A stretch of DNA of 64,000 nucleotides from an uncultured Gammaproteobacteria bacterium. GTDB lineage: Bacteria; Patescibacteriota; Microgenomatia; Levybacterales; UBA12049. Numbering within the stretch: position 1 is the stretch's first letter; every line of letters starts with the position of its first letter. Positions 1 to 64,000 of the stretch are shown piece after piece. Position numbers and translations under genes: made by a program. The stretch spans positions 91,575 to 155,574 of the forward strand of contig CAZCYO010000003.1 in NCBI GenBank assembly GCA_964503265.1. The letters are read 5' to 3'. The notes beneath the pieces were generated by a model that saw only the letters and a list, made by a program, of their open reading frames with translations, did not search any database and was not told where the DNA came from.

Positions 1-146
1 TTAACGAGAAGAACTTCATTTTTATGATTTACAATAACACCTGTTACGCCAACTAAAAATTCATCATTAAACATACGCATAATAAAAAGCTGTAGATCTT
101 TGGGTAAGTTGAGTTGTCGCCAAAGTTTTGCGAGAAAATGATACAT
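1..146 (-). CDS. Nudix hydrolase, 5' portion only (gene runs off the window start)
   Basis: Reverse-strand ATG at 144-146. Translation MYHFLAKLWRQLNLPKDLQLFIMRMFNDEFLVGVTGVIVNHKNEVLLV matches the beginning of a Nudix fold (VGVxGVIxNxxxEVLLV). It is below the ORF-track length cutoff. Confidence 0.3.
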   Translation of the reverse strand, partial: MYHFLAKLWRQLNLPKDLQLFIMRMFNDEFLVGVTGVIVNHKNEVLLV

Positions 147-203
147 AAAAAAGCGTCTAGTAGTAGTTTACTACATATGAGGTAACGGCTGTCTCTCAAT
201 ACG

Positions 204-2000
204 CTATTTGTTCTTAGTTGCTATGGCAATGTATTCTTTGATTTCTTCAATAAATATATTTCCATATCGCTCAAGTTTTTGTAATCCAACACCTTTAATC
301 TCAGAAAATGCTTCTTCTGTTTGAGGAAAGTAACTAGCCATTTCTTGAAGAGTTACATCTGAAAATATGACATAAGGCGGAACATGTGCTTTATCTGCAA
401 GTTTTTTTCGTACTTCTCTAAGTCGTTGGAATAGAACAGCATCGACCGCTTGAGCAAGTGCTGTCTTACGTTTTTTTGGTTGTTTCTTCTCTTTCTTAGT
501 GAGGAATATTTCTTCCTTTCCTTTAAGAACAGGTGTCGCAGATGGTGTTAATGTGAGAGAACTATATCCATCTGTACTCTCTTGTATATATCCACGGTAA
601 ATAAGCTCTCTGATGAAATCTTTTATTTCGGGCAAAGAATAGTCGGATAACAGTCCAAAAGTCGAAATCGTATCATGTCCTTTTTCAACTGCTTTTAGTG
701 TTTTTAATCCAAGTAATACTTGTGATATATGATGTGCACCAAATACTTGCCCGGTTTTATATATACATGAGAGGATTTTCTGCGTAATAATTGTTCCATC
801 AAACGTTTCTTTCGTTGTTGTACAAATATCACAATTATTACAGTTGTCTTTCTCAAAAGTCTCTCCAAAATAAGATAACAAAACCTTTCTGCGACATGCA
901 AAACTCGTTGCATAGTCAGTTACCATTTTAAGATGGTCCCTGGCTGATTTCTGTTCGTTAGGTGCTGCTTGTTTTATGAAATGTTCAATTGTAATTTTAT
1001 CTCCAAAACTAAATAGTAAGATACATTCGCTTGGCAGCCCATCACGTCCCGCTCGTCCTGTCTCTTGGTAGTATTGTTCAAGATTTTTAGGGAGTCCATA
1101 ATGAATAATATAGCGAACATTCGGTTTATTAATTCCCATGCCAAAAGCGACTGTCGCAACTACTACATCACAATCGTCGTTAATAAATCGTTCTTGATGA
1201 TCTCTTCTTTCTTCATCACTGAGTCCTGCATGATAGGATAGAACATTGATTCCTTCTTTTTTAAGTACTGTTGTTATATCGTCAACTTTGTCTCGAGTTT
1301 GGCAGTAAATAATACCTGACTCTCTACTATGTTGAGAAACAATCTCAAGAATTTGTCCATAGCCCTTTTTTTTCTCTGCAACACGGTATGACAAATTTGG
1401 TCTATTAAAGCTTGCTTGGTACGTTTTTGATATTGTGAGATGAAGCTGTGATACGATATCTAGAGCAACAGTTTTAGTGGCTGTTGCTGTTAAGGCGATG
1501 ATGGGGGTAGTTGGAAAGTTCTTTTTCAGAAGCGAGAGTTGTCTATATTCAGGTCGAAAATCATGACCCCACTGCGAGATGCAGTGCGCTTCGTCAATTG
1601 CAAAGAAAGATAGAGATAACTCTTTTAGCATCTCAAAGAAAGAAGGTTGAGTAAGTCTTTCAGGCGCCACATAGAGTAATTTAACAATTCCTTTTTTAAC
1701 ATCTGAGACAATTTTTTGCTGTTTACTTGCAGGAAGGGAACTATTTAAGAAGGCAGCTGCAATACCATTTTGCGTCAAAGCATCTACTTGATCTTTCATA
1801 AGTGAGATGAGTGGAGAAACTACAATAGTTATTCCATCCATAACCATTGCTGGTACCTGGTAACATAACGATTTTCCACCACCAGTTGGCATTAAGACAA
1901 ATACGTCTTTTCTGTCTAACACATCTGAAATTATTGTTTTTTGTAGTGGCCTAAATGAGCTGTATCCAAAATATTTCTCAAGTGCTTGATCTGCTGTCAT
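204..2000 (-). CDS. recQ: ATP-dependent DNA helicase RecQ
   Basis: 598 aa. N-terminal YFGYSSFRPLQ, Walker A MPTGGGKSLCYQ and DEAH box (AIDEAHCISQWGHDFRPEY). Zn-binding Cys cluster and C-terminal HRDC-like region are present. Confidence 0.9.
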   Translation of the reverse strand: MTADQALEKYFGYSSFRPLQKTIISDVLDRKDVFVLMPTGGGKSLCYQVPAMVMDGITIVVSPLISLMKDQVDALTQNGIAAAFLNSSLPASKQQKIVSDVKKGIVKLLYVAPERLTQPSFFEMLKELSLSFFAIDEAHCISQWGHDFRPEYRQLSLLKKNFPTTPIIALTATATKTVALDIVSQLHLTISKTYQASFNRPNLSYRVAEKKKGYGQILEIVSQHSRESGIIYCQTRDKVDDITTVLKKEGINVLSYHAGLSDEERRDHQERFINDDCDVVVATVAFGMGINKPNVRYIIHYGLPKNLEQYYQETGRAGRDGLPSECILLFSFGDKITIEHFIKQAAPNEQKSARDHLKMVTDYATSFACRRKVLLSYFGETFEKDNCNNCDICTTTKETFDGTIITQKILSCIYKTGQVFGAHHISQVLLGLKTLKAVEKGHDTISTFGLLSDYSLPEIKDFIRELIYRGYIQESTDGYSSLTLTPSATPVLKGKEEIFLTKKEKKQPKKRKTALAQAVDAVLFQRLREVRKKLADKAHVPPYVIFSDVTLQEMASYFPQTEEAFSEIKGVGLQKLERYGNIFIEEIKEYIAIATKNK

Positions 2001-2075
2001 GCGACTAGTATAGCGTAGAACTCGTAAAAAAACTTTCTTCTTGCAATCTGTCTGATTTTAGAGAATACTTAGTAT

Positions 2076-2660
2076 ATGGTAAAGAAAAAATCGATAAAAA
2101 AGCTAGCTGTTTCTCCATCATTTTTCTCCATGCATAGACATGCGAGATGGCTACTTGGATTATTTATTGTGGTAAGTATAGTATTTCTTGGTGTTCATCA
2201 TAAATCTGATCTTGACCAAGAACATGAATTAAACCGCTTACTTATTCGTGCAACGAATAGTACTATTTCATGGAAAACATATAAAAATCCTGTAGGAAAA
2301 TTTATGATTCAATATCCTGCTAATTGGAAATTAGTTGAATCTCATGAAAAAAGTAATAGAGAAGTTGACGATCCAAAAGAAATAAATACTGCTACTCTTT
2401 CAGGATCAGATGGAGAGATTGTTCTAGCGTGGGGACCAATGGGCTTTGGTGGTAGGTGCGATGATAAAAACCATACAACCATGCGATTAAAAGAAATGAA
2501 GGTTTCTATCTGTAGTGGTGTAACGAACGGAAAATATTATTGGGACCAAATTTATCCAGCAGATCGTGATCCTGCCTTTGGAGCTCGTGCTACTGCGTCA
2601 GATACCGAAACAGGTAATGTGATCACCAATATTTTTGCTACTCTCTCCTTCGATAAATAG
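2076..2660 (+). CDS. hypothetical membrane-anchored extracytoplasmic protein
   Basis: 194 aa. N-terminal hydrophobic anchor (WLLGLFIVVSIVFLGV) followed by a soluble domain with no recognisable motif. An alternative start lies at 2130. Confidence 0.4.
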   Translation: MVKKKSIKKLAVSPSFFSMHRHARWLLGLFIVVSIVFLGVHHKSDLDQEHELNRLLIRATNSTISWKTYKNPVGKFMIQYPANWKLVESHEKSNREVDDPKEINTATLSGSDGEIVLAWGPMGFGGRCDDKNHTTMRLKEMKVSICSGVTNGKYYWDQIYPADRDPAFGARATASDTETGNVITNIFATLSFDK

Positions 2661-2741
2661 CGTTTTATCAATGTGATAAGGCTACTATAAATTATAATAG
2701 CATTGTGCTATTATTCAGCTGTCTTTCGTACTTACCGATTT

Positions 2742-3509
2742 ATGTCACAAGGTATATCTAAGTATATAGGTTTTATAATAGGAGCGATAATCCTCATAGG
2801 TATCATTATTGTTCTCTTTCCAGTTGTTGTTATTAGAGCAGGTGATCGTGGTGTCGTTTTTAACAATCTTTCAGGTTTGGAGAACAGAATTCTTGATGAA
2901 GGTATTCATGTGCGGATTCCGCTTGTTGAAAACGTTACCCATGTTTCGGTTCGAGTTCAAAAAACAGAAGTTCATGCAGAAGCTGCAAGTAAAGATCTTC
3001 AGACTGTTAATACAGATATCGTGGTGAATTGGCATATGGATGCATCTCGGGTAAATAGAATCTATCAAGAAATTGGGAATGAAGAAGCAGTTCAGGATCG
3101 TATTTTAACTCCAGCAGTAAGTGAAGTTGTAAAAGCAGCGACTGCAAAAAATACAGCAAGTGATGTCCTTGCTAAACGTGCAGAGCTAAAACTCTCGATA
3201 GATAAAGCTCTATCTGACAGGTTAAAAAAATATAGTATTTTGTTGGATGATGTTTCGATTGTCAATGTTAACTTTACCCCAGAATTTAACCGTGCGATTG
3301 AAGATAAACAGATTGCGCAACAGCAAGCTGAACAAGCCAGATTTTTAGTAGAAAAAGCACGAAAAGAAGCAGAAGCAAATTCATTAAAACAACAATCTCT
3401 TACTCCACAAATTCTTCAACAACGAGCTCTTGAAAAATGGGACGGAAAATTGCCTATTTATTTTGGTGGTACTACGCCACTTCCTTTTATCACAATTCCT
3501 CAACCATAA
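2742..3509 (+). CDS. SPFH/band-7 (prohibitin/HflC-like) membrane protein
   Basis: N-terminal TM (IGFIIGAIILIGIIIVLFPVVVI) then a band-7 core (RGVVFNNLSG...IHVRIPLVENV...VNTDIVVNW) and a C-terminal Ala/Gln-rich coiled coil. The ORF-track start at 2703 also remains possible. Confidence 0.7.
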   Translation: MSQGISKYIGFIIGAIILIGIIIVLFPVVVIRAGDRGVVFNNLSGLENRILDEGIHVRIPLVENVTHVSVRVQKTEVHAEAASKDLQTVNTDIVVNWHMDASRVNRIYQEIGNEEAVQDRILTPAVSEVVKAATAKNTASDVLAKRAELKLSIDKALSDRLKKYSILLDDVSIVNVNFTPEFNRAIEDKQIAQQQAEQARFLVEKARKEAEANSLKQQSLTPQILQQRALEKWDGKLPIYFGGTTPLPFITIPQP

Positions 3510-3532
3510 GCTCGTTTGGTACAATACCTTCA

Positions 3533-4045
3533 ATGAATCATATTACATTTTCGCTAAAACATACGATTTGTTTTTGTATTGTTGAAGATACTATTTTAGT
3601 AATCTTGCGTAACAACGAGCCAAATAAACATAAGTGGAATGGCTTAGGTGGAAAAATTGAAAACGGAGAAACACCTGAAGAAAATATTATACGAGAAGTA
3701 AAAGAAGAAGCTGAAATCGATCTTCAGCGTGCGAAAGATTTTCGATTTACTGGGATTGTCAGCTGGAAATCAAAAAGAGAAGAAGGGGTTGTTTATGGTG
3801 GCATGTATGCGTATATTGCACACTTTTCGAGTCCGATGCTGTTTGCAAATCGAGATACTCGTGAAGGACTTCTTTCGTGGAAAAAGAAAGAATGGTTATG
3901 TGATTTCAAAAACGATCAGGTTGCAGAAAATATTCCCTTCTTTTTGCCAGCAATGATGTCAACTAATTTAGTACAAGAATATGCGTGTACATATCAATTC
4001 GGAAAACTTGTACACTTTACGACAAAACCACTTAGAGAAGTATGA
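3533..4045 (+). CDS. Nudix hydrolase
   Basis: Nudix box GGKIENGETPEENIIREVKEEAEI (GX5EX7REUXEEXGU). Start moved from the ORF-track 3437 to the internal ATG at 3533, which matches the usual Nudix N-terminus. Confidence 0.7.
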   Translation: MNHITFSLKHTICFCIVEDTILVILRNNEPNKHKWNGLGGKIENGETPEENIIREVKEEAEIDLQRAKDFRFTGIVSWKSKREEGVVYGGMYAYIAHFSSPMLFANRDTREGLLSWKKKEWLCDFKNDQVAENIPFFLPAMMSTNLVQEYACTYQFGKLVHFTTKPLREV

Positions 4046-4060
4046 GCATTCTTATGAGAG

Positions 4061-4798
4061 CTAGTAAGGAAAACTAATAATAGTATGTTCGATGATTCCC
4101 AGAACTGATAATCTCAGATTGGGAAATTGTAATGTTTTCCCAGATGTTCTTATATGATTTCGAAGTAATTCTATACTAGGTAGCTTCTTGGTTGTTAGTA
4201 TCTTTGCTTTCTTTTCAGGGTTACCAAAAAGAGTATAGATGGGATGATCTGCGATGGCGTTTGGGTAAGAAGATAATAACGGTAAATCTGTTCCTATTCG
4301 TATTCTCTCACGTTTTGTCTGTCTACCTAGTATCCGTGTAGCTTTTTTCAAAGATGTGTATCTTTCAGGAGATAAGTGCATCGTCTGGTTACACATCACA
4401 CCTTTACAGCGACAACTGTGACTACAAGGATTACAGAAGCTAGTTTGAGGACTGAGTAGATATGAAATAGTTATCTCCTCACCAGGAAAAATTCGTCTAA
4501 GTGCAAAAAATAATGTATGTCCTTTATAGGTATACATCCAACAATTTGGCGTACAAGAATGGTTTATAAGATATATATCTGGTTTAGATATATCGGGGAA
4601 AATTGACGCATAATCGTGATAATACATCAAATAAAAGTGTTCACCTTTTTCGTAGATATCTGCATTCATCGGGTGAATTACTTTGCCCGTATAATCACCA
4701 ATTATTGTTCCTGGTGCAATCTTTTTTTTTGTAAATAGTCCCTTTCCTTTATCAATAGTGTCTCGTACTTCCCATGAGGAATCGTTAAGAAAAATCAT
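4061..4798 (-). CDS. SET-domain protein-lysine methyltransferase-like protein with post-SET Cys cluster
   Basis: GKGLFTKKKIAPGTIIGDYTG (SET-N), the NHSCTPNC motif (nt 4541-4564, verified codon by codon), EEITISY (ELxxDY-like) and post-SET CNPCSHSCRCKGVMC. Confidence 0.7.
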   Translation of the reverse strand: MIFLNDSSWEVRDTIDKGKGLFTKKKIAPGTIIGDYTGKVIHPMNADIYEKGEHFYLMYYHDYASIFPDISKPDIYLINHSCTPNCWMYTYKGHTLFFALRRIFPGEEITISYLLSPQTSFCNPCSHSCRCKGVMCNQTMHLSPERYTSLKKATRILGRQTKRERIRIGTDLPLLSSYPNAIADHPIYTLFGNPEKKAKILTTKKLPSIELLRNHIRTSGKTLQFPNLRLSVLGIIEHTIISFPY

Positions 4799-4826
4799 AG
4801 GGGAATTTTATCACAGACGGGTACAT

Positions 4827-5396
4827 CTAATTGCCACAGTTAGGCCATGCAGACCGTCCACCAGTCGAGAGTTTAAAGGCTGCAGTTCTAATCGATTCTC
4901 CTGGGTCAAATCGAAGTTGAGGGTTTGAGTCCATTCCCATAGCATTTCTAGTACTAGTCCATGAACTTTCTGAAAATTGAAACATTCCCCCATATGGGCC
5001 ATTTTGCGCACTACTATTCATTCCAGATTCACATTGTGCAATTCGTTTAAGAAGGTCTTTATCAACACTATAGTGATTAGCATGGTCTGTAAATAACGCT
5101 TCAAGATCAACAGGAACAGATGGTGTCGGAGTAGCTGTTACCGTTGGCGTCGGAGTAGCGGTGGGAGTAGGTATTGTCGTTGGAGCAAGTGTTGGAGTGG
5201 GTATGTCGGTTGGTAGGGGTGTTGGAGAAGGAATGATTGCAAGTTTTGTTTGATTTTTTGTTGTTATACGTGGCTTTGCGTATTGCATAAGTACACGAGG
5301 TTGAGGGATTGGGCTAATGAATTGTGGAGTCGGTGAGAACAATGTCCCGAAAGACACGAGTGATGCAGTTACCAGGCTGGCAAGGTTTCCTAGCAT
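4827..5396 (-). CDS. secreted transglycosylase-like (Rpf-like) domain protein with Pro/Thr-rich linker
   Basis: Signal peptide, linker PTPTLAPTTIPTPTATPTPTVTATPTPS, and C-terminal IAQCESGMN...YGGMFQFSESSWT resembling the resuscitation-promoting-factor transglycosylase-like fold. Confidence 0.5.
   Translation of the reverse strand: MLGNLASLVTASLVSFGTLFSPTPQFISPIPQPRVLMQYAKPRITTKNQTKLAIIPSPTPLPTDIPTPTLAPTTIPTPTATPTPTVTATPTPSVPVDLEALFTDHANHYSVDKDLLKRIAQCESGMNSSAQNGPYGGMFQFSESSWTSTRNAMGMDSNPQLRFDPGESIRTAAFKLSTGGRSAWPNCGN
5096..5234. repeat. Pro/Thr-coding low-complexity repeat (inside the Rpf-like gene)
   Basis: Degenerate ggNgtNgg repeats on the top strand encode the PT linker. The antisense ORFs they create are artefacts. 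Confidence 0.5.
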
Positions 5397-5440
5397 ATAA
5401 TTATTTTAGCATAATCGATCAGTGATGATGCAAGTAGGCG

Positions 5441-6667
5441 TTAGAATTTGAGGAAGGGAAAGTAGAATTTAAAATTGTTTTCCATGATCTTTCTTATCGC
5501 ATTGAAGTATCCAAATACATCAGTTGCTGGATTTGGGAGAGGCATAGGAGTCGTTGTTGGTGTCACAGAAGGTGTTGTACTAGGTGTGGGTGTTAGTGAA
5601 ACAGTGGGTGTAGGAGTAGCACTTGGAGTTGGTGTTACTGCTGGCTGTTGAGCGCTAAAGCACGCCCATGTGTAGGGGTTTCCCACAACTGTTTGAGTAG
5701 CCGTTGCATCAGCGACATTGTATTGCCATACACAAGCAGCTGTAAGATTTACAGCTTGGTTATCTCCAGAACATTTCCACGTAGTATCGACTAACGTTGC
5801 AATTCCTTTATTTTGGTTCTGGCAGTAGCCACTAATATCGATTCCACCTATGTTGTATTTAACAGGCGTCGGAGTAGGCGTACTTGTTGGGATAGGTGTG
5901 GCTGTCGGAGTTGGGGTAAGCGTAGGTGTTGGGGTTATTGTTATGGTAGGAGTTGGCGTCGATAGAGGTGTTACTGTTGGAGTAATACTAGTTGTTGGAG
6001 TAGGAGTAACATTAGCAGGCTCAGTTGATGAGGCAGAATTTTGTGGTTGTGCTGTTGCTCGGACGATAAAGTCATTACTATTATTATCAGAATCCTCACC
6101 ATTTCCCTTAAATTCATCCGCCCCGCCAGTACTCATGGTTGTCACAGTAGATGTTGAAAGTGCTTTTCTCTCAATACTCTGTCCTGCTGTTGGATTAGCG
6201 GCAGCTGATGCTTCTATATCGGTAGCCGCTCCCATACCTACCTTATCAATTACAGATGAATCTGCATCGTAAAGCAGAATTGTGTTATCAATTGCGATTG
6301 AGCTAGAACTAGCAGAGTAAACCATATCTGGTGCTACAGGAATAGTTGTGTATGCTGGATTTGCGATAAGGAAAAAATGACGAGGAGCGACATTTCCAGA
6401 TAAGCTTGCGACTAAATTACTTTCTGTCCCACTAGAGGTTTTTTTCTTTAATTTAAAATTAGCCAGTGAAACAGAGGATTCAGTCGGATTATATAATTCA
6501 ATAAATTCTTGCTCAGCATTCCCTGCACCACTTCCTGCGATCTGGACTTCAGAAATTACAAGATGTCCTGCTACAGAATGCGTTGTGTTTGGGTGAAAAA
6601 GGGTTAGCGAGAAGATACTAATGGCGATAAGAAATATAGTGGTCGGCAGAATTCCACGAGGGTTCAT
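5441..6667 (-). CDS. secreted lamin-tail-domain (LTD) protein with two PT-rich stalks and a 4-Cys module
   Basis: Signal peptide, then LTD signature LVISEVQIAGSGAGNAEQEFIELYNPT. PT repeats lie at nt 5863-6016 and 5533-5638. The Cys module reads CQNQ...WKCSG...AACVW...WACF. Confidence 0.55.
   Translation of the reverse strand: MNPRGILPTTIFLIAISIFSLTLFHPNTTHSVAGHLVISEVQIAGSGAGNAEQEFIELYNPTESSVSLANFKLKKKTSSGTESNLVASLSGNVAPRHFFLIANPAYTTIPVAPDMVYSASSSSIAIDNTILLYDADSSVIDKVGMGAATDIEASAAANPTAGQSIERKALSTSTVTTMSTGGADEFKGNGEDSDNNSNDFIVRATAQPQNSASSTEPANVTPTPTTSITPTVTPLSTPTPTITITPTPTLTPTPTATPIPTSTPTPTPVKYNIGGIDISGYCQNQNKGIATLVDTTWKCSGDNQAVNLTAACVWQYNVADATATQTVVGNPYTWACFSAQQPAVTPTPSATPTPTVSLTPTPSTTPSVTPTTTPMPLPNPATDVFGYFNAIRKIMENNFKFYFPFLKF
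5533..5638. repeat. Pro/Thr-coding low-complexity repeat (LTD gene, second stalk)
   Basis: Encodes VTPTPSATPTPTVSLTPTPSTTPSVTPTTTP. Confidence 0.5.
5863..6016. repeat. Pro/Thr-coding low-complexity repeat (LTD gene, first stalk)
   Basis: Encodes [48 protein letters not shown]. Confidence 0.5.
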
Positions 6668-6788
6668 ATAATTAGAATAATCTCATAAGACATATTTGTC
6701 AAGAGATATTTTTACCCTATAATTCAGAATAAAATATGACATGTGTGTTCGTATACAGATCATAGTACTTTTGCTATTATACTTCTTC

Positions 6789-7187
6789 ATGACAAAATCT
6801 TTTGTAGATAGTTTAATCCAGAATATGAAAAAAGCAGAAATAGTAACGAGAGCTACTCCGTGGATGGTGGAAGGGGTAGGAGAAAAACAAATGCATGTTC
6901 GATTTGTAGGGATCAAACCATATGGTGAATGGAAAGATATTTTTTCTGAAAAGAATAATCTCTTGCTTAAGTTTATTATCGACAGAAAGTCTAGCTATTT
7001 TGAGTTTTACTTAGCGAATAAACCACCGTTTATTAAAATTATTACAAGAGACTTTAAAGACGGAGAAAAATGGGAAGTAATGCTTGGTGATATTAAACGG
7101 AGACTTCACAAAGATAAAAACGATGTACTCGCTCATATCAGTAGTGTTGGTAATATATATGAGCGAATTGAAAAAGATATAAAATAA
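6789..7187 (+). CDS. hypothetical protein
   Basis: Soluble ~132 aa ORF (MTKSFVDSLIQNMKKAEIV...) with no recognisable motif. The ORF-track start is 6741. Confidence 0.3.
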   Translation: MTKSFVDSLIQNMKKAEIVTRATPWMVEGVGEKQMHVRFVGIKPYGEWKDIFSEKNNLLLKFIIDRKSSYFEFYLANKPPFIKIITRDFKDGEKWEVMLGDIKRRLHKDKNDVLAHISSVGNIYERIEKDIK

Positions 7188-7220
7188 TTTTACTCACATA
7201 AAAAATATGGTACTATTTTT

Positions 7221-7370
7221 ATGATGAAAAAAGACACTTCCTCAACGCGTGATTTTGTTATCGCTTTAAGCTTATTTATTATCGGAACGTGTGTAATGTT
7301 GTATGTTGTTTTTGCGACACTTTCTTTTATTAATACGTCTCTTCTTCCCCAAGTTGGGACTCTCCACTAG
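7221..7370 (+). CDS. small hypothetical membrane peptide (49 aa)
   Basis: MMKKDTSSTRDFVIALSLFIIGTCVMLYVVFATLSFINTSLLPQVGTLH with one predicted TM. It is below the ORF-track cutoff and rests on weak evidence. Confidence 0.2.
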   Translation: MMKKDTSSTRDFVIALSLFIIGTCVMLYVVFATLSFINTSLLPQVGTLH

Positions 7371-7397
7371 TATTCATATTTACGGTATACTAGCTAT

Positions 7398-7967
7398 ATG
7401 ACGCTTGAACGAGTTGCCTCAATTATCTCAATTATTCTGGGGCCATTATGGATTCCGCTTATTTTATTGCTTCTCGTATTTAGAACAGGTCTTACGTTTG
7501 AACAACAGCTAATACTTATTCCAGTCCTTTTTGTGTTTCAATTGGTTCTCCCATTTATCTATATGGAAATGCTTATTCATAATAAAAAAATTTCTGACTG
7601 GGATATCCGAAAACGTGAGCAGCGATTTTTAGTATTACCGCTATTTACTATTATTACGGTACTTATTATGTTACTTGTTTATTTTTACGGAACACCACGT
7701 CTGTTCGAAATTTACGTCAGTCTCGCCTCGCTTATTTTCCTGGGAACACTTACTACGCTATTTTGGAAGATAAGTATGCATCTTATGTTAAACACTGCGG
7801 CAATAATTTTAACAAATGCTTTATTTGACTGGAGATTAACATTCTTATTTGTACTTATCCCACTTATCGGATGGTCAAGATACTATCTTAAACATCACAC
7901 CTTGCTACAAATTATTATGGGAACCTTATTATCGATAGTTGTTTTTTTTACTGTTTTCTCCTTTTAA
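7398..7967 (+). CDS. PAP2-family membrane phosphatase (undecaprenyl-diphosphate/lipid phosphate phosphatase-like)
   Basis: Polytopic protein with PAP2-like motifs. These are DIRKREQRF (KxxxxxxR), SMH (PSGH-like) and SRYYLKHHTLLQ (SRxxxxxHxxxD/Q-like). Confidence 0.45.
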   Translation: MTLERVASIISIILGPLWIPLILLLLVFRTGLTFEQQLILIPVLFVFQLVLPFIYMEMLIHNKKISDWDIRKREQRFLVLPLFTIITVLIMLLVYFYGTPRLFEIYVSLASLIFLGTLTTLFWKISMHLMLNTAAIILTNALFDWRLTFLFVLIPLIGWSRYYLKHHTLLQIIMGTLLSIVVFFTVFSF

Positions 7968-8613
7968 GCTGTATATCATAAAATTCAGATGCTAGTCTTG
8001 TTTGTTCAAGAACTTCTTGTGGGACAGGAGAAATTCTTCCCTGGATACTTCCTGCATGGTAAATACCGACTACTTCTGCTTTTGTTTGTGGTACACCATT
8101 CCTTGTTACAGGGACGACCATACCTCCACTATCTCCGAGTACAGCTTCGCCTGCTGTTAGCGTAAAGGAAGGATATTCATTATTGTCGTGTGGACAACGC
8201 ATTTTTTCTGCCATCGTACCTTCGATAATATGTTCTTGAAATATGCCATTCCCTGTGTGTCTTGTGACCAAAATGATAACTTCGTCTCCACATACTGGCA
8301 TTTCCCCAGTTTTCAATGGTGTTCTTTCCCCAATAGTGTATGGATATCTTCGACGTGAAATACCTGTATCTGGTGCATCATCTGGTGTATACGATACAAA
8401 TGACTCTTCACTTCGTTTTTTAGTATAGGGATGTAATATAACGACTGTCTCTTCTGTAATGTTATGTGCTGCAGTCATTATATGATCTCCAACACCTTCA
8501 ACCTCAATTGCCACAGCCTGTGCAACAAATCCGGGAGTTACTCCATCATATCCGTGTTCAATCACTAATGCTGCTTCCCGCATTTGTTCAAGCAAGCGCT
8601 CTTTATTCGCCAT
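7948..8613 (-). CDS. compact chymotrypsin-fold (S1) serine peptidase
   Basis: TAAHN (His box), PDDAPDTGI (Asp box) and GDSGGMVV (Ser box) in a 221-aa protein. There is no signal peptide and no PDZ domain. Confidence 0.5.
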   Translation of the reverse strand: MANKERLLEQMREAALVIEHGYDGVTPGFVAQAVAIEVEGVGDHIMTAAHNITEETVVILHPYTKKRSEESFVSYTPDDAPDTGISRRRYPYTIGERTPLKTGEMPVCGDEVIILVTRHTGNGIFQEHIIEGTMAEKMRCPHDNNEYPSFTLTAGEAVLGDSGGMVVPVTRNGVPQTKAEVVGIYHAGSIQGRISPVPQEVLEQTRLASEFYDIQLKRRKQ

Positions 8614-8653
8614 ACTGTATTATTAGCAGAATATGTAAGCAGAGTATAGAATC

Positions 8654-9262
8654 TTGGATTGCGGAGAAAATATGAACTTGCTATGCTTGCTTTATATGGT
8701 AGTCAACAAAACGGTTATTACACTCTTTGTTTTGTATACGCTCTTTTCTGCACATGTACTATATACCTCTGTTACTTCGTATCGTTTGAACGATGCTCCA
8801 CGAATTTTCTTGAAAGATCCAAATGCTCCTGAACGCATTAATGCAGCTATTTCCGCAGATCATAATATGCCATTTGTTGCTAGAACGCTTCATAATAAAG
8901 TATTAGTTTCTTGGCAAGTAGTTACTGATGCAATCTATCGTTCATTAGACATTTCATTTCTCTTTTCTCTAACTTCACGATCTTCACTCTATGATAATCC
9001 AGGGAAGATGCAAATGCTTCCATTTTTTGAACTTCCATTCTTTTTTGTCGCGGTTATTTTTTTTATTAAACGTTGGGAAAAAATGAAAATGTATGGAATA
9101 GTCGTAGTGAGTTTGCTTATTTTTTCACTACTTGTGGTTGGTGTAATGTGGCCGTTTATTTTCCCATTAAAACTTATACTTTTAATGATTACGATTCAAT
9201 TAATTATTTTTTTAGGGAATGTTGGATTAGTTAGTGAAATAGTGCAATGGCAAAAAAAATAA
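8654..9262 (+). CDS. hypothetical membrane protein
   Basis: 202 aa with an N-terminal TM, a soluble middle and C-terminal TMs. No motif recognised. Confidence 0.35.
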   Translation: MDCGENMNLLCLLYMVVNKTVITLFVLYTLFSAHVLYTSVTSYRLNDAPRIFLKDPNAPERINAAISADHNMPFVARTLHNKVLVSWQVVTDAIYRSLDISFLFSLTSRSSLYDNPGKMQMLPFFELPFFFVAVIFFIKRWEKMKMYGIVVVSLLIFSLLVVGVMWPFIFPLKLILLMITIQLIIFLGNVGLVSEIVQWQKK

Positions 9263-10914
9263 TTCTTATCATTTTTATTTGTGTGGGGATATGTTTGAGA
9301 GTGTATCAAATTACTAGTCTTCCGGCTGGGCTGTTTATGGATGAAATTTCTATTGCGGTAAATGCTAAAAATATTGCACAAAATGGAATGGATGAATACG
9401 GCAGGCATTTACCGTTTGGATTTGAATCAGTATCAGACTATAAAATGCCTGGATATATCTATGTGACTGCTTTTTTCTTTACACTTTTTGGGCCTGAACT
9501 GATCACTGTTAGAATAACAGCACTCCTTGCTGGGATTATCAGTATTGGCTTATTAGCTTATTTCGCAACACTGCTTTTCCCTGAAAAAAAAGACATCGGG
9601 CTTATAACTGCATTTGTTACTTCACTTTGTTTGTATGAAATTCATTTTAGTCGTATCGCTTATGAAAGTATGTTTGCGACGATGTCTATGCTAATCTATT
9701 TCATCTCTTTTTTTAGTATTCTCAAAAACCCTAATAAATATTACTGGTATGGCATTGGTGCATTATTTTTTATCTTGAGTTGTTGGACGTACCCTGCCCC
9801 CAAATTTATTATGCCTCTTGTAACTGCCGGAATTCTGTGTATGTTCATTTTTATTTCACCAGAGAAGTATAAGAGAAAACATATTATCCAAGTAACGCTT
9901 TTTTTTCTTTTTATTGCCGTGATTGCTTATATTCCAAGTATCCTAAATCCCATATTTGATCGAAGACCAATAAGTTATATTACTGAGGGAACAGACGGAT
10001 CAATATTGCAAATTTTGGTTAAAAAGGGGCCTCTCATTCTTTCCTCATGGTTGCGTATATTTAATTTTGAATTCCTGTTTGATAAAGGAGACACATTTGC
10101 TTATCGTCATGGCACGAAAGAGACAGGAATTTTTATGAGTATTTTCCTCATCCCTTTTGTCTTTGGAATAGTGACATTTTTGAAAGAATTTCATGTTAAA
10201 AAGATCTCCTTTGTTTTTGTTCTCCTTCTTACAATTATTGCTGGGTTGCCATCTGCGTTGACTTCGGAAACTCCCTATGGTCCACGTCTTGTTCCTATGA
10301 TGATTTCACTTATTTTATTTGTTTCACTTGGAGTTGTTTCGTGTTTCAGTTTTTTTGATAAACAGAAACAGTTGTTTAAAACTGGGATTGGTGGTTTAGT
10401 CTTAGTTGTACTATCGTTTCAAACATTTCTTTTTGCTCATATTTATTTCAATCATTTTAAAACAACAAGTCTCCCTGAATTTCCTGCAGCGCAAACACAA
10501 CTAGGCAAATACATTAAGCAGCTTCATGAGGATAATCTGGAAACAAAGATATATCTATTTAATGATAAAAGTTGTCATCTTTGGGGACATGATGATCTTC
10601 ACGTATGGTACTTTGCTGATTTACCAAATGAACATATGATCGTATGGAACAACATATTTCGTACAAAACGCTATGCATATGGAAGTCCATTTGACGCCTA
10701 TGATAATATCGTCATTCCGCGTAATGAATTTGATAATGTTATCTTTTATTCTGGGTATGATGAAATGGAACATGCACCAACTGGTTCATACATAGTTCGC
10801 TGCGGTTTTTTTGCCCCCACAATTAATAATAAAACAGAGAGAATCATTAAGATTTTTTATCAATATGAAGTAGAACAACGAGATCCTTATTTTGTCATAT
10901 CTCAGAGAAAGTAA
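9247..10914 (+). CDS. GT-C glycosyltransferase (GT39/ArnT-PMT family, lipid-carrier dependent)
   Basis: N-terminal TM then loop YQITSLPAGLFMDEISIAVNAKNIAQNG (DE motif). About 11 TM helices and an extracytoplasmic C-terminal domain. Confidence 0.65.
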   Translation: MAKKIILIIFICVGICLRVYQITSLPAGLFMDEISIAVNAKNIAQNGMDEYGRHLPFGFESVSDYKMPGYIYVTAFFFTLFGPELITVRITALLAGIISIGLLAYFATLLFPEKKDIGLITAFVTSLCLYEIHFSRIAYESMFATMSMLIYFISFFSILKNPNKYYWYGIGALFFILSCWTYPAPKFIMPLVTAGILCMFIFISPEKYKRKHIIQVTLFFLFIAVIAYIPSILNPIFDRRPISYITEGTDGSILQILVKKGPLILSSWLRIFNFEFLFDKGDTFAYRHGTKETGIFMSIFLIPFVFGIVTFLKEFHVKKISFVFVLLLTIIAGLPSALTSETPYGPRLVPMMISLILFVSLGVVSCFSFFDKQKQLFKTGIGGLVLVVLSFQTFLFAHIYFNHFKTTSLPEFPAAQTQLGKYIKQLHEDNLETKIYLFNDKSCHLWGHDDLHVWYFADLPNEHMIVWNNIFRTKRYAYGSPFDAYDNIVIPRNEFDNVIFYSGYDEMEHAPTGSYIVRCGFFAPTINNKTERIIKIFYQYEVEQRDPYFVISQRK

Positions 10915-10955
10915 ATGATCTTCCGCATATTTGCAACCTGTAGCGATCATGTATA

Positions 10956-11384
10956 ATGACATCAATGAAACAACCACATGAATATTTTTTATATGTTGCC
11001 TGGATGATTAGTGTCCTATCAGTTCTAACTAGCTTGTATTTTAGTGAGATATTGCATTTTGCTCCATGTGTGCTTTGTTGGTATCAACGTGTTTTCATGT
11101 ATCCACTTCCTTTTATTCTTACGATTGGAATCATAAAAAAAGATAAGGCGCTGCCTGTATATGTATCAGTACTCTGTTCAGTTGGATGGATCATAGCCTT
11201 ATATCATGTGTTATTGTATTATCATATTATTCCAGAACAGTTAGCACCATGCACAATTGGTGTATCTTGTACGACAAAGTTTATTGAATACTTTGGTTTT
11301 ATAACAATTCCTTTTTTGTCTTTTGTCGCGTTTAGTAGTATTATATTGTCGATGATATTGTATAAAAAAGGAGAACAAAAATGA
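10956..11384 (+). CDS. disulfide bond formation protein (DsbB/BdbC family)
   Basis: LYFSEILHFAPCVLCWYQR and the second Cys pair CTIGVSC, then FGFITIPFL. The overall similarity to Bacillus BdbC is close. Confidence 0.8.
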   Translation: MTSMKQPHEYFLYVAWMISVLSVLTSLYFSEILHFAPCVLCWYQRVFMYPLPFILTIGIIKKDKALPVYVSVLCSVGWIIALYHVLLYYHIIPEQLAPCTIGVSCTTKFIEYFGFITIPFLSFVAFSSIILSMILYKKGEQK

Positions 11385-12040
11385 CACAAGAAGTGAAAAT
11401 GCTATTGGGATTTGGAATAGTAACGGTAGTTGTATTAGCTGGAGGAATCTTTCTGCTTACGAAATCCCAACCAGTTGTTGATACATCTGCAGCAGTAACT
11501 GGTGACACCAAAAAACTCCTCATACGAGATTCAAGTCATAAAACGACGAACGAAGTTAAAAAAGTGCAAATAGTAGAATTTGCAGACTTTCAGTGTCCAG
11601 CTTGTGGAGTTGCATTTCCAGTTGTTGAGAATATTCGTAAAACATATGGCGATAAGATAACGTATGTGTATCGAAATTTCCCACTTATGCAACATCCTCA
11701 AGGTAAACCAGCGGCGGCTGCAGCAGAGGCAGCAGGAAAACAAGGAAAATTTTGGGAAATGTATGCACTTCTTTTCTCGAAACAAAATGAATGGAGTGGA
11801 AAAAGTAATGCTGACGAGATTTTTAGTGGTTATGCAAAAAATCTAAATTTGGATATTGGCAAGTTTACTCAAGATAGTCTCTCAGAAGAAGTAGCAAATC
11901 GTATTGCACAAGATATAAGTGATGGCACATCACTTGGTGTTAATCAAACTCCAACATTTTTTATTAATGGTGAAATCAATCCTGGAATCCTAGATGAGAC
12001 TACACTTAAAACAAAGATTGATGAACTGCTTAAAAAATAA
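11381..12040 (+). CDS. thiol-disulfide oxidoreductase (DsbA/BdbD-like thioredoxin fold)
   Basis: N-terminal TM anchor and VEFADFQCPACGV active site (CPAC). Its start overlaps the DsbB stop (ATGA coupling). Confidence 0.7.
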   Translation: MTQEVKMLLGFGIVTVVVLAGGIFLLTKSQPVVDTSAAVTGDTKKLLIRDSSHKTTNEVKKVQIVEFADFQCPACGVAFPVVENIRKTYGDKITYVYRNFPLMQHPQGKPAAAAAEAAGKQGKFWEMYALLFSKQNEWSGKSNADEIFSGYAKNLNLDIGKFTQDSLSEEVANRIAQDISDGTSLGVNQTPTFFINGEINPGILDETTLKTKIDELLKK

Positions 12041-12198
12041 TGTTTAATATAAATGATCCAGTTACTAAGCTTGTTGCTACAGTCGTAACGATTGGAATTG
12101 GGATATTATTAATCACGATCTTTCCTATCGGTCTTTTTGCATTTGCAGCTTTAGGTGGAGTTCTTTATTATTTATTTAAAAATAAAAAAAATACATAA
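12040..12198 (+). CDS. small membrane protein (52 aa)
   Basis: Its ATG overlaps the dsbA-like stop (taATG). MFNINDPVTKLVATVVTIGIGILLITIFPIGLFAFAALGGVLYYLFKNKKNT has two TM segments. It is below the ORF-track cutoff. Confidence 0.3.
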   Translation: MFNINDPVTKLVATVVTIGIGILLITIFPIGLFAFAALGGVLYYLFKNKKNT

Positions 12199-12240
12199 TA
12201 TAACGAAAGACTACTGTGTCTAAAGCGAGGTGATACAAAT

Positions 12241-12492
12241 ATGCCTACAAAAAAAACACACCAAGAAACATTTCATGTAACAGGCGAAAACTTACTTGCA
12301 AAAGTTAAAGAGCTTATTAAAGAAGGCAATGTAAGAAGAATTAGTATTAAAGATAAAAAAGGAAAGGTTATTGTGGAATTTCCATTAACGATTGGAGTTG
12401 TTGGTGCACTTATTGCACCAGTCTTAGCAGCAATTGGCGCTATTGCAGCACTTATTGGTGAGTGTTCAATTACTGTTGAAAGAGAATCGTAA
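12241..12492 (+). CDS. DUF4342-like small protein
   Basis: 83 aa. The hydrophobic Gly/Ala-rich C-terminus (TIGVVGALIAPVLAAIGAIAALIG) resembles DUF4342-type proteins. Confidence 0.4.
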   Translation: MPTKKTHQETFHVTGENLLAKVKELIKEGNVRRISIKDKKGKVIVEFPLTIGVVGALIAPVLAAIGAIAALIGECSITVERES

Positions 12493-12536
12493 ATATCTTA
12501 CTTGAAAAAAGACCATAACTCTACCATAATAATGGT

Positions 12537-12878
12537 ATGGAAATACTTATTCGCTGGTTACTCTCATCACTTTCTGTAATAGCAGCAGCATATCTATTAC
12601 CAGGAATACACGTTGAAAATTTTGTAACTGCACTTGTTGTGTCACTCCTCCTTGGTATACTCAATGCTGTTGTAAAACCGGTGTTAGTTATCCTTACTCT
12701 TCCTATTACGATTTTATCAATGGGGCTTTTTACTTTTATTATTAACGCGCTATTAATTCTGTTAACAAGTATGATCGTTCATGGATTTGTAGTTGATGGA
12801 TTTTTATGGGCACTTGCTTTTAGTATTATTTTATCTCTTATTCAATCTATTCTAACAACTCTTTTTGCCTCGAAATAG
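12537..12878 (+). CDS. YvlD/DUF360 (phage-holin-4_2-like) membrane protein
   Basis: 113 aa with four TM segments. GILNAVVKPVLVILTLPITILSMGLFTFIINALLI is typical of this family. Confidence 0.5.
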   Translation: MEILIRWLLSSLSVIAAAYLLPGIHVENFVTALVVSLLLGILNAVVKPVLVILTLPITILSMGLFTFIINALLILLTSMIVHGFVVDGFLWALAFSIILSLIQSILTTLFASK

Positions 12879-13002
12879 TTCCACTTTACATTTTATAAAA
12901 TCCTGCTACTATGGATGTATGTTTGTTTCATTTTTTCAAAACTTGATACTATTAGTCTTTGCATTTAGCTTCGTTCTCTTCTTTCGTGATGTATTTAAAT
13001 AA

Positions 13003-13308
13003 TTACTCGTACATTTGTGCCCATGTATTCATTTGAGTAAAAATCTCCTTTAATGCTTCCCCTTTTTTTGTAAGTGAGTATTCAACATGAAGAGGAACTT
13101 CAGCAAAGATTTTCTTCTTGATAATGCCACTTTTTTCAAGGGTGTGAAGACGTAATGAAAGAGTTTTAGGACTAATTCCTAAAAGCGCTCTCTCTAATTC
13201 TCCAAATCGTTTTGTTCCACTACAGAGCGTGTAAATAATGAGCATTGTCCATTTACTGCCAATTATTTTAAGTGTTTTTGTGACCCCACAGGGTTTTTCG
13301 TCAGTCAT
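13003..13308 (-). CDS. HxlR-family winged-helix transcriptional regulator
   Basis: CGVTKTLKIIGSKWTMLIIYTL...RFGELERAL..ISPKTLSLRLHTLEKSGII...VEYSLTKKGEAL. Confidence 0.8.
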   Translation of the reverse strand: MTDEKPCGVTKTLKIIGSKWTMLIIYTLCSGTKRFGELERALLGISPKTLSLRLHTLEKSGIIKKKIFAEVPLHVEYSLTKKGEALKEIFTQMNTWAQMYE

Positions 13309-13322
13309 AGTATGCTTTCCTT

Positions 13323-13341
13323 TTTGTAACTACTTTACAAA
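13323..13341. promoter_or_regulatory. inverted repeat TTTGTAA-N5-TTACAAA in the divergent hxlR/LUD promoter region (candidate HxlR operator)
   Basis: Perfect 7-bp inverted repeat at 13323-13329 and 13335-13341, immediately followed by a TATAGTAT -10-like box. Confidence 0.3.
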
Positions 13342-13532
13342 GTATAGTATAAGCCGTATGATGAATTTCTGCAAGATGGAGAAGATCTTTGAAGAGTTTC
13401 CAGGATATCTAAGAACTGCGAGATTTCTTGTGAGCTCAAAACCAGTATGGAGGCAGAGTATTACTTTGTAACATCTTAGCAGCACATGTTCGTAATAGAT
13501 TGGTTAATCTAGGAATGAGAGGTGAATTATAT

Positions 13533-14144
13533 ATGAAACAATTTGATCAAATTGCAACAAACGAAATAATCGAAAAAACTGCTCATGCACTTGAAGCGAA
13601 TGGTATTAAAACTATGGTTGTTGAGTCAGCAACTGAGGCAAAAGAAATGGTGTTATCAATGCTTCCTGAACATGCTGAAGTGATGACTATGACATCTGTT
13701 ACGCTTGATGAATTAGGCCTTTCACAAGAAATTTCAGAATCTAATAAGTATACTGCAGTTCATCCAACTCTATTACGCATGAATAGAGAGACGCAAGATA
13801 AAGAGATGAAGCAAATGCGTTCTGTTAATGAGTATTCAGTTGGTAGTGTTCATGCAGTCACTGAAGATGGTCATGTCCTCATTGCATCTCGAACGGGAAG
13901 TCAGCTTTCGGCATATGTCTTTGGTGCAACACATGTTATTTGGGTTGTCGGAGCCCAAAAAATTGTTAAGGATACAGCTGAAGGCATGAAGCGGATCTAT
14001 GATTACGTTCTGCCGCTTGAGGCAGATCGAGCTCATAAAGCATATGGAGTTGCAGGTAGTCACGTCAATAAGTTACTGATTTATAATCGTGAAGACGGTG
14101 AGCGACTTACGCTTATTTTAGTTAAAGAAAAATTAGGATTTTAG
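13533..14144 (+). CDS. LUD-domain (lactate-utilization LutB/LutC-like, DUF162) protein
   Basis: VHAVTEDGHVLIASRTGSQLSAYVFGATHVIWVVGAQKIV is typical of the LUD domain. Start placed at ATG 13533 after a GAGAGGTGA RBS. Confidence 0.55.
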   Translation: MKQFDQIATNEIIEKTAHALEANGIKTMVVESATEAKEMVLSMLPEHAEVMTMTSVTLDELGLSQEISESNKYTAVHPTLLRMNRETQDKEMKQMRSVNEYSVGSVHAVTEDGHVLIASRTGSQLSAYVFGATHVIWVVGAQKIVKDTAEGMKRIYDYVLPLEADRAHKAYGVAGSHVNKLLIYNREDGERLTLILVKEKLGF

Positions 14145-14149
14145 TTTAG

Positions 14150-15049
14150 TTGACAGAGGAATACTCATTTCTTATAGTAGAAGGTACTACGATGCTTTCT
14201 ACTTCTGAGTATTCCTCTTCATCTTTTTTTAATCTACTTTTATCTCGATGGGAATCTACCAATTCACTGCTTTGTGTTGGTCTTGATCCCGACCTATCTA
14301 AAATGCCCTCTTCGTTTAGAGATGAAAAAAAGCCACTAGAAGAAAGACTTTTTGCTTTTAACAAAGCTATTATTACTGCGACACATGATCTCGTATGTTG
14401 TTATAAACCCCAAGCAGCTTTTTATGAGCAATATGGTGTTGATGGGCTCAACGCGTTACATAAAACAGTTGCATATATTCACGAAGCTTTTCCAGAGGTC
14501 CCCGTATTATTTGACGCGAAACGAGGAGATATTGGTTCGACAGCCGAAGCTTATGCGATCTCTATTTTTGATAGTATACGTGCAGATGGTGTAACGATAA
14601 ATCCATATTTAGGAAAAGATAGCGCCCAGCCGTTTTTGGACAGAAAAGAAAAAGGCATATTTATCCTTGCGAAAACCTCCAATTCTGGTAGTAGTGATTT
14701 CCAAAATAAAAGCGTTGAAGGGATGCCATTATATGAATATGTAGCAACGATTGTCTGTACTAAATGGAATAGTAATCAAAACTGCGGATTAGTTGTTGGG
14801 GCAACATATCCAGAAGAACTAAGAAAAGTACGTAGTATTATTCATGACATGACATTGCTCATACCTGGAATTGGCGCACAGGGCGGAAATATTCAAGAAA
14901 CAGTTACTGCAGGAAAGAATGCGGAGGGAACTGGTATGATTATTTCATCGTCTCGAGCAATTCTCTATGCGTCAGTCGGTGATGATTTTCCTGAAGCAGC
15001 AAGATGCGTAGCAAAAGATACGAATGAAGAGATTAATAAATGGAGATAA
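14150..15049 (+). CDS. pyrF: orotidine-5'-phosphate decarboxylase (type 2)
   Basis: SLLCVGLDPD, LFDAKRGDIGSTAEAYA and LIPGIGAQGG. An alternative start lies at 14192. Confidence 0.8.
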   Translation: MTEEYSFLIVEGTTMLSTSEYSSSSFFNLLLSRWESTNSLLCVGLDPDLSKMPSSFRDEKKPLEERLFAFNKAIITATHDLVCCYKPQAAFYEQYGVDGLNALHKTVAYIHEAFPEVPVLFDAKRGDIGSTAEAYAISIFDSIRADGVTINPYLGKDSAQPFLDRKEKGIFILAKTSNSGSSDFQNKSVEGMPLYEYVATIVCTKWNSNQNCGLVVGATYPEELRKVRSIIHDMTLLIPGIGAQGGNIQETVTAGKNAEGTGMIISSSRAILYASVGDDFPEAARCVAKDTNEEINKWR

Positions 15050-16108
15050 ATGCAAATGGCTAATATAATTACGTTACCAGGACTTATTGACCCGCATGTT
15101 CACTTTAGAACACCAGGACAAGAACAAAAAGAAGACTTTACGACTGGTACCTCGGCAGCAGTGGCAGGAGGCTATACGACTGTTATTGATATGCCAAATA
15201 ACACGCTTCCAATTACAACAAAAGAACGATTAGATGAGAAAAAAAATATTGCTCAAACACAAGCTGTTTGTGATATCGGATTTTATTTTGGTTCACTTGG
15301 CGATAATCTTGATCAATTTGCTGAGGTTGATGCTCATGTAAAAGGTCTTAAGCTCTACTTAAACGAAACAACTGGAAATTTCCTTATTAATCGTAAGGTT
15401 ATGGGAGAAATATTTGATGCATGGTCTGGCGCTACACCAATTATGCTTCACGCAGAAGATGATGCGGTAGCAGCGGTCATTGAAATAGTTACTAAAACGA
15501 GAAAAAAAGCGCATTTCTGCCATATTTCAACAAGTGCTGATCTTAAACAGATTATTGAGGCAAAACATAAGGGACTTCCTATAACATGTGGTGTTACTCC
15601 ACACCATTTATTTTTAACTGAAGAAGACACAAATCGACTTCAGTCGCTAGGGCGTATGAAGCCACCATTAAGATCAAAAGAAGAACAGGATTTTCTTTGG
15701 CAACACATCGATGTCATTGATGTCATAGAATCTGATCATGCGCCACATACACTCGCTGAAAAACAGCAGAACCCAGCGCCCTATGGTGTTCCAGGACTTG
15801 AGACAACACTTCCCTTGCTTCTGACTGCTGTTAACGAAGAAAAGTTACATTTAGATGACGTTAAACGGCTCTGTAATACAAATGCTGCTATGATTTGGAA
15901 TATACATCAAGAACATGATACATACATTGAAGTTGATATGAATGAGATTTATGTATTAAATCGTTCGATACTTCATAGTAAATGTGGCTGGTCGCCATTT
16001 GAAGGAAAACAAATGAGAGGAAGAGTGATGAAAACAGTTATTCGTGGGACTACCGTATTTGAACATGGTAAAGTACTCGTACGGCCAGGTTTTGGAAAAA
16101 TACTTTAG
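15050..16108 (+). CDS. pyrC: dihydroorotase
   Basis: LPGLIDPHVHFRTPGQEQKEDFTTGTSAAVAGGYTTVIDMPNN, plus the amidohydrolase metal ligands HxH and DHAPH. Confidence 0.8.
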   Translation: MQMANIITLPGLIDPHVHFRTPGQEQKEDFTTGTSAAVAGGYTTVIDMPNNTLPITTKERLDEKKNIAQTQAVCDIGFYFGSLGDNLDQFAEVDAHVKGLKLYLNETTGNFLINRKVMGEIFDAWSGATPIMLHAEDDAVAAVIEIVTKTRKKAHFCHISTSADLKQIIEAKHKGLPITCGVTPHHLFLTEEDTNRLQSLGRMKPPLRSKEEQDFLWQHIDVIDVIESDHAPHTLAEKQQNPAPYGVPGLETTLPLLLTAVNEEKLHLDDVKRLCNTNAAMIWNIHQEHDTYIEVDMNEIYVLNRSILHSKCGWSPFEGKQMRGRVMKTVIRGTTVFEHGKVLVRPGFGKIL

Positions 16109-16110
16109 GA

Positions 16111-16735
16111 ATGAAAAACGTTATAGAGATCTTAAAAAGTGTACAAGCAATTCTTGCTGATGATCATTTTGTATATACCTCAGGCCTTCATGGGGATATC
16201 TACATAAATAAAGATGCACTATATCCGCATACTACTGCCGCATCGGAAGTTGGAAAGTTATTTGCTGAAAAAGCAAAGAATATGGAGGTTGATGTTGTAG
16301 CTGCACCGGCATTGGGAGGTATAATTCTCTCTCAATGGACCGCATTTCATTTATCAAAAATCTTACAAAAAGAAGTTCTTGGTGTATATACAGAAAAAAC
16401 TCCTGAAAAAAAATCAGATCTTTACTCGTGGATACGATGCAATCGTTAAAGGGAAAAATGTGTTAATCATTGAAGATTTAACAACCACAGGAGAATCTGT
16501 CAAAAAAGTTATTGAAAGTGTTAAGAGCGCCCAGGGAGTTGTCTCTGCAGTTGGTGTTATGGTGAATCGAAATCCTCAAGAAGTTACACAGGATTTTATT
16601 GGTGAGGTATTCTTTGCACTCGGCGAACTTCCTATGAAGACATATACTGAGGACCTATGTGTTTTTTGTAAAAAAGGAGTGCCGATAAATACTCGTATCG
16701 GACATGGGAGAAAATTTGTTAAGGATATGAGGTAG
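16111..16735 (+). pseudogene. pyrE: orotate phosphoribosyltransferase interrupted by a +1 frameshift in an A8 run (16406-16413)
   Basis: The N-terminal half (16111-16449) and the C-terminal half carrying the PRPP motif VLIIEDLTTTGES (frame +1, to 16735) are in different frames. Deleting one A from the 8-A run restores ...TEKTPEKNQIFTRGYDAIVKGKNVLIIEDL. Confidence 0.7.
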
Positions 16736-16736
16736 C

Positions 16737-17825
16737 TTATTTTTTATATGTTGCTTTTATTTCTTGCGCTAAAAAAGGATTCCACATTGCACCTGTTGCC
16801 GATTGAATAAGATCTGCACCGACGTCTTGGTAGTCGCCATAATCTTTAGCAGTCATTACTCCACCTACGCCGATAATTGCAAATTCTTTCTTTACCTTCT
16901 CACGAATTATTTTCAATCTTTTTACCATATCAATACCTGCCCATTTCACACTTGCTCCACAAATACCACTTTTTAGTCTTCCTTTTCCGGGAAGTGCTTG
17001 TTTGCCATTTTTTGTTACAACTGTTGCAGAAATCGTATTAATTGCTGCAATTCCAGAAATAAAGGGAGAGATATCGTTTATTATTGTCATAAGGAGTTCT
17101 TCTTGCTCTAAAGAATAATACCCAACTTTAACTATTAGTGGGATATCTCCAATAGCTTCTTTTGAGCGCTGTGTTATTTTTTTGACAAATTCTCGTGTGT
17201 AACAAATGACTCCTTCACTTGCGACATTTGGACAGGAAAGGTTTATTTCAATGACTTTTATTCCAGTTTCAGCAGCAAGTTTTGCTGCCAGTGCAAAATC
17301 GTTGAAATATGTCTCTTCTGTCATTCCTTCACGAATTGTTCCAACAACACTACCAATTAGTAATTGGCCGTTTTTTACATATGAAAGCGCTTTTTTCATA
17401 TCTTCTTGCCAATATTCTGGGCCACGAGAAGGAATACCAAAAGAGTTAGTAATACTTAGCTGAGATAGAGAAGAAGGTGTTTGTGTGTCACCAATAAGTG
17501 CTTGTTTCGCTTTTTCTAATGTTAAATCTCCACGTGGATGAACAAATAAAACATTTGGAAAGTCATTTACCGGGAAAAAACCTGTTCGTTGTGTTTTATA
17601 ATGAAGCACGTCAAATCCTTTTTCAAATGCTGCTTTAAGATAGTGACTATTAAGAAGTGGTCCGGATGGAATACCAAATGGGAGATTAACTGGAAATCCC
17701 AGAAAGGTTTGTGTAGGATGTTCTAATTCTTTATAGACAGTCTCATCCCTAAATGCGCCGTAGGGTCCTTGTGTAAAATTTTCTTCGTAAGATTTTGCTG
17801 GATCATAAATAGGATCTAATAACAT
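16737..17825 (-). CDS. pyrD: dihydroorotate dehydrogenase family protein (class 1-like)
   Basis: IEINLSCPN motif, GIAAINT and IIGVGGV (FMN-binding TIM barrel). Confidence 0.7.
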   Translation of the reverse strand: MLLDPIYDPAKSYEENFTQGPYGAFRDETVYKELEHPTQTFLGFPVNLPFGIPSGPLLNSHYLKAAFEKGFDVLHYKTQRTGFFPVNDFPNVLFVHPRGDLTLEKAKQALIGDTQTPSSLSQLSITNSFGIPSRGPEYWQEDMKKALSYVKNGQLLIGSVVGTIREGMTEETYFNDFALAAKLAAETGIKVIEINLSCPNVASEGVICYTREFVKKITQRSKEAIGDIPLIVKVGYYSLEQEELLMTIINDISPFISGIAAINTISATVVTKNGKQALPGKGRLKSGICGASVKWAGIDMVKRLKIIREKVKKEFAIIGVGGVMTAKDYGDYQDVGADLIQSATGAMWNPFLAQEIKATYKK

Positions 17826-17858
17826 TGTTATCTATACTACTTAACAGATTGTATGTCG

Positions 17859-18623
17859 TCAAGAATGTATATCGCTACTTGACCACGATCCTATTGCCGT
17901 TCGTTTAATCGAAAATGCAACTGTTGGAATCCCGATTTTTTCTCCAACCAGGTTTGATAGAGACCTCATATATGTACCACTTGAACAAGTTATCTCAACT
18001 TGAATGATGTAAAAAATTGAAGTAGCGTGGTCCTTTGCAAAAACTGCCCAATTTTTACAAATTTCACCCTGGCGAAAGTCTCCATGAACAAGCTGTATAT
18101 GTTCAATTGCGTAGTTTGCGAGAGCCGCTCCTGTTATTTCTCTCTGTTCGCAGAGTTTGATTGATGTAATGGTAATTTCTTTCTGTGGAAGTGTAATGGT
18201 ATGTAATAAATCTTTACGTGCCCAATAGTAAAGTGGTTTTCCGTGTACTGGTTTTGAAGAATAGGGTGGGTATGTCAGCGTATTAAGGTTTTTAAGTTCA
18301 TGGATTTCTTTTATGCTGTTATCTCGATCGTTCGCTAATGGAACTGATACACGATTGATAAGCCCAAGTAAGTCATAGCTGTCGGTAGATACTCCTAGGA
18401 GAATATCTACTACATATGTTTTAGATACATTTTCATATTCTTTCCTTTTTTTATTTTCTGCACCAATTAGTAATATGAGCAACCCTTCAGCCATAGGATC
18501 AAGTCTTCCAGCATAACTAATCGTTTCAGAAGTTAATTTTGGGTTATTCTTTTTGAGATTTTCAATAGTTTCTAGTGGTGTCTCACCAAGTTTCTTATTA
18601 GCAATGATATATTTTTTTAGCAT
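17859..18623 (-). CDS. truB: tRNA pseudouridine(55) synthase
   Basis: YAGRLDPMAEGLLILLIG (catalytic Asp motif), KTYVVDILLGVSTDSYDLLG and a PUA-like C-terminus. Confidence 0.8.
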   Translation of the reverse strand: MLKKYIIANKKLGETPLETIENLKKNNPKLTSETISYAGRLDPMAEGLLILLIGAENKKRKEYENVSKTYVVDILLGVSTDSYDLLGLINRVSVPLANDRDNSIKEIHELKNLNTLTYPPYSSKPVHGKPLYYWARKDLLHTITLPQKEITITSIKLCEQREITGAALANYAIEHIQLVHGDFRQGEICKNWAVFAKDHATSIFYIIQVEITCSSGTYMRSLSNLVGEKIGIPTVAFSIKRTAIGSWSSSDIHS

Positions 18624-18701
18624 AAATACATTTTACTATATAAAGAAAATTGTTGTTTGGTCGTGAATATGATAGATATATAGTTGAGTTAAAATAAATC
18701 T

Positions 18702-19439
18702 ATGGCTACGTCACATAGCAGAAAAACAGTACCAAGAACAAAAAAAGAACATACATTCTTCTTTATTGCTTTGTGTATCGTGTTTACTATTTTTTCAGGC
18801 TTCTTTCCTAATTCAGAAACAGATGTGTCTAAGAACATTCGAAAGACACTCTACACATCATCTCAAACTTTTTTTGGAACGTTTTTATCGAAGAAAACTG
18901 AAACGCCACAAGACTTTATGGTAATGCAGGTTTCGATTGGTCAGCAGAAAGTAGTTATTACACCAACACTTCCCCCAGTACAGACAGTAGCAGCAAATTG
19001 GGGGAAAGCAACCCAAATTGATGAACATACCTGGACTATGAAAATTCAATCTGATACACGTATGGCTACAGCACAGGAAATTCTTGCTGCACTTAATAAC
19101 TATCGGCAAGGAAAAGGAAGAGGAAGTGTTTCGTGGGATGACAAGTTAGCAAGTTATGCCCAAGAACGTGCAGCTTTTTTTATCTCAAATGGAAAACTGG
19201 ATGGGCATGCCGGGTTTCAAGACTATATGAACAATGATGGTTTTGGGAAACTAGGATTTAGTTCGTTAGGTGAGAACTCTAGTTATGGCTATTTGCTTGA
19301 AGGAGTTCATTTAATTGAATGGGTATACGCTGGAGATGCTCCACATGATAATAATCAATTAAATAGCGAATGGAGTCATGTGGGAATTGGAGTTAATGGT
19401 ACAGCAACTGATCTTATTTTTGGTGGCCGCAAACGATAA
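18702..19439 (+). CDS. membrane-anchored CAP (SCP/PR-1/Tpx) domain protein
   Basis: N-terminal TM, then ILAALNNYRQGKGRGSVSWDDKLASYAQERAAFF...GHAGF...HLIEWVYAGDAPHDNN...SHVGIGV. Confidence 0.55.
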   Translation: MATSHSRKTVPRTKKEHTFFFIALCIVFTIFSGFFPNSETDVSKNIRKTLYTSSQTFFGTFLSKKTETPQDFMVMQVSIGQQKVVITPTLPPVQTVAANWGKATQIDEHTWTMKIQSDTRMATAQEILAALNNYRQGKGRGSVSWDDKLASYAQERAAFFISNGKLDGHAGFQDYMNNDGFGKLGFSSLGENSSYGYLLEGVHLIEWVYAGDAPHDNNQLNSEWSHVGIGVNGTATDLIFGGRKR

Positions 19440-19515
19440 CTACTCTTAACTAATCCTTACAACTTTTTCATAAAATATTAACCCGCAGAAAGTAAGATAA
19501 CTATTATTAAGCGTT

Positions 19516-19752
19516 ATGCTTAACAGAAAGGAGATACCTATGGCAACAATTGTAAATACAACACCTGCATCTACGACAAATAATGGGAGTAATGGACTCG
19601 GATTTCTTATTGGTGTAATGGTAGTTGTTTTATTAGTGATGGCAGTTCTTTTTTATGGACTTCCATATCTTCGAAACACAGTTAGTAGTACCACACCGCA
19701 AGTAAACCTTCCCGGGAAAATTGATGTAAATGTAAATCAACCAGGCAAATAA
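19516..19752 (+). CDS. small membrane protein (78 aa)
   Basis: A single TM (LGFLIGVMVVVLLVMAVLFYGL) preceded by a GAAAGGAGA RBS. Confidence 0.4.
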   Translation: MLNRKEIPMATIVNTTPASTTNNGSNGLGFLIGVMVVVLLVMAVLFYGLPYLRNTVSSTTPQVNLPGKIDVNVNQPGK

Positions 19753-20004
19753 AGTGATACACGTGGCCTCTCTCGTTTGCCTATCTCTACGGTAACTGGA
19801 CTCCATATCTCGTATGTTAGTTGCGACTCTTTGTGCAATCTAGGTAAATACTGTATCGTTAAAGCGATGAAATTTGACAGGAGAGTGGCTTTCCCTTTCT
19901 CTTGTTTTCTATTGAAAAATCTTTCCTATTCCTTACCGTTTCTTATACATAATCTTAAGTATCTTTATTACACTAAATACAGAAAATTAAAGAAAGGAGG
20001 AAAA

Positions 20005-20097
20005 ATGGAGCGAATACTAACAAAATGGCTTACTAATATCATTCATAACAGTTTTCTTTCTTCTTTCTTTATGGTGCTATCAGCACCCATAAAATAA
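20005..20097 (+). CDS. small ORF (30 aa) with perfect Shine-Dalgarno
   Basis: AAGGAGG sits 6 nt before ATG 20005 and encodes MERILTKWLTNIIHNSFLSSFFMVLSAPIK. It is followed by a strong terminator. The 106-aa ORF-track reading (19777-20097) is unsupported upstream of this ATG. Confidence 0.3.
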   Translation: MERILTKWLTNIIHNSFLSSFFMVLSAPIK

Positions 20098-20121
20098 GAT
20101 ACGTATAAACGATAAAAAACT

Positions 20122-20165
20122 AACAGCAGTATTTTCCAGGCAGGCGGAAAGCACTGCTGTTTTTA
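20122..20165 (+). terminator. Rho-independent terminator
   Basis: 9-bp stem aacagcagt/actgctgtt with an extended lower stem, followed by TTTT (20161-20165). Confidence 0.55.
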
Positions 20166-20183
20166 GTCACCACCTTCTGGCAC

Positions 20184-20212
20184 TTGACAATCATGACTGC
20201 TAATATTATAGT
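20184..20212 (+). promoter_or_regulatory. sigma-70-like promoter for clpB (TTGACA-N17-TATAGT)
   Basis: -35 TTGACA at 20184-20189, 17-nt spacer, -10 TATAGT at 20207-20212. The clpB ATG lies only ~10 nt downstream, so the transcript would be near-leaderless. Confidence 0.4.
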
Positions 20213-20221
20213 ATTCTTACT

Positions 20222-22363
20222 ATGGATAATAATCTGCAAGATCTTCTTAAACCTGTTTCTCCAGAGGAGGCTCTGAAAAAATATACGATTAATCTCACTG
20301 ACTCAGCCAAATCAGGCAAGATCGATCCAGTGATTGGACGCGAGATAGAGATTCGTCGCGTGATGGAAATTCTTTCTCGACGCACGAAAAATAACCCTAT
20401 TTTAATTGGTGATCCAGGAGTTGGGAAAACTGCAATTGTTGAAGGACTTGCACAAAAAATTATAGAAGGAGCAGTTCCAACGACGCTTAAAGATAAACAG
20501 CTTATTGTGCTTGATTTCGCACAACTACTTGCTGGAGCGAAATTCAGAGGTGAATTTGAAGAGCGTTTTAAAGCAGTGATTAAAGCTGTAGAAGACGGAG
20601 ACGGGAAATATATTATTTTTATTGATGAACTACATACCTTAGTTGGTGGAGGTGCAGCAGAGGGGTCAGTGGATGCTGCCAATATTTTAAAGCCATCTCT
20701 TGCTCGGGGAACGATGCGAATGATTGGAGCGACGACGATAACAGAATATCGAAAATATATTGAGAAAGATCCAGCATTAGCTCGACGTTTTCAGCCGGTT
20801 ACCGTTGATGAACCCACAGTCGAAGATGCGATTTCGATTTTGCGAGGAATTAAAGAAAAATATGAACTTCATCATGGTATTCGTATTACTGACAATGCGC
20901 TTATTGCAGCTGCAAAACTTTCAGCTCAATATATCCCACATCGGTTCTTACCGGATAAGGCAATTGATTTAGTTGATGAGGCAGCGGCAAGTATAAAAAT
21001 TGAAGCTGAAAGTATGCCGACAGAACTGGACGGATTAAAACGACATATGACACAGATTGAAATAGAACTCGCTGCACTCAAAAAAGAAAATACAGAAATG
21101 GCCAAACTCCGCCGCGAGCAGCAGGAAAAAGAACTTGCATCACTTACGGAAAAAGCATCGGGTATAGAAAAACGCTGGTCGGAACAAAAAGAAATCATCA
21201 AAAAAATTCAAAGTATGCGCGCGAGAATAGATGCACATCGTATTGAACTTGAAAAAGCAGAGCGGGAAGTTGATTTACAAAAAGCTGCCGAAATTAAATA
21301 TGGAAAACTTCCTGAAATGGAAAAAGAGTTGAAAGCGCTTACCGAAGATTGGCTGAAAATTCCGGTTGAGAACCGTGTACTCAGAGAGGAAGTAGACGAA
21401 GAAGATATCGCACGTGTCGTGGCGCGGTGGACTGGCATCCCTGTTACGCGGATGCTTGCTTCAGAATCTGAACGACTTTCCCATCTGGATGAAGAGTTAA
21501 AAAAACGTGTCGTTGGACAAGATAAAGCTGTTGATGTCGTTAGTCGAGCTGTGAGACGTTCGCGCTCTGGACTTGGAGCTAAAAATCGACCGATCGGTTC
21601 ATTTCTTTTCTTAGGACCCACAGGAGTTGGAAAAACTGAAACTGCTAAAGCGTTGGCACAGGTTCTTTTCAGTGATGACCATGCGATGACACGAATTGAC
21701 ATGAGTGAATATATGGAGTCACATGCAGTGGCTAGACTAATCGGGGCGCCTCCGGGATATGTCGGCTATGAAGAGGGTGGACAACTCACGGAAGCAGTGA
21801 GACGTAAACCCTATTCAGTTATTCTGTTTGATGAAATCGAAAAAGCACATCCGTCCGTGTTTAATGTGTTTCTCCAGATTTTTGATGAGGGAAGACTCAC
21901 TGATAGTAAAGGTGTGACGGTTGATTTTAAAAATACAATTATCATTATGACAAGCAATTTAGCAGGCGATATTATTCGGGAAGAAACTGGTAACTCGAAA
22001 GAAAAAGAGACGAAAGTATGGGAAGTATTACATACGTATTTTAAGCCGGAGTTTCTTAACCGCCTTGACTCAGTTGTTATCTATAATGCGTTATCTCCAA
22101 AGGATTTACTCAGCATTGCTGATGCGCAGTTAAAAGAAGTAGTCATTAGAATGGCTGAGAATGATATCACGCTAAAGATATCAGATGAGCTAGTTATGTA
22201 CTTTGCTGAAATTGGATTTGATCCAATTTTTGGCGCCCGCCCATTGCGACGTGCGATTGAAGAGAAATTGGTTGACGAAATAGCACTGAAGCTTATTGAC
22301 GGAAATAGTAAACCAGGCGATACACTTGAACCTACAATAAAGGATGGTAAAGTAATCCTCTAA
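20222..22363 (+). CDS. clpB: ClpB-type AAA+ disaggregase lacking the N-terminal domain
   Basis: Two AAA modules (GDPGVGKTAIVEGLAQKI and LGPTGVGKTETAKALA), a long coiled-coil M-domain between them and sensor-2 GARPLRR. The protein starts at the position equivalent to ClpB-80. Confidence 0.85.
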   Translation: MDNNLQDLLKPVSPEEALKKYTINLTDSAKSGKIDPVIGREIEIRRVMEILSRRTKNNPILIGDPGVGKTAIVEGLAQKIIEGAVPTTLKDKQLIVLDFAQLLAGAKFRGEFEERFKAVIKAVEDGDGKYIIFIDELHTLVGGGAAEGSVDAANILKPSLARGTMRMIGATTITEYRKYIEKDPALARRFQPVTVDEPTVEDAISILRGIKEKYELHHGIRITDNALIAAAKLSAQYIPHRFLPDKAIDLVDEAAASIKIEAESMPTELDGLKRHMTQIEIELAALKKENTEMAKLRREQQEKELASLTEKASGIEKRWSEQKEIIKKIQSMRARIDAHRIELEKAEREVDLQKAAEIKYGKLPEMEKELKALTEDWLKIPVENRVLREEVDEEDIARVVARWTGIPVTRMLASESERLSHLDEELKKRVVGQDKAVDVVSRAVRRSRSGLGAKNRPIGSFLFLGPTGVGKTETAKALAQVLFSDDHAMTRIDMSEYMESHAVARLIGAPPGYVGYEEGGQLTEAVRRKPYSVILFDEIEKAHPSVFNVFLQIFDEGRLTDSKGVTVDFKNTIIIMTSNLAGDIIREETGNSKEKETKVWEVLHTYFKPEFLNRLDSVVIYNALSPKDLLSIADAQLKEVVIRMAENDITLKISDELVMYFAEIGFDPIFGARPLRRAIEEKLVDEIALKLIDGNSKPGDTLEPTIKDGKVIL

Positions 22364-22395
22364 CTACTTTTCTAAAGATACCGTATAATACCTCT

Positions 22396-22995
22396 ATGGA
22401 AAAATGTAAGAACTGTGGAACTCCTTTGATTGTTAAGCAAACAAAAAAGACGCCCGAGCAACTATTGAAATCGTATTATTACACGGCTTATTATCTTTGT
22501 CCGAACTGTCATAAGTTATATCATAACGATAAATTTAAGGTAGAAAATGCGAATCTCTTTACTCCTCCAGAGATCGACTTAAAAGATATTGATGTCGAGA
22601 TCTGGACAGACGGAGCATGTTCAAATAACGGTCGTCCGACAGCTAAAGCATCATGGGCATTTGTTTCTGGAGCGTATGAAGCGGCAGGACTTGTGGAAGG
22701 AAAGCAAACGAACAATACCGGTGAGGGATTTGCAATTCTTTATGCTCTTATCTGGGCTTCTAGTAATGGCTATAAAACAATTAAAATATGTTCAGATAGT
22801 CAAATATCATTGAATAATTTGAAAAAACCCGCGTTTATGGTGAAAGAGAATAGAGAGTTATTTGAAAAAATTGAAAACCTCATTAAAGAGAAAGACTTAA
22901 TAGTAGCATATGAGAAAGTCCCAGGGCATTCTGATAATGTAAATAACAATCGAGCCGATAAATTAGCTAATGGGTTAGTTGGAATAAAATCGTAA
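22396..22995 (+). CDS. rnhA: ribonuclease HI fused to an N-terminal C4 zinc ribbon
   Basis: CKNCG...CPNCH (22405-22509), then RNase H1 motifs WTDGACSNNG, TNNTGEGFAILYAL, CSDSQIS and VPGHSDNVNNNRADKLA. The DEDD residues are intact. Confidence 0.75.
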   Translation: MEKCKNCGTPLIVKQTKKTPEQLLKSYYYTAYYLCPNCHKLYHNDKFKVENANLFTPPEIDLKDIDVEIWTDGACSNNGRPTAKASWAFVSGAYEAAGLVEGKQTNNTGEGFAILYALIWASSNGYKTIKICSDSQISLNNLKKPAFMVKENRELFEKIENLIKEKDLIVAYEKVPGHSDNVNNNRADKLANGLVGIKS

Positions 22996-23036
22996 GAGTT
23001 GTGATATATGATTGACTTGTTAATAAAAATTTACTA

Positions 23037-23480
23037 TTGTTAGTGCAGATGAAATCTATTTATAAACTTCTCGTCACTATTCTCCCATCAGAGTCTGTAT
23101 CCGCACATTGTGATGTGCCGTGCGGTATCTATGATCCAAAAGCTGCGCAAGTGGCTGCATCGACTGTTTTAAAGATGGTCCAGATTATTACTGGTATTGA
23201 TCAAACGAATAAAAATATAAAAGATCGAAACACCTTAATTCGCGCAATAATGACGAAGGAAGAGCACGCACAGAAATGTAAAGAAGAATTACTTATTCTC
23301 TGGACAGATTATTTTAAACCAGAGCATCTCGAGAAATTTCCAAATCTCCATGAAACATTTTGGAATGCGGCAAAGCTTTGTTCGAAAAACAAACAAGATG
23401 TTAGTGAAGAACTGGCGCAACAATTAGTCGATGCAGTCCATGAAATTTCCCACATTTTTGAAGAATCAAAAGCAAAATAA
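23037..23480 (+). CDS. sodN: nickel superoxide dismutase precursor
   Basis: Propeptide ending ...SVSA, then Ni-hook HCDVPCGIYDP (23106-23138). LWTDYFKPEHLEKFPNLH closely matches Streptomyces Ni-SOD. Confidence 0.85.
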   Translation: MLVQMKSIYKLLVTILPSESVSAHCDVPCGIYDPKAAQVAASTVLKMVQIITGIDQTNKNIKDRNTLIRAIMTKEEHAQKCKEELLILWTDYFKPEHLEKFPNLHETFWNAAKLCSKNKQDVSEELAQQLVDAVHEISHIFEESKAK

Positions 23481-23796
23481 TTTCTTCTTTTTTTTACTAT
23501 CACTTTGTCCACTACGATCTTTTACGGTTACCGGTATCAGTATGATACCAACGTATAAAGAGCACGACAAACTTCTCGTGAGCACTCTTCATTATTGGTT
23601 TTTTACACCAAAAATCGGAGACTGTGTCGTACTCACTCATCCTAAGACAAAACAAAAAATAGTTAAACGCATTACTGCCATTGATAAGAAAAAGATTTTT
23701 GTTCTTGGAGATAATACGCGTAACAGTACTGATAGTCGAACCTTCGGATTTATAACGAAGAAACACATTATCGGGAAAGTCATTTATCCTGTATAA
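23431..23796 (+). CDS. sodX: Ni-SOD maturation peptidase (S26 signal-peptidase-like)
   Basis: GISMIPT (Ser nucleophile box), IVKRITAID (Lys box) and GDNTRNSTDSR (box E). It overlaps the sodN 3' end. The start is 23431 or 23440. Confidence 0.7.
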   Translation: MQSMKFPTFLKNQKQNNFFFFLLSLCPLRSFTVTGISMIPTYKEHDKLLVSTLHYWFFTPKIGDCVVLTHPKTKQKIVKRITAIDKKKIFVLGDNTRNSTDSRTFGFITKKHIIGKVIYPV

Positions 23797-23798
23797 TT

Positions 23799-24362
23799 GT
23801 GTTAATGGTATTCTTACTGACACAAGTGTTCATCCTGCTTATTGTTATCGCTCTTCTCTATCTGCTGACATGGTTTTGGCCGCCAGATAGCCCCTGGGCA
23901 CCGTGGTGGAAAACATCTGGGAAACTTGCACCGACAATTAAACGATTAACTAATCTTAAGAAATCAGACGTAGTGTACGAACTAGGGTCAGGTGATGCCG
24001 AAGCAATGATTACGGTATCTCAGAAATATGGTAATAGATATGTGGGAATAGAGGTTGATCCATGGAGAGTTTTTACCGCGCGTATTCGAGCGAAGAGAGC
24101 CGGTGTTACAGACCGCGTTCTATTCATCAAAAAGAATTTTTTTGACGTACCACTAAATGATGCGACTATTGTTTATGTTTATCTTATTCCTAAAACATTA
24201 TTGAAGTTAAAGAAAAAATTACTAAAAGAACTTGCTCCCGGTACAAAGGTTATTAGTTATCGTTACCCAATTAGTTATCTTCCTCAAATCGGAGAAGATA
24301 AAAAATCAGGGCTTTTTGTATATGAGATTCCGATGTTAAAAAAGCCGCTCGCTAAAAAATAA
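23799..24362 (+). CDS. class I SAM-dependent methyltransferase with N-terminal TM anchor
   Basis: VVYELGSGDAEAM (motif I) and a later acidic motif-II-like residue. Small, 187 aa. Confidence 0.5.
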   Translation: MLMVFLLTQVFILLIVIALLYLLTWFWPPDSPWAPWWKTSGKLAPTIKRLTNLKKSDVVYELGSGDAEAMITVSQKYGNRYVGIEVDPWRVFTARIRAKRAGVTDRVLFIKKNFFDVPLNDATIVYVYLIPKTLLKLKKKLLKELAPGTKVISYRYPISYLPQIGEDKKSGLFVYEIPMLKKPLAKK

Positions 24363-24363
24363 A

Positions 24364-25974
24364 TTATTGGACTTGCTCAAGCTGTGTGAGAATTGGTTGA
24401 AAAGCTGGATTCTTTTGTACAATTTCTTTTATTCGATTTATAATTTCCTGTTGTTTTACCGTACTATTCTCACCTTTATAGATGGAAAAAAGTTTAAAGT
24501 ATGCCAAGTAAAAATATGGATCTATCGTGAGTGCTGCACGATATTCTTTTTCAGCAGAAACGAGATCTCCCAGATCAGCGTGGGTGTTTGCTAAATTATA
24601 GTGTGTTTGTGGATAGAAATCACCTAACTTAATTGCTTCTTTATACATGATAACTGCTTTGCTTTGTTCCCCAGCGTCTGCATAACTCATCGCGAGATTA
24701 TTATAAATCCGAGCACTTTGTGTGTACTTAATTGTTTGTGAGTAAAACGTAATCGGATCATGCCACTCTGCATTTCGGTACATTGTTCGGATGCTTAATG
24801 CTCCCATAAGCAGAATGATCGTGACAATTAGTATTGCTTGGAAAATTTTAGGGAGATGAGTAAGAAGAAAATAGAAAACATATGAGAAAAAAAGAAAAAA
24901 ACCGACAGATGGATAATAGAAAAAATGCTCAAAGAAAATACCGTTAATTGGAATTATTCCACTAGTTGGAATAAATGCTGTAAAGAAAAAAAGAAATGAA
25001 AACAGCGGAATGACGGATCTATTATACCAATAAAAAGAACCTGCTGCGATTCCACAGATGAAGAGAAGCACTGTTACGGTAAGGAGATTTGGATTCGCTA
25101 CAATATCTGCTGATCGATCAATAAATAATAGTTTCGGATAAAAGATAAGACCAATATACTGTGGAAGGAGGGCTAAAAACGTAATTAACCGAACAAGCAA
25201 ACTATCTGAATAAATATTATGATTATTATAAAAGTTAAGTGTGTTCGCAAAATTAAGAATTGTTAAACGAAGAAAAATATAACCGATATTTATTCCGATA
25301 AATGGTCCAGCAATTTTTAATGATTCACTAATATATTTTTTTGCAATGGTTTTTTTATCAGCCATATGACAAAGAAAAATAATGAGGGGAGTGATTATTG
25401 TTAGTTCTTTAGAGAGAAGCGCACAGATAAAAAATACTACAGCAGCAATTTTCCCACGAAGAGATATGCTAAAAGAAAAATATATAGTGAGTAGCATGAA
25501 AAACATTCCCATCGGATCGCCTCTGCCCGACACATATGCGACAGCTTCAGTTTGAATAGGATGAATGATAAAGAGAATACTTGTCAGTAATGCAATGCTA
25601 TTATTTTTAAATAGTTTAACAAGTAAGATATACAACAAAATTCCAGACCCTGCATGAAAGAGCAGATTCGTCAGATGATAAAGAAACGCTGAATTACCAA
25701 CCAAAAGATGCTCTATTCCAAACGACAACAATAACAGAGGACGATAATAATTACTCACGACTCCTGCTCCTGCATCTACATTTTTAGTGAAAAAATTCAG
25801 GACATCAAATGATTGAACAAAGATGTTTTTATAGAGGAATTGCTCGTCATCATAAAATAGTCCATTTCCAAGCGTATTAGCGTAGACAAAAAACGTGAGA
25901 AAAAAAAGAAACGTTGCGATGTATAGTATGTGAATTTTTTCAAGTTTTTGGAGAATTGGCAGAAGTTCTTTCAT
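24364..25974 (-). CDS. GT-C-like polytopic membrane protein with C-terminal TPR repeats (TMTC/DUF1736-like)
   Basis: N-terminal FVYANTLGNGLFYDDEQFL motif, about 10 TM helices, and a C-terminal TPR region (AMSYADAGEQSKAVIMYKEAIKLGDFYPQTHYNLANTHADLGDLVSAEKEYRAAL). Confidence 0.55.
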   Translation of the reverse strand: MKELLPILQKLEKIHILYIATFLFFLTFFVYANTLGNGLFYDDEQFLYKNIFVQSFDVLNFFTKNVDAGAGVVSNYYRPLLLLSFGIEHLLVGNSAFLYHLTNLLFHAGSGILLYILLVKLFKNNSIALLTSILFIIHPIQTEAVAYVSGRGDPMGMFFMLLTIYFSFSISLRGKIAAVVFFICALLSKELTIITPLIIFLCHMADKKTIAKKYISESLKIAGPFIGINIGYIFLRLTILNFANTLNFYNNHNIYSDSLLVRLITFLALLPQYIGLIFYPKLLFIDRSADIVANPNLLTVTVLLFICGIAAGSFYWYNRSVIPLFSFLFFFTAFIPTSGIIPINGIFFEHFFYYPSVGFFLFFSYVFYFLLTHLPKIFQAILIVTIILLMGALSIRTMYRNAEWHDPITFYSQTIKYTQSARIYNNLAMSYADAGEQSKAVIMYKEAIKLGDFYPQTHYNLANTHADLGDLVSAEKEYRAALTIDPYFYLAYFKLFSIYKGENSTVKQQEIINRIKEIVQKNPAFQPILTQLEQVQ

Positions 25975-25978
25975 GAGG

Positions 25979-26986
25979 TTATGGTTTTAGGCGGAGAAGT
26001 ATCCAACGCACTTTATCAGTCAGTAGATATAACTGATAAAGTAACGGGTGAATAACGAAGTCAATTGTTCCGCTAAATTCTGTCAAAACTCCTCCATATC
26101 CTTCTTTAAAACGATGAAAGCCCATTTGCGGATCTTTCGGATCAGCATCGGGAGGAAGAGCACCCCACATGTCAAATGATTTAGCACCATGTTCTTTACC
26201 CCATTTAATTACCTCCCACATCATAAGATTGGAAGCCATTACTTCTCGATTTTCATTACTAGATGCACCGTAAGGATAATATAAAACATTATTAAAAAGA
26301 AAAACAATCCACGTCACAAGTGTTTTATTATCATATGTTGCGGTAAAGAGATGGGCTATACCAGACGATGAGAGGATTTTCCACATTGTTCGATGATATG
26401 CTTCGTTATGAGCGAAGAATTTTTGTCGTTTCGTGGTCTCAAATGTTAAGCGTAAATACTCAGTAAATGCTTTTTCTGAGAAGTCTTCTTGAATCGTGAC
26501 TCCTTTTCTTGCTGCTAAGCGAATGTTATAGCGAGTTTTTTCTTTCATGTTTTTTAGTAATTCCTCTTCTGGTGGAGTAAGGTCGAGAACAAAGCTAAAT
26601 TTTGTAAAAAAACCTTTCTTTGGAATGGATAGTTGCGGGGAAAGTTTTTTCATCTCAAGCGCTGAACTATCTGCCTTGGTAGTATTGGGCTCGAGTCGAA
26701 TGAAAATGCAATGATTTTTTTTTCCAACATCAAATAATGATGAAAGCATCTCGCGATCTGGTTTAGGACCTTTTGGAAAGTATCCGACTGTTAAAGAAGT
26801 CATTGGAAGTTTGTGAATAGTTAGCTGATATCCTCGTACGAGTTTCTCATTGTCGAATTCTCCAAGTCTTACTACTTTTACTCCCATTGTGGAACGAAAT
26901 TCTCCCCAAGCAGATGATTGTAATGGATGTGTCGCAAGGTTATCAAATTGTTCTTTCTCAGTTTCTGTTATTTCTCTAATAATCAT
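25979..26986 (-). CDS. FemAB-family peptidoglycan peptidyltransferase (GNAT fold)
   Basis: MIIREITETEKEQFDN...LQSSAWGEF N-terminus and KEKTRYNIRLAARKGV, matching FemX/FemAB. Start trimmed to the ATG ending at 26986 to limit overlap with uvrD. Confidence 0.6.
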   Translation of the reverse strand: MIIREITETEKEQFDNLATHPLQSSAWGEFRSTMGVKVVRLGEFDNEKLVRGYQLTIHKLPMTSLTVGYFPKGPKPDREMLSSLFDVGKKNHCIFIRLEPNTTKADSSALEMKKLSPQLSIPKKGFFTKFSFVLDLTPPEEELLKNMKEKTRYNIRLAARKGVTIQEDFSEKAFTEYLRLTFETTKRQKFFAHNEAYHRTMWKILSSSGIAHLFTATYDNKTLVTWIVFLFNNVLYYPYGASSNENREVMASNLMMWEVIKWGKEHGAKSFDMWGALPPDADPKDPQMGFHRFKEGYGGVLTEFSGTIDFVIHPLLYQLYLLTDKVRWILLRLKP

Positions 26987-28829
26987 ATGAGTTTGTATAT
27001 CTACTATCTTGTACTTTTTGCACATTATTCTCAACTACGTCCTCAGGTAATTCCATAATAAATCGACTCACGATATTGGCAGTTCTTTGACCAAAAAATA
27101 ATCGCCTTTTTGCATAAGTTAAGTATAGTTTTTCTTTCGCGCGTGTCATACCGACATAACAAAGTCTTCGCTCTTCTTCGAGCTCATCACGGTCCATGAG
27201 AGCTCTGCTGTGCGGGAACAGACCCTCTTCCATCCCAATCATAAAGACGAGAGGGAACTCGAGTCCTTTGGCAGCATGAAGCGTCATAAGGGTAACTGCG
27301 TTTTTTCTTTTTTCATCCATTGGATTATCTGAAATATATTCTCTCTCAACAAGTGCGACATTTTCTAAAAACTCAGTAAGGACTGGAAATGCAATTGCAA
27401 CCGATCGTAGTTCCTTAATGTTTTCAAGACGGGGTTGGTCTTCTGGATCGTTCTCGTCATATAAGTCTAAATATCCTGTTACCTTAAGAATACTATCGAG
27501 TAATTCAATCGTCTCAATCTCATGAAGTGAGGGGCCACTTTCGATAAATGTCGTGAACTTCGCAAATCGAGTTTTCCCAATCTTCTCGAGTCGCTTTTGC
27601 GAAACTGTGTCTTTAGGGTTGGCGATGACACGCAGATAAGAAATGACGTCTTTCACTTCTTTCCGCTCATAAAATCTAGTTCCACCGATAAGAACGTAGG
27701 GAATCCCATGATGTAAGAATGCTTCTTCAACTACACGTGATTGTGCATTCGTGCGATAGAGAATTGCACAATCACTCATTTTACTTACTCCATGATCAAT
27801 AATTTTTTTGACAATGAAATCTGCTTCTTGTTGTTCATCTTTTGCCTCGAAAATCTCAACTTCTTCACCTTTTTCATTTTCAGTCCACAAATTTAGAACT
27901 GGATGCGTCGTATTTCGTTTAATTACAGAAGATGCGCCCTCAAGGATTTTTTGGGTTGAACGATAGTTCTGCGAAAGTGAGAATGTTTTCGTTCCTTCAA
28001 AGTCTGTTTGAAATTTCTTGAGGTTTTGAAAGTCTGCTCCACGCCAAGAGTAAATGCTTTGAGAAAAATCACCCACGACACAGACATTCTTCCATTTAGC
28101 TGCTAAGAGTTTAGTTAATATATATTGGGCACGGTTTGTATCCTGGTATTCATCAATCAAAACATATTGAAACCTATTTTGATACTTTTCAAGAACTTCA
28201 GGAACCTCTTTAAAAAGAGTGACTGTTCGTAGAAGTAAATCGTCAAAGTCTACCGCATCGTTTTCCTTAAGAATAGATTGGTATACCAGATAAATCTTTG
28301 CTACAGTTTGTTGAAAGTTTCCTCTCGCAAACCCAGCATAATCAGATGGTGAAAGAAGTTCATTTTTTGCACCTGAGATAGTACCTAAAACTGATCCTGG
28401 TTTAAAATCTTTTGTAGATATAAATAATCTATCCATTGCCTGCTTAATCGCGTCAAGTTGATCAGCACTATCATAAATAATGAAATTTTGACCAAGATTT
28501 ATATGTTTTCCTTCAACTCTGAGAATGCGTGCACATAATGAGTGGAAGGTTGCTACAACAGGTTCACCATATAATTTGTTTCCGTCAGGGATTGAGTGTA
28601 AATAAACTTGAATTCTTTCTTTCATCTCAGCAGCAGCTTTGTTGGTAAAAGTTACCATTAAAATAGATTCTGGGTGAATATGGTTAACAAGCATTAAGTA
28701 CATCACTCTCGTTATTAATACACGAGTTTTTCCAGATCCCGCACCTGCTAAAATTATGACAGGTCCTTCTGTTTGAAGAACGGCATTTTTCTGTTCTACA
28801 TTTAGGTCCTTGAGAAGTGAATTTTCCAT
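26976..28829 (-). CDS. UvrD/PcrA-family ATP-dependent DNA helicase
   Basis: LNVEQKNAV...PVIILAGAGSGKTRVLITRV (motifs Q and I), DEYQDTN (II) and VGDFSQSIYSWRGA (III). Motifs IV to VI are also present. Confidence 0.85.
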   Translation of the reverse strand: MENSLLKDLNVEQKNAVLQTEGPVIILAGAGSGKTRVLITRVMYLMLVNHIHPESILMVTFTNKAAAEMKERIQVYLHSIPDGNKLYGEPVVATFHSLCARILRVEGKHINLGQNFIIYDSADQLDAIKQAMDRLFISTKDFKPGSVLGTISGAKNELLSPSDYAGFARGNFQQTVAKIYLVYQSILKENDAVDFDDLLLRTVTLFKEVPEVLEKYQNRFQYVLIDEYQDTNRAQYILTKLLAAKWKNVCVVGDFSQSIYSWRGADFQNLKKFQTDFEGTKTFSLSQNYRSTQKILEGASSVIKRNTTHPVLNLWTENEKGEEVEIFEAKDEQQEADFIVKKIIDHGVSKMSDCAILYRTNAQSRVVEEAFLHHGIPYVLIGGTRFYERKEVKDVISYLRVIANPKDTVSQKRLEKIGKTRFAKFTTFIESGPSLHEIETIELLDSILKVTGYLDLYDENDPEDQPRLENIKELRSVAIAFPVLTEFLENVALVEREYISDNPMDEKRKNAVTLMTLHAAKGLEFPLVFMIGMEEGLFPHSRALMDRDELEEERRLCYVGMTRAKEKLYLTYAKRRLFFGQRTANIVSRFIMELPEDVVENNVQKVQDSRYTNSYDY

Positions 28830-28905
28830 AAGCTATAATAAAAGATACCTGTAAGAACTGTAGTTTACTTAACACAAGTATTGAGGCTACAACTCATTCT
28901 ATCAT

Positions 28906-29565
28906 ATGAAGAAGACGTATATTATTGCTAATTGGAAATCAAATAAGCTCGAGAATGAAGCTCGAGAATGGCTACACGCATTTGGAGGAATATCTTTTTC
29001 TCAGGAAAAAGAAATAATTGTTTGTGCTCCCTATACGATTTTAAAAATGATATCTGAAGTTATTCTCTCCGAAAATCTCAATATAAAATCAGGTGCACAA
29101 AATGTTTCATGCTATATGTCAGGTTCATATACTGGTGAAGTATATGCAGAGCAGATAAAAGAATATACAGGTGTTACTATTATTGGTCACTCAGAAAGAC
29201 GCAACTTATTTCATGAAACAAATGAAGAAATAGAGAAAAAAGTTATTAATGCGTTATCTGTCGGTCTTGAGGTGATTTTTTGTGTCCAGGACCAACATAC
29301 TCCAATACCACAAGGTGTTACGATTGTTGCATATGAACCTATTAGTGCAATTGGCTCTGGAAATCCTGATACACCTGAAAATGCAGCAGCGGTAGCAACT
29401 GCAATTAAAATGACCTACCCACAGGTTATGTGCGTTCTTTATGGGGGAAGTGTTACTGGAGAAAATGTCAGAAATTTCACTTCACAGGATGATATTTCTG
29501 GTGTGCTCGTTGGAAAAGCAAGTCTTGACCCTATCTCCTTTCAAGCGATAATCCAAAACGCATAA
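28906..29565 (+). CDS. tpiA: triosephosphate isomerase
   Basis: ANWKSN, IGHSERR and YGGSV...GVLVGKASL. Short form, 219 aa. Confidence 0.8.
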   Translation: MKKTYIIANWKSNKLENEAREWLHAFGGISFSQEKEIIVCAPYTILKMISEVILSENLNIKSGAQNVSCYMSGSYTGEVYAEQIKEYTGVTIIGHSERRNLFHETNEEIEKKVINALSVGLEVIFCVQDQHTPIPQGVTIVAYEPISAIGSGNPDTPENAAAVATAIKMTYPQVMCVLYGGSVTGENVRNFTSQDDISGVLVGKASLDPISFQAIIQNA

Positions 29566-29568
29566 TTT

Positions 29569-30726
29569 ATGAGAGGTCGTGCCCAACAGCGCAAAAAGCT
29601 TTTAAAGCGAATTACTATTGTTTTTTTTATTCTTGTCCTGATTTTTTTTGGAAGATTTATCATAGAAGCTATTCGATACTCTCCTGTTTTTGTGCAACTG
29701 GCCACTCATAATTCGATCGACTTAAAAAAAACTGCGGACAATAAGGTGAATCTTCTGATACTTGGTACTGGTGGTGGAACCCATGATGGGCCAAATTTAA
29801 CGGACACGATTATTTTTGCAAATATCGATCCGACACCTGCAAGTGGAAGCGCGAAAGCAACGCTTGTTTCAATTCCTCGTGACTTATGGGTACCTGAACT
29901 TAAAGGGAAAATAAATCGTGCATATTCTGATGGTGAAGATAAAGAAAAAGGTGGTGGATTACTTCTTGCAAAAGCAATGGTTGGAAAAATTGTTAATCAA
30001 AAGATCGATTATGCTATTCGAATTGATTTTGCTGGATTTATCAAAGCTGTTGATGAAGTGGGGGGCTTAGATGTTCAGGTAGATCGTACACTTGACGATT
30101 ATGCATATCCGCTTGAAGGAAAAGAAGATGAAACATGTGGTGTTCCTGACGAAAAAATACAAGAAATTGCCACTGATTCCGCGAAAACTGATCTTGAAAA
30201 GTTCCCATGTCGATACGAACATCTTCATGTCGATTCTGGCAAACAGCATCTCGATGGAGAACTAGCTCTAAAATATGTTCGATCACGACACGCACTTGGT
30301 GCAGAAGGATCAGATTTTGCGCGATCAAAGCGACAGGAAAAAGTTATTAATGCGTTTAAAGATAAGGTGTTTTCAGTTGGAACACTTCTAAATCCTGTAA
30401 AACTATCACAACTATATGAAGTCTTTAAAGGAAGTATTGATACAGATGTTACGCAAGATGAATACGATGACTTTATTAGATTAGCTCAAAAAATGAAGAC
30501 AGGACAAGTTACTAGTTATGTGGTGGATACAGGAGGCAACGAAACAGATCGGCCAGCATTACTTTATAACCCAACTGAGCGTGGAGAAGATACTACTCCT
30601 TTTGGTGGGGCGTGGGTATTAATTCCCACAGCTGGAAATGGTAAATATAATCAAATACAAGCATATGTTGCATGTCTTCTTAAAGGAGGATTATGTACTA
30701 CTTTCTCCTCTAGTCTTCAAAAATAA
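29569..30726 (+). CDS. LCP (LytR-CpsA-Psr) family cell-envelope phosphotransferase
   Basis: N-terminal TM, then VNLLILGTGGGTHDGPNLTDTIIFANID....VSIPRDLWV, characteristic of the LCP domain. Confidence 0.7.
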   Translation: MRGRAQQRKKLLKRITIVFFILVLIFFGRFIIEAIRYSPVFVQLATHNSIDLKKTADNKVNLLILGTGGGTHDGPNLTDTIIFANIDPTPASGSAKATLVSIPRDLWVPELKGKINRAYSDGEDKEKGGGLLLAKAMVGKIVNQKIDYAIRIDFAGFIKAVDEVGGLDVQVDRTLDDYAYPLEGKEDETCGVPDEKIQEIATDSAKTDLEKFPCRYEHLHVDSGKQHLDGELALKYVRSRHALGAEGSDFARSKRQEKVINAFKDKVFSVGTLLNPVKLSQLYEVFKGSIDTDVTQDEYDDFIRLAQKMKTGQVTSYVVDTGGNETDRPALLYNPTERGEDTTPFGGAWVLIPTAGNGKYNQIQAYVACLLKGGLCTTFSSSLQK

Positions 30727-30727
30727 T

Positions 30728-30760
30728 ACATATAATTTTTTATTTTGATTATATGTTTTT
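30728..30760. terminator. bidirectional Rho-independent terminator between convergent genes
   Basis: 9-bp stem acatataat/attatatgt (30728-30736 and 30748-30756) flanked by A-run and T-run. Confidence 0.45.
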
Positions 30761-30811
30761 CGGGGTAATATTTGTGATTGTTGTATTACTTAAAGTTGAA
30801 TTTGTCAGCTG

Positions 30812-33028
30812 CTACAGAGATAGTTTAATTATTGTTGTGTTATTTTTCTTAAAGACTGTATGACCTAATTTTATAAGTTCTTTAGTATTAATTTGATATT
30901 TTTGTTGTTCTAGTTCACCGATATAAATATAACTAATATTATATTTTTTAATTAACGAATTTCTTTTTGCAGTATCAGTAGTATCATATAGTGTTTTTAC
31001 GTCATCAATCCGTGGAGCTGGAATATCATATGTTCCTCTCCATAACCACTCGTGCACAGTCCAGCCCAGTACGGTTGGAAGTCCTGTATTACTTGAGATT
31101 CGCGCATAGTCAGTATAGGAGTCTCCTTGTGCTTCAAGAAGGATTGGTTGACCATATACATTATTTTTTATCCAGCTAATTGCATCATAATCATCTGGGT
31201 ATGTAGTTTTTAAGTAAGTAATTCCATTAAGAGAATAGCTTTTCTGAAGATTATTATAATAAGAAGTGACTGCATAATAAGGATAAGAAAGAACTGATAC
31301 TATGAGTACTGTTGTTATTAAAAAGAAAAAAAAGAAAAGTAATTTATGAAAAAAGATCTTTTTAGTTACTGTTAATATTCGAGTAATTACAAACCCAGAA
31401 ACAAGTGAAAGCAAAATAAAGGCTTGAAACACGAGTTTAAACATCGTATTTGCTCGGTAATGTTCTGGATAAATATCTTTAACATAGATGAATTCAGGTA
31501 TACATATAAGAATAAGTGAAAGTATAATAAGTACAATAATAAAAAAATCAATCTTCTTTTTCTGCTTACTAAATATCATGAAAAGTGTATAGGTAATAAT
31601 AAAGAAAAGAAAAAAACCATACAGAATAAGAAGTTGCCACCATGGTGAATGTTGGGTGTGATTTGCCTCAAAAAGGAGTGGGCCAATTGTTCCTTGTTTA
31701 ACAAGAAAATCAGGAGCAGAAAGCACACCAATACCTGAGACGAATGGCTTAAAGAAAAATGAAAAAGGAAATGAGAATGTAATAAAGCTGACAAATAACA
31801 GAATACAAGATGTTAGTATTTGTTGAATAACATCTGTATGAAATAATTTTTTAACGTTTCCTAAAGGATTTATTTGTGTATCAGAAAATTGTTTACAGGA
31901 AAATATAATCACACCAAGGAGTAAATAAATAAGCCCATCCCATGCATTTGTCATATACATTACACCAAGGAGAAGTCCAACTGTAATTTCCTTGCGAAAG
32001 AAGAGGGAGAGTATTATTTGTAAAAATTTATTCTTTGAATTCTTTATCTCAGGTTGTGGTTTTTGGGGTTCAATAAAAATCGATAGTAGTAATGCAATAG
32101 TAAGCAGTACAAACGGAATGTCTAGTACATGTCCGTGAAGATCAGATACGACCCATGAGTACATAGGAAATTCATGAATAGTATTATAAATGAATCTTGT
32201 AGCATTTGGATACCAATAAGCATTGGGAAATGTATTTGGAGCAAAATTCATTTGCCAAAATGGTTTTGGATGCGATACGTCATATGCAGAAAAGAAGGTA
32301 TATAATACATGGAGATTTCCACTAAATGTTACTAAAAAAGCAGACAGTAGCCCACTAATAATAACTTTCATTTTGCTAATATTGTCTTTTATTAATAATG
32401 TGTACAAATTCCCGCCAATTGAAAATGATGCAGCAAAACATAGTGAAAAAATAGTCGCAATCATCACATTAAATGTAACTGTCGATGGGAGTCCAGAAAG
32501 TTTTGTCAGTACCGCGGTTATAAGGTGTCCAAAATAGTAATAATTAATTGTCAGTGGAGTAAACCACATATCTTTTGGTGGAAAATAATCTGTTCTGAGG
32601 ATTGAATTTATAAATCCAAAATCCATAAACTTTTCAAGTCCATGAATGTCAGGAGAAAACGTTCTAACCCAAGACCAAAGAAAAAGGCCAATAAGAAAAA
32701 GCGTTTCTTCAAAAATGAAAATAGCTATATTTTCCTTAAAGAGTGTGAACACAGATTCTCTTTTTCTTAAGAGAGTATTACTATTGAAAATAAATGCAAG
32801 AGCAATCAATGTGAATATAATAGTTAATTGCGAAAATGGAGCAATATGAAAAATTCCAAGCAAGAAAATAATGTATGAAAGAAAAGCAATTCCAAGAATC
32901 TTAGAGAAAATATATCCTTTATCAAAAAACGATGGGAATAACGAATAAGAAAAAAAAGTGAATGGTAATCCGACTACAAAAATTATCAAAAACCATTGAA
33001 CTATAAGAAATATGTCAGTATTATTCAT
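30812..33028 (-). CDS. large polytopic membrane protein (738 aa), putative GT-C-like glycosyltransferase or membrane assembly factor
   Basis: More than 14 hydrophobic segments and a soluble C-terminal ~190 aa domain. It is the last gene of the 30812-42538 operon. Family not resolved from sequence alone. Confidence 0.4.
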   Translation of the reverse strand: MNNTDIFLIVQWFLIIFVVGLPFTFFSYSLFPSFFDKGYIFSKILGIAFLSYIIFLLGIFHIAPFSQLTIIFTLIALAFIFNSNTLLRKRESVFTLFKENIAIFIFEETLFLIGLFLWSWVRTFSPDIHGLEKFMDFGFINSILRTDYFPPKDMWFTPLTINYYYFGHLITAVLTKLSGLPSTVTFNVMIATIFSLCFAASFSIGGNLYTLLIKDNISKMKVIISGLLSAFLVTFSGNLHVLYTFFSAYDVSHPKPFWQMNFAPNTFPNAYWYPNATRFIYNTIHEFPMYSWVVSDLHGHVLDIPFVLLTIALLLSIFIEPQKPQPEIKNSKNKFLQIILSLFFRKEITVGLLLGVMYMTNAWDGLIYLLLGVIIFSCKQFSDTQINPLGNVKKLFHTDVIQQILTSCILLFVSFITFSFPFSFFFKPFVSGIGVLSAPDFLVKQGTIGPLLFEANHTQHSPWWQLLILYGFFLFFIITYTLFMIFSKQKKKIDFFIIVLIILSLILICIPEFIYVKDIYPEHYRANTMFKLVFQAFILLSLVSGFVITRILTVTKKIFFHKLLFFFFFLITTVLIVSVLSYPYYAVTSYYNNLQKSYSLNGITYLKTTYPDDYDAISWIKNNVYGQPILLEAQGDSYTDYARISSNTGLPTVLGWTVHEWLWRGTYDIPAPRIDDVKTLYDTTDTAKRNSLIKKYNISYIYIGELEQQKYQINTKELIKLGHTVFKKNNTTIIKLSL

Positions 33029-33572
33029 GGTCGTTTTTTATAGCTTGTTCTAGTCGTGAAATTGCGTACATGTTCTTAGTTATTTTTTTAACTATGTTAT
33101 GTTTGTTATACCAATAAAACAACGTATGAGGGTTCTTTTGCGCAACATATACCAGAAGATGGTAGTCATCATCAATATATTTATCAAGATGGAGTGATTT
33201 AATAATGCTATCTTTAAACTTATGGGGTTGTTCGTCTTTATAGTTAAAATACATTTTTGTAAAAAAGCGTGTAAATGCATGTTTTTTAACAAGTTTATTC
33301 GTAGCTGATTCAAGAAAGCTAAATCGACTTGAGATCAAATATAGTTGATCTTTTTTATTTACTATCTTATTGAGTGCTTCAATATTTTCTTTTATCGGGG
33401 GTCTAAATATAGGGAGATGTGTTAGCTTTCTAAATTCTTGCTCAATAGGTGATGGTATCCTATATAGAAGAATATTACTGCTCCTATTTTTATATAATCT
33501 ATCGATAAGCTGCTCAGGAATAAGTGGTGGTGTATTAATAAATACTTTATCTAAATCAAATCCAATTTTCAT
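33021..33572 (-). CDS. HAD-like hydrolase (putative phosphatase)
   Basis: MKIGFDLDKVFIN (motif I DxD), LISSRF (motif II) and KYIDDDYHLL (motif IV-like). Start taken at the ATG ending at 33572. Weak evidence. Confidence 0.3.
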   Translation of the reverse strand: MKIGFDLDKVFINTPPLIPEQLIDRLYKNRSSNILLYRIPSPIEQEFRKLTHLPIFRPPIKENIEALNKIVNKKDQLYLISSRFSFLESATNKLVKKHAFTRFFTKMYFNYKDEQPHKFKDSIIKSLHLDKYIDDDYHLLVYVAQKNPHTLFYWYNKHNIVKKITKNMYAISRLEQAIKNDHE

Positions 33573-33604
33573 ATGTTCAATTGTATCATCCTTATGAGTG
33601 TATA

Positions 33605-35086
33605 TCACATTATTTTCGTTAATTGATATGTATCATAATTATATTTATAATAGGTGCGATTTGGAAATTTATTAAAAATCTTATAATTTTCTTCGTTGAG
33701 GTCTTTTACGTATATAACATCAGTATCAAGAAAAGGAGAGTTTTGCGAAAAAACAGATCCATAGCACCACCAATTGCCGCTACAGTCTTGAATAAATATT
33801 ATAGAGTTATGAATTTTTTGTTTTTTTATTTCTTTTACAATACGATTATCAACAAAATTAAATCCTTTTAGATTGTTTAGTGATAATGGTGTGAAAAAGT
33901 CAGGATTCGTGACAGGAATTATTGAATAGAATCGCATGAGAGAAATCACAACAAGAAAGAACATAAAAATGAAAGTACTCTTTTTAAATCTTTCATAACT
34001 TAATTCTAGCGTTCTGGCCGTGAGAATAAAGGCAAAAGGGGTTATCTCATACCAAAAACGTGGACCATACATGAGAAAGACACCATTATAAAAAAAATAA
34101 GTAATTGGTAGTAGAAAAAGACTAATAAAAAATAACATATCCCAAGAGATTTTTCTTCGAAAAAATAGGAAACCTGTTAATAGGAGTACCGTAATACCTT
34201 GTGGGAGATTATATAATACAGGAAAAAAGTTTTTTGCCAAAATCAGCACATTATTTAATCTTTCACTTATGAATTGGTAAAGTGTCACACGTTGTCCAAA
34301 TCCAAAAATACCCTTATTTACTTCAAAGTACTCAGAAGTGAATGGTGAACTAGTCGTATACGCGTTATATACCATCCATAGTAAAAAAAGTATGCCAAAT
34401 CCTATTAAAAACGATAGTAATGAAGGAATTCGTTCTTTAGTATTTTTTTGCTTTATGTACGTAAGAAGCACAGCACATACGAAAAAGGGAAGAGCAGTTA
34501 GTGGGCGTGTATTAAATAGTAGTCCCATACATACTCCAGAGATAAAAAATAGACTGTATTTATGTTTTTCCAGAGCAAGAATAATACAAAGAACGGAAGT
34601 TATTAGATAAAATGACGCAGTTGTATGGCTCATAAATGAAGCTGAATTCTCTATAAAGAAAGGCGATATAAAAGGAAGTGGAAGAAGAAAAAAAATTGTT
34701 TTTCGAGAATAAAGAATCGAAACAATAATAACAAGTTCAAAAATTGTAAGTGTGCTAACAAGTGGGGGAACAGCATTTGGTATGCCCAATAGTATTCCGA
34801 TTGCTAAAAGTATTGGATGGCCAAAAGGGTACTGAAATAACCACATCCCTCCACTTACAAGAAGTGTTCCATCGAAAAAACGGAAATGGTCTGGATTTGC
34901 GGGTATTGGAAGAATAAGGTGTCCTGACGCAAATATCTTTGCCATAAAAAGATATGCAACAGAATCTGGAACATGAGGAATTCCCTCCAGATAATAAAGA
35001 TTGATATAGAGAAGGTATAAAAAGAGTAATATGAAATAACAAATAAAAAAATAGACTGTAGGTTTTAAGAAAATATGTTTAATCAT
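33605..35086 (-). CDS. GT-C-like polytopic membrane glycosyltransferase
   Basis: 493 aa with about 12 TM segments. The N-terminal architecture resembles the GT39 neighbours, and its start overlaps the upstream gene by 4 nt. Confidence 0.45.
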   Translation of the reverse strand: MIKHIFLKPTVYFFICYFILLFLYLLYINLYYLEGIPHVPDSVAYLFMAKIFASGHLILPIPANPDHFRFFDGTLLVSGGMWLFQYPFGHPILLAIGILLGIPNAVPPLVSTLTIFELVIIVSILYSRKTIFFLLPLPFISPFFIENSASFMSHTTASFYLITSVLCIILALEKHKYSLFFISGVCMGLLFNTRPLTALPFFVCAVLLTYIKQKNTKERIPSLLSFLIGFGILFLLWMVYNAYTTSSPFTSEYFEVNKGIFGFGQRVTLYQFISERLNNVLILAKNFFPVLYNLPQGITVLLLTGFLFFRRKISWDMLFFISLFLLPITYFFYNGVFLMYGPRFWYEITPFAFILTARTLELSYERFKKSTFIFMFFLVVISLMRFYSIIPVTNPDFFTPLSLNNLKGFNFVDNRIVKEIKKQKIHNSIIFIQDCSGNWWCYGSVFSQNSPFLDTDVIYVKDLNEENYKIFNKFPNRTYYKYNYDTYQLTKIM

Positions 35087-36705
35087 TTAAGAATGAGAGA
35101 TTGTATTTGTTGCGGAGACATTCTCGCATTGTTTTCAAAAATGATAACTGGTGGGTGGTCGTAACTTTGAAATGATTCGTCGGCACTATCATCTGAAATC
35201 CCATAAGGGTAGTTAGTAAAGTCTTTTATACGCGAGTAGCCAATATCTCCAGAAAAAAGTTTCTTATAAAATTTTGATGTGTATGGATATGTTTGTGCAT
35301 TATTAAAAATCGAGATATATACTCGTCTACTTGATAAAACAATATAATCACTTTTTGCTACTGTTTCAGAAAGTGTTACTATTTTTGCTTTCGTATCTTG
35401 ATCATATACTGTCAATTGCACATTGGAGAATGAGTTTTGTTGTGAGGTCTGTGAAAAGTGTAATGGTAATGGATCGTCCCAATGTTCTGTTGCTATAACA
35501 GAATTTCTAGGGAGAGTTTGATACATCCAATTAGAAGCTGCGATTCGTGTGTTCGGCTTAAGATATACATGCATGAAAAGGAGTCCTTGTAGGACTATTA
35601 AAAATAGCAAGACACTACTGATATATGTTCGTAGTCGACTGAGGAAGATTGCTGCAAATATAGCAAGAAATGGAGTTAGAAGTAAATAGTATCGAGAAAA
35701 TTTAGCGTACCACTCCCCAGTCCATACAAAATATAATAAAGGAAAAATACATAAAAAAAGTAGTATTGTTTTTACATTTTTCTGTTTTTTTACCATAATC
35801 ATACCCAACATGGAACAACATAGAGATATTAAGCCAAATGTGAATGGAAAAACTTTTAGTAGCTGATATAGATAGGGGATACTCCCTTCATAAATAATGA
35901 CGAATGGTGGTTTGAAATTTCCGTATGTGACTCCTTGCATATATGATTGTTCTTTTGAAAAGTTAACCCAGTCAATTAGTTGATATGGAGCCATAACAAT
36001 ACCAATAAAAAAAGAAGATAACAGAAAAACAAATAGTGAGATAGTAATATTTACTCGTTCACGTTTTTGTTCGATAAAAAGAAGGTAGTATGCGATTAAA
36101 GGAAAAATACTAAAAGTTAATCCAATAATTTTGGTTGCGTAGGCAAGACCCAAAAAAAATCCTATCGGTAGCCCATAATACAATTTTTTCTCTTTATATA
36201 ATTTATTACTACTGTATATAAGTGTTATTAACAAAAATATAAGTAAACTTTCTGTTGTGTTAAAGTGTGCATACTGAATGCTGCCAGGTGTAACAGCAAA
36301 AATGAGCGCAGCAATAATCCCAACCTTTTCAGATAAAAATTGTTTCGTAACTAAATACAGGAGTATTATTGTTATTGAGCTGAAAAAGGCCGAGATCATT
36401 CGACTCACAATAAGTAAATCAAGTGATGGTATAAAAACGCTTGCAACAACTTTATACAAGTAAAGTGGAAAACTTCCATAGTAAAACATGTGAGGATTAA
36501 GGGGTGATTGCGGTGAAAGAAATTCATTAAAAGAATGTGGAATAGATAAGTTCGCAGCATTAATATACAGTCTTTCATCTGGATGTAGATACTGCCCCAT
36601 ATCCCAGTTAAGGTTATAAAACCTCAATATTGTTCCAAGAAGAAAGATAAGAAGAATTGCCAATTGATGTTTATTAATGCTAATTGTAGTATGTTTATTT
36701 TTCAT
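35083..36705 (-). CDS. GT39-family lipid-carrier-dependent glycosyltransferase
   Basis: FYNLNWDMGQYLHPDERLYINAAN (first-loop DE/HPDER motif), polytopic, with a C-terminal extracytoplasmic domain. Start taken at MKNKHTTIS, which gives an 11-nt overlap with the upstream paralog. The ORF-track start is 36783. Confidence 0.6.
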   Translation of the reverse strand: MKNKHTTISINKHQLAILLIFLLGTILRFYNLNWDMGQYLHPDERLYINAANLSIPHSFNEFLSPQSPLNPHMFYYGSFPLYLYKVVASVFIPSLDLLIVSRMISAFFSSITIILLYLVTKQFLSEKVGIIAALIFAVTPGSIQYAHFNTTESLLIFLLITLIYSSNKLYKEKKLYYGLPIGFFLGLAYATKIIGLTFSIFPLIAYYLLFIEQKRERVNITISLFVFLLSSFFIGIVMAPYQLIDWVNFSKEQSYMQGVTYGNFKPPFVIIYEGSIPYLYQLLKVFPFTFGLISLCCSMLGMIMVKKQKNVKTILLFLCIFPLLYFVWTGEWYAKFSRYYLLLTPFLAIFAAIFLSRLRTYISSVLLFLIVLQGLLFMHVYLKPNTRIAASNWMYQTLPRNSVIATEHWDDPLPLHFSQTSQQNSFSNVQLTVYDQDTKAKIVTLSETVAKSDYIVLSSRRVYISIFNNAQTYPYTSKFYKKLFSGDIGYSRIKDFTNYPYGISDDSADESFQSYDHPPVIIFENNARMSPQQIQSLILK

Positions 36706-38308
36706 TAATACGATAAATGATAACGGTAGGCCTATCAAAGACAGATGAGGTTTCTTCATAACGAAATATCGGATCACCTCCATACGTAATCAAACAGTAT
36801 ATATCGCATGGAGTTTCATATACTTTTTCAAAAACTTTGCTTGTATCAAGCGTAGCATAAAATGCATTTCCTGCGGGAAAAGAAATAGGTGAAGAAAGGC
36901 GGGTTTTTAGTATTCTTTGACTTGGGAGTATCAGAAATTCAGATTTTTTTAAGATACCTTCTAGATTATCTTTCGCCTGAGCGTTTGTTTCTAATTCATA
37001 AAAGTTAAATATATTTATATTTGGAAAACTGTTTGTAAAAGGGAGAGTTCCTAAGTCATATGCTTCAGTTAACATTCTGCTATCTTGAGGAATATGTTTT
37101 GTTGCCCATGTTAAAGCACTAATCCGAGTATCAGGATGATTATAAACAGTAACAACATACGAGCTACTCCAAATTATGCTAGATAGTATAGATAGAATAA
37201 GTGTACCCTTCCAAAGTGCTTTTTTTAAAATAGTATCTTTGTATCTTTTTTGTATATCTACCAGAAAAAATGAAATTGATAGATAAAAAAAGGGAATTGT
37301 TGGAACCATATAGCGAGTCCATTTTACGAATAGCAGTGCTTGGGAAAAAAAGTAAAGTAACAAAAATAGTATGAGTATTTTATAATAGAATAAAGAAGGA
37401 TTTTTCTTACTAGCATTCATAACTAACGATAATATCCCAACACAAAACAAAATAGGGTTGAGTAAGAATGGAAACACCTGTGTAAATTGATAAATAATTG
37501 GAATAGTTTTATTAAAACCCCCTGAATAAAATACCGGGAGTGCTCCTGTTGCTACAGCTGATTCATACCTGATACTGGATATAAAGGAATTACTATCAAA
37601 TAGAACAAATGGGTTTGTAATAAGAAACATCACACCAATAACAGCAATAGATAAAAAAAAGAGATGAAGTGCTCTCATTAGTATTCTTTCTTTGTGCTCC
37701 TTAATAATTGCAATAGATGCTACAAGCGGAATAATAAGAAGTGAAAGTGACGAGATCTTCACTGAAATAAGTATGCCAACGATTAGTAAAAGAAAAAAAT
37801 AGTTTTTGAGACTTTTATTTTTGAAGAGTACTATAAATGCATAAAAAAGCAGAAGATAAAAGAATGATAACCACATTTCAAATGTTCCAAAGTGTGCATA
37901 CTGAATAAATCCAATACTAAATGTACAAAAAAAACTTGCCAATAATCCCGAAGTAGTACTGTGAAGTTTCTTGCCTATATGAAATGTGAGAATTATTGTG
38001 GCAAGCGCTAAAATACTACTAATTATTCTACTTGCAATAATAGCTTCCTCAATTGAAACGAAAAAAGAAATATGACTTATCCCGTGTATCAGTAACGCTG
38101 CTATATATATAGTATAAATAGGTAATGAACCATATGCGAAAAAATGAGGATTAAGTTGTGATGGGAAAATAATATTATTGACGCTATATGCAATATTTCT
38201 TTCGTCAGGATTGAAATAGAATGGGGATCCCCACGTAAGATTATATGTAAAGAGTAATCCTGCAACGGTGAGCAGTAGACCTAATATAAGATACTCTTGC
38301 GGTTTCAT
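36695..38308 (-). CDS. GT39-family lipid-carrier-dependent glycosyltransferase (paralog)
   Basis: TYNLTWGSPFYFNPDERNIAYSV is the same loop motif. Same architecture as the downstream paralog. Confidence 0.6.
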   Translation of the reverse strand: MKPQEYLILGLLLTVAGLLFTYNLTWGSPFYFNPDERNIAYSVNNIIFPSQLNPHFFAYGSLPIYTIYIAALLIHGISHISFFVSIEEAIIASRIISSILALATIILTFHIGKKLHSTTSGLLASFFCTFSIGFIQYAHFGTFEMWLSFFYLLLFYAFIVLFKNKSLKNYFFLLLIVGILISVKISSLSLLIIPLVASIAIIKEHKERILMRALHLFFLSIAVIGVMFLITNPFVLFDSNSFISSIRYESAVATGALPVFYSGGFNKTIPIIYQFTQVFPFLLNPILFCVGILSLVMNASKKNPSLFYYKILILFLLLYFFSQALLFVKWTRYMVPTIPFFYLSISFFLVDIQKRYKDTILKKALWKGTLILSILSSIIWSSSYVVTVYNHPDTRISALTWATKHIPQDSRMLTEAYDLGTLPFTNSFPNINIFNFYELETNAQAKDNLEGILKKSEFLILPSQRILKTRLSSPISFPAGNAFYATLDTSKVFEKVYETPCDIYCLITYGGDPIFRYEETSSVFDRPTVIIYRINEK

Positions 38309-38313
38309 AAAAG

Positions 38314-39600
38314 TTACACATGTGATTTGTTAACGATCTCTGCAACATCTTTGCCTAGCTTAACGGCATAATTTGTCCCTCTATCCCAAGGATAAACTTG
38401 TTCAATATTTGCAAGAAAAACATGTGATAGCGGGGTTTTCATAGGTGGAATCATCTCAGAATAGTTTGTTGGAACAATTGGTTGTGCGAATGGTGCCTTA
38501 AACACTTCAAAATCGATAAGTGATTTTCTATAGTCAGGGTTTATTCGACGAAGGAGTGGGTCATAGAGTGATAACAACTTCTTTTTATCCCATGTTAATT
38601 TATCATCTGTTTTAATGTAATTTCCTATATAAACGATATGTTCATTATCATAGTGTTTTTTATTCATAAAATTGGTATGTTCGATAATCGCCATAATTGG
38701 AGTATCTTTTTCACATATACTCAACCAATAGGTGTTATTTGGAAAGAATGATTTTTTTAATCGTAAAACCAGATTTGTTGCACTTATTCCTTTGAGTTTA
38801 ACAAGTCGCTTCGTATAGTCTTCAGGAAGTTGGGGAGTTATTTTAAGGAAAAAATATGAGGGAAGTGTCACAATTGCAGCATCAAACATTGATTTCAATT
38901 GTTTTCCTGCAGCGTTTTTATAAGATAATGTCACATACCGTTCTTGGGTTAGAGAAAGTATTTCTGAATTAAATATTATTTTCCCGTCTTTTTTTTCGAT
39001 TTCTTGTGCGAGACGATTTGCAAAATGCAAGAAACCACCTTCTGGATATGCAACAGTTGGAGTTCTTTTTGTAATTCGTGTCCAAAACCAGACAAGTGAT
39101 ATCTCTTTAGCATACGGTCCCATTTTATTTACGAGCTGAGGCCACCACAATGTTTCCCAAGCTCTTTTCCCCATCAGCTTAGGTAATATATCGATTGCTT
39201 TTACTTTTTCAAGAGGTTGCCAAAATGGGTTAAATCGGAGAAACCCGAGAGTTACACCCATGCGGATTCTATCGATAATTGGAAGTTTTTTAAATAAAAG
39301 TACAGCTTTAGGCGAATCAAGTTGGTAAAATGTATTGTCTACAAATACTGATGTATTAATTCGTCTTGTTAAGACATTATGATTAATTTCTTTAGCAAGA
39401 CCAAGGATATCATCATCATTAGTGAACCAATGATGATAATGATGTTCAAGTGTCCAATCCCAGTTTTTTTCTTGATATCCTAGAGCTAGCCCACCAGGTT
39501 TTGATTCTTTTTCAAAGATTGTTACATCATGACCCTTTTTTTGTAATGCGATTGCTGCTGAAAGGCCTGTAAAGCCTGCACCGATAATTGCTACTTTCAT
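38314..39600 (-). CDS. FAD-dependent oxidoreductase (amine-oxidase/protoporphyrinogen-oxidase/phytoene-desaturase-like fold)
   Basis: [39 protein letters not shown] (dinucleotide-binding Rossmann with GxGxxG...E...GG). The C-terminal [26 protein letters not shown] is typical of this family. Confidence 0.6.
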
Positions 39601-41030
39601 ATGCTTTTTTGCGTTAGAGCAAATAATATCATACCTACTCCAACAAGTACTACACCAAATATAGTTAAAGCTATACCAGATGAGCTGCCTGTAGCTGGAA
39701 GCGGTGTAACTGCACGAATAATTGTGGGAGTAGGCGTACTTGTTGGGACAAATATTGTTGGGGTTACCACGATAGTTGTTGGAATAAGTGTTGGTGTTGG
39801 AACAGTAGTTGTTACTATAGTAGGTGTTGCAGTCGGTATTTGAGTTGGAACACGAGTTGGAGTCGGTGAAGGTGTTGCTGTCGGTTTGGTAGGTGAAACT
39901 GATGGTTGTGTTGACTTGCTTCCTTCTGCATATACAACAAAAGATTGGGTAAGAGTTTTTATTAATCCTTTTGCGTCTTTTGTCACGATAGTAATTGTAT
40001 GGTTTCCAGGAGCAAGTGGTTGCTTTGGTCGATATTTCCAGTTTCCTTGAGAATCTGCTTTGATAGTATCTTTAATGACTGTTTCAGAATGAATTTCAAC
40101 TGATATAGATTGGTTGGCTACACCGGTTCCTGTAAAGGTGGGTTGTGTATCTGAAAACTCTTCTTCTTTTTTAGGAGATAAGATAGTAGGGGTACCAGCA
40201 CTAACTTCTTTTGTACTAAATGAAGGGAAATCAGATTTTTCACTTGCGGATGTCGATGCGACAGGTGCTATTGGTAGTGTTGGATTTAATGTGAAATCGT
40301 AGTCCTTAGAAAGCATAGCAGGAGGAACTGGGTTGGTTTGGTTTGCTAAAACAGAAATATGTGAAACTTCAGTCGAACTAAAAGCAAGAATTTTTAGAGT
40401 AGATGCTTCACTTAAAGGAATGTATGTAGAGAGATCAGAAGATCGTAGTGCATTTAATGGAATCACGTAGCTACCATCATCTTTTGTTATGGTTGAAAGC
40501 ACTTCGCTTCCCGTCGTAGTTACATATACTATTGAATCTTTTGCCGGATCTCCTGTACTTGTCAGAATAGTTCCAACTAATGGAAGCTGTGTGCTTGGAT
40601 TTTGTGTAAGTTTTTTTGATGTAGTCACAGTGTAGGGACTTGAATCCTTCAAATAGGTATTTACACCAGAAATTATAGAAAATACATAGTTTTGGTTTTC
40701 TGAAAGCCCAGTTACTGTAATGTAGTGAAGTGTATATGCTTGTGGAGTACCTGATTGTTTATCTCTATCATCAAGAGATACTTTTCCGAATTTTTGATCT
40801 GATCCATAGCTAATACTAGCATTTACTTTATCGGTTGTTTTGAATGAGACGGTAAAGCTACTTTCAGTAATGTTTGAGATTCTTACATCTTGTGGCGTAT
40901 TTCCTGGAGCAGCTCGGCTTGTGAATATAGTTTTAAATTGAAGTAAATAAGAAGTTAAGCCAACTCCTACAAGAAGCATCAATATGCCTAGTAAAGATGG
41001 TATTCGTTTATTCCAAATAGAGTTTCTCAT
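39597..41030 (-). CDS. LPXTG-type (LPATG) sortase-anchored surface protein with fibronectin-III/Ig-like domains and a PT-rich stalk
   Basis: Signal peptide, an fn3-like N-terminal domain and a 65-aa PT stalk. The C-terminal PLPATGSSS (nt 39683-39703, verified), a 24-aa hydrophobic segment and the TQKSI tail form a cell-wall sorting signal. Confidence 0.6.
39719..39917. repeat. Pro/Thr-coding low-complexity repeat (LPATG protein stalk)
   Basis: Encodes [47 protein letters not shown].... Confidence 0.5.
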
Positions 41031-41353
41031 AATTCTAATACTGTCGTAGTTGTGGGACTAGTTATTGGTGTTATATTTTCTGTTGGAGTTGGACTAGGTA
41101 AAATAACTGGCGTTGGTGAAGTGCTTGCAGTCGCTGATGCATTTTTTATCGTGAATAATGGAGTAACTTGCGAACGCTCTTTAAGTTTTTCAAGTGTTTG
41201 CGTATCGAACGCAGGAGTAATGGGTTTTGACTGTAATATAACTGATGCACTTAATTTTGACGCGTTTTGAATATGCCATAAATTTGCCGCTATCCAGATA
41301 ACGATAACTATGAACGACGATACAACGATGATAAAAAGATCTTTTTGTTTCAT
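41027..41353 (-). CDS. small bitopic membrane protein with PT-rich C-terminus
   Basis: N-terminal TM (LFIIVVSSFIVIVIWIAANLW) and C-terminal ASTSPTPVILPSPTPTENITPITSPTTTT. It is translationally coupled to both neighbours. Confidence 0.4.
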   Translation of the reverse strand: MKQKDLFIIVVSSFIVIVIWIAANLWHIQNASKLSASVILQSKPITPAFDTQTLEKLKERSQVTPLFTIKNASATASTSPTPVILPSPTPTENITPITSPTTTTVLEL

Positions 41354-41991
41354 GGTATAAAGTAAGAACTAGCTTGAATGCTTACTGTTGGATTAGCGCT
41401 TTGTTTTATATCGGTAACAAATGATAGTGATTGAATAGTTACAATCCGATCAAAGGAAATGAAAGAAGAGATAAACGATAAAAGATTATCTTGGGATCCC
41501 TGAACTCGAACAAGAAATGAGAATGTTGGAGCTTGGATTGTTTTACCTTTTTTTATGAGACCATGTTTCGGTGAATAAAGTGAAACATCACTCACTTGCA
41601 ATGCTAGTAGCGATACATTTGTTTTTTTACTTATCCCTTGAATTTTTCCGATAAGGTCAGTGACATTTGGATTACTAGGAATAGCTGTTTCAACGTAGAT
41701 TATGTCTGGCTGAATTGTTGTGTATACTTGTTGAAGTGTTGATAAGTTTTTAATTTTTGTTTTTAACGCACTATCTGCTGCTTGGTTATCAGAAAGTTGC
41801 TTTGTCAGATCAGTAATGGTGCTGAGTGTAGGACTTATAGCAAAAATACTAAAAAAAGAAAGTGCAAAAAACGTTAAAATCAGCGTCCCATATTCTTTAA
41901 CTCTCTCTCTCTGAAGTGTCGGCAGATCACGTAATACTTCAAGATATCGTTTTCGAGATAATCCAGATAAGAAACTTTGCTTTGTGTCCAT
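41350..41991 (-). CDS. PilO-like bitopic membrane protein (type IV pilus alignment subcomplex-like)
   Basis: Short cytoplasmic N-terminus, a TM (LILTFFALSFFSIFAI), a coiled coil and a periplasmic domain. Start taken at MDTKQSF, and the ORF-track start is 42111. The assignment rests on architecture only. Confidence 0.35.
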   Translation of the reverse strand: MDTKQSFLSGLSRKRYLEVLRDLPTLQRERVKEYGTLILTFFALSFFSIFAISPTLSTITDLTKQLSDNQAADSALKTKIKNLSTLQQVYTTIQPDIIYVETAIPSNPNVTDLIGKIQGISKKTNVSLLALQVSDVSLYSPKHGLIKKGKTIQAPTFSFLVRVQGSQDNLLSFISSFISFDRIVTIQSLSFVTDIKQSANPTVSIQASSYFIP

Positions 41992-41992
41992 A

Positions 41993-42538
41993 TTATTTTT
42001 TAATTTCTTTAGTAACTGCTGTAATAGTAACGTTAATAATTGCTGTTGAGGTTTTATTTTCAATTTTATCGACACTGACACTCGCGACTTTTTTATAGCT
42101 TTTGACAGCATTGATAATTGATGTGACAGCGAGAATTGATTTTACGTCACAGTCAATCCGAAAAGATGTATCATTTATCGTGAGAATATTTATGGTTGGA
42201 ACATCTTTGAGTATGCCCAATAAATCTTTTGCGATCTCATATTTTTCATTTGATGAACCATCAAGCATTTTTATGGCTGATAGTTTATCTTGAAGATTTC
42301 GGAATTCAACTTCTGATGAGGAGAATGCTTGAATGTACTGTTGGTCTCTTTTAATTTCATCATGAAGATTTACAAGTTGTCGATCGAGTGAGAAACGTGA
42401 GATGAATGTAATAAGTGCAATAGTCTCAGTTAAAATAACAAGAAAACGACCAATTGTGAGTGCCCATTCTATAAAACTATCAAAGGAACTTTTATTGCCT
42501 GAAGACACAAGATTTATCGAGTGAGCAGAATTTGACAT
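41993..42538 (-). CDS. PilN-like bitopic membrane protein
   Basis: N-terminal SINLVSS resembles the PilM-binding INLLP motif of PilN. It is followed by a TM (FLVILTETIALITFI), a coiled coil and an alpha/beta periplasmic domain. Confidence 0.45.
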   Translation of the reverse strand: MSNSAHSINLVSSGNKSSFDSFIEWALTIGRFLVILTETIALITFISRFSLDRQLVNLHDEIKRDQQYIQAFSSSEVEFRNLQDKLSAIKMLDGSSNEKYEIAKDLLGILKDVPTINILTINDTSFRIDCDVKSILAVTSIINAVKSYKKVASVSVDKIENKTSTAIINVTITAVTKEIKK

Positions 42539-42547
42539 ATACTATCT

Positions 42548-42576
42548 AGTCTAGGTATATTTGAGGCTTTTGTCAA
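42548..42576 (-). promoter_or_regulatory. candidate promoter of the pilN-led operon (TTGACA-N17-TAGACT on the minus strand)
   Basis: Reverse-complement -35 TTGACA at 42571-42576 and -10 TAGACT at 42548-42553. The transcript would start ~5 nt before the ATG (near-leaderless). Confidence 0.3.
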
Positions 42577-42601
42577 AGTTGGCGAGCCTTCTTTTTATCC
42601 C

Positions 42602-42631
42602 TTGTCGTGAGCAAAAAAAATATGCTATACT
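42602..42631 (+). promoter_or_regulatory. candidate fusA promoter (TTGTCG-N18-TATACT)
   Basis: -35 at 42602-42607 and -10 at 42626-42631, in the divergent intergenic region. Confidence 0.35.
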
Positions 42632-42722
42632 CTCTACTAGTTAAAAGTTCAAAGTTAAAAATAAAGTTTAATTCTGAAATAAGAATATTTGACTTTTTAT
42701 TTTGAATTTTTAACTATTTTTT

Positions 42723-44825
42723 ATGGCTGACAATAGACAATATCCACAAGATAAAATTAGAAACATTGGTATTATTGCCCACATTGATGCGGGAAAAACT
42801 ACTACGACTGAACGTATTCTTTACTACACAGGAAAATCCTACAAAATTGGGGATATTGATGAAGGAAACACACAAATGGACTGGATGGAGCAGGAAAAAG
42901 AAAGAGGTATTACTATCGTTTCTGCTGCTACAACCACATTTTGGAAAGAAAACCGTATTAATATTATCGACACTCCAGGTCACGTAGATTTTACTGCAGA
43001 AGTAGAGCGTTCACTTCGTGTGCTTGATGGGGGTATCACTGTTCTTGATGCAGAAGAAGGTGTACAGTCTCAATCTGAAACTGTATGGCGCCAAGCAGAT
43101 AAATATAACGTTCCACGTATTTGTTTTGTAAACAAAATGGATAAATTAGGAGCTGACTTTCTTGCAACAGTACAATCTATTGAAGATAGACTTGGTGCAA
43201 ATCCAGCGATTATGGTATTACCTATTGGAAGTGAAAGTACATACATAGGAAATATTGATCTTCTTTCTATGAAAGCTTTTATTTGGCACTCAGAAGATTT
43301 AGGAGCTAAATATGATATTAGTGATGAAGTTCCTGAAGAGATGAAGGATCAGGTTGCGCTATATCGAAATAAATTAGTTGAAAAAATTGCTGAAACAGAT
43401 GATACGCTTCTTGAAAAATATTTAGGTGGAGAAGATATTTCAGTTGAAGAGCTTAAAAAAGCGCTTCGCGCTGCAGTTATTGCATATAAGCTCGTTCCAA
43501 TTTATGCAGGCACATCTCTGAGGAACAAAGGCGTACAACCACTTCTTGATGCTGTTATTGACTATCTACCATCACCTGCAGATTTGAAAGAAGTTAAAGG
43601 AATTAATCCAAAAACAGATGCTGAGGAAATTCGACAGCTTGTTGAAGATGAAGCATTGGCAGGTCTCTCATTTAAAATTCAAAATGATCCACACGTAGGA
43701 AAACTCACCTATTTCCGTGTGTATTCAGGCAAATTGTCAGCAGGTTCTTATATTTATAATAGTTCAAAAAATGTTAAAGAGCGTGTGGGACGACTTCTTC
43801 TTATGCATGCAAATCAACGAGAAGAAATTAAAGAAGCTTTTGCAGGAGAGATTGTCGCGATCGTTGGACTTAAGGACACTGGTACTGGAGATACTCTTTG
43901 TGATGAAGCAAAACCAATCGTTCTTGAAAAAATTACATTCCCAGAACCTGTTATTTCTCTTGCAATTGAGCCACAGACAAAATCTGATCAAGAAAGACTT
44001 GGTCTTGCTTTAAATCGTTTAACAGAAGAAGATCCTACTTTTACTGTTAAAACAAATCACGAAACTAATCAAACAATCATTGCTGGAATTGGAGAATTAC
44101 AGCTTGAAGTTATGGTAGATCGCATGAAACGAGAATTTAACGTACTAGCAAATGTCGGAGCACCACAAGTCGCCTACAAAGAATCTTTTGAAGGTCCAGC
44201 TGAAGGAGAAGGGAAATATATTCGCCAATCAGGGGGAAGAGGTCAATATGGTCACTGTCTGCTTAAAATTGAACCAAAAGGTCGAGGCGAAGGAAATGAA
44301 TTCGTCGATGCCATTAAAGGTGGAGCGATTCCAGCTGAATTTATTCGTGCAGTAGAAAAAGGTGTTAAAGAAACTCTTGATAACGGAGTTCTCCTTGGGT
44401 ATCCGGTCGTTGATGTAAAAGTAACTCTTTATGACGGTTCATATCATGATGTAGATTCTTCTGAAGTAGCATTTAAAATAGCAGCGTCTCAAGCGCTTCA
44501 AGCAGCTTCAAAGAAATCTGGTATGAGTCTACTTGAACCTATGATGAAAGTAGAAGTTACTACACCAGGAGAATACATGGGTGATATTATCGGAGATCTT
44601 TCAAGTAAACGAGCTCAAATTTTAGGAACAGAAGAGCGTGCTCGTGCAACTATTATTAAAGCGATTGTCCCACTTTCTGAAATGTCAGGATACGTAACAC
44701 AAGTGCGTAGTATGTCTAAGGGGCGCGCTACTCCATATATGGAACCATCTCATTATGATATCGTTCCAAAAAACATTGTCGATCAAATGCTTGCTAAATC
44801 TACATTTACGGGAAGAGTTGAATAG
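42723..44825 (+). CDS. fusA: translation elongation factor G
   Basis: [20 protein letters not shown] and NKMD G-domain motifs. 700 aa, full length. Confidence 0.95.
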
Positions 44826-44875
44826 TTATTCCCCGCCTCGTATTACTTCTTTAACCGATCAAGTATAATAGATGT

Positions 44876-45982
44876 GTGAGAAGAATTATCCTTATTGTCA
44901 GTATCGTCGTTTTTGTCGGTTTTATTTTTATATTATTAAATACAATTCGACAGAAAGTTCGCAACGATATAAATACGCCTCTAGATGTGAGTCAGGAGAT
45001 TGGTCCGACTGTTTATCCAACTGTTGATGTAAAGAAAAATCCAAACGAAAAAAAATCACTTTTTATTCCTTACTGGACAATTAACTCAACTAGGATTGCT
45101 CCTGAAGATTATGATACTGCAATTTATTTTGGTGTTACAACAAACGAAACTGAAGTAAATAAGTCAGATGTCGGTTATATAAATCTTTCGACTTTTCTAA
45201 AGAATACATCAACCTGGCAAAAACATCTTTTAACATTACGAATGTTGGACAGTAAAATTAACTTCGCTATTTTAGAAGATGAAAAAAAACAAAAATCGGT
45301 AATTACAGACTTTATTTCGATTGCTAGAGAAAATAATTTTGATGGAGTTGTATTAGATCTTGAAATATCTGCTCTTCCTTTTGATTCGCTTATCTCACAA
45401 ATAAATAGTTTTACAAAAAAGATGTCCTCAGCATCCCATGATGCAAATCTATCATTTACAATGATGATATATGGAGATGCGTTGTACAGAGTTCGGCCAT
45501 TTGATATTAAAACGCTTTCTTCTTATTCTGACCAGCTTTATATCATGGCATATGATTTTTCAAAGGCTAAAGGAAATCCTGGACCAAATTTCCCCCTTAG
45601 TGGTAAAGATACATATGGGTATGATTACGCAACCTTGATTAAAAATTTTTTACAAGGAAGTTCTCCTAAAAAACTAACGGTAGTATTTGGTATGTATGGA
45701 TATGATTGGACTGTCGATGATAATAATGTATCGATTACTTCTATTGCCGAGCCATTAAGTATGAATAAAATAGAACAAAAGATTATATCGAAGTGCGCAT
45801 ATACATCCTGTACATGGGAAAGAGATCCTGATGCCGGAGAAATAAAAGCAGAGTATAAAGATAGCAATAACATAAAACATATTGTATGGTTTGAAGATAC
45901 AGAATCTGTTAGTCGTAAAATGGATTTTCTTAAAAAACACGGAATAACTTCCTTCAGTTTCTGGGCATATTCGTATTTTTAA
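44876..45982 (+). CDS. membrane-anchored glycoside hydrolase family 18 (chitinase-like) domain protein
   Basis: N-terminal TM, FDGVVLDLE (DxxDxDxE-like with the catalytic Glu retained), LYIMAYDF (MxYD) and C-terminal ITSFSFWAYSY. Confidence 0.6.
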   Translation: MRRIILIVSIVVFVGFIFILLNTIRQKVRNDINTPLDVSQEIGPTVYPTVDVKKNPNEKKSLFIPYWTINSTRIAPEDYDTAIYFGVTTNETEVNKSDVGYINLSTFLKNTSTWQKHLLTLRMLDSKINFAILEDEKKQKSVITDFISIARENNFDGVVLDLEISALPFDSLISQINSFTKKMSSASHDANLSFTMMIYGDALYRVRPFDIKTLSSYSDQLYIMAYDFSKAKGNPGPNFPLSGKDTYGYDYATLIKNFLQGSSPKKLTVVFGMYGYDWTVDDNNVSITSIAEPLSMNKIEQKIISKCAYTSCTWERDPDAGEIKAEYKDSNNIKHIVWFEDTESVSRKMDFLKKHGITSFSFWAYSYF

Positions 45983-46283
45983 ATTTATAGATAAGCAATT
46001 TATGATTTTATCTGCTACATTGCTATTATTCTCATAATGGAGCGTTTTGTTATCAATCATCGGTAGTAATATAACGAAGATGTGAAGAAGTTATTTTTAA
46101 AGATTATTTGGTATGTAACAGGAAGGTGTTTGTTGTGTGGTGGCGAGATATGGTTATTTAATTGGAAGAAAGGAAGATGTTTACAGTGTTCTCATATCAG
46201 CTAATTTATATTTGATAATGACTGATGAGTTATTTAGCTTCAATTTTCTTTCAATATTATATAAATTACCCCTAAAAAGGGTA

Positions 46284-46312
46284 TTGACGGTTAATATAAA
46301 ATGTAGTATGAT
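46284..46312 (+). promoter_or_regulatory. candidate tuf promoter (TTGACG-N17-TATGAT)
   Basis: -35 at 46284-46289 and -10 at 46307-46312. Confidence 0.4.
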
Positions 46313-46319
46313 TACTCTT

Positions 46320-46348
46320 GTCTCAGAAATAACTGAGACATATTTTTT
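46320..46348 (+). other. hairpin plus U-run in the tuf 5' leader (terminator/attenuator-like)
   Basis: Perfect 7-bp stem gtctcag/ctgagac with loop aaataa, followed by ATATTTTTT. It lies 8 nt before the tuf ATG. Confidence 0.35.
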
Positions 46349-46356
46349 AAAACACT

Positions 46357-47535
46357 ATGGCAACATATACACGAACTAAACCACACGTCAACATCGGCAC
46401 CATTGGTCACGTCGATCATGGTAAGACTACGACAACCGCAGCTATTACTACCGTTCTTGCAAAAAAAGGAATGGCAACAGCTCGAAAATACGAAGATATC
46501 GATAACGCTCCAGAAGAACGCGCACGAGGCGTCACAATTAACATTTCACATCAAGAATACGAAACAGCAAAACGTCACTATGCTCACATTGACGCTCCAG
46601 GACACGCAGATTATATCAAAAACATGATTACTGGTGCAGCTCAAATGGATGGTGCTATCTTAGTAGTATCAGCTCCAGATGGACCAATGCCACAAACTCG
46701 AGAACATATTCTTCTTGCATATCAAGTTGGAGTACCTGCAATCGTTGTGTATCTTAACAAATGTGATATGGTTCAAGACGAAGAGCTTCTTGATCTCGTT
46801 GAAATGGAAGTTCGTGAGCTTTTGACAAAATATAAATATCCAGGAGACGACGTTCCAATTATTCGCGGTTCATCTCTAAAAGCTCTTGAAGGAGACGCAG
46901 CGTATGAACAGAAAATCCTTGATCTTATGCAAGCTGTTGATGATTATATTCCTGATCCAGTTCGTGCACTTGATAAGCCATTCTTAATGCCAGTTGAAGA
47001 TGTATTCTCAATTAAAGGGCGAGGAACAGTAGTAACTGGAAGAATTGAGCGTGGAATAGTTAAAGTAAATGAGACAGTTGAAATCGTTGGAATGACAGCG
47101 ACAAAAACAACAGTTGTTACTGGAGTCGAAATGTTTAAAAAACAATTAGATGAAGGACAAGCAGGGGATAACGTTGGTCTTTTACTTCGAGGTGTTGAAA
47201 AAGATGATGTTGAAAGAGGACAAGTAATAGTTAAACCTGGAAGTATTACTCCTCATACTGAATTCGAGGCAGAAGTATATATTTTGACAAAAGAAGAAGG
47301 CGGCCGTCATACACCATTCTTTAGTGGATATCGACCACAATTCTATATCCGAACAACTGACGTAACTGGTAATGCTACCCTTCCAACTGGAGTTGAAATG
47401 GTGATGCCAGGAGATAGTATTAAAATGAATGTTGTATTGATCGTCCCTGTTGCTCTTGAAGAAGGTGTTCGATTTGCTATCCGCGAAGGTGGACGCACAG
47501 TCGGAGCTGGAGTTATTACAAAAGTAACAAAATAA
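46357..47535 (+). CDS. tuf: translation elongation factor Tu
   Basis: [17 protein letters not shown] and NKCD. 392 aa. Confidence 0.95.
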
Positions 47536-47555
47536 TATAGATCTTTAACAGTCTG

Positions 47556-47870
47556 TTGGCTATGGCAAAAGGAAGAATTAGAGTTAGACTCAAAAGTTAT
47601 GACTCACGCGTCATTGATGCGTGTTGTCAACAAATTTTAGATACGGCGATTAGAACCGGAGCTAAAATTGTGGGTCCAGTTCCTCTCCCAACAGATCGCA
47701 CAGTGTATGCAGTAAACAAATCACCATTTGTTGACAAGAATGCTCGAGATCATTTCGAAATTCGTATTCACAAGCGACTTATTGACATAGTTTCACCGAC
47801 AGACAAAACAATTGATAGCCTAACTCATTTAGAGCTACCAGCTGGAGTAGACATAGAAATTAAGATGTAA
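47556..47870 (+). CDS. rpsJ: 30S ribosomal protein S10
   Basis: RIRVRLKSYD....PVPLPT is characteristic of uS10. Confidence 0.9.
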   Translation: MAMAKGRIRVRLKSYDSRVIDACCQQILDTAIRTGAKIVGPVPLPTDRTVYAVNKSPFVDKNARDHFEIRIHKRLIDIVSPTDKTIDSLTHLELPAGVDIEIKM

Positions 47871-48007
47871 AGTAATTTACATCAAATCATTAAGAAATGC
47901 CCAAATTACATTCAAGATTAATTACAATATAAATCTTAAGCCTAATTGAGGCGCAACTTTTCGAAAGGTAGCTCATAGAGGCTATCTTTTTTTTTGAGGA
48001 AAATAAT

Positions 48008-48904
48008 ATGCAAGCAATACTAGGAAAAAAAATGGATCAACACCAACGCTTTTTAGAAAATGGGCGTCGTATTCCTGTGACTACTATTCAGGTTGCAACA
48101 AATACTATTCTGACAATTAAATCCGCCGACACTGACGGATATTCTGCTGTGCAAATTGGTACAGGTATTAGAAAACATACAACAAAAGCAATGATGGGAC
48201 ATGTAAAAAAAGCAAATATGACACATGTCCCTTCTCTTATTAAAGAGATTCGCGTTGATGGAAGTGATATGCCTGAACTTGGAAGTACACTTAAAGTTGA
48301 AGAAGTATTTGAAGTAGGAGATATTGTTCAGGTTACAGGTACTTCAAAAGGAAAAGGGTTTGCTGGTGTTATGAAACGACATAACTTTAGAGGTGGTCCT
48401 CGAACTCATGGACAATCAGACCGCGAACGTGCACCTGGGTCTATTGGTCAAACAACAACACCTGGTCGAGTATATCGTGGTAAAAGAATGGCAGGTCATA
48501 TGGGAGTTGAGCAGGTAACAATTAAAAATATTATGGTAGTTTCTGTTGATGCTAGTACGCAAACACTTCTTGTTGATGGACTTGTTCCTGGTTCACGAAA
48601 TGGTATGCTTATTATCAAAAAAACGGGTACAGATAAAAAATATGTTCCACTTCAGAAAACTGCTGCAGAACAAAAAATTGCTGATGCACTTGCAGAAGAA
48701 ACAAGAATTGCTGAAGAAAAAATAGCAGCTGAAGCAGCATTAGAAGCAGAAAAGATTGCAGCAGAAACTGCAAAGCAGGCAGAATCAGAAGTTCAACCAG
48801 AAGCTGAAGTTACTGAAGCGTCACAGCCTACGGTTGAAGAAGTAAATGCAGACGAATCTGTTAGAGAAGAAAAGAAAGAAGAGGTCGTTGAAGATGGCAA
48901 ATAA
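48008..48904 (+). CDS. rplC: 50S ribosomal protein L3 with ~90-aa acidic Ala/Glu-rich C-terminal extension
   Basis: uL3 core (VTGTSKGKGFAGVMKRHNF) plus an extension at 48635-48904 (AEQKIADALAEETRIAEEKIAAEAALEAEK...). Confidence 0.9.
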   Translation: MQAILGKKMDQHQRFLENGRRIPVTTIQVATNTILTIKSADTDGYSAVQIGTGIRKHTTKAMMGHVKKANMTHVPSLIKEIRVDGSDMPELGSTLKVEEVFEVGDIVQVTGTSKGKGFAGVMKRHNFRGGPRTHGQSDRERAPGSIGQTTTPGRVYRGKRMAGHMGVEQVTIKNIMVVSVDASTQTLLVDGLVPGSRNGMLIIKKTGTDKKYVPLQKTAAEQKIADALAEETRIAEEKIAAEAALEAEKIAAETAKQAESEVQPEAEVTEASQPTVEEVNADESVREEKKEEVVEDGK

Positions 48905-49634
48905 AAAAATAATAGAATTAGTCAGCGAAGCAGAAGTGTCTGAAAATAAAAATGTAGTTAAAAAAGCAGCTGCGGTAAAAGCAGATAAGAAAGATAATAC
49001 TTCAATGAAAATATCTGAATATGATGTTACTGGTAAAGTAACTGGTAATATTTCACTACCTGAAAGTGTTTTTGGAGCAAAAATAAATAAGCCGCTTCTT
49101 GCACAAGCAGTCCGAGTTTATCTAGCTAACCAGAGAAGTGGTACAGCATCGACGAAATCTCGTGGTGAAGTTGATTTAACTACCGCAAAATGGTATCGAC
49201 AAAAAGGTACAGGACGTGCACGACATGGTGCAAAATCAGCGCCAATTTTCGTTAAAGGAGGAGTTGCTCATGGCCCAAAACCTCATGATTTTGGACTAGA
49301 TCTTCCTAAGAAAATGCGTCTAGCAGCGCTTCTTTCAGCACTTAGTAGTAAACACGTAGATGGTAACGTTATGGTGATTAATGATTTAGCAGCAATTACT
49401 CCTAAAACAAAGCATGTTGTTTCTCTTTTGAAAACACTTGGTGTTGCTGATAAAAAAATGAAAGTAGTCTTTGTCATTGGTGAAAAGTCAGAGAATATTA
49501 TCCGTGCAAGTCGAAATGTTGATGGAGTCACGTATCTTTCTGTATCTCAATTATCAGCATATCCAGTACTTGAAGCAAAAAAACTTATTTTCGCAAAAGA
49601 TACAATTGCAATACTTGAAAAGAAAGTAGCATAA
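48894..49634 (+). CDS. rplD: 50S ribosomal protein L4 (N-terminally extended)
   Basis: uL4 core (TAKWYRQKGTGRARHG). The start MANKKII overlaps the rplC end. Confidence 0.85.
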   Translation: MANKKIIELVSEAEVSENKNVVKKAAAVKADKKDNTSMKISEYDVTGKVTGNISLPESVFGAKINKPLLAQAVRVYLANQRSGTASTKSRGEVDLTTAKWYRQKGTGRARHGAKSAPIFVKGGVAHGPKPHDFGLDLPKKMRLAALLSALSSKHVDGNVMVINDLAAITPKTKHVVSLLKTLGVADKKMKVVFVIGEKSENIIRASRNVDGVTYLSVSQLSAYPVLEAKKLIFAKDTIAILEKKVA

Positions 49635-49636
49635 CT

Positions 49637-49930
49637 ATGGACATTAATACAATTATTATTAAACCAATTATTACAGAAAAATCCATGTCAGATGCTGGAA
49701 ATGGTAAATTTACATTCTTGGTTCGCTCAGATTCGAATAAAACGATGATAAAAAAAGCTGTTGAAAAAAAGTTCGAAGTGCATGTCGTGAGTCTAACGAC
49801 AGCTCTTACGAAAGGAAAATCAAAGAGAGTTGGCGCACGAAGAGAAGAGAAAGTACTGTCATCAGTGAAAAAAACTATTGTGACTCTTAGGAAAGGAGAA
49901 AAGATTAGCCTCTTCTCACTTAGCGAGTAA
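49637..49930 (+). CDS. rplW: 50S ribosomal protein L23
   Basis: IIKPIITEKS...GKFTFLVRSDSNKTMIKKAVEKKF. Confidence 0.9.
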   Translation: MDINTIIIKPIITEKSMSDAGNGKFTFLVRSDSNKTMIKKAVEKKFEVHVVSLTTALTKGKSKRVGARREEKVLSSVKKTIVTLRKGEKISLFSLSE

Positions 49931-49932
49931 AA

Positions 49933-50700
49933 TTGCAAAGCGAGGCTAAATGTGGTAGTATGAAGAACTTAAAAGTAATTAGAAAGAAAAATGGAGGACG
50001 AGACTTTTCTGGAAAGGTTGTTGTTCGACATCAAGGCGGAGAACATAAACGATTCATCCGTACAATTGATTTTAAGCGTAATAAAATTGGTATTACAGGT
50101 CGGGTTGAGGCAATTGAATACGATCCTAATAGAACATGTGAAATTGCGCTTATTCACTATACCGATGGTGATAAGCGATATATATTGAGTCCAAACGGAC
50201 TTAAGGTTAATGATACAATTGTATCAGGCCCAACAGCAGATATTAAAATTGGAAATGCCCTTCCACTCAATGTTCTTCAAGTTGGTACGACTGTTCATAA
50301 TATTGAACTGACTCCTGGACGTGGAGGACAGATTGCACGTGGTGCTGGAACTGCCGCAATTGTGTCTGCACGTGAGGGTGATTTTGTTCACTTAAAGATG
50401 CCATCTGGAGAAATTCGTCAAATTCGAGGAATCGGATATGCGACTATTGGTCAAGTTGGAAATATTGATTGGAAAAATGAAGAAATTGGCTCTGCAGGAA
50501 GAGCTAGGCATATGGGAATTCGTCCAACTGTTAGAGGAGTAGCTCAGAATCCTCGATCACATCCTCATGGAGGAGGAGAAGGCCGAAGTGGTATTGGTAT
50601 GGCTACACCAAAAACATATGCAGGACGTCCTGCGGTTGGTAAAACAAGAAAACCGAAGAAATATTCTAATAAATATATATTGCAAAGGAGAAAGAAATAA
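49933..50700 (+). CDS. rplB: 50S ribosomal protein L2
   Basis: uL2 motifs ([30 protein letters not shown]). It appears to lack ~30 N-proximal residues relative to E. coli uL2. Confidence 0.9.
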
Positions 50701-50984
50701 TGGGAAGAAGTCTTAAAAAAGGGCCATATATTGACCCGAAATTATTGAAAAAAGTTATCGCTCAAAAAAGTAGCGGTAATCATGATGTCATTAAAACGTG
50801 GGCTCGTGCTTGCCAGATCCCACCAGATTTTGTTGGACACACTATTGGTGTTTATAATGGTCGAACACATATTAATGTATTAGTAAGTGAAGGAATGGTT
50901 GGACATCGACTCGGTGAATTTTCACCAACAAGAACATTTAGAACTCATGGAAGAATTGTAGCTCGTGAGATTACAAAAACATAA
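50700..50984 (+). CDS. rpsS: 30S ribosomal protein S19
   Basis: [11 protein letters not shown]...HTIGVYNGR. Confidence 0.9.
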
Positions 50985-50988
50985 TAGT

Positions 50989-51330
50989 ATGGAAATTATT
51001 GCACAAACAAACTCAATTAGAATTAGTACACGGAAAGTTCGCTTAATTGTCGATACTGTTCGTCATATGTCAATTGATAATGCTTTGATAACATTAAAAA
51101 TGATTAACAAGCGTGGTGCAAGTGTTATTGAGAAAACAATTCAAAGTGCTGTGGCTAATGCAGTTCATAATGCGAAACTTGATGCTAAAACGCTTAAAAT
51201 TGCTCGTATTGATGTAGGAGAAGGACAGTCTCTTAAAAGATTTCATGCATCTACTCGTGGAAGAATTCATCCATACAAAAAAAGAAGTAGCCATGTTCGA
51301 GTTGTTCTCACAGAAGGAGGAAGTAAATAA
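50989..51330 (+). CDS. rplV: 50S ribosomal protein L22
   Basis: MEIIAQTNSIRISTRKVRLIVD matches the uL22 N-terminus. The ORF-track start is 50965. Confidence 0.9.
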   Translation: MEIIAQTNSIRISTRKVRLIVDTVRHMSIDNALITLKMINKRGASVIEKTIQSAVANAVHNAKLDAKTLKIARIDVGEGQSLKRFHASTRGRIHPYKKRSSHVRVVLTEGGSK

Positions 51331-51981
51331 ATGGGACAGAAAGTAAATCCACATTTAATCCGACTTCGTGAAATGCATGGATGGGATAGTCGATGGTTTA
51401 ATGAGAAAAATTATAAAGATATTGTTCTTGAAGATTTTCAATTACGAAAACTTCTTATGAATAGATTACAGGCTGCTGGGATTTCAAAAATTGAAATTGA
51501 GAGATCGATTAATAGTATTAAAGTAATCCCACATGTTTCAAAGCCAGGAATTGTTATCGGGCGTGGTGGATCAGGACTTGAAGATTTAAAAAAATTTATT
51601 ACGGTATTTTTTACTAAGAAATATGGAAAAAAGGTTCCACGAATTGAATTTGATATTCAAGGAATTAAAGAACCGAATCTTGATGCTCATTTAGTTGCAA
51701 AGAATATTTCTGATCAACTGCTGAGACGTCTTCCATATAAAAGAATTTTAGTTCAAACAGCGGATAAAGTTATTTCAAGTGGGGCACAAGGTGTGCGTAT
51801 CTTACTTGCAGGAAGAATTGCAGGAGCTGAAATCGGAAGACGAGAAAAAATACAAGTTGGAACAGTACCATTATCAACGATACGGGCAAAAATTAACTAT
51901 GCAAGTTACCCATCATTAACAAAAAAAGGATATATCGGAATTAAAGTTTGGATTAATAGTCCAAAAGAAGGAATAAAATAA
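51331..51981 (+). CDS. rpsC: 30S ribosomal protein S3
   Basis: [12 protein letters not shown] and a KH domain. Confidence 0.9.
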
Positions 51982-52394
51982 TGTTAGCACCAAGAAGAGT
52001 AAAATATCGAAAACAAATGCGCGGAAAAATGAAAGGCGTTGCTCATAGTGGAAACGAAATGGCATATGGTGAATATGGTTTAACAGCTGAAGAAATGGGA
52101 TGGATTTCTTCTCGTCAAATTGAATCAGCACGTCGTGCGATTACTCACTATACTGCTCGAGGTGGAAGACTTTGGATTAAAATATTTCCAGATAAACCAA
52201 TTACAAAAAAACCACCAGAAGTTCGTATGGGAAGCGGAAAAGGTGATGTTCATGAATATGTCGCACCAGTCAAGGCTGGAAGAATATTATTTGAACTTGG
52301 TGGAGTAAGTCGCGAAGTTGCAATGGAAGCACTACGACTTGCATCACATAAGTTACCTGTAAAAACAAAATTTATAGCTAAAAAGGATAACTAA
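51981..52394 (+). CDS. rplP: 50S ribosomal protein L16
   Basis: [19 protein letters not shown]. Confidence 0.9.
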
Positions 52395-52396
52395 TT

Positions 52397-52606
52397 ATGA
52401 AAACAAAAGATATTAAAGATTTACATACAAAAACGATTGATGAATTAAAAAAAATGATTCACGAATCACGTGCTGCTTTGTTTCAGATGAGACTTGATGC
52501 AACACAGTTTAAAGTTAAAAACACGAGTGCGCTTTCAACTAATCGTCATGATATTGCACGAATGATGAGTGTACTTCGTGGAAAGGAGAAAAGTAATAAT
52601 GGCTAA
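52397..52606 (+). CDS. rpmC: 50S ribosomal protein L29
   Basis: DLHTKTIDELKKMIHESRAALFQMRL. Confidence 0.85.
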   Translation: MKTKDIKDLHTKTIDELKKMIHESRAALFQMRLDATQFKVKNTSALSTNRHDIARMMSVLRGKEKSNNG

Positions 52607-52838
52607 ACAATTAACAGGAATCGTAGTTTCAAATAGTATGCAAAATACAATTGTCGTTGAGGTTGTTAGACGAACTCCTCACCCACTGTATAAGAAACTT
52701 ATTAAAAGAAGTAAAAAAATTAAAGCAGATACTAACGGAAAACAGGTTGAAGTTGGCACACGTGTTATAATTGCTGAAACAAAACCACTTTCGAAAGATA
52801 AACATTTTATACTTGTCACTAAGGAGGAAATAAAGTAA
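52599..52838 (+). CDS. rpsQ: 30S ribosomal protein S17
   Basis: [18 protein letters not shown]...[16 protein letters not shown]. Start at MAKQL. Confidence 0.9.
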
Positions 52839-53212
52839 TGCTACAAGAAAGAAGTATGCTCGTATCAGCAGATAATTCAGGAGCAAAGTTGCTCATGGTT
52901 ATCCATGTCTTTGGTGGATCAAGAACAAAATTCGGAAGAGTTGGAGATATCGTTAACTGTGTGGTAAAACAAGCTAACCCACATGGAAATGTGAAAGACG
53001 GAGAAATGGTAAAGGTTGTTATTGTTCGAACACGAAAAGAGCACCGACGTTCTGATGGATCTTATATTCGTTTCTCAGAAAATGCTGGTGTACTTATAGA
53101 TAATAAAAAAGACAAAAATCCAAAAGGTACTCGTATCTTTGGTCCGATTGCTCGAGAAGTTCGTGATCGTGGGTATATGAAGATTGCTAGTATGGCACCA
53201 GAAGTGCTTTAA
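52838..53212 (+). CDS. rplN: 50S ribosomal protein L14
   Basis: [17 protein letters not shown]...[12 protein letters not shown]...[11 protein letters not shown]. Confidence 0.9.
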
Positions 53213-53216
53213 ATAT

Positions 53217-53522
53217 ATGAAAATACATAAAGGAGATACAGTAAAAGTTGTAACAGGAAAAGAAAACGGTAAAACGGGTAAAGTTGAACGTATTTTTGAT
53301 AAAGAGTCAAAAGTACTTGTTGAAGGCCTTAATCAAGTCAAACGACATATGAAAGCACGTTCTCAAACTCAGCCTGCTGAAATTGTTATGTTAACAAAGC
53401 CATTACCTGTAGCAAACGTTGCATTAGTTTGTCCACAGTGTAAACAGCCTACACGAATTGGTTATATTATTGAAAAAGGTGTTAAATCACGCATCTGTAA
53501 AAAATGTGATAAAAAAATCTAA
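53217..53522 (+). CDS. rplX: 50S ribosomal protein L24 with C-terminal C4 zinc-ribbon-like extension
   Basis: KOW motif (KGDTVKVVTGKENGKTGKV) followed by CPQC...CKKC (nt 53430-53507). Confidence 0.85.
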   Translation: MKIHKGDTVKVVTGKENGKTGKVERIFDKESKVLVEGLNQVKRHMKARSQTQPAEIVMLTKPLPVANVALVCPQCKQPTRIGYIIEKGVKSRICKKCDKKI

Positions 53523-53524
53523 TC

Positions 53525-54079
53525 ATGGAAAACTTACAAGAACACTATAAAAAAACATTAAGTAAAGAAATCCAAACCAAATTGGGTCTTACGAATGTAA
53601 TGGCTACACCTAAAGTTAAGAAAATTGTCTTAAATATGGGAATTCGCGACGCAGTTGCTGATAAAAAGAATATTGAACGAGCAACAAAAGCATTAACACA
53701 AATTGCTGGGCAGAAACCGAAAACGACACGCGCAAAAAAATCAATTGCTAGTTTCAAACTTCGTCAGGGAGATGCAATTGGGGTTGCAGTTACTCTTCGA
53801 GATAAAAGAATGTATGATTTTTTTGAGAAATTAGTTGGAATCGTTCTTCCACGACTTAAGGATTTTCGTGGAGTTCCACGAAAGAGCTTTGATGGACGAG
53901 GAAATTATACGCTTGGTTTTTCAGAATATGCTGTGTTCCCAGAGATTGATCCATCAACAGTTGAGCGAATTCAAGGTATGGAAGTCGTTATTACTACCAG
54001 CGCACGAACGAACGAAGAAGGAATGGCGCTCCTTGAAGCAATGGGCATGCCGTTTGAAAAGGAGGCTAAGAAAAGTTAG
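53525..54079 (+). CDS. rplE: 50S ribosomal protein L5
   Basis: uL5 signature (NVMATPKVKKIVLNMG..., RGNYTLGFSEYAVFPEI). Confidence 0.9.
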   Translation: MENLQEHYKKTLSKEIQTKLGLTNVMATPKVKKIVLNMGIRDAVADKKNIERATKALTQIAGQKPKTTRAKKSIASFKLRQGDAIGVAVTLRDKRMYDFFEKLVGIVLPRLKDFRGVPRKSFDGRGNYTLGFSEYAVFPEIDPSTVERIQGMEVVITTSARTNEEGMALLEAMGMPFEKEAKKS

Positions 54080-54135
54080 CGGAAAGTAAGTAGGCTTGTT
54101 ATTTAGCCTCATTCCGACTATAATCTCAAACACGT

Positions 54136-54321
54136 ATGGCAAAAGTATCGAGTATTGTTAAATTTGAAAAAAAACAAAAGTTCAGTAGTCGTGAAGTAAA
54201 TCGTTGTGGTATTTGTGGCCGTGCTCGAGCTTATATGCGACGATTTGGATTATGTAGATTGTGTTTTAGAGAAAGAGCATCAAAAGGAGAACTTCCAGGA
54301 ATATATAAAGCAACCTGGTAA
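54136..54321 (+). CDS. rpsZ: 30S ribosomal protein S14 type Z (zinc-binding)
   Basis: 61 aa. CGICGRARAYMRRFGLCRLCFR. Confidence 0.9.
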   Translation: MAKVSSIVKFEKKQKFSSREVNRCGICGRARAYMRRFGLCRLCFRERASKGELPGIYKATW

Positions 54322-54327
54322 AAATAT

Positions 54328-54717
54328 ATGAATTATCAAATCGCAGATTTTATTATTAGAATTAAAAACGCAGCAATGGCAAATCGCAAAGATGTGAAAA
54401 TGCCCTATGGTAATGTGCTTTTAGCAATTGGAAAAGTACTTGTTAAAGAAGGTTTCTTAAGTGAAATAAAAGAAGAAGTTGTGGATAACAAAAGAACACT
54501 TATCGCATCAGTTCGATATGTTCGTCGTAAACCAGTGGTTCATGATATTACTGTTATTTCTAAACCATCACTTCGTGTGTATAAACCAACAACCGAAGTT
54601 GGACAGAATAAAGATCGAGCTGTTACAACAATCTATTCAACTAGTAGTGGTGTTATGACAGGAAAAGACGCAGTAAAGAAAGGGGTAGGCGGAGAATTAC
54701 TCTTTGCTATCTGGTAA
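54328..54717 (+). CDS. rpsH: 30S ribosomal protein S8
   Basis: IADFIIRIKNAAMANRKDVKMPYGN...ISKPSLRVY. Confidence 0.9.
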   Translation: MNYQIADFIIRIKNAAMANRKDVKMPYGNVLLAIGKVLVKEGFLSEIKEEVVDNKRTLIASVRYVRRKPVVHDITVISKPSLRVYKPTTEVGQNKDRAVTTIYSTSSGVMTGKDAVKKGVGGELLFAIW

Positions 54718-54718
54718 T

Positions 54719-55270
54719 ATGTCAAAAATCGGAAAAATGCCAATTCAGATTCCAGAAGGCACAGCACTTACTGTAGAAGGTAATATGGCTAAACTTAATG
54801 GATTAAAAGGTGAAGCATCATTTGCCCTTCCAAAAGGTATGACAGCATCAGTTACTGAAGGTAAAATAGTAGTAACTTCAACGATCGCTAATGCGTCTAC
54901 TGCTAGTGCTATGTCTGGATTAGTTCGGGCTACTCTTGCAAATTTAGTTAAAGGGGTAACAGTAGGCTTTGAGAAAAAACTAGAGTTAGTTGGCGTGGGA
55001 TATCGAGCACAAATGCAGGGTGAAACACTTGTATTATCTCTTGGTTTTTCACATCCAGTGAAATTTACCCCGAAGCAAGGCGTAAAAATTTCTGTGGGAG
55101 AAAATATTGTAACGGTAGCTGGGATTTATAAAGATGAGGTTGGCGAACTTGCTGCAGTTATTAGAGCTGTCAAGCCACCTGAACCATACAAAGGAAAAGG
55201 AATAAAATACGTTGGTGAACACATTAGACGAAAAGCTGGAAAAGCAGCAAAAGCTGTAGGAAGTAAATAA
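54719..55270 (+). CDS. rplF: 50S ribosomal protein L6
   Basis: MSKIGKMPIQIP...VGVGYRA...LSLGFSHPV...PEPYKGKGIKY. Start at 54719. Confidence 0.9.
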   Translation: MSKIGKMPIQIPEGTALTVEGNMAKLNGLKGEASFALPKGMTASVTEGKIVVTSTIANASTASAMSGLVRATLANLVKGVTVGFEKKLELVGVGYRAQMQGETLVLSLGFSHPVKFTPKQGVKISVGENIVTVAGIYKDEVGELAAVIRAVKPPEPYKGKGIKYVGEHIRRKAGKAAKAVGSK

Positions 55271-55271
55271 T

Positions 55272-55616
55272 ATGACAATTAAAATAAAACAAAAATTACA
55301 ACGACAACAAAGAGTTCGAATAAAATTGCGACATGCGAATGCATTGCCAAGACTTTCTGTATATCGTTCAAATAAGCATATTTATGCACAGCTTATCGAT
55401 GATACAAAACAGATAACACTTTTTGGCGTATCAGAAAAGTCAATTAGCGTTAAAGGTACAAAAGTAGAAGTTGCTGCTATTCTTGGAAAGAAAATCGCAG
55501 AAATAGCGAAAGAAAAAAAGATTAGTGCGATCAAATTCGATAAGGGATCATATCGCTATCACGGGAGAATTAAAGCACTCGCTGATGGAGCTCGAGAAGG
55601 AGGATTAACATTCTAA
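55272..55616 (+). CDS. rplR: 50S ribosomal protein L18
   Basis: RLSVYRSNKHIYAQLIDD...KFDKGSYRYHGRIKALADGAREGGL. Confidence 0.9.
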   Translation: MTIKIKQKLQRQQRVRIKLRHANALPRLSVYRSNKHIYAQLIDDTKQITLFGVSEKSISVKGTKVEVAAILGKKIAEIAKEKKISAIKFDKGSYRYHGRIKALADGAREGGLTF

Positions 55617-56119
55617 TGAATAATAATAATCGAAGACAAGATACTAATCGTGAACCAAGTGAGTTTGCCGAACAAATTGTACAGATCAATCGTACATCTA
55701 AAAAAACAAAAGGTGGAAATAAAATTGGTTTTTCAGCACTTGCAGTCGTCGGAGATAAAAAAGGAAAAGTAGGAGTGGGTCTTGGTAAAGCGCCAGATGT
55801 ATCTAATGCTATTCGTAAAGGAATCTCACTTGCAAAAAAACATATGATTGAAGTTCCACTTATTAATGGGACAATTCCATTTAGAGTAGATATTAAATTA
55901 GGTGCAGCAAGAGTTATGTTAAAACCAGCACCTGTCGGGTCAGGGGTTATTGCTGGAGGAGCAGTTCGAAGCGTTGTGTCAGCTGCTGGAATTGAAAATA
56001 TTTCAAGTAAAGTACTTGGAACAAACAACAAAGCAAATAATGTTCAAGCAACACTTGAAGCATTACGAAGACTTTCAGAGAGACATATGCGTGCTAAAGA
56101 AACTAAATTAACAAAATAA
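55616..56119 (+). CDS. rpsE: 30S ribosomal protein S5
   Basis: VQINRTSKKTKGGNKIGFSALAVVGDKKGKVGVGLGKA. The next gene is rplO, with no rpmD (L30) between them. Confidence 0.9.
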   Translation: MNNNNRRQDTNREPSEFAEQIVQINRTSKKTKGGNKIGFSALAVVGDKKGKVGVGLGKAPDVSNAIRKGISLAKKHMIEVPLINGTIPFRVDIKLGAARVMLKPAPVGSGVIAGGAVRSVVSAAGIENISSKVLGTNNKANNVQATLEALRRLSERHMRAKETKLTK

Positions 56120-56120
56120 T

Positions 56121-56561
56121 ATGAACCTAACAGATTTAACAAAAATAGTAAAAACAAAATCTCGACGTCTTGGCCAGGGTCACGGAAGTGGACGTGGTAA
56201 AACAGGAGGAAGAGGAACAAAAGGAGATAAAGCACGCGGCAAATCTAAATTAGGGTTTGAAGGTGGAGCTTTACCACTTATTAAACGTCTTCCTTTTCAC
56301 AGGGGAAAGGATAAAAATAAATCTCTTAAAATCCCGACAATTATTCTTAATCTTTCAGATCTAGTAACTTTACCAAAAGATGCAGTAGTTGATACTGAAA
56401 CATTAGTTAAACATAATATTGTTAATGCTCGTGAAGCAGCTATGTCTAGTATTAAGATTCTAGGAAATGGTACAATTACTATGCCGCTTACAATCAAGCT
56501 CCCACTTTCTAAAAGTGCTAGAACGAAAGTTGAACAAGCTGGCGGCCAAGTATCCGAGTAA
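56121..56561 (+). CDS. rplO: 50S ribosomal protein L15
   Basis: RRLGQGHGSGRGKTGGRGTKG. Confidence 0.9.
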   Translation: MNLTDLTKIVKTKSRRLGQGHGSGRGKTGGRGTKGDKARGKSKLGFEGGALPLIKRLPFHRGKDKNKSLKIPTIILNLSDLVTLPKDAVVDTETLVKHNIVNAREAAMSSIKILGNGTITMPLTIKLPLSKSARTKVEQAGGQVSE

Positions 56562-56564
56562 TCC

Positions 56565-57860
56565 ATGAATAGTATCGCTGATGTCTTTCGTAATGCGTCA
56601 CGTTCACCAGAAGTGCGACGTAAAGTTATTTTTACCCTCCTCATTTTTCTTGTATTCCGAATTTTTGCACATATTCCAGTAGCGGGGGTAAATGTGGCTG
56701 TTCTTAAGACAACTTTTTCACAAAATGAATTCTTAGGCCTTCTTAACCTCTTTTCTGGTGGGACACTCGCCAATTTCTCTATTATGGCGCTAGGACTAAA
56801 TCCGTATATTAATGCGTCGATCATTATTCAGTTATTAACCCTTGTTTTCCCAAAACTAGAAGAAATGCAAAAAGAGGGAGAAGAAGGTAGAAGAAAAATG
56901 AATCAATATACTCGCTACATTGCTGTTCCTCTGGCTATTTTACAAGCAATCGGTATGTATGCACTTCTTCGAAGTCAAGGTATTATCGCGTTCTTATCGC
57001 CTCTCGGTCTACTAACATTTATCGCTACTATGGTTGCTGGAACTATGTTATTAGTATGGCTAGGTGAGCTGATTACAGAAAAAGGAGTGGGAAATGGCAT
57101 CTCAATTCTTATCTTTGGTGGTATCGTTGGAGCGCTTCCTGTTTCACTTGGCCAAACACTCCAAACAGCAACACCTGAAAGCAGACTCAACATCCTAGCC
57201 TTCACAGTACTTGGGTTATTAGTAATAGCATCGATTATTGTGATTACTGAAGCCACTCGACAAATCACTGTATTTTACGCCAGACGAGTCCGTGGAAATA
57301 GCATGGAAGGTGGCCAGTCCACACACTTGCCTCTTAGACTTAACCAGGCTGGGGTAATTCCGATTATCTTTGCCGTTTCACTTGTTCTACTCCCATCAAT
57401 GCTTGGGAATTTCTTTGTCTCTTCTAAAAATGCAGCAATGCACTCTGTTGGACTTTTCTTAACAACTGCATTCAATCCAGATGGTATCTGGTATAACCTT
57501 ATTTACTTCATCCTCGTTGTTGGTTTCACATTTTTCTACACAGCTGTTATTTTTAACCCTAAAAAGATTGCCGAAGAAATTCAAAAATATGGTGGCTTTA
57601 TTCCGGGTGTACGTCCTGGAAAGCCTACGGCTTCATATCTTAATTATATTTTGACGAGAATTACGCTGGTAGGAGCGATATTCTTGGGGTTAATTGCGAC
57701 ACTTCCTGTTATTGCCAAAGAGTTAACAGGTGTACAGACATTATTACTTGGAGGAACAGGTATTTTGATCGTAGTAAGTGTTGTCCTTGAATCATTTAAA
57801 GCAATTGAAGCAAACTTGGTAATGCGAAACTACGAAGGCTTTTTACAACGAAAAACATGA
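56565..57860 (+). CDS. secY: preprotein translocase subunit SecY
   Basis: Ten-TM architecture and position in the spc operon. The C-terminus reads NLVMRNYEGFLQ. Confidence 0.95.
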   Translation: MNSIADVFRNASRSPEVRRKVIFTLLIFLVFRIFAHIPVAGVNVAVLKTTFSQNEFLGLLNLFSGGTLANFSIMALGLNPYINASIIIQLLTLVFPKLEEMQKEGEEGRRKMNQYTRYIAVPLAILQAIGMYALLRSQGIIAFLSPLGLLTFIATMVAGTMLLVWLGELITEKGVGNGISILIFGGIVGALPVSLGQTLQTATPESRLNILAFTVLGLLVIASIIVITEATRQITVFYARRVRGNSMEGGQSTHLPLRLNQAGVIPIIFAVSLVLLPSMLGNFFVSSKNAAMHSVGLFLTTAFNPDGIWYNLIYFILVVGFTFFYTAVIFNPKKIAEEIQKYGGFIPGVRPGKPTASYLNYILTRITLVGAIFLGLIATLPVIAKELTGVQTLLLGGTGILIVVSVVLESFKAIEANLVMRNYEGFLQRKT

Positions 57861-58405
57861 AAATAATTATTATCGGTATCCAGGGTGCCGGAAAATCAAC
57901 TCAAGGAAATCTTCTCTCAAAAAAACTAGATATCCCTTATCTATCTACTGGTCATATCTTCCGCGAGATGGCGAAAGAACACACACCACTTGGAAGGTAT
58001 ATTAAAGAAACGATGAATGCTGGATTTCTTATTCCTGATGAGAAAACAGTGGGAATTGTAGAGGAATATTTAACTCGTCCAGAATATGAAAAAGGGTATA
58101 TCCTCGACGGATTTCCACGAACATTGAAACAAGCGGAAGCATTTGTCAACGGAGTCAGTGGTGTCGTATATCTGAAAGTCTCAGATAAAGAAGCATTATG
58201 GCGCCTTTCGTATCGTGAGGGTGAGTCAGCTGATGGAAGAGAAGATGAAACACTTGTAGCTATCAGAAAAAGAATTGAACTTTTCCACACACATACTAAA
58301 CCAGTCTTAGAATTTTATCGACACAAACATGTCCTGCACGAGATAAATGGGGAACAGGATATCGAAGACATCCACAAGGAAATAATGCAGAAATTAGGGA
58401 AATAG
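57857..58405 (+). CDS. adk: adenylate kinase (short, no zinc lid)
   Basis: IIGIQGAGKSTQ P-loop. Confidence 0.85.
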   Translation: MKIIIIGIQGAGKSTQGNLLSKKLDIPYLSTGHIFREMAKEHTPLGRYIKETMNAGFLIPDEKTVGIVEEYLTRPEYEKGYILDGFPRTLKQAEAFVNGVSGVVYLKVSDKEALWRLSYREGESADGREDETLVAIRKRIELFHTHTKPVLEFYRHKHVLHEINGEQDIEDIHKEIMQKLGK

Positions 58406-58406
58406 T

Positions 58407-59099
58407 ATGCAAAAAGGATGTATTATTGCAATTGATGGTCCAGTTGCATCAGGAAAAGGGACAATTGCTCCGTTACTCGCTCACTCACTCCATGGTTTTT
58501 ATCTTGATACGGGAGTGTTTTATCGATGTCTTGCGTTTTACTGTCTATCACATGGTGTTTCTTTAGGAAACAAAATCGATGTTATTGGGGCACTTAACAA
58601 CATTGAGGTTTCATTTAATGAAGGATTAGTGTTATTAAATGGAGAAGATGTTAGTTCTGTGATTAGAACTATAGAGGTTTCATCGGGTTCTTCTAAAGTT
58701 GCTGCCATTGATGCTGTTCAAGAAAAAATAGTACAGAGGTTACATACTGTTGCCCAAAATAAAGCAGATGAAGGTACGATTGTTGTTGTTGAAGGAAGAA
58801 ATGCTGCAACTGCAATCGTCCCAAGCGCAGATATGAAGATATACCTTACTGCATCACTTGAGGTGCGAGCTAGTCGACGATTTGAACAATGGAAAACGAA
58901 GGGAATTACTGATGTTACATTTGATCAAGTAAAAGAAGACGTTCGCCAACGAGATGAACGAGATATGAATCGTGCTACGTTTCCATTGATATCAAATCCT
59001 GAAGAATATGGATATACGATTCTCGATAATTCTGAAATGGGTGAAGCAGAGACATTAGATGCTATAATACAACAACTAAAAAAGGAAAACCTTTTATGA
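58407..59099 (+). CDS. cmk: cytidylate kinase
   Basis: IAIDGPVASGKGT P-loop, YLDTG and RQRDERD. Confidence 0.8.
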   Translation: MQKGCIIAIDGPVASGKGTIAPLLAHSLHGFYLDTGVFYRCLAFYCLSHGVSLGNKIDVIGALNNIEVSFNEGLVLLNGEDVSSVIRTIEVSSGSSKVAAIDAVQEKIVQRLHTVAQNKADEGTIVVVEGRNAATAIVPSADMKIYLTASLEVRASRRFEQWKTKGITDVTFDQVKEDVRQRDERDMNRATFPLISNPEEYGYTILDNSEMGEAETLDAIIQQLKKENLL

Positions 59100-59860
59100 T
59101 ACATATAAAAAACGCAAAAGAAATTGAAATAATGAAGCGGTCTGGGCATATTTTAGCTGAAGTATTGATGGCTGTTTGTGAGGCAGCAAAAAAACCAGGC
59201 ATGACTGAGCTTGAGATTGATGCCATGGCTGAGCGAATGATTAGAGAACGAGGTGGAGAACCTGGTTTTATGTTGGTTCCCGGATACAAGAATACTATTT
59301 GTGCAGCAACAAATGATGTCGTTGTTCATGGTATTCCCACAAGTCGCGTTCTTACAGAAGGAGATATTATTGGTATTGATTGTGGAGTATATTTAGAAGG
59401 GTTTCATACTGATATGGCAGAAACAATTATTGTCGGAAACCCTTCATCTGTATCGCCTGATGTAAGAAAGTTTCTCGATACAGGTAAACGAGCATTAGAT
59501 GAGGCTATTAAAGTAGCTCTTCCAGGAAATCATATTTGGCACATCTCAAAAACTATTCAAGATATTGTGGAAAAAGATGGTGGATACAGTATTGTTCGTA
59601 GTCTTATCGGGCATGGGGTAGGCCGTGAGCTTCATGAAGACCCAGAAGTGCCAGGATATGTTTATACACCACTACATAAGACACCAGAGCTTAAAGAAGG
59701 CATGACGATAGCAATTGAAATTATTTATAACATGGGGCGACGAGAAGTGGAATATGGTGATGATGATTGGACGATTAAAACAGCTGATGGGGCTCTTTCT
59801 GGGGTCTTTGAACGATCTATCGTTATTACGAAAGACGGGTATGAAATTCTCACAAAGTAA
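59096..59860 (+). CDS. map: methionine aminopeptidase type I
   Basis: Pita-bread fold with metal ligands (DIIGIDCG, HGVGRELHE, EIIYNMG). Confidence 0.9.
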   Translation: MIHIKNAKEIEIMKRSGHILAEVLMAVCEAAKKPGMTELEIDAMAERMIRERGGEPGFMLVPGYKNTICAATNDVVVHGIPTSRVLTEGDIIGIDCGVYLEGFHTDMAETIIVGNPSSVSPDVRKFLDTGKRALDEAIKVALPGNHIWHISKTIQDIVEKDGGYSIVRSLIGHGVGRELHEDPEVPGYVYTPLHKTPELKEGMTIAIEIIYNMGRREVEYGDDDWTIKTADGALSGVFERSIVITKDGYEILTK

Positions 59861-59951
59861 TATTTGCTCTTTTGATAGAGGTTTGTTATAATAACCAAGA
59901 TTAAATGCCTCATGCCCGACAGATTGGTAGGGTATGCGGTCATTTTTACGT

Positions 59952-60170
59952 ATGGCGCACCAAGGATCATTTGAGAAAGACGGAGTTGTTAAAGAATCAC
60001 TGCCTAATACACTGTTTCGAGTAGAGTTAGAAGATGGTTCACTTGTATTGTGTCATATGGCTGGTAAGATGCGAATGAACTTCATTAAGATTTTACCAGG
60101 TGACAGAGTGAGAATTGAGATGACGCCTTATGATTTGGCCAAAGGGAGAGTAATCTTCCGTTATCGATAG
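59952..60170 (+). CDS. infA: translation initiation factor IF-1
   Basis: [31 protein letters not shown] (S1-like OB fold). Start at MAHQG. Confidence 0.9.
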
Positions 60171-60178
60171 GAGAAGCT

Positions 60179-60292
60179 ATGAAAGTACAAGCAAGTGTAA
60201 AAAAACGATGTTTAAAATGTAAAATAGTTCGACGAAAAGGGACAGTTTTTGTAGTGTGTGAAACACCAAAACATAAACAACGACAAGGATAA
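60179..60292 (+). CDS. rpmJ: 50S ribosomal protein L36
   Basis: 37-aa [40 protein letters not shown]. It is below the ORF-track cutoff and has a Zn-ribbon C..C..C..H. Confidence 0.9.
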
Positions 60293-60295
60293 ATT

Positions 60296-60700
60296 ATGCG
60301 AGTTGCAGGAAATACCATACCAGACGAAAAACGAATTGAAATTGCTTTAACGTATCTTTATGGTATTGGAAGAAGTAATGTGGATGAAGTTCTGACAAAA
60401 GCTGAAATCGATGGAAGTATTCGAACGAAAAATCTTTCAGAAGATGAAGTAAAAAGAATTACAAAAGCGCTTGAAACATATAAAGTCGAAGGAGATCTTC
60501 GAGCAGAAGTTAACGGAAACATTAAAAGACTTCGAGAGATTGGGTCATATCGTGGATCACGACATACTCATGGTCTTCCAGGTCGAGGACAAAGAACTCG
60601 TTCAAATGCTCGTACAAAAAGAGGTAAGAGAATGACAATTGGAGCTATTAAGAAAGAAGTTGCAATGAAGATGGAAGCATCTGCAAAAGCAAAGAAATAA
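60296..60700 (+). CDS. rpsM: 30S ribosomal protein S13
   Basis: MRVAGNTIPDEKRIEIALTYLYGIG. Confidence 0.9.
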   Translation: MRVAGNTIPDEKRIEIALTYLYGIGRSNVDEVLTKAEIDGSIRTKNLSEDEVKRITKALETYKVEGDLRAEVNGNIKRLREIGSYRGSRHTHGLPGRGQRTRSNARTKRGKRMTIGAIKKEVAMKMEASAKAKK

Positions 60701-60703
60701 TCT

Positions 60704-61108
60704 ATGGCAGCTAAAAAACAACAAACCAAGTCAGTCACAAAGAAAAAAAATCAGGTAGCAGTATCTGAAAAAGGTCGAGTGTATATTACGGCTACATTTA
60801 ATAATACGCTTGTTTCTATCACAACAGAAACGGGAAATGTGGTTTCTTGGAGTTCAAGTGGATCACGTGGATTTAAAGGCGCACGAAAATCTACTCCATA
60901 CGCAGCATCACTTGCTGTAGAACATGCAGCTGCAAAAGCACTTGAGCGAGGGATGAAAATGGTTGATGTTTTTGTAAAAGGACCAGGGAGTGGACGAGAG
61001 TCATCACTTCGAGGAATTAAAGCTGCTGGACTTTCGATTTCAAGTATTTCTGATATTACACCATTACCACACAATGGACCAAAAGCAAAGAATAGGAGAC
61101 GAATTTAA
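60704..61108 (+). CDS. rpsK: 30S ribosomal protein S11
   Basis: [29 protein letters not shown]. Confidence 0.9.
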
Positions 61109-61111
61109 ACT

Positions 61112-61711
61112 ATGGCACGATATACAGGACCAAAACATAAATTAGCACGACGAGAAGGTGTAAACGTACTTGATAAAGATTCGGCAAGTTTACAGCGACG
61201 TCTTAGTGTGCCACCAGGTGTACATGGCAAGAAAAGTAAAAGAAGACTTTCTGAGTATGGTCTTCAACTTCGTGAAAAACAAAAAGCAAAAGCTACTTAT
61301 GGACTTCTTGAAAAACAATTTCGACGAATGGTTGATACAGTAAGTAGTCAAAAAGGTGATACGGGAGAGATGTTACTTGCATTACTCGAGACAAGACTTG
61401 ATAATATGGTATATAGACTCCATTTAGCAAAAACTCGCTTTATGGCGCGTCAAGTAGTTTCACATGGTCATGTGGAGGTAAATGGAAAGAAATTAAACAT
61501 ACCTTCATATCAAGTAAAAGTTAATGATGTCATCTCACTTTCTACGACAATGCAAAAAAATGTTGATATTATGAAAACGTCTGAAGAGAAAGAAACAGTA
61601 ACATATGTAGAGAAAAAAGCGTTCCAAGGTAAGCTTTTACGCATGCCAACACGCTCAGATATCGAAGTTCCATTCAATACACAACAAATCATTGAATATT
61701 ATTCAAGATAG
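61112..61711 (+). CDS. rpsD: 30S ribosomal protein S4
   Basis: MARYTGPKHKLARREG and a C-terminal S4 RNA-binding domain. Confidence 0.9.
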   Translation: MARYTGPKHKLARREGVNVLDKDSASLQRRLSVPPGVHGKKSKRRLSEYGLQLREKQKAKATYGLLEKQFRRMVDTVSSQKGDTGEMLLALLETRLDNMVYRLHLAKTRFMARQVVSHGHVEVNGKKLNIPSYQVKVNDVISLSTTMQKNVDIMKTSEEKETVTYVEKKAFQGKLLRMPTRSDIEVPFNTQQIIEYYSR

Positions 61712-61727
61712 TGATATAATACCACTT

Positions 61728-62654
61728 ATGGTAAATTTAGAATTTAATGTTAAAGAAATAACGCTTACATCCGACTTCGGAGAGTTCGCTATTGAGCCAC
61801 TCGAACCGGGGTATGGATATACTGTAGGAAATGCACTTAGACGTGTGTTGTATACCTCTATTCCTGGATGTGCAATTACATCTATTAAAATTTCAGGTGT
61901 TAAACATCGTTTCTCTACAGTTCCGGGTCTTAAAGAAAATGTTATTGATTTTCTCTTAAATCTTAAAGAACTTCATATTAGTCTTCCAGAAGGAAAAGAT
62001 AGTGCAACAGTTCGCTTAACCGCAAAAGGTCCTAAAGATGTAACTGGTGCAGATGTTGAAGCAACTGATGGTGTTGAAGTAGCAAATCCAGATCACTACC
62101 TCGGTTCTCTTTCAGGAGATAAATCTAAACTTGAAATGGAATTAACGGTTGAGAGAGGTACTGGTTATTCTCTTTCAGAAGATAGAAAAGAAAATTCTCT
62201 TGGGGTTATTGCAACAGATGCAATCTTTACTCCAGTCCGAAGAGTTACATATAGTGTCGAAGCAACTCGCGTTGGTCGACAAACAAATCTTGATAAACTA
62301 GTACTTAAAATTTGGACTAATGGAACTATTGCTCCACGAGCAGCTCTTGATCATGCAGCACGTCTTCTCGCTTCACATTTCTTACAGATTTATGAACCAA
62401 ATGCGACTCTTCCTGAAGAAGGTGCAACAATTTCAACTAGTTCAATTCCAGATGCAACGCTAAAATTAACTATTGATGAATTAGATCTTCCAACACGAAT
62501 CTATAATAGTCTGAGAAATGGTGGGATCGAAACAGTTGAGCAATTAATTAATACTCCTCGTCGAGAACTCGTTTCTATGCGAAATATGGGTGGAAAATCA
62601 ATTGAAGTAATTGACTCGAAACTACAGGAAAAAGGTATTACAATTTCTGTCTAA
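61728..62654 (+). CDS. rpoA: DNA-directed RNA polymerase subunit alpha
   Basis: FAIEPLEPGYGYTVGNALRRVL (N-terminal domain) and a C-terminal domain with the helix-hairpin-helix DELDLPTRIYNSL. Start at MVNLEFN, and the ORF-track start is 61692. Confidence 0.9.
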   Translation: MVNLEFNVKEITLTSDFGEFAIEPLEPGYGYTVGNALRRVLYTSIPGCAITSIKISGVKHRFSTVPGLKENVIDFLLNLKELHISLPEGKDSATVRLTAKGPKDVTGADVEATDGVEVANPDHYLGSLSGDKSKLEMELTVERGTGYSLSEDRKENSLGVIATDAIFTPVRRVTYSVEATRVGRQTNLDKLVLKIWTNGTIAPRAALDHAARLLASHFLQIYEPNATLPEEGATISTSSIPDATLKLTIDELDLPTRIYNSLRNGGIETVEQLINTPRRELVSMRNMGGKSIEVIDSKLQEKGITISV

Positions 62655-62662
62655 GAAGTAGG

Positions 62663-62763
62663 ATCTCAAATCGTAGATGCCACGTGTCAAAACCGCCTGC
62701 CGGCAGGTAGGTATGCATAAAACATATGTTTGGTTTGAGCTGGATACGAGTTGAGATTTTTTT
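62663..62763 (+). other. structured RNA element / complex intrinsic terminator between rpoA and rplQ
   Basis: Outer 12/13-bp stem atctcaaatcgta (62663-62675) paired with tacgagttgagat (62745-62757), followed by T7. It encloses two perfect 12-nt palindromes, CCTGCCGGCAGG (62696-62707) and AAACATATGTTT (62720-62731). Confidence 0.4.
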
Positions 62764-62774
62764 ATATAAAATTT

Positions 62775-63299
62775 ATGAGAAAAAACGTCTTTGGAAGACA
62801 ATTCAAAAGAGATTTAAATGAAAGAAAAGCACTTTTTAAAGGGCTTATTTCGTCTTTAGTTATTCATGAAGAAATTAGAACTACTGAACAGAAAGCAAAA
62901 TCAGTTAGAGGCCTTGCTGAAAAACTCGTTACCAAATCCCGCAAAGAAAAACTTCAAGCACATGCATTATTACAACCATACTTAACTCCTGAAGCTCTTA
63001 AGAAAATGCTTAGTGATATCGGACCACGGTTTGCTAATCGTCCTGGAGGATATACTCGAATTACTAAGTTGCCAAATCGTTTTTCTGATAATGCAGATAT
63101 GGTAACTCTTGCATGGGTTGAGAAAAAATCTGCACCAATTGCTGCTGATAAAAAAGTAACACTCTCTAACAAAGAAGTGCCAATGATTTCAGCAGGTGAA
63201 GAAATGGAGCCTATGCATGCCGAAACAAAAGTAAAGAAGGAAACAGTAAAAAAGATAACTAAAAAAGCTGTTACAAAGAAAAAAGAGGAGAAAAAATAA
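62775..63299 (+). CDS. rplQ: 50S ribosomal protein L17 with Lys-rich C-terminal extension
   Basis: MRKNVFGRQFKRDLNERKALFKGL...HEEIRTTEQKAK. The C-terminal ~50 aa are K/E-rich. Confidence 0.9.
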   Translation: MRKNVFGRQFKRDLNERKALFKGLISSLVIHEEIRTTEQKAKSVRGLAEKLVTKSRKEKLQAHALLQPYLTPEALKKMLSDIGPRFANRPGGYTRITKLPNRFSDNADMVTLAWVEKKSAPIAADKKVTLSNKEVPMISAGEEMEPMHAETKVKKETVKKITKKAVTKKKEEKK

Positions 63300-63743
63300 A
63301 TGATTCAACAACTTACTACACCAACAAAACAAAATGATATTAAAAGAACATGGCATTTAATTGATGCTGAGGGTGAGACTCTTGGACGTCTTGCTACTAA
63401 GGTTGCGGAAATTCTTATGGGAAAATCAAAACCATATTTTGTTCGAAATCTTGATTGTGGTGATTATGTAGTGATAACAAATGCAAAGGTTATTACGGTA
63501 ACTGGTAAAAAAGAAGAACAAAAAGTGTATAACAGACATTCAGGTTATCCAGGTGGATTTAGATCCGAAACATTAAAAGAATTACGTAGTCGACGTCCCG
63601 AGGAAGTTATTCGTCGAAGTGTAAAAGGGATGCTCCCTGATAATAAACTTGCTGATCGAATGATAACTCGATTATATGTTTTTTCAGGAACAGAACATCG
63701 ATTTAGTGATAAATTTGCTTTAAAGGAAGAAACGAAGGTATAG
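63300..63743 (+). CDS. rplM: 50S ribosomal protein L13
   Basis: WHLIDAEGETLGRLATKVAEILMGK. Confidence 0.9.
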   Translation: MIQQLTTPTKQNDIKRTWHLIDAEGETLGRLATKVAEILMGKSKPYFVRNLDCGDYVVITNAKVITVTGKKEEQKVYNRHSGYPGGFRSETLKELRSRRPEEVIRRSVKGMLPDNKLADRMITRLYVFSGTEHRFSDKFALKEETKV

Positions 63744-63744
63744 T

Positions 63745-64000
63745 ATGGCAGACATAAAACAACCAGTAACAAAACAAAAAAAAGACTATCTTTTTGCAGT
63801 AGGTAGACGTAAGGCTGCAGTAGCTCGTGTTCGACTATATGAGGTTATCCGTGATGGTTTAGTTTGGGAAACGAATCCTGTTGTTAAAGGAGAGATGTTA
63901 GTAAATGGGAAACCTGTTTCAGCATACTTTGCAAGTGAAACAATGCGTTATGAATATTCTGAACCACTTCGTATTGTGAATGCACAGAATAAATATGCGA
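63745..64000 (+). CDS. rpsI: 30S ribosomal protein S9 (3' end beyond window)
   Basis: MADIKQPVTKQKKDYLFAVGRRKAAVARVRLYEV.... Truncated by the window end. Confidence 0.85.
   Translation, partial: MADIKQPVTKQKKDYLFAVGRRKAAVARVRLYEVIRDGLVWETNPVVKGEMLVNGKPVSAYFASETMRYEYSEPLRIVNAQNKYA

Follow-up and report, generated by a model that had tools for sequence, protein, structure and literature searches.

The ten genes arranged head to tail on the minus strand between positions 30812 and 42538 of the analysed window (64,000 nucleotides from an uncultured Levybacteria-like CPR bacterium) form two separable modules, not one. Module 1 comprises a PilN-like, a PilO-like, a 108-aa bitopic and a 477-aa fn3/Ig stalked protein and is a widely conserved, previously undescribed four-gene envelope module. 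Module 2 comprises a flavoprotein, three PMT_2-type GT-C transferases, a HAD-motif protein and a DUF2298 protein. In the reading we prefer, to which we give an even chance, a single operon joins a stand-alone PilN/PilO-type envelope complex to a lineage-variable glycosylation island. The locus contains the following features:

42548-42576, minus strand: promoter-like TTGACA-17-TAGACT (consensus scan and sequence), 9 nt before the first ATG; a consensus match only
41993-42538, minus strand: PilN-like bitopic protein, 181 aa; PF05137 matches in orthologues, INL motif
41350-41991, minus strand: PilO-like bitopic protein, 213 aa; PF04350; start at an internal ATG, as in public gene calls
41027-41353, minus strand: small bitopic protein, 108 aa; N-terminal TM segment, conserved 'PI.P.FD..TI..LK.R', low-complexity S/T/P-rich tail
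39597-41030, minus strand: secreted surface protein, 477 aa; signal peptide, fn3-like and Big_13 Ig-like domains, Pro/Thr stalk, LPATG, TM segment, short basic tail
38314-39600, minus strand: cytoplasmic FAD enzyme, 428 aa; phytoene-desaturase/protoporphyrinogen-oxidase/amine-oxidase fold (NCBIfam PRK07233), helical insertion at aa 108-178
36695-38308, minus strand: GT-C transferase A, 537 aa, PMT_2 type (31.1 bits vs 26.1); loop-1 NPDER at about 38198-38212
35083-36705, minus strand: GT-C transferase B, 540 aa, PMT_2 type (44.2 bits); loop-1 HPDER at about 36571-36585
33605-35086, minus strand: divergent GT-C-like transferase C, 493 aa; PMT_2 22 bits, under the cut-off; hhalign to A and B 93-96%
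33021-33608, minus strand: soluble HAD-motif protein, 195-aa ORF; likely start at ATG 33572, giving 183 aa; DxD motif at 33549-33557
30812-33028, minus strand: DUF2298/TIGR03662 'Chlor_Arch_YYY' polytopic protein, 738 aa; TIGR03662 cut-off passed, YYY motif at 32534-32542
29569-30726, plus strand: convergent LCP (LytR-CpsA-Psr) glycopolymer ligase gene; PF03816 E 5e-28, TIGR00350 90 bits vs 62

All ten ORFs are intact and lie at the coordinates given in the initial annotation. Its starts agree with gene calls made independently for a public contig of identical sequence (PilO-like protein of 213 aa from 41991, second GT-C of 540 aa from 36705), and with these starts every junction is of 11 nt or less, as expected from the co-oriented, tightly packed unit that had been described. 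The junctions consist of a 1-nt spacer at 41993/41991 (TAA-T-ATG), 4-nt overlaps at 41353/41350, 41030/41027, 39600/39597 and 35086/35083, a 5-nt gap at 38314/38308 that was absent from the initial list, an 11-nt overlap at 36705/36695 and an 8-nt overlap at 33028/33021. At 33608/33605 the 4-nt overlap holds with a GTG start only; the HAD-motif orthologues (179-188 aa) start at the equivalent of M13 (ATG at 33572), which leaves a 32-nt gap instead. Upstream of the unit, a divergent EF-G gene starts at 42723. Internal promoter-like and terminator-like sites showed no excess over shuffled sequences (61 vs 59.3 +/- 7.2 and 6 vs 5.1 +/- 3.1, respectively); these counts speak neither for nor against internal signals. 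Since tight junctions are the norm throughout this compact genome, spacing alone is not special: it is the conservation of gene order, rather than spacing, that exceeds chance.

The gene order recurs in dozens of CPR genomes, including relatives with no more than 26-45% identity in the PilN-like protein, confirming the conserved synteny. Module 1 was found at about 70 loci, within Microgenomates and outside them, in Levy-, Roizman-, Gottesman-, Woese-, Dojka- and Saccharibacteria-type genomes, with its genes in the same order (81 PilN, 77 PilO and 75 Big13 cases, the small protein following PilO in 76). The murJ gene adjoins it in 45 of 64 loci. At about half of the loci module 2 comes next, its content varying by lineage. 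Among the 50 informative loci, the flavoprotein gene comes directly after Big13 in 26, a GT-C gene adjoins Big13 without the flavoprotein in 9 others, and module 1 stands without any modelled glycosylation gene within 9 kb in 15, the PT stalk being kept. As the stalk is retained with or without an adjacent GT-C gene, it is no predictor of GT-C genes, and the single dedicated module initially proposed was not upheld. The LCP gene, overlooked at first like murJ, marks the conserved far end of the variable island, and LCP-TIM-UvrD-FemAB follows the island in 22 of the 50 informative loci. The same gene order emerged from three contexts for which the flavoprotein had served as an independent seed, and the 4-nt overlap between the Big13 and flavoprotein genes is kept in loci L004, L006, L008 and L012. 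The full arrangement is found mostly at loci of related Levybacteria-type lineages. Of the outcomes named beforehand as contrary to the initial annotation, a non-Pil family, membrane proteins other than GT-C and a lack of conserved order were not observed, and internal sites were no commoner than in shuffles.

The PilN-like protein of the window has no match in Pfam; PF05137 is matched by 9 of 17 of its orthologues (best E 2.8e-11). Canonical PilN proteins bind PilM through an N-terminal INLLP motif, whose counterpart here is S-I-N-L-V (aa 7-11, about 42506-42520). In the orthologue alignment N9 and L10 are invariant, and an INL-type motif is kept in 69 of 71 orthologues. The PilO-like protein scores 23.1 bits with PF04350 for a cut-off of 22, PilO matches recur among its orthologues, and hhalign gave 75% for the PilN-like against the PilO-like protein. 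Both of the identities first proposed are supported. Family searches with the small 108-aa protein returned no match. In the surface protein, Big_13 is detected with an E value of 1.2e-10, fn3 and Pur_ac_phosph_N weakly, and LPXTG_anchor TIGR01167 with 19.4 bits vs 15.9; the Pro/Thr stalk spans about 39702-39917 and LPATG 39687-39701, in agreement with the architecture first described. The stalk and the tripartite C-terminal signal are present in every orthologue. The proposed sorting signal is thus universal in its tripartite form, but the motif itself varies, canonical LPXTG being the minority (13 of 62 orthologues).

The flavoprotein and the HAD-motif protein are both without signal peptide or TM segment, as read from their sequences. 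The former is indeed an amine-oxidase-fold FAD enzyme, of the PDS/PPOX type; a DprE1 (VAO) fold was ruled out. In locus L046 it is fused in frame to a GT-C, a single case in which a lost stop codon or a sequence error is possible. The HAD-motif protein gives weak HMM matches only (HAD_PNKP E 0.03); D18-L19-D20 is invariant and the ISSR, K and DD motifs are conserved among 12 orthologues, which sustains its HAD-like assignment. GT-C A and B are paralogues (hhalign 100%) whose NPDER and HPDER loop-1 motifs, already noted in the initial annotation, are conserved in orthologues, PDE being invariant among those of A. Because it comes after TM1 and a Lys-rich N-terminus, the loop carrying PDE is predicted to face outward. 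The GT39 label is not supported: the enzymes match PMT_2 only, not PF02366 or PMT_4TMC, and the A/B profile retrieved from the PDB STT3A (E 0.01) and ArnT (0.016), both weak, and no PMT. GT-C B also shows a weak likeness to STT3 (E 6e-4) and to TIGR03663 (Agl23; 19.8 bits, far under the 126-bit cut-off). The gene of transferase C occurs in 5 loci only and an SDR epimerase gene takes its place in 12. The 738-aa DUF2298 protein has a GT-C fold, an identity missed at first. This genome is rich in GT-C genes (6 in 64 kb), and some of the GT-C adjacency could be inherited chance.

In the preferred reading, all interactions, the flavoprotein's role and both donor and acceptor are inferred, as follows. 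Module 1 would be an ancient stand-alone envelope complex in which the PilN/PilO-type bitopic pair serves as a membrane scaffold, its cytoplasmic INL peptide docking an actin-like PilM-type partner encoded elsewhere and its outer domains holding the small protein and the stalked surface protein. Module 2 would use sugars carried on polyprenyl phosphate. The lipid-linked donor would be finished or modified at the cytoplasmic face by the HAD-motif phosphatase, a soluble protein, and by the flavoprotein, presumably monotopic; once it is flipped, the four transferases of GT-C fold (A, B, C and DUF2298) would transfer sugars outside the membrane. The acceptor would be an envelope component: the Ser/Thr-rich stalks of module-1 proteins, or else a wall glycopolymer subsequently ligated to peptidoglycan by LCP. 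The translational coupling of the two modules tips the balance slightly towards decoration of the module-1 surface protein. Dedicated O-glycosylation of the stalked protein is possible, and a wall-glycopolymer pathway, an alternative missed in the initial annotation, matches the gene content equally well. Searches of the window revealed no pilM and no gene for a sortase, a flippase or a polyprenyl-phosphate sugar synthase (GT2).

That module 2 builds a cell-wall glycopolymer by an arabinan-like route, with no specific tie to module 1, seems to us rather doubtful. A UbiA-type enzyme would yield polyprenyl-phospho-ribose-5-phosphate, the HAD protein would strip the 5-phosphate, the sugar would be converted by the flavoprotein, joined in many relatives by an SDR, the GT-Cs would polymerise it outside and LCP would ligate the product to peptidoglycan. 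The mycobacterial arabinogalactan genes are Rv3806c (UbiA), Rv3807c, DprE1/DprE2, AftA-D/Emb and Lcp1, and the gene content would parallel them step for step (flavoenzyme, phosphatase, several GT-Cs, LCP ligase). In at least 13 loci of relatives, a UbiA gene lies beside a WecA-like GT4, 8-9 kb upstream of PilN, and its product passes one NCBIfam model, the NF008978 'decaprenyl-phosphate phosphoribosyltransferase' (229 bits, cut-off 207). An HpnA-like SDR sits inside the island in 12 loci, the LCP gene is its conserved boundary, and its content differs between lineages as in polysaccharide loci. However, this UbiA falls just under the NF008977 cut-off (229.2 vs 234) and far under that of NF008976, occurs with or without the island flavoprotein, and is absent from the window, as is the SDR; no DprE2-like SDR is present there either. 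The flavoprotein is of the PDS/PPOX and not the VAO fold, the phosphatase is HAD-type and not PAP2-type, and the conserved 4-nt coupling to the surface-protein gene is left unexplained. A related known system is the LcpA-GspA-SrtA pathway of Actinomyces oris, in which sortase anchors an LPXTG protein that an LCP enzyme has first glycosylated. Both cases combine genes for an LPXTG-type surface protein, for a glycan assembled on a lipid carrier (putative here) and for an LCP enzyme, but here the sorting motif is variable, GT-C enzymes dominate and an action of LCP on the protein would be conjectural. The initial model, in which GT39-type Pmt enzymes mannosylate the PT stalk, a sortase anchors the LPATG protein and PilN/PilO are accessory, is unlikely. 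It accords with the universal stalk and sorting signal and with the translational coupling of the surface-protein gene to the glycosylation genes; in loci without flavoprotein and DUF2298, moreover, a GT-C with PMT, PMT_2 and PMT_4TMC matches directly adjoins the surface-protein gene, and the GT-C beside this gene in L011 matches the NCBIfam 'protein O-mannosyltransferase' with 100 bits, against a cut-off of 800. Sortase is reportedly nearly ubiquitous in Microgenomates (PMC6744442), which also suits the model. Actinobacterial O-mannosylation, based on Ppm1 and Pmt (CAZy GT39) as in Streptomyces coelicolor, likewise combines a GT-C bearing an acidic loop-1 motif, a polyprenyl-phosphate sugar and extracytoplasmic Ser/Thr/Pro-rich targets, all putative here (PMC5882110). 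It requires, however, fewer parts than four GT-Cs, a flavoprotein and a phosphatase, and neither a Ppm1-like gene nor a sortase was found in the window. The PMT_2-only matches of the window enzymes, with STT3 and ArnT as nearest solved profile relatives, the scarcity of canonical LPXTG and the 15 cores without adjacent GT-C genes also argue against it.

Two further explanations concern the linkage itself. Module 1 might be nothing more than the alignment subcomplex of a type IV pilus whose pilM, pilB, pilC and pilin genes lie elsewhere, with the glycosylation genes as mere neighbours; the small protein and the stalked Ig protein would then replace PilP and PilQ as a wall-spanning collar in cells with no outer membrane. 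We hold this to be improbable, though the PilN/PilO families, the PilM-binding motif and the near-universality of type IV pili in CPR (PMC6744442) are in its favour. As in the PilM-PilN-PilO-PilP(-PilQ) systems, including pilMNO of Saccharibacteria TM7x (PMC12206443), bitopic PilN and PilO with an INL(L/V) motif are followed by a small bitopic and a large envelope protein at the pilP and pilQ positions. Unlike in these systems, no pilM, pilB, pilC, pilT or prepilin gene, i.e. no ATPase, platform or pilin, was found in the window or in any inspected flank of about 70 loci, the fourth gene encodes a fn3/Ig protein with a sortase-type signal and not a secretin, and the PilN of the window is under the Pfam threshold. 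Canonical CPR pilus loci have their own pilM-pilN-pilO (PMC12206443, PMC6744442), whereas the usual neighbours here are cell-wall and housekeeping genes (murJ, LCP, FemAB). It is very unlikely that the arrangement is functionally meaningless, dense packing and inherited synteny in small genomes having juxtaposed unrelated envelope genes. General tight junctions, frequent GT-C genes and the relatedness of most full-arrangement lineages would fit this; yet the order survives though PilN-like identity drops to about 40%, two different island architectures both put a GT-C beside the surface-protein gene, and the inter-module stop-start overlap is conserved.

Two further known systems are partly comparable. 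The TIGR03662/TIGR03663 (Agl23) gene pair of Archaea and Chloroflexi resembles module 2 in that the 738-aa protein passes TIGR03662 with its YYY motif and that the operon joins DUF2298 with GT-Cs, one of them weakly Agl23-like; it differs by the low Agl23 score, the CPR host and the attached flavoprotein, HAD and PilN/PilO genes. For Agl23 a role as flippase or user of hexose-P-dolichol has been proposed (PMC11182771). Pam pili are a CPR-restricted envelope system of Saccharimonadia and Microgenomatia, but the pam operon encodes chaperone-usher-like components, is located close to ATP synthase genes and is described without mention of PilN/PilO; their anchor PamR, with FnIII domains and a C-terminal TM helix, resembles the 477-aa protein in layout (bioRxiv 10.64898/2026.03.03.709456).

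The unit of ten minus-strand ORFs at 30812-42538 described in the initial annotation is present as claimed, and the ORF starts chosen there are those of the gene calls of the identical public contig. It encodes a core of four proteins, namely a PilN-like protein (181 aa), a PilO-like protein (213 aa), a small bitopic protein (108 aa) and a Big13 surface protein (477 aa), followed by a flavoprotein (428 aa), three GT-C proteins (A, B and C), a HAD-motif protein (195-aa ORF) and a DUF2298 protein (738 aa). The window is low in GC (about 0.36), and its genes, a ribosomal protein cluster among them, are of a CPR-like kind. Six junctions of the unit are overlaps, four of 4 nt, one of 11 nt and one of 8 nt, and two are short spacers of 1 nt and 5 nt; the remaining junction is either a 4-nt overlap with a GTG start or a 32-nt gap, the latter being more likely from the lengths of the orthologues. 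Tight gene spacing is general across the genome, and little weight was therefore given to spacing alone. A promoter-like match (TTGACA-17-TAGACT) was detected 9 nt 5' of the first ATG of the unit, and promoter-like and terminator-like matches within the unit occur at the same frequency as in shuffled sequence. Scans of the window for tRNAs and Rfam families returned no matches.

The order PilN-PilO-small protein-Big13 had already been seen in the contexts of six PilN homologues, and a scan of species-representative genomes recovered 69 further loci. The loci come chiefly from Levybacteria, the others from Gottesman-, Woese-, Dojka- and Saccharibacteria-type genomes. HMMs built from the window proteins were mapped on all loci, and the four-gene core was present wherever the contig was long enough (81 PilN, 77 PilO, 76 small proteins and 75 Big13). 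For the genes that follow the core, an informative set was formed of the 50 loci, redundancy removed, in which the sequence extends 7 kb or more beyond Big13. The flavoprotein gene lies directly after Big13 in 26 of these 50 loci; a GT-C gene is found within 9 kb in 26 of the 50, nine of which have no adjacent flavoprotein. DUF2298 and LCP genes were detected in 19 and 22 of the 50, respectively, and 15 loci, all from distant lineages, contain none of the glycosylation genes. Three contexts seeded with the flavoprotein likewise showed the full order. We also observed a second architecture, in which Big13 is followed by a convergent GT-C gene with PMT, PMT_2 and PMT_4TMC matches and then by LCP-TIM-UvrD-FemAB. 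From these contents and this second architecture we deduced that the glycosylation genes are an island of variable content, bounded by the conserved core on one side and by a conserved LCP block on the other. An HpnA-like SDR is an additional island gene in 12 loci, and GT1, GT2, methyltransferase and PQQ propeller genes are further extras in other genomes. The observed arrangement is thus real and conserved, and the proposal that it constitutes one dedicated module is just one reading of the island among two or more that fit equally well.

In 45 of 64 loci a MurJ-type flippase gene lies upstream of the PilN-like gene at a distance of no more than 1.5 kb; the two are divergent in 39 of these loci and share a strand in the other 6. 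EF-G stands at its usual place in the window. Two examples from homologous loci of other genomes are:
L011:7985-9640, MurJ-type flippase gene
L009:2950-4638, MurJ-type flippase gene

The INL(LP)-type motif of canonical PilN binds PilM. Residues 7-11 of the PilN-like protein (S-I-N-L-V) form a motif of this type in a short cytoplasmic N-terminus, followed by one transmembrane helix, as expected of a PilN. N9 and L10 are invariant in the alignment of the orthologues, and the pattern [ILVM]N[LIVMF] is kept in 69 of 71 of them. A search with the 181-aa protein found 39 homologues. The window protein itself has no PF05137 match at E<=0.1; this family is matched by 9 of 17 orthologues of 26-77% identity (best E 2.8e-11), and the orthologues of loci L072 and L080 match it with E-values of 1.4e-10 and 1.8e-5. 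The PilO-like protein scores narrowly above the gathering score of PF04350 (23.1 bits for a cut-off of 22, residues 110-250 of the long ORF), and PilO matches were seen again in its orthologues. Family searches in Pfam and NCBIfam gave no significant match for the 181-aa, 108-aa and 195-aa proteins, and comparison of the small 108-aa protein with PilN and with PilO using hhalign revealed no relationship.

Neither the screened window ORFs nor any of the inspected flanks contain pilM, pilB or pilC, and no prepilin motif was found in the window and no prepilin in the flanks inspected. The co-location that characterizes type IV pilus machinery is accordingly absent from both. In CPR type IV pilus loci, pilM, pilN and pilO are found together (PMC6744442, PMC12206443), and the Pam pilus is a new chaperone-usher-like system (bioRxiv 10.64898/2026.03.03.709456). 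The arrangement of the window is absent from all the loci described in these three sources, and the Pam system was set aside as its operon content differs. The orphan module combining PilN/PilO and a surface protein is the more unusual element of the region. Conserved in Microgenomates and some other CPR groups, these four genes place PilN/PilO-type proteins outside any pilus locus.

The 477-aa protein has a Big_13 match together with weak fn3 matches in Pfam. It shows the architecture of an LPXTG sortase substrate (signal peptide, LPXTG motif, hydrophobic segment and positive tail), its C-terminus consisting of LPATG, 26 residues that start with SSS and continue as a hydrophobic segment, and QKSI. 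The LPXTG-anchor model TIGR01167 is passed with 19.4 bits (threshold 15.9) and the Pfam Gram_pos_anchor score of 16.1 is under the cut-off of 20. All Big13 orthologues keep the Pro/Thr/Ser-rich stalk, with or without adjacent GT-C genes, and all carry a tripartite C-terminal signal in which a short motif is followed by a hydrophobic segment and then a basic tail. The short motifs (n=62) are PG[NS] in 25, P[TVL][SAT]G in 18, LPx[TA][GA] in 7, xPxTG in 6 and others in 6. Within the last 45 residues the motif switches with the lineage (LPxTG, PG(N/S)S or P(T/V)(S/A)G) while the stalk, the transmembrane segment and the basic tail remain constant, a behaviour that may reflect differing sortase specificities or another processing enzyme. 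No sortase and no TLxTC catalytic motif were detected in the window; sortase is common in Microgenomates (PMC6744442).

The 428-aa flavoprotein belongs to the flavin amine-oxidase/PPOX/phytoene-desaturase superfamily (PF01593; PRK07233), as indicated by its N-terminal GxGxxG FAD-binding fold and by full-length HMM and fold matches (NCBIfam PRK07233, 360 bits for a threshold of 252). Its family is large and tightly conserved, with 6553 homologues at E<1e-10, the top 120 being at least 59% identical. Homologues carry the JGI name protoporphyrinogen oxidase. This name is not supported: TIGR00562 is matched at 30.2 bits (threshold 97.85) over the N-terminus only, and envelope genes surround the flavoprotein in every locus. 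The family, of several thousand members, is at present mislabelled. A DprE1-like identity (decaprenylphosphoryl-ribose 2'-oxidase) was rejected on fold, there being no FAD_binding_4 match and the fold being of the amine-oxidase/PDS class, not VAO-type. In the top-scoring Levybacteria/Roizmanbacteria-type relatives, gene order links the flavoprotein to GT-C enzymes. An in-frame flavoprotein-GT-C fusion of 979 aa was observed in one homologous locus (L046:8022-10967, plus strand); it is only a weak, Rosetta-stone hint of coupling because in L048, a close relative, the junction is interrupted by a stop codon.

The initial annotation was mostly right in its family calls, the exception being the assignment of the polytopic transferases to GT39. 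The three window GT-C proteins match neither PF02366 nor PF16192 (PMT, PMT_4TMC), and PMT_2 (PF13231) is their only match, with 31.1, 44.2 and 22.0 bits, two above the cut-off and the third slightly under. The features of the GT-C superfamily are present: a polytopic N-terminal module whose first outward-facing loop carries a conserved acidic motif, and the GT-C fold. A joint profile of GT-C A and B searched against the PDB gave weak STT3 and ArnT matches and no Pmt, which supports membership of the GT-C superfamily and not of GT39. Precomputed PMT matches are carried by some GT-C orthologues. GT-C B scores 19.8 bits with TIGR03663 (Agl23), far from the threshold of 126.25.

The 738-aa protein is matched by TIGR03662 (Chlor_Arch_YYY) at 499.7 bits for a threshold of 300.25 and by PF10060 (DUF2298) with an E-value of 2e-99. 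All residues of its motif N162-Y-Y-Y-F-G-H168 are invariant except F166, which is nearly so. Single-sequence phmmer searches of the PDB with DUF2298, GT-C A and GT-C B gave no matches, nor did the DUF2298 profile, so that a fold comparison was needed. Comparison of DUF2298 with the GT-C alignments by hhalign gave 56% with small locus-derived alignments and 77% with larger ones. The assignment of DUF2298/TIGR03662 to GT-C at the level of fold holds equally for the archaeal and Chloroflexi members.

Other GT-C-like genes were noticed in the window. A 536-aa polytopic membrane protein (24364-25974, minus strand), adjoining FemAB and UvrD, has an N-terminal 'FYDDEQF' loop and C-terminal TPR repeats, a GT-C-plus-TPR (TMTC-like) layout of which the TPR part is the sole part matching any model. 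A PMT_2-like polytopic protein (9247-12040, plus strand; 22.6 bits, under the cut-off) is directly followed by DsbB-like and DsbA-like genes. Counting these two, six GT-C-like genes are found in 64 kb.

The HAD-motif protein has weak HMM matches (E 0.03, under the cut-off); among 12 orthologues its D18-L-D20-K-V motif, with an invariant DxD, shows little or no variation, and the ISSR, PHK and DDD motifs are retained, in keeping with HAD motifs I (DxDx(T/V)), II (S/T), III (K) and IV (DD). The neighbouring LCP gene product is above the cut-offs of both PF03816 (98.5 bits for 24.6) and TIGR00350 (90.2 bits for 62.3). The flavoprotein and the HAD-motif protein have neither signal peptides nor transmembrane segments, and GT-C A and B share a conserved PDE loop after the first transmembrane segment, preceded by a Lys-rich N-terminus. 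A lipid-linked donor would be readied at the inner face and its sugar transferred outside, according to the known three-part logic of GT-C systems. In relatives, a UbiA-family gene adjoining a WecA-like GT4 was observed at L011:179-2174 (plus strand) and in a further 12 loci or more, where it lies 8-9 kb upstream of PilN. The UbiA of one relative passes one model, the NCBIfam decaprenyl-phosphate phosphoribosyltransferase (229 bits for 207). This hints that Levybacteria may make polyprenyl-phospho-pentose donors, like mycobacteria. The combination of UbiA (in relatives), putative phosphatase, flavoprotein, SDR, GT-Cs and LCP resembles the mycobacterial arabinan pathway, but the window lacks UbiA and SDR and the enzyme folds differ.

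A broader interpretation, which we regard as improbable, would make the four core proteins an unrecognised trans-envelope machine of single-membrane CPR, in which a PilM-docking PilN/PilO scaffold is re-used, not for pili, but to place a glycoprotein that spans the wall and to keep it where wall is being synthesised, beside MurJ, FemAB and LCP. Under the same interpretation the flavoprotein of PDS/PPOX fold, so strongly conserved, would be a missing bacterial enzyme acting on the polyprenyl carrier itself or oxidising the sugar that it bears, and would thereby supply the GT-C enzymes with a donor pool of their own. DUF2298, which also occurs in Archaea and Chloroflexi, belongs to this battery. 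CPR account for much of bacterial diversity, and their envelope biochemistry is almost unknown. Searches of the literature for DUF2298, TIGR03662/3, CPR phosphoribosyltransferase and desaturase-family polyprenol reductases yielded no account of this arrangement, DUF2298 receiving a passing mention in two papers.

Many public MAG records that bear the title 'uncultured Gammaproteobacteria' or 'Pseudomonadales' (L017, L020, L023 and L028 among the loci) possess this CPR-type locus and CPR-type neighbours, and these labels look like placeholders or errors. Within the otherwise universal str operon region, a GH18 (chitinase-like) gene lies between fusA (EF-G) and tuf (EF-Tu) at 44876-45982 of the window (plus strand); it has the same position in L001, L004, L034 and L046-L048 and is conserved in the nearest relatives. 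At 23037-23796 (plus strand), and also in L011, a nickel superoxide dismutase gene in a CPR genome overlaps an S26-type peptidase gene, whose product is probably the maturation protease of the dismutase. SET-domain and lamin-tail-domain proteins are encoded at 4061-4798 and 5441-6667 (both minus strand), near a transglycosylase-like gene. Finally, two adjacent ATP-citrate-lyase-like genes (Citrate_synt + Ligase_CoA; Citrate_bind + ATP-grasp) were found at L008:3615-6646 (minus strand), an unexpected pair given the reduced metabolism of CPR.
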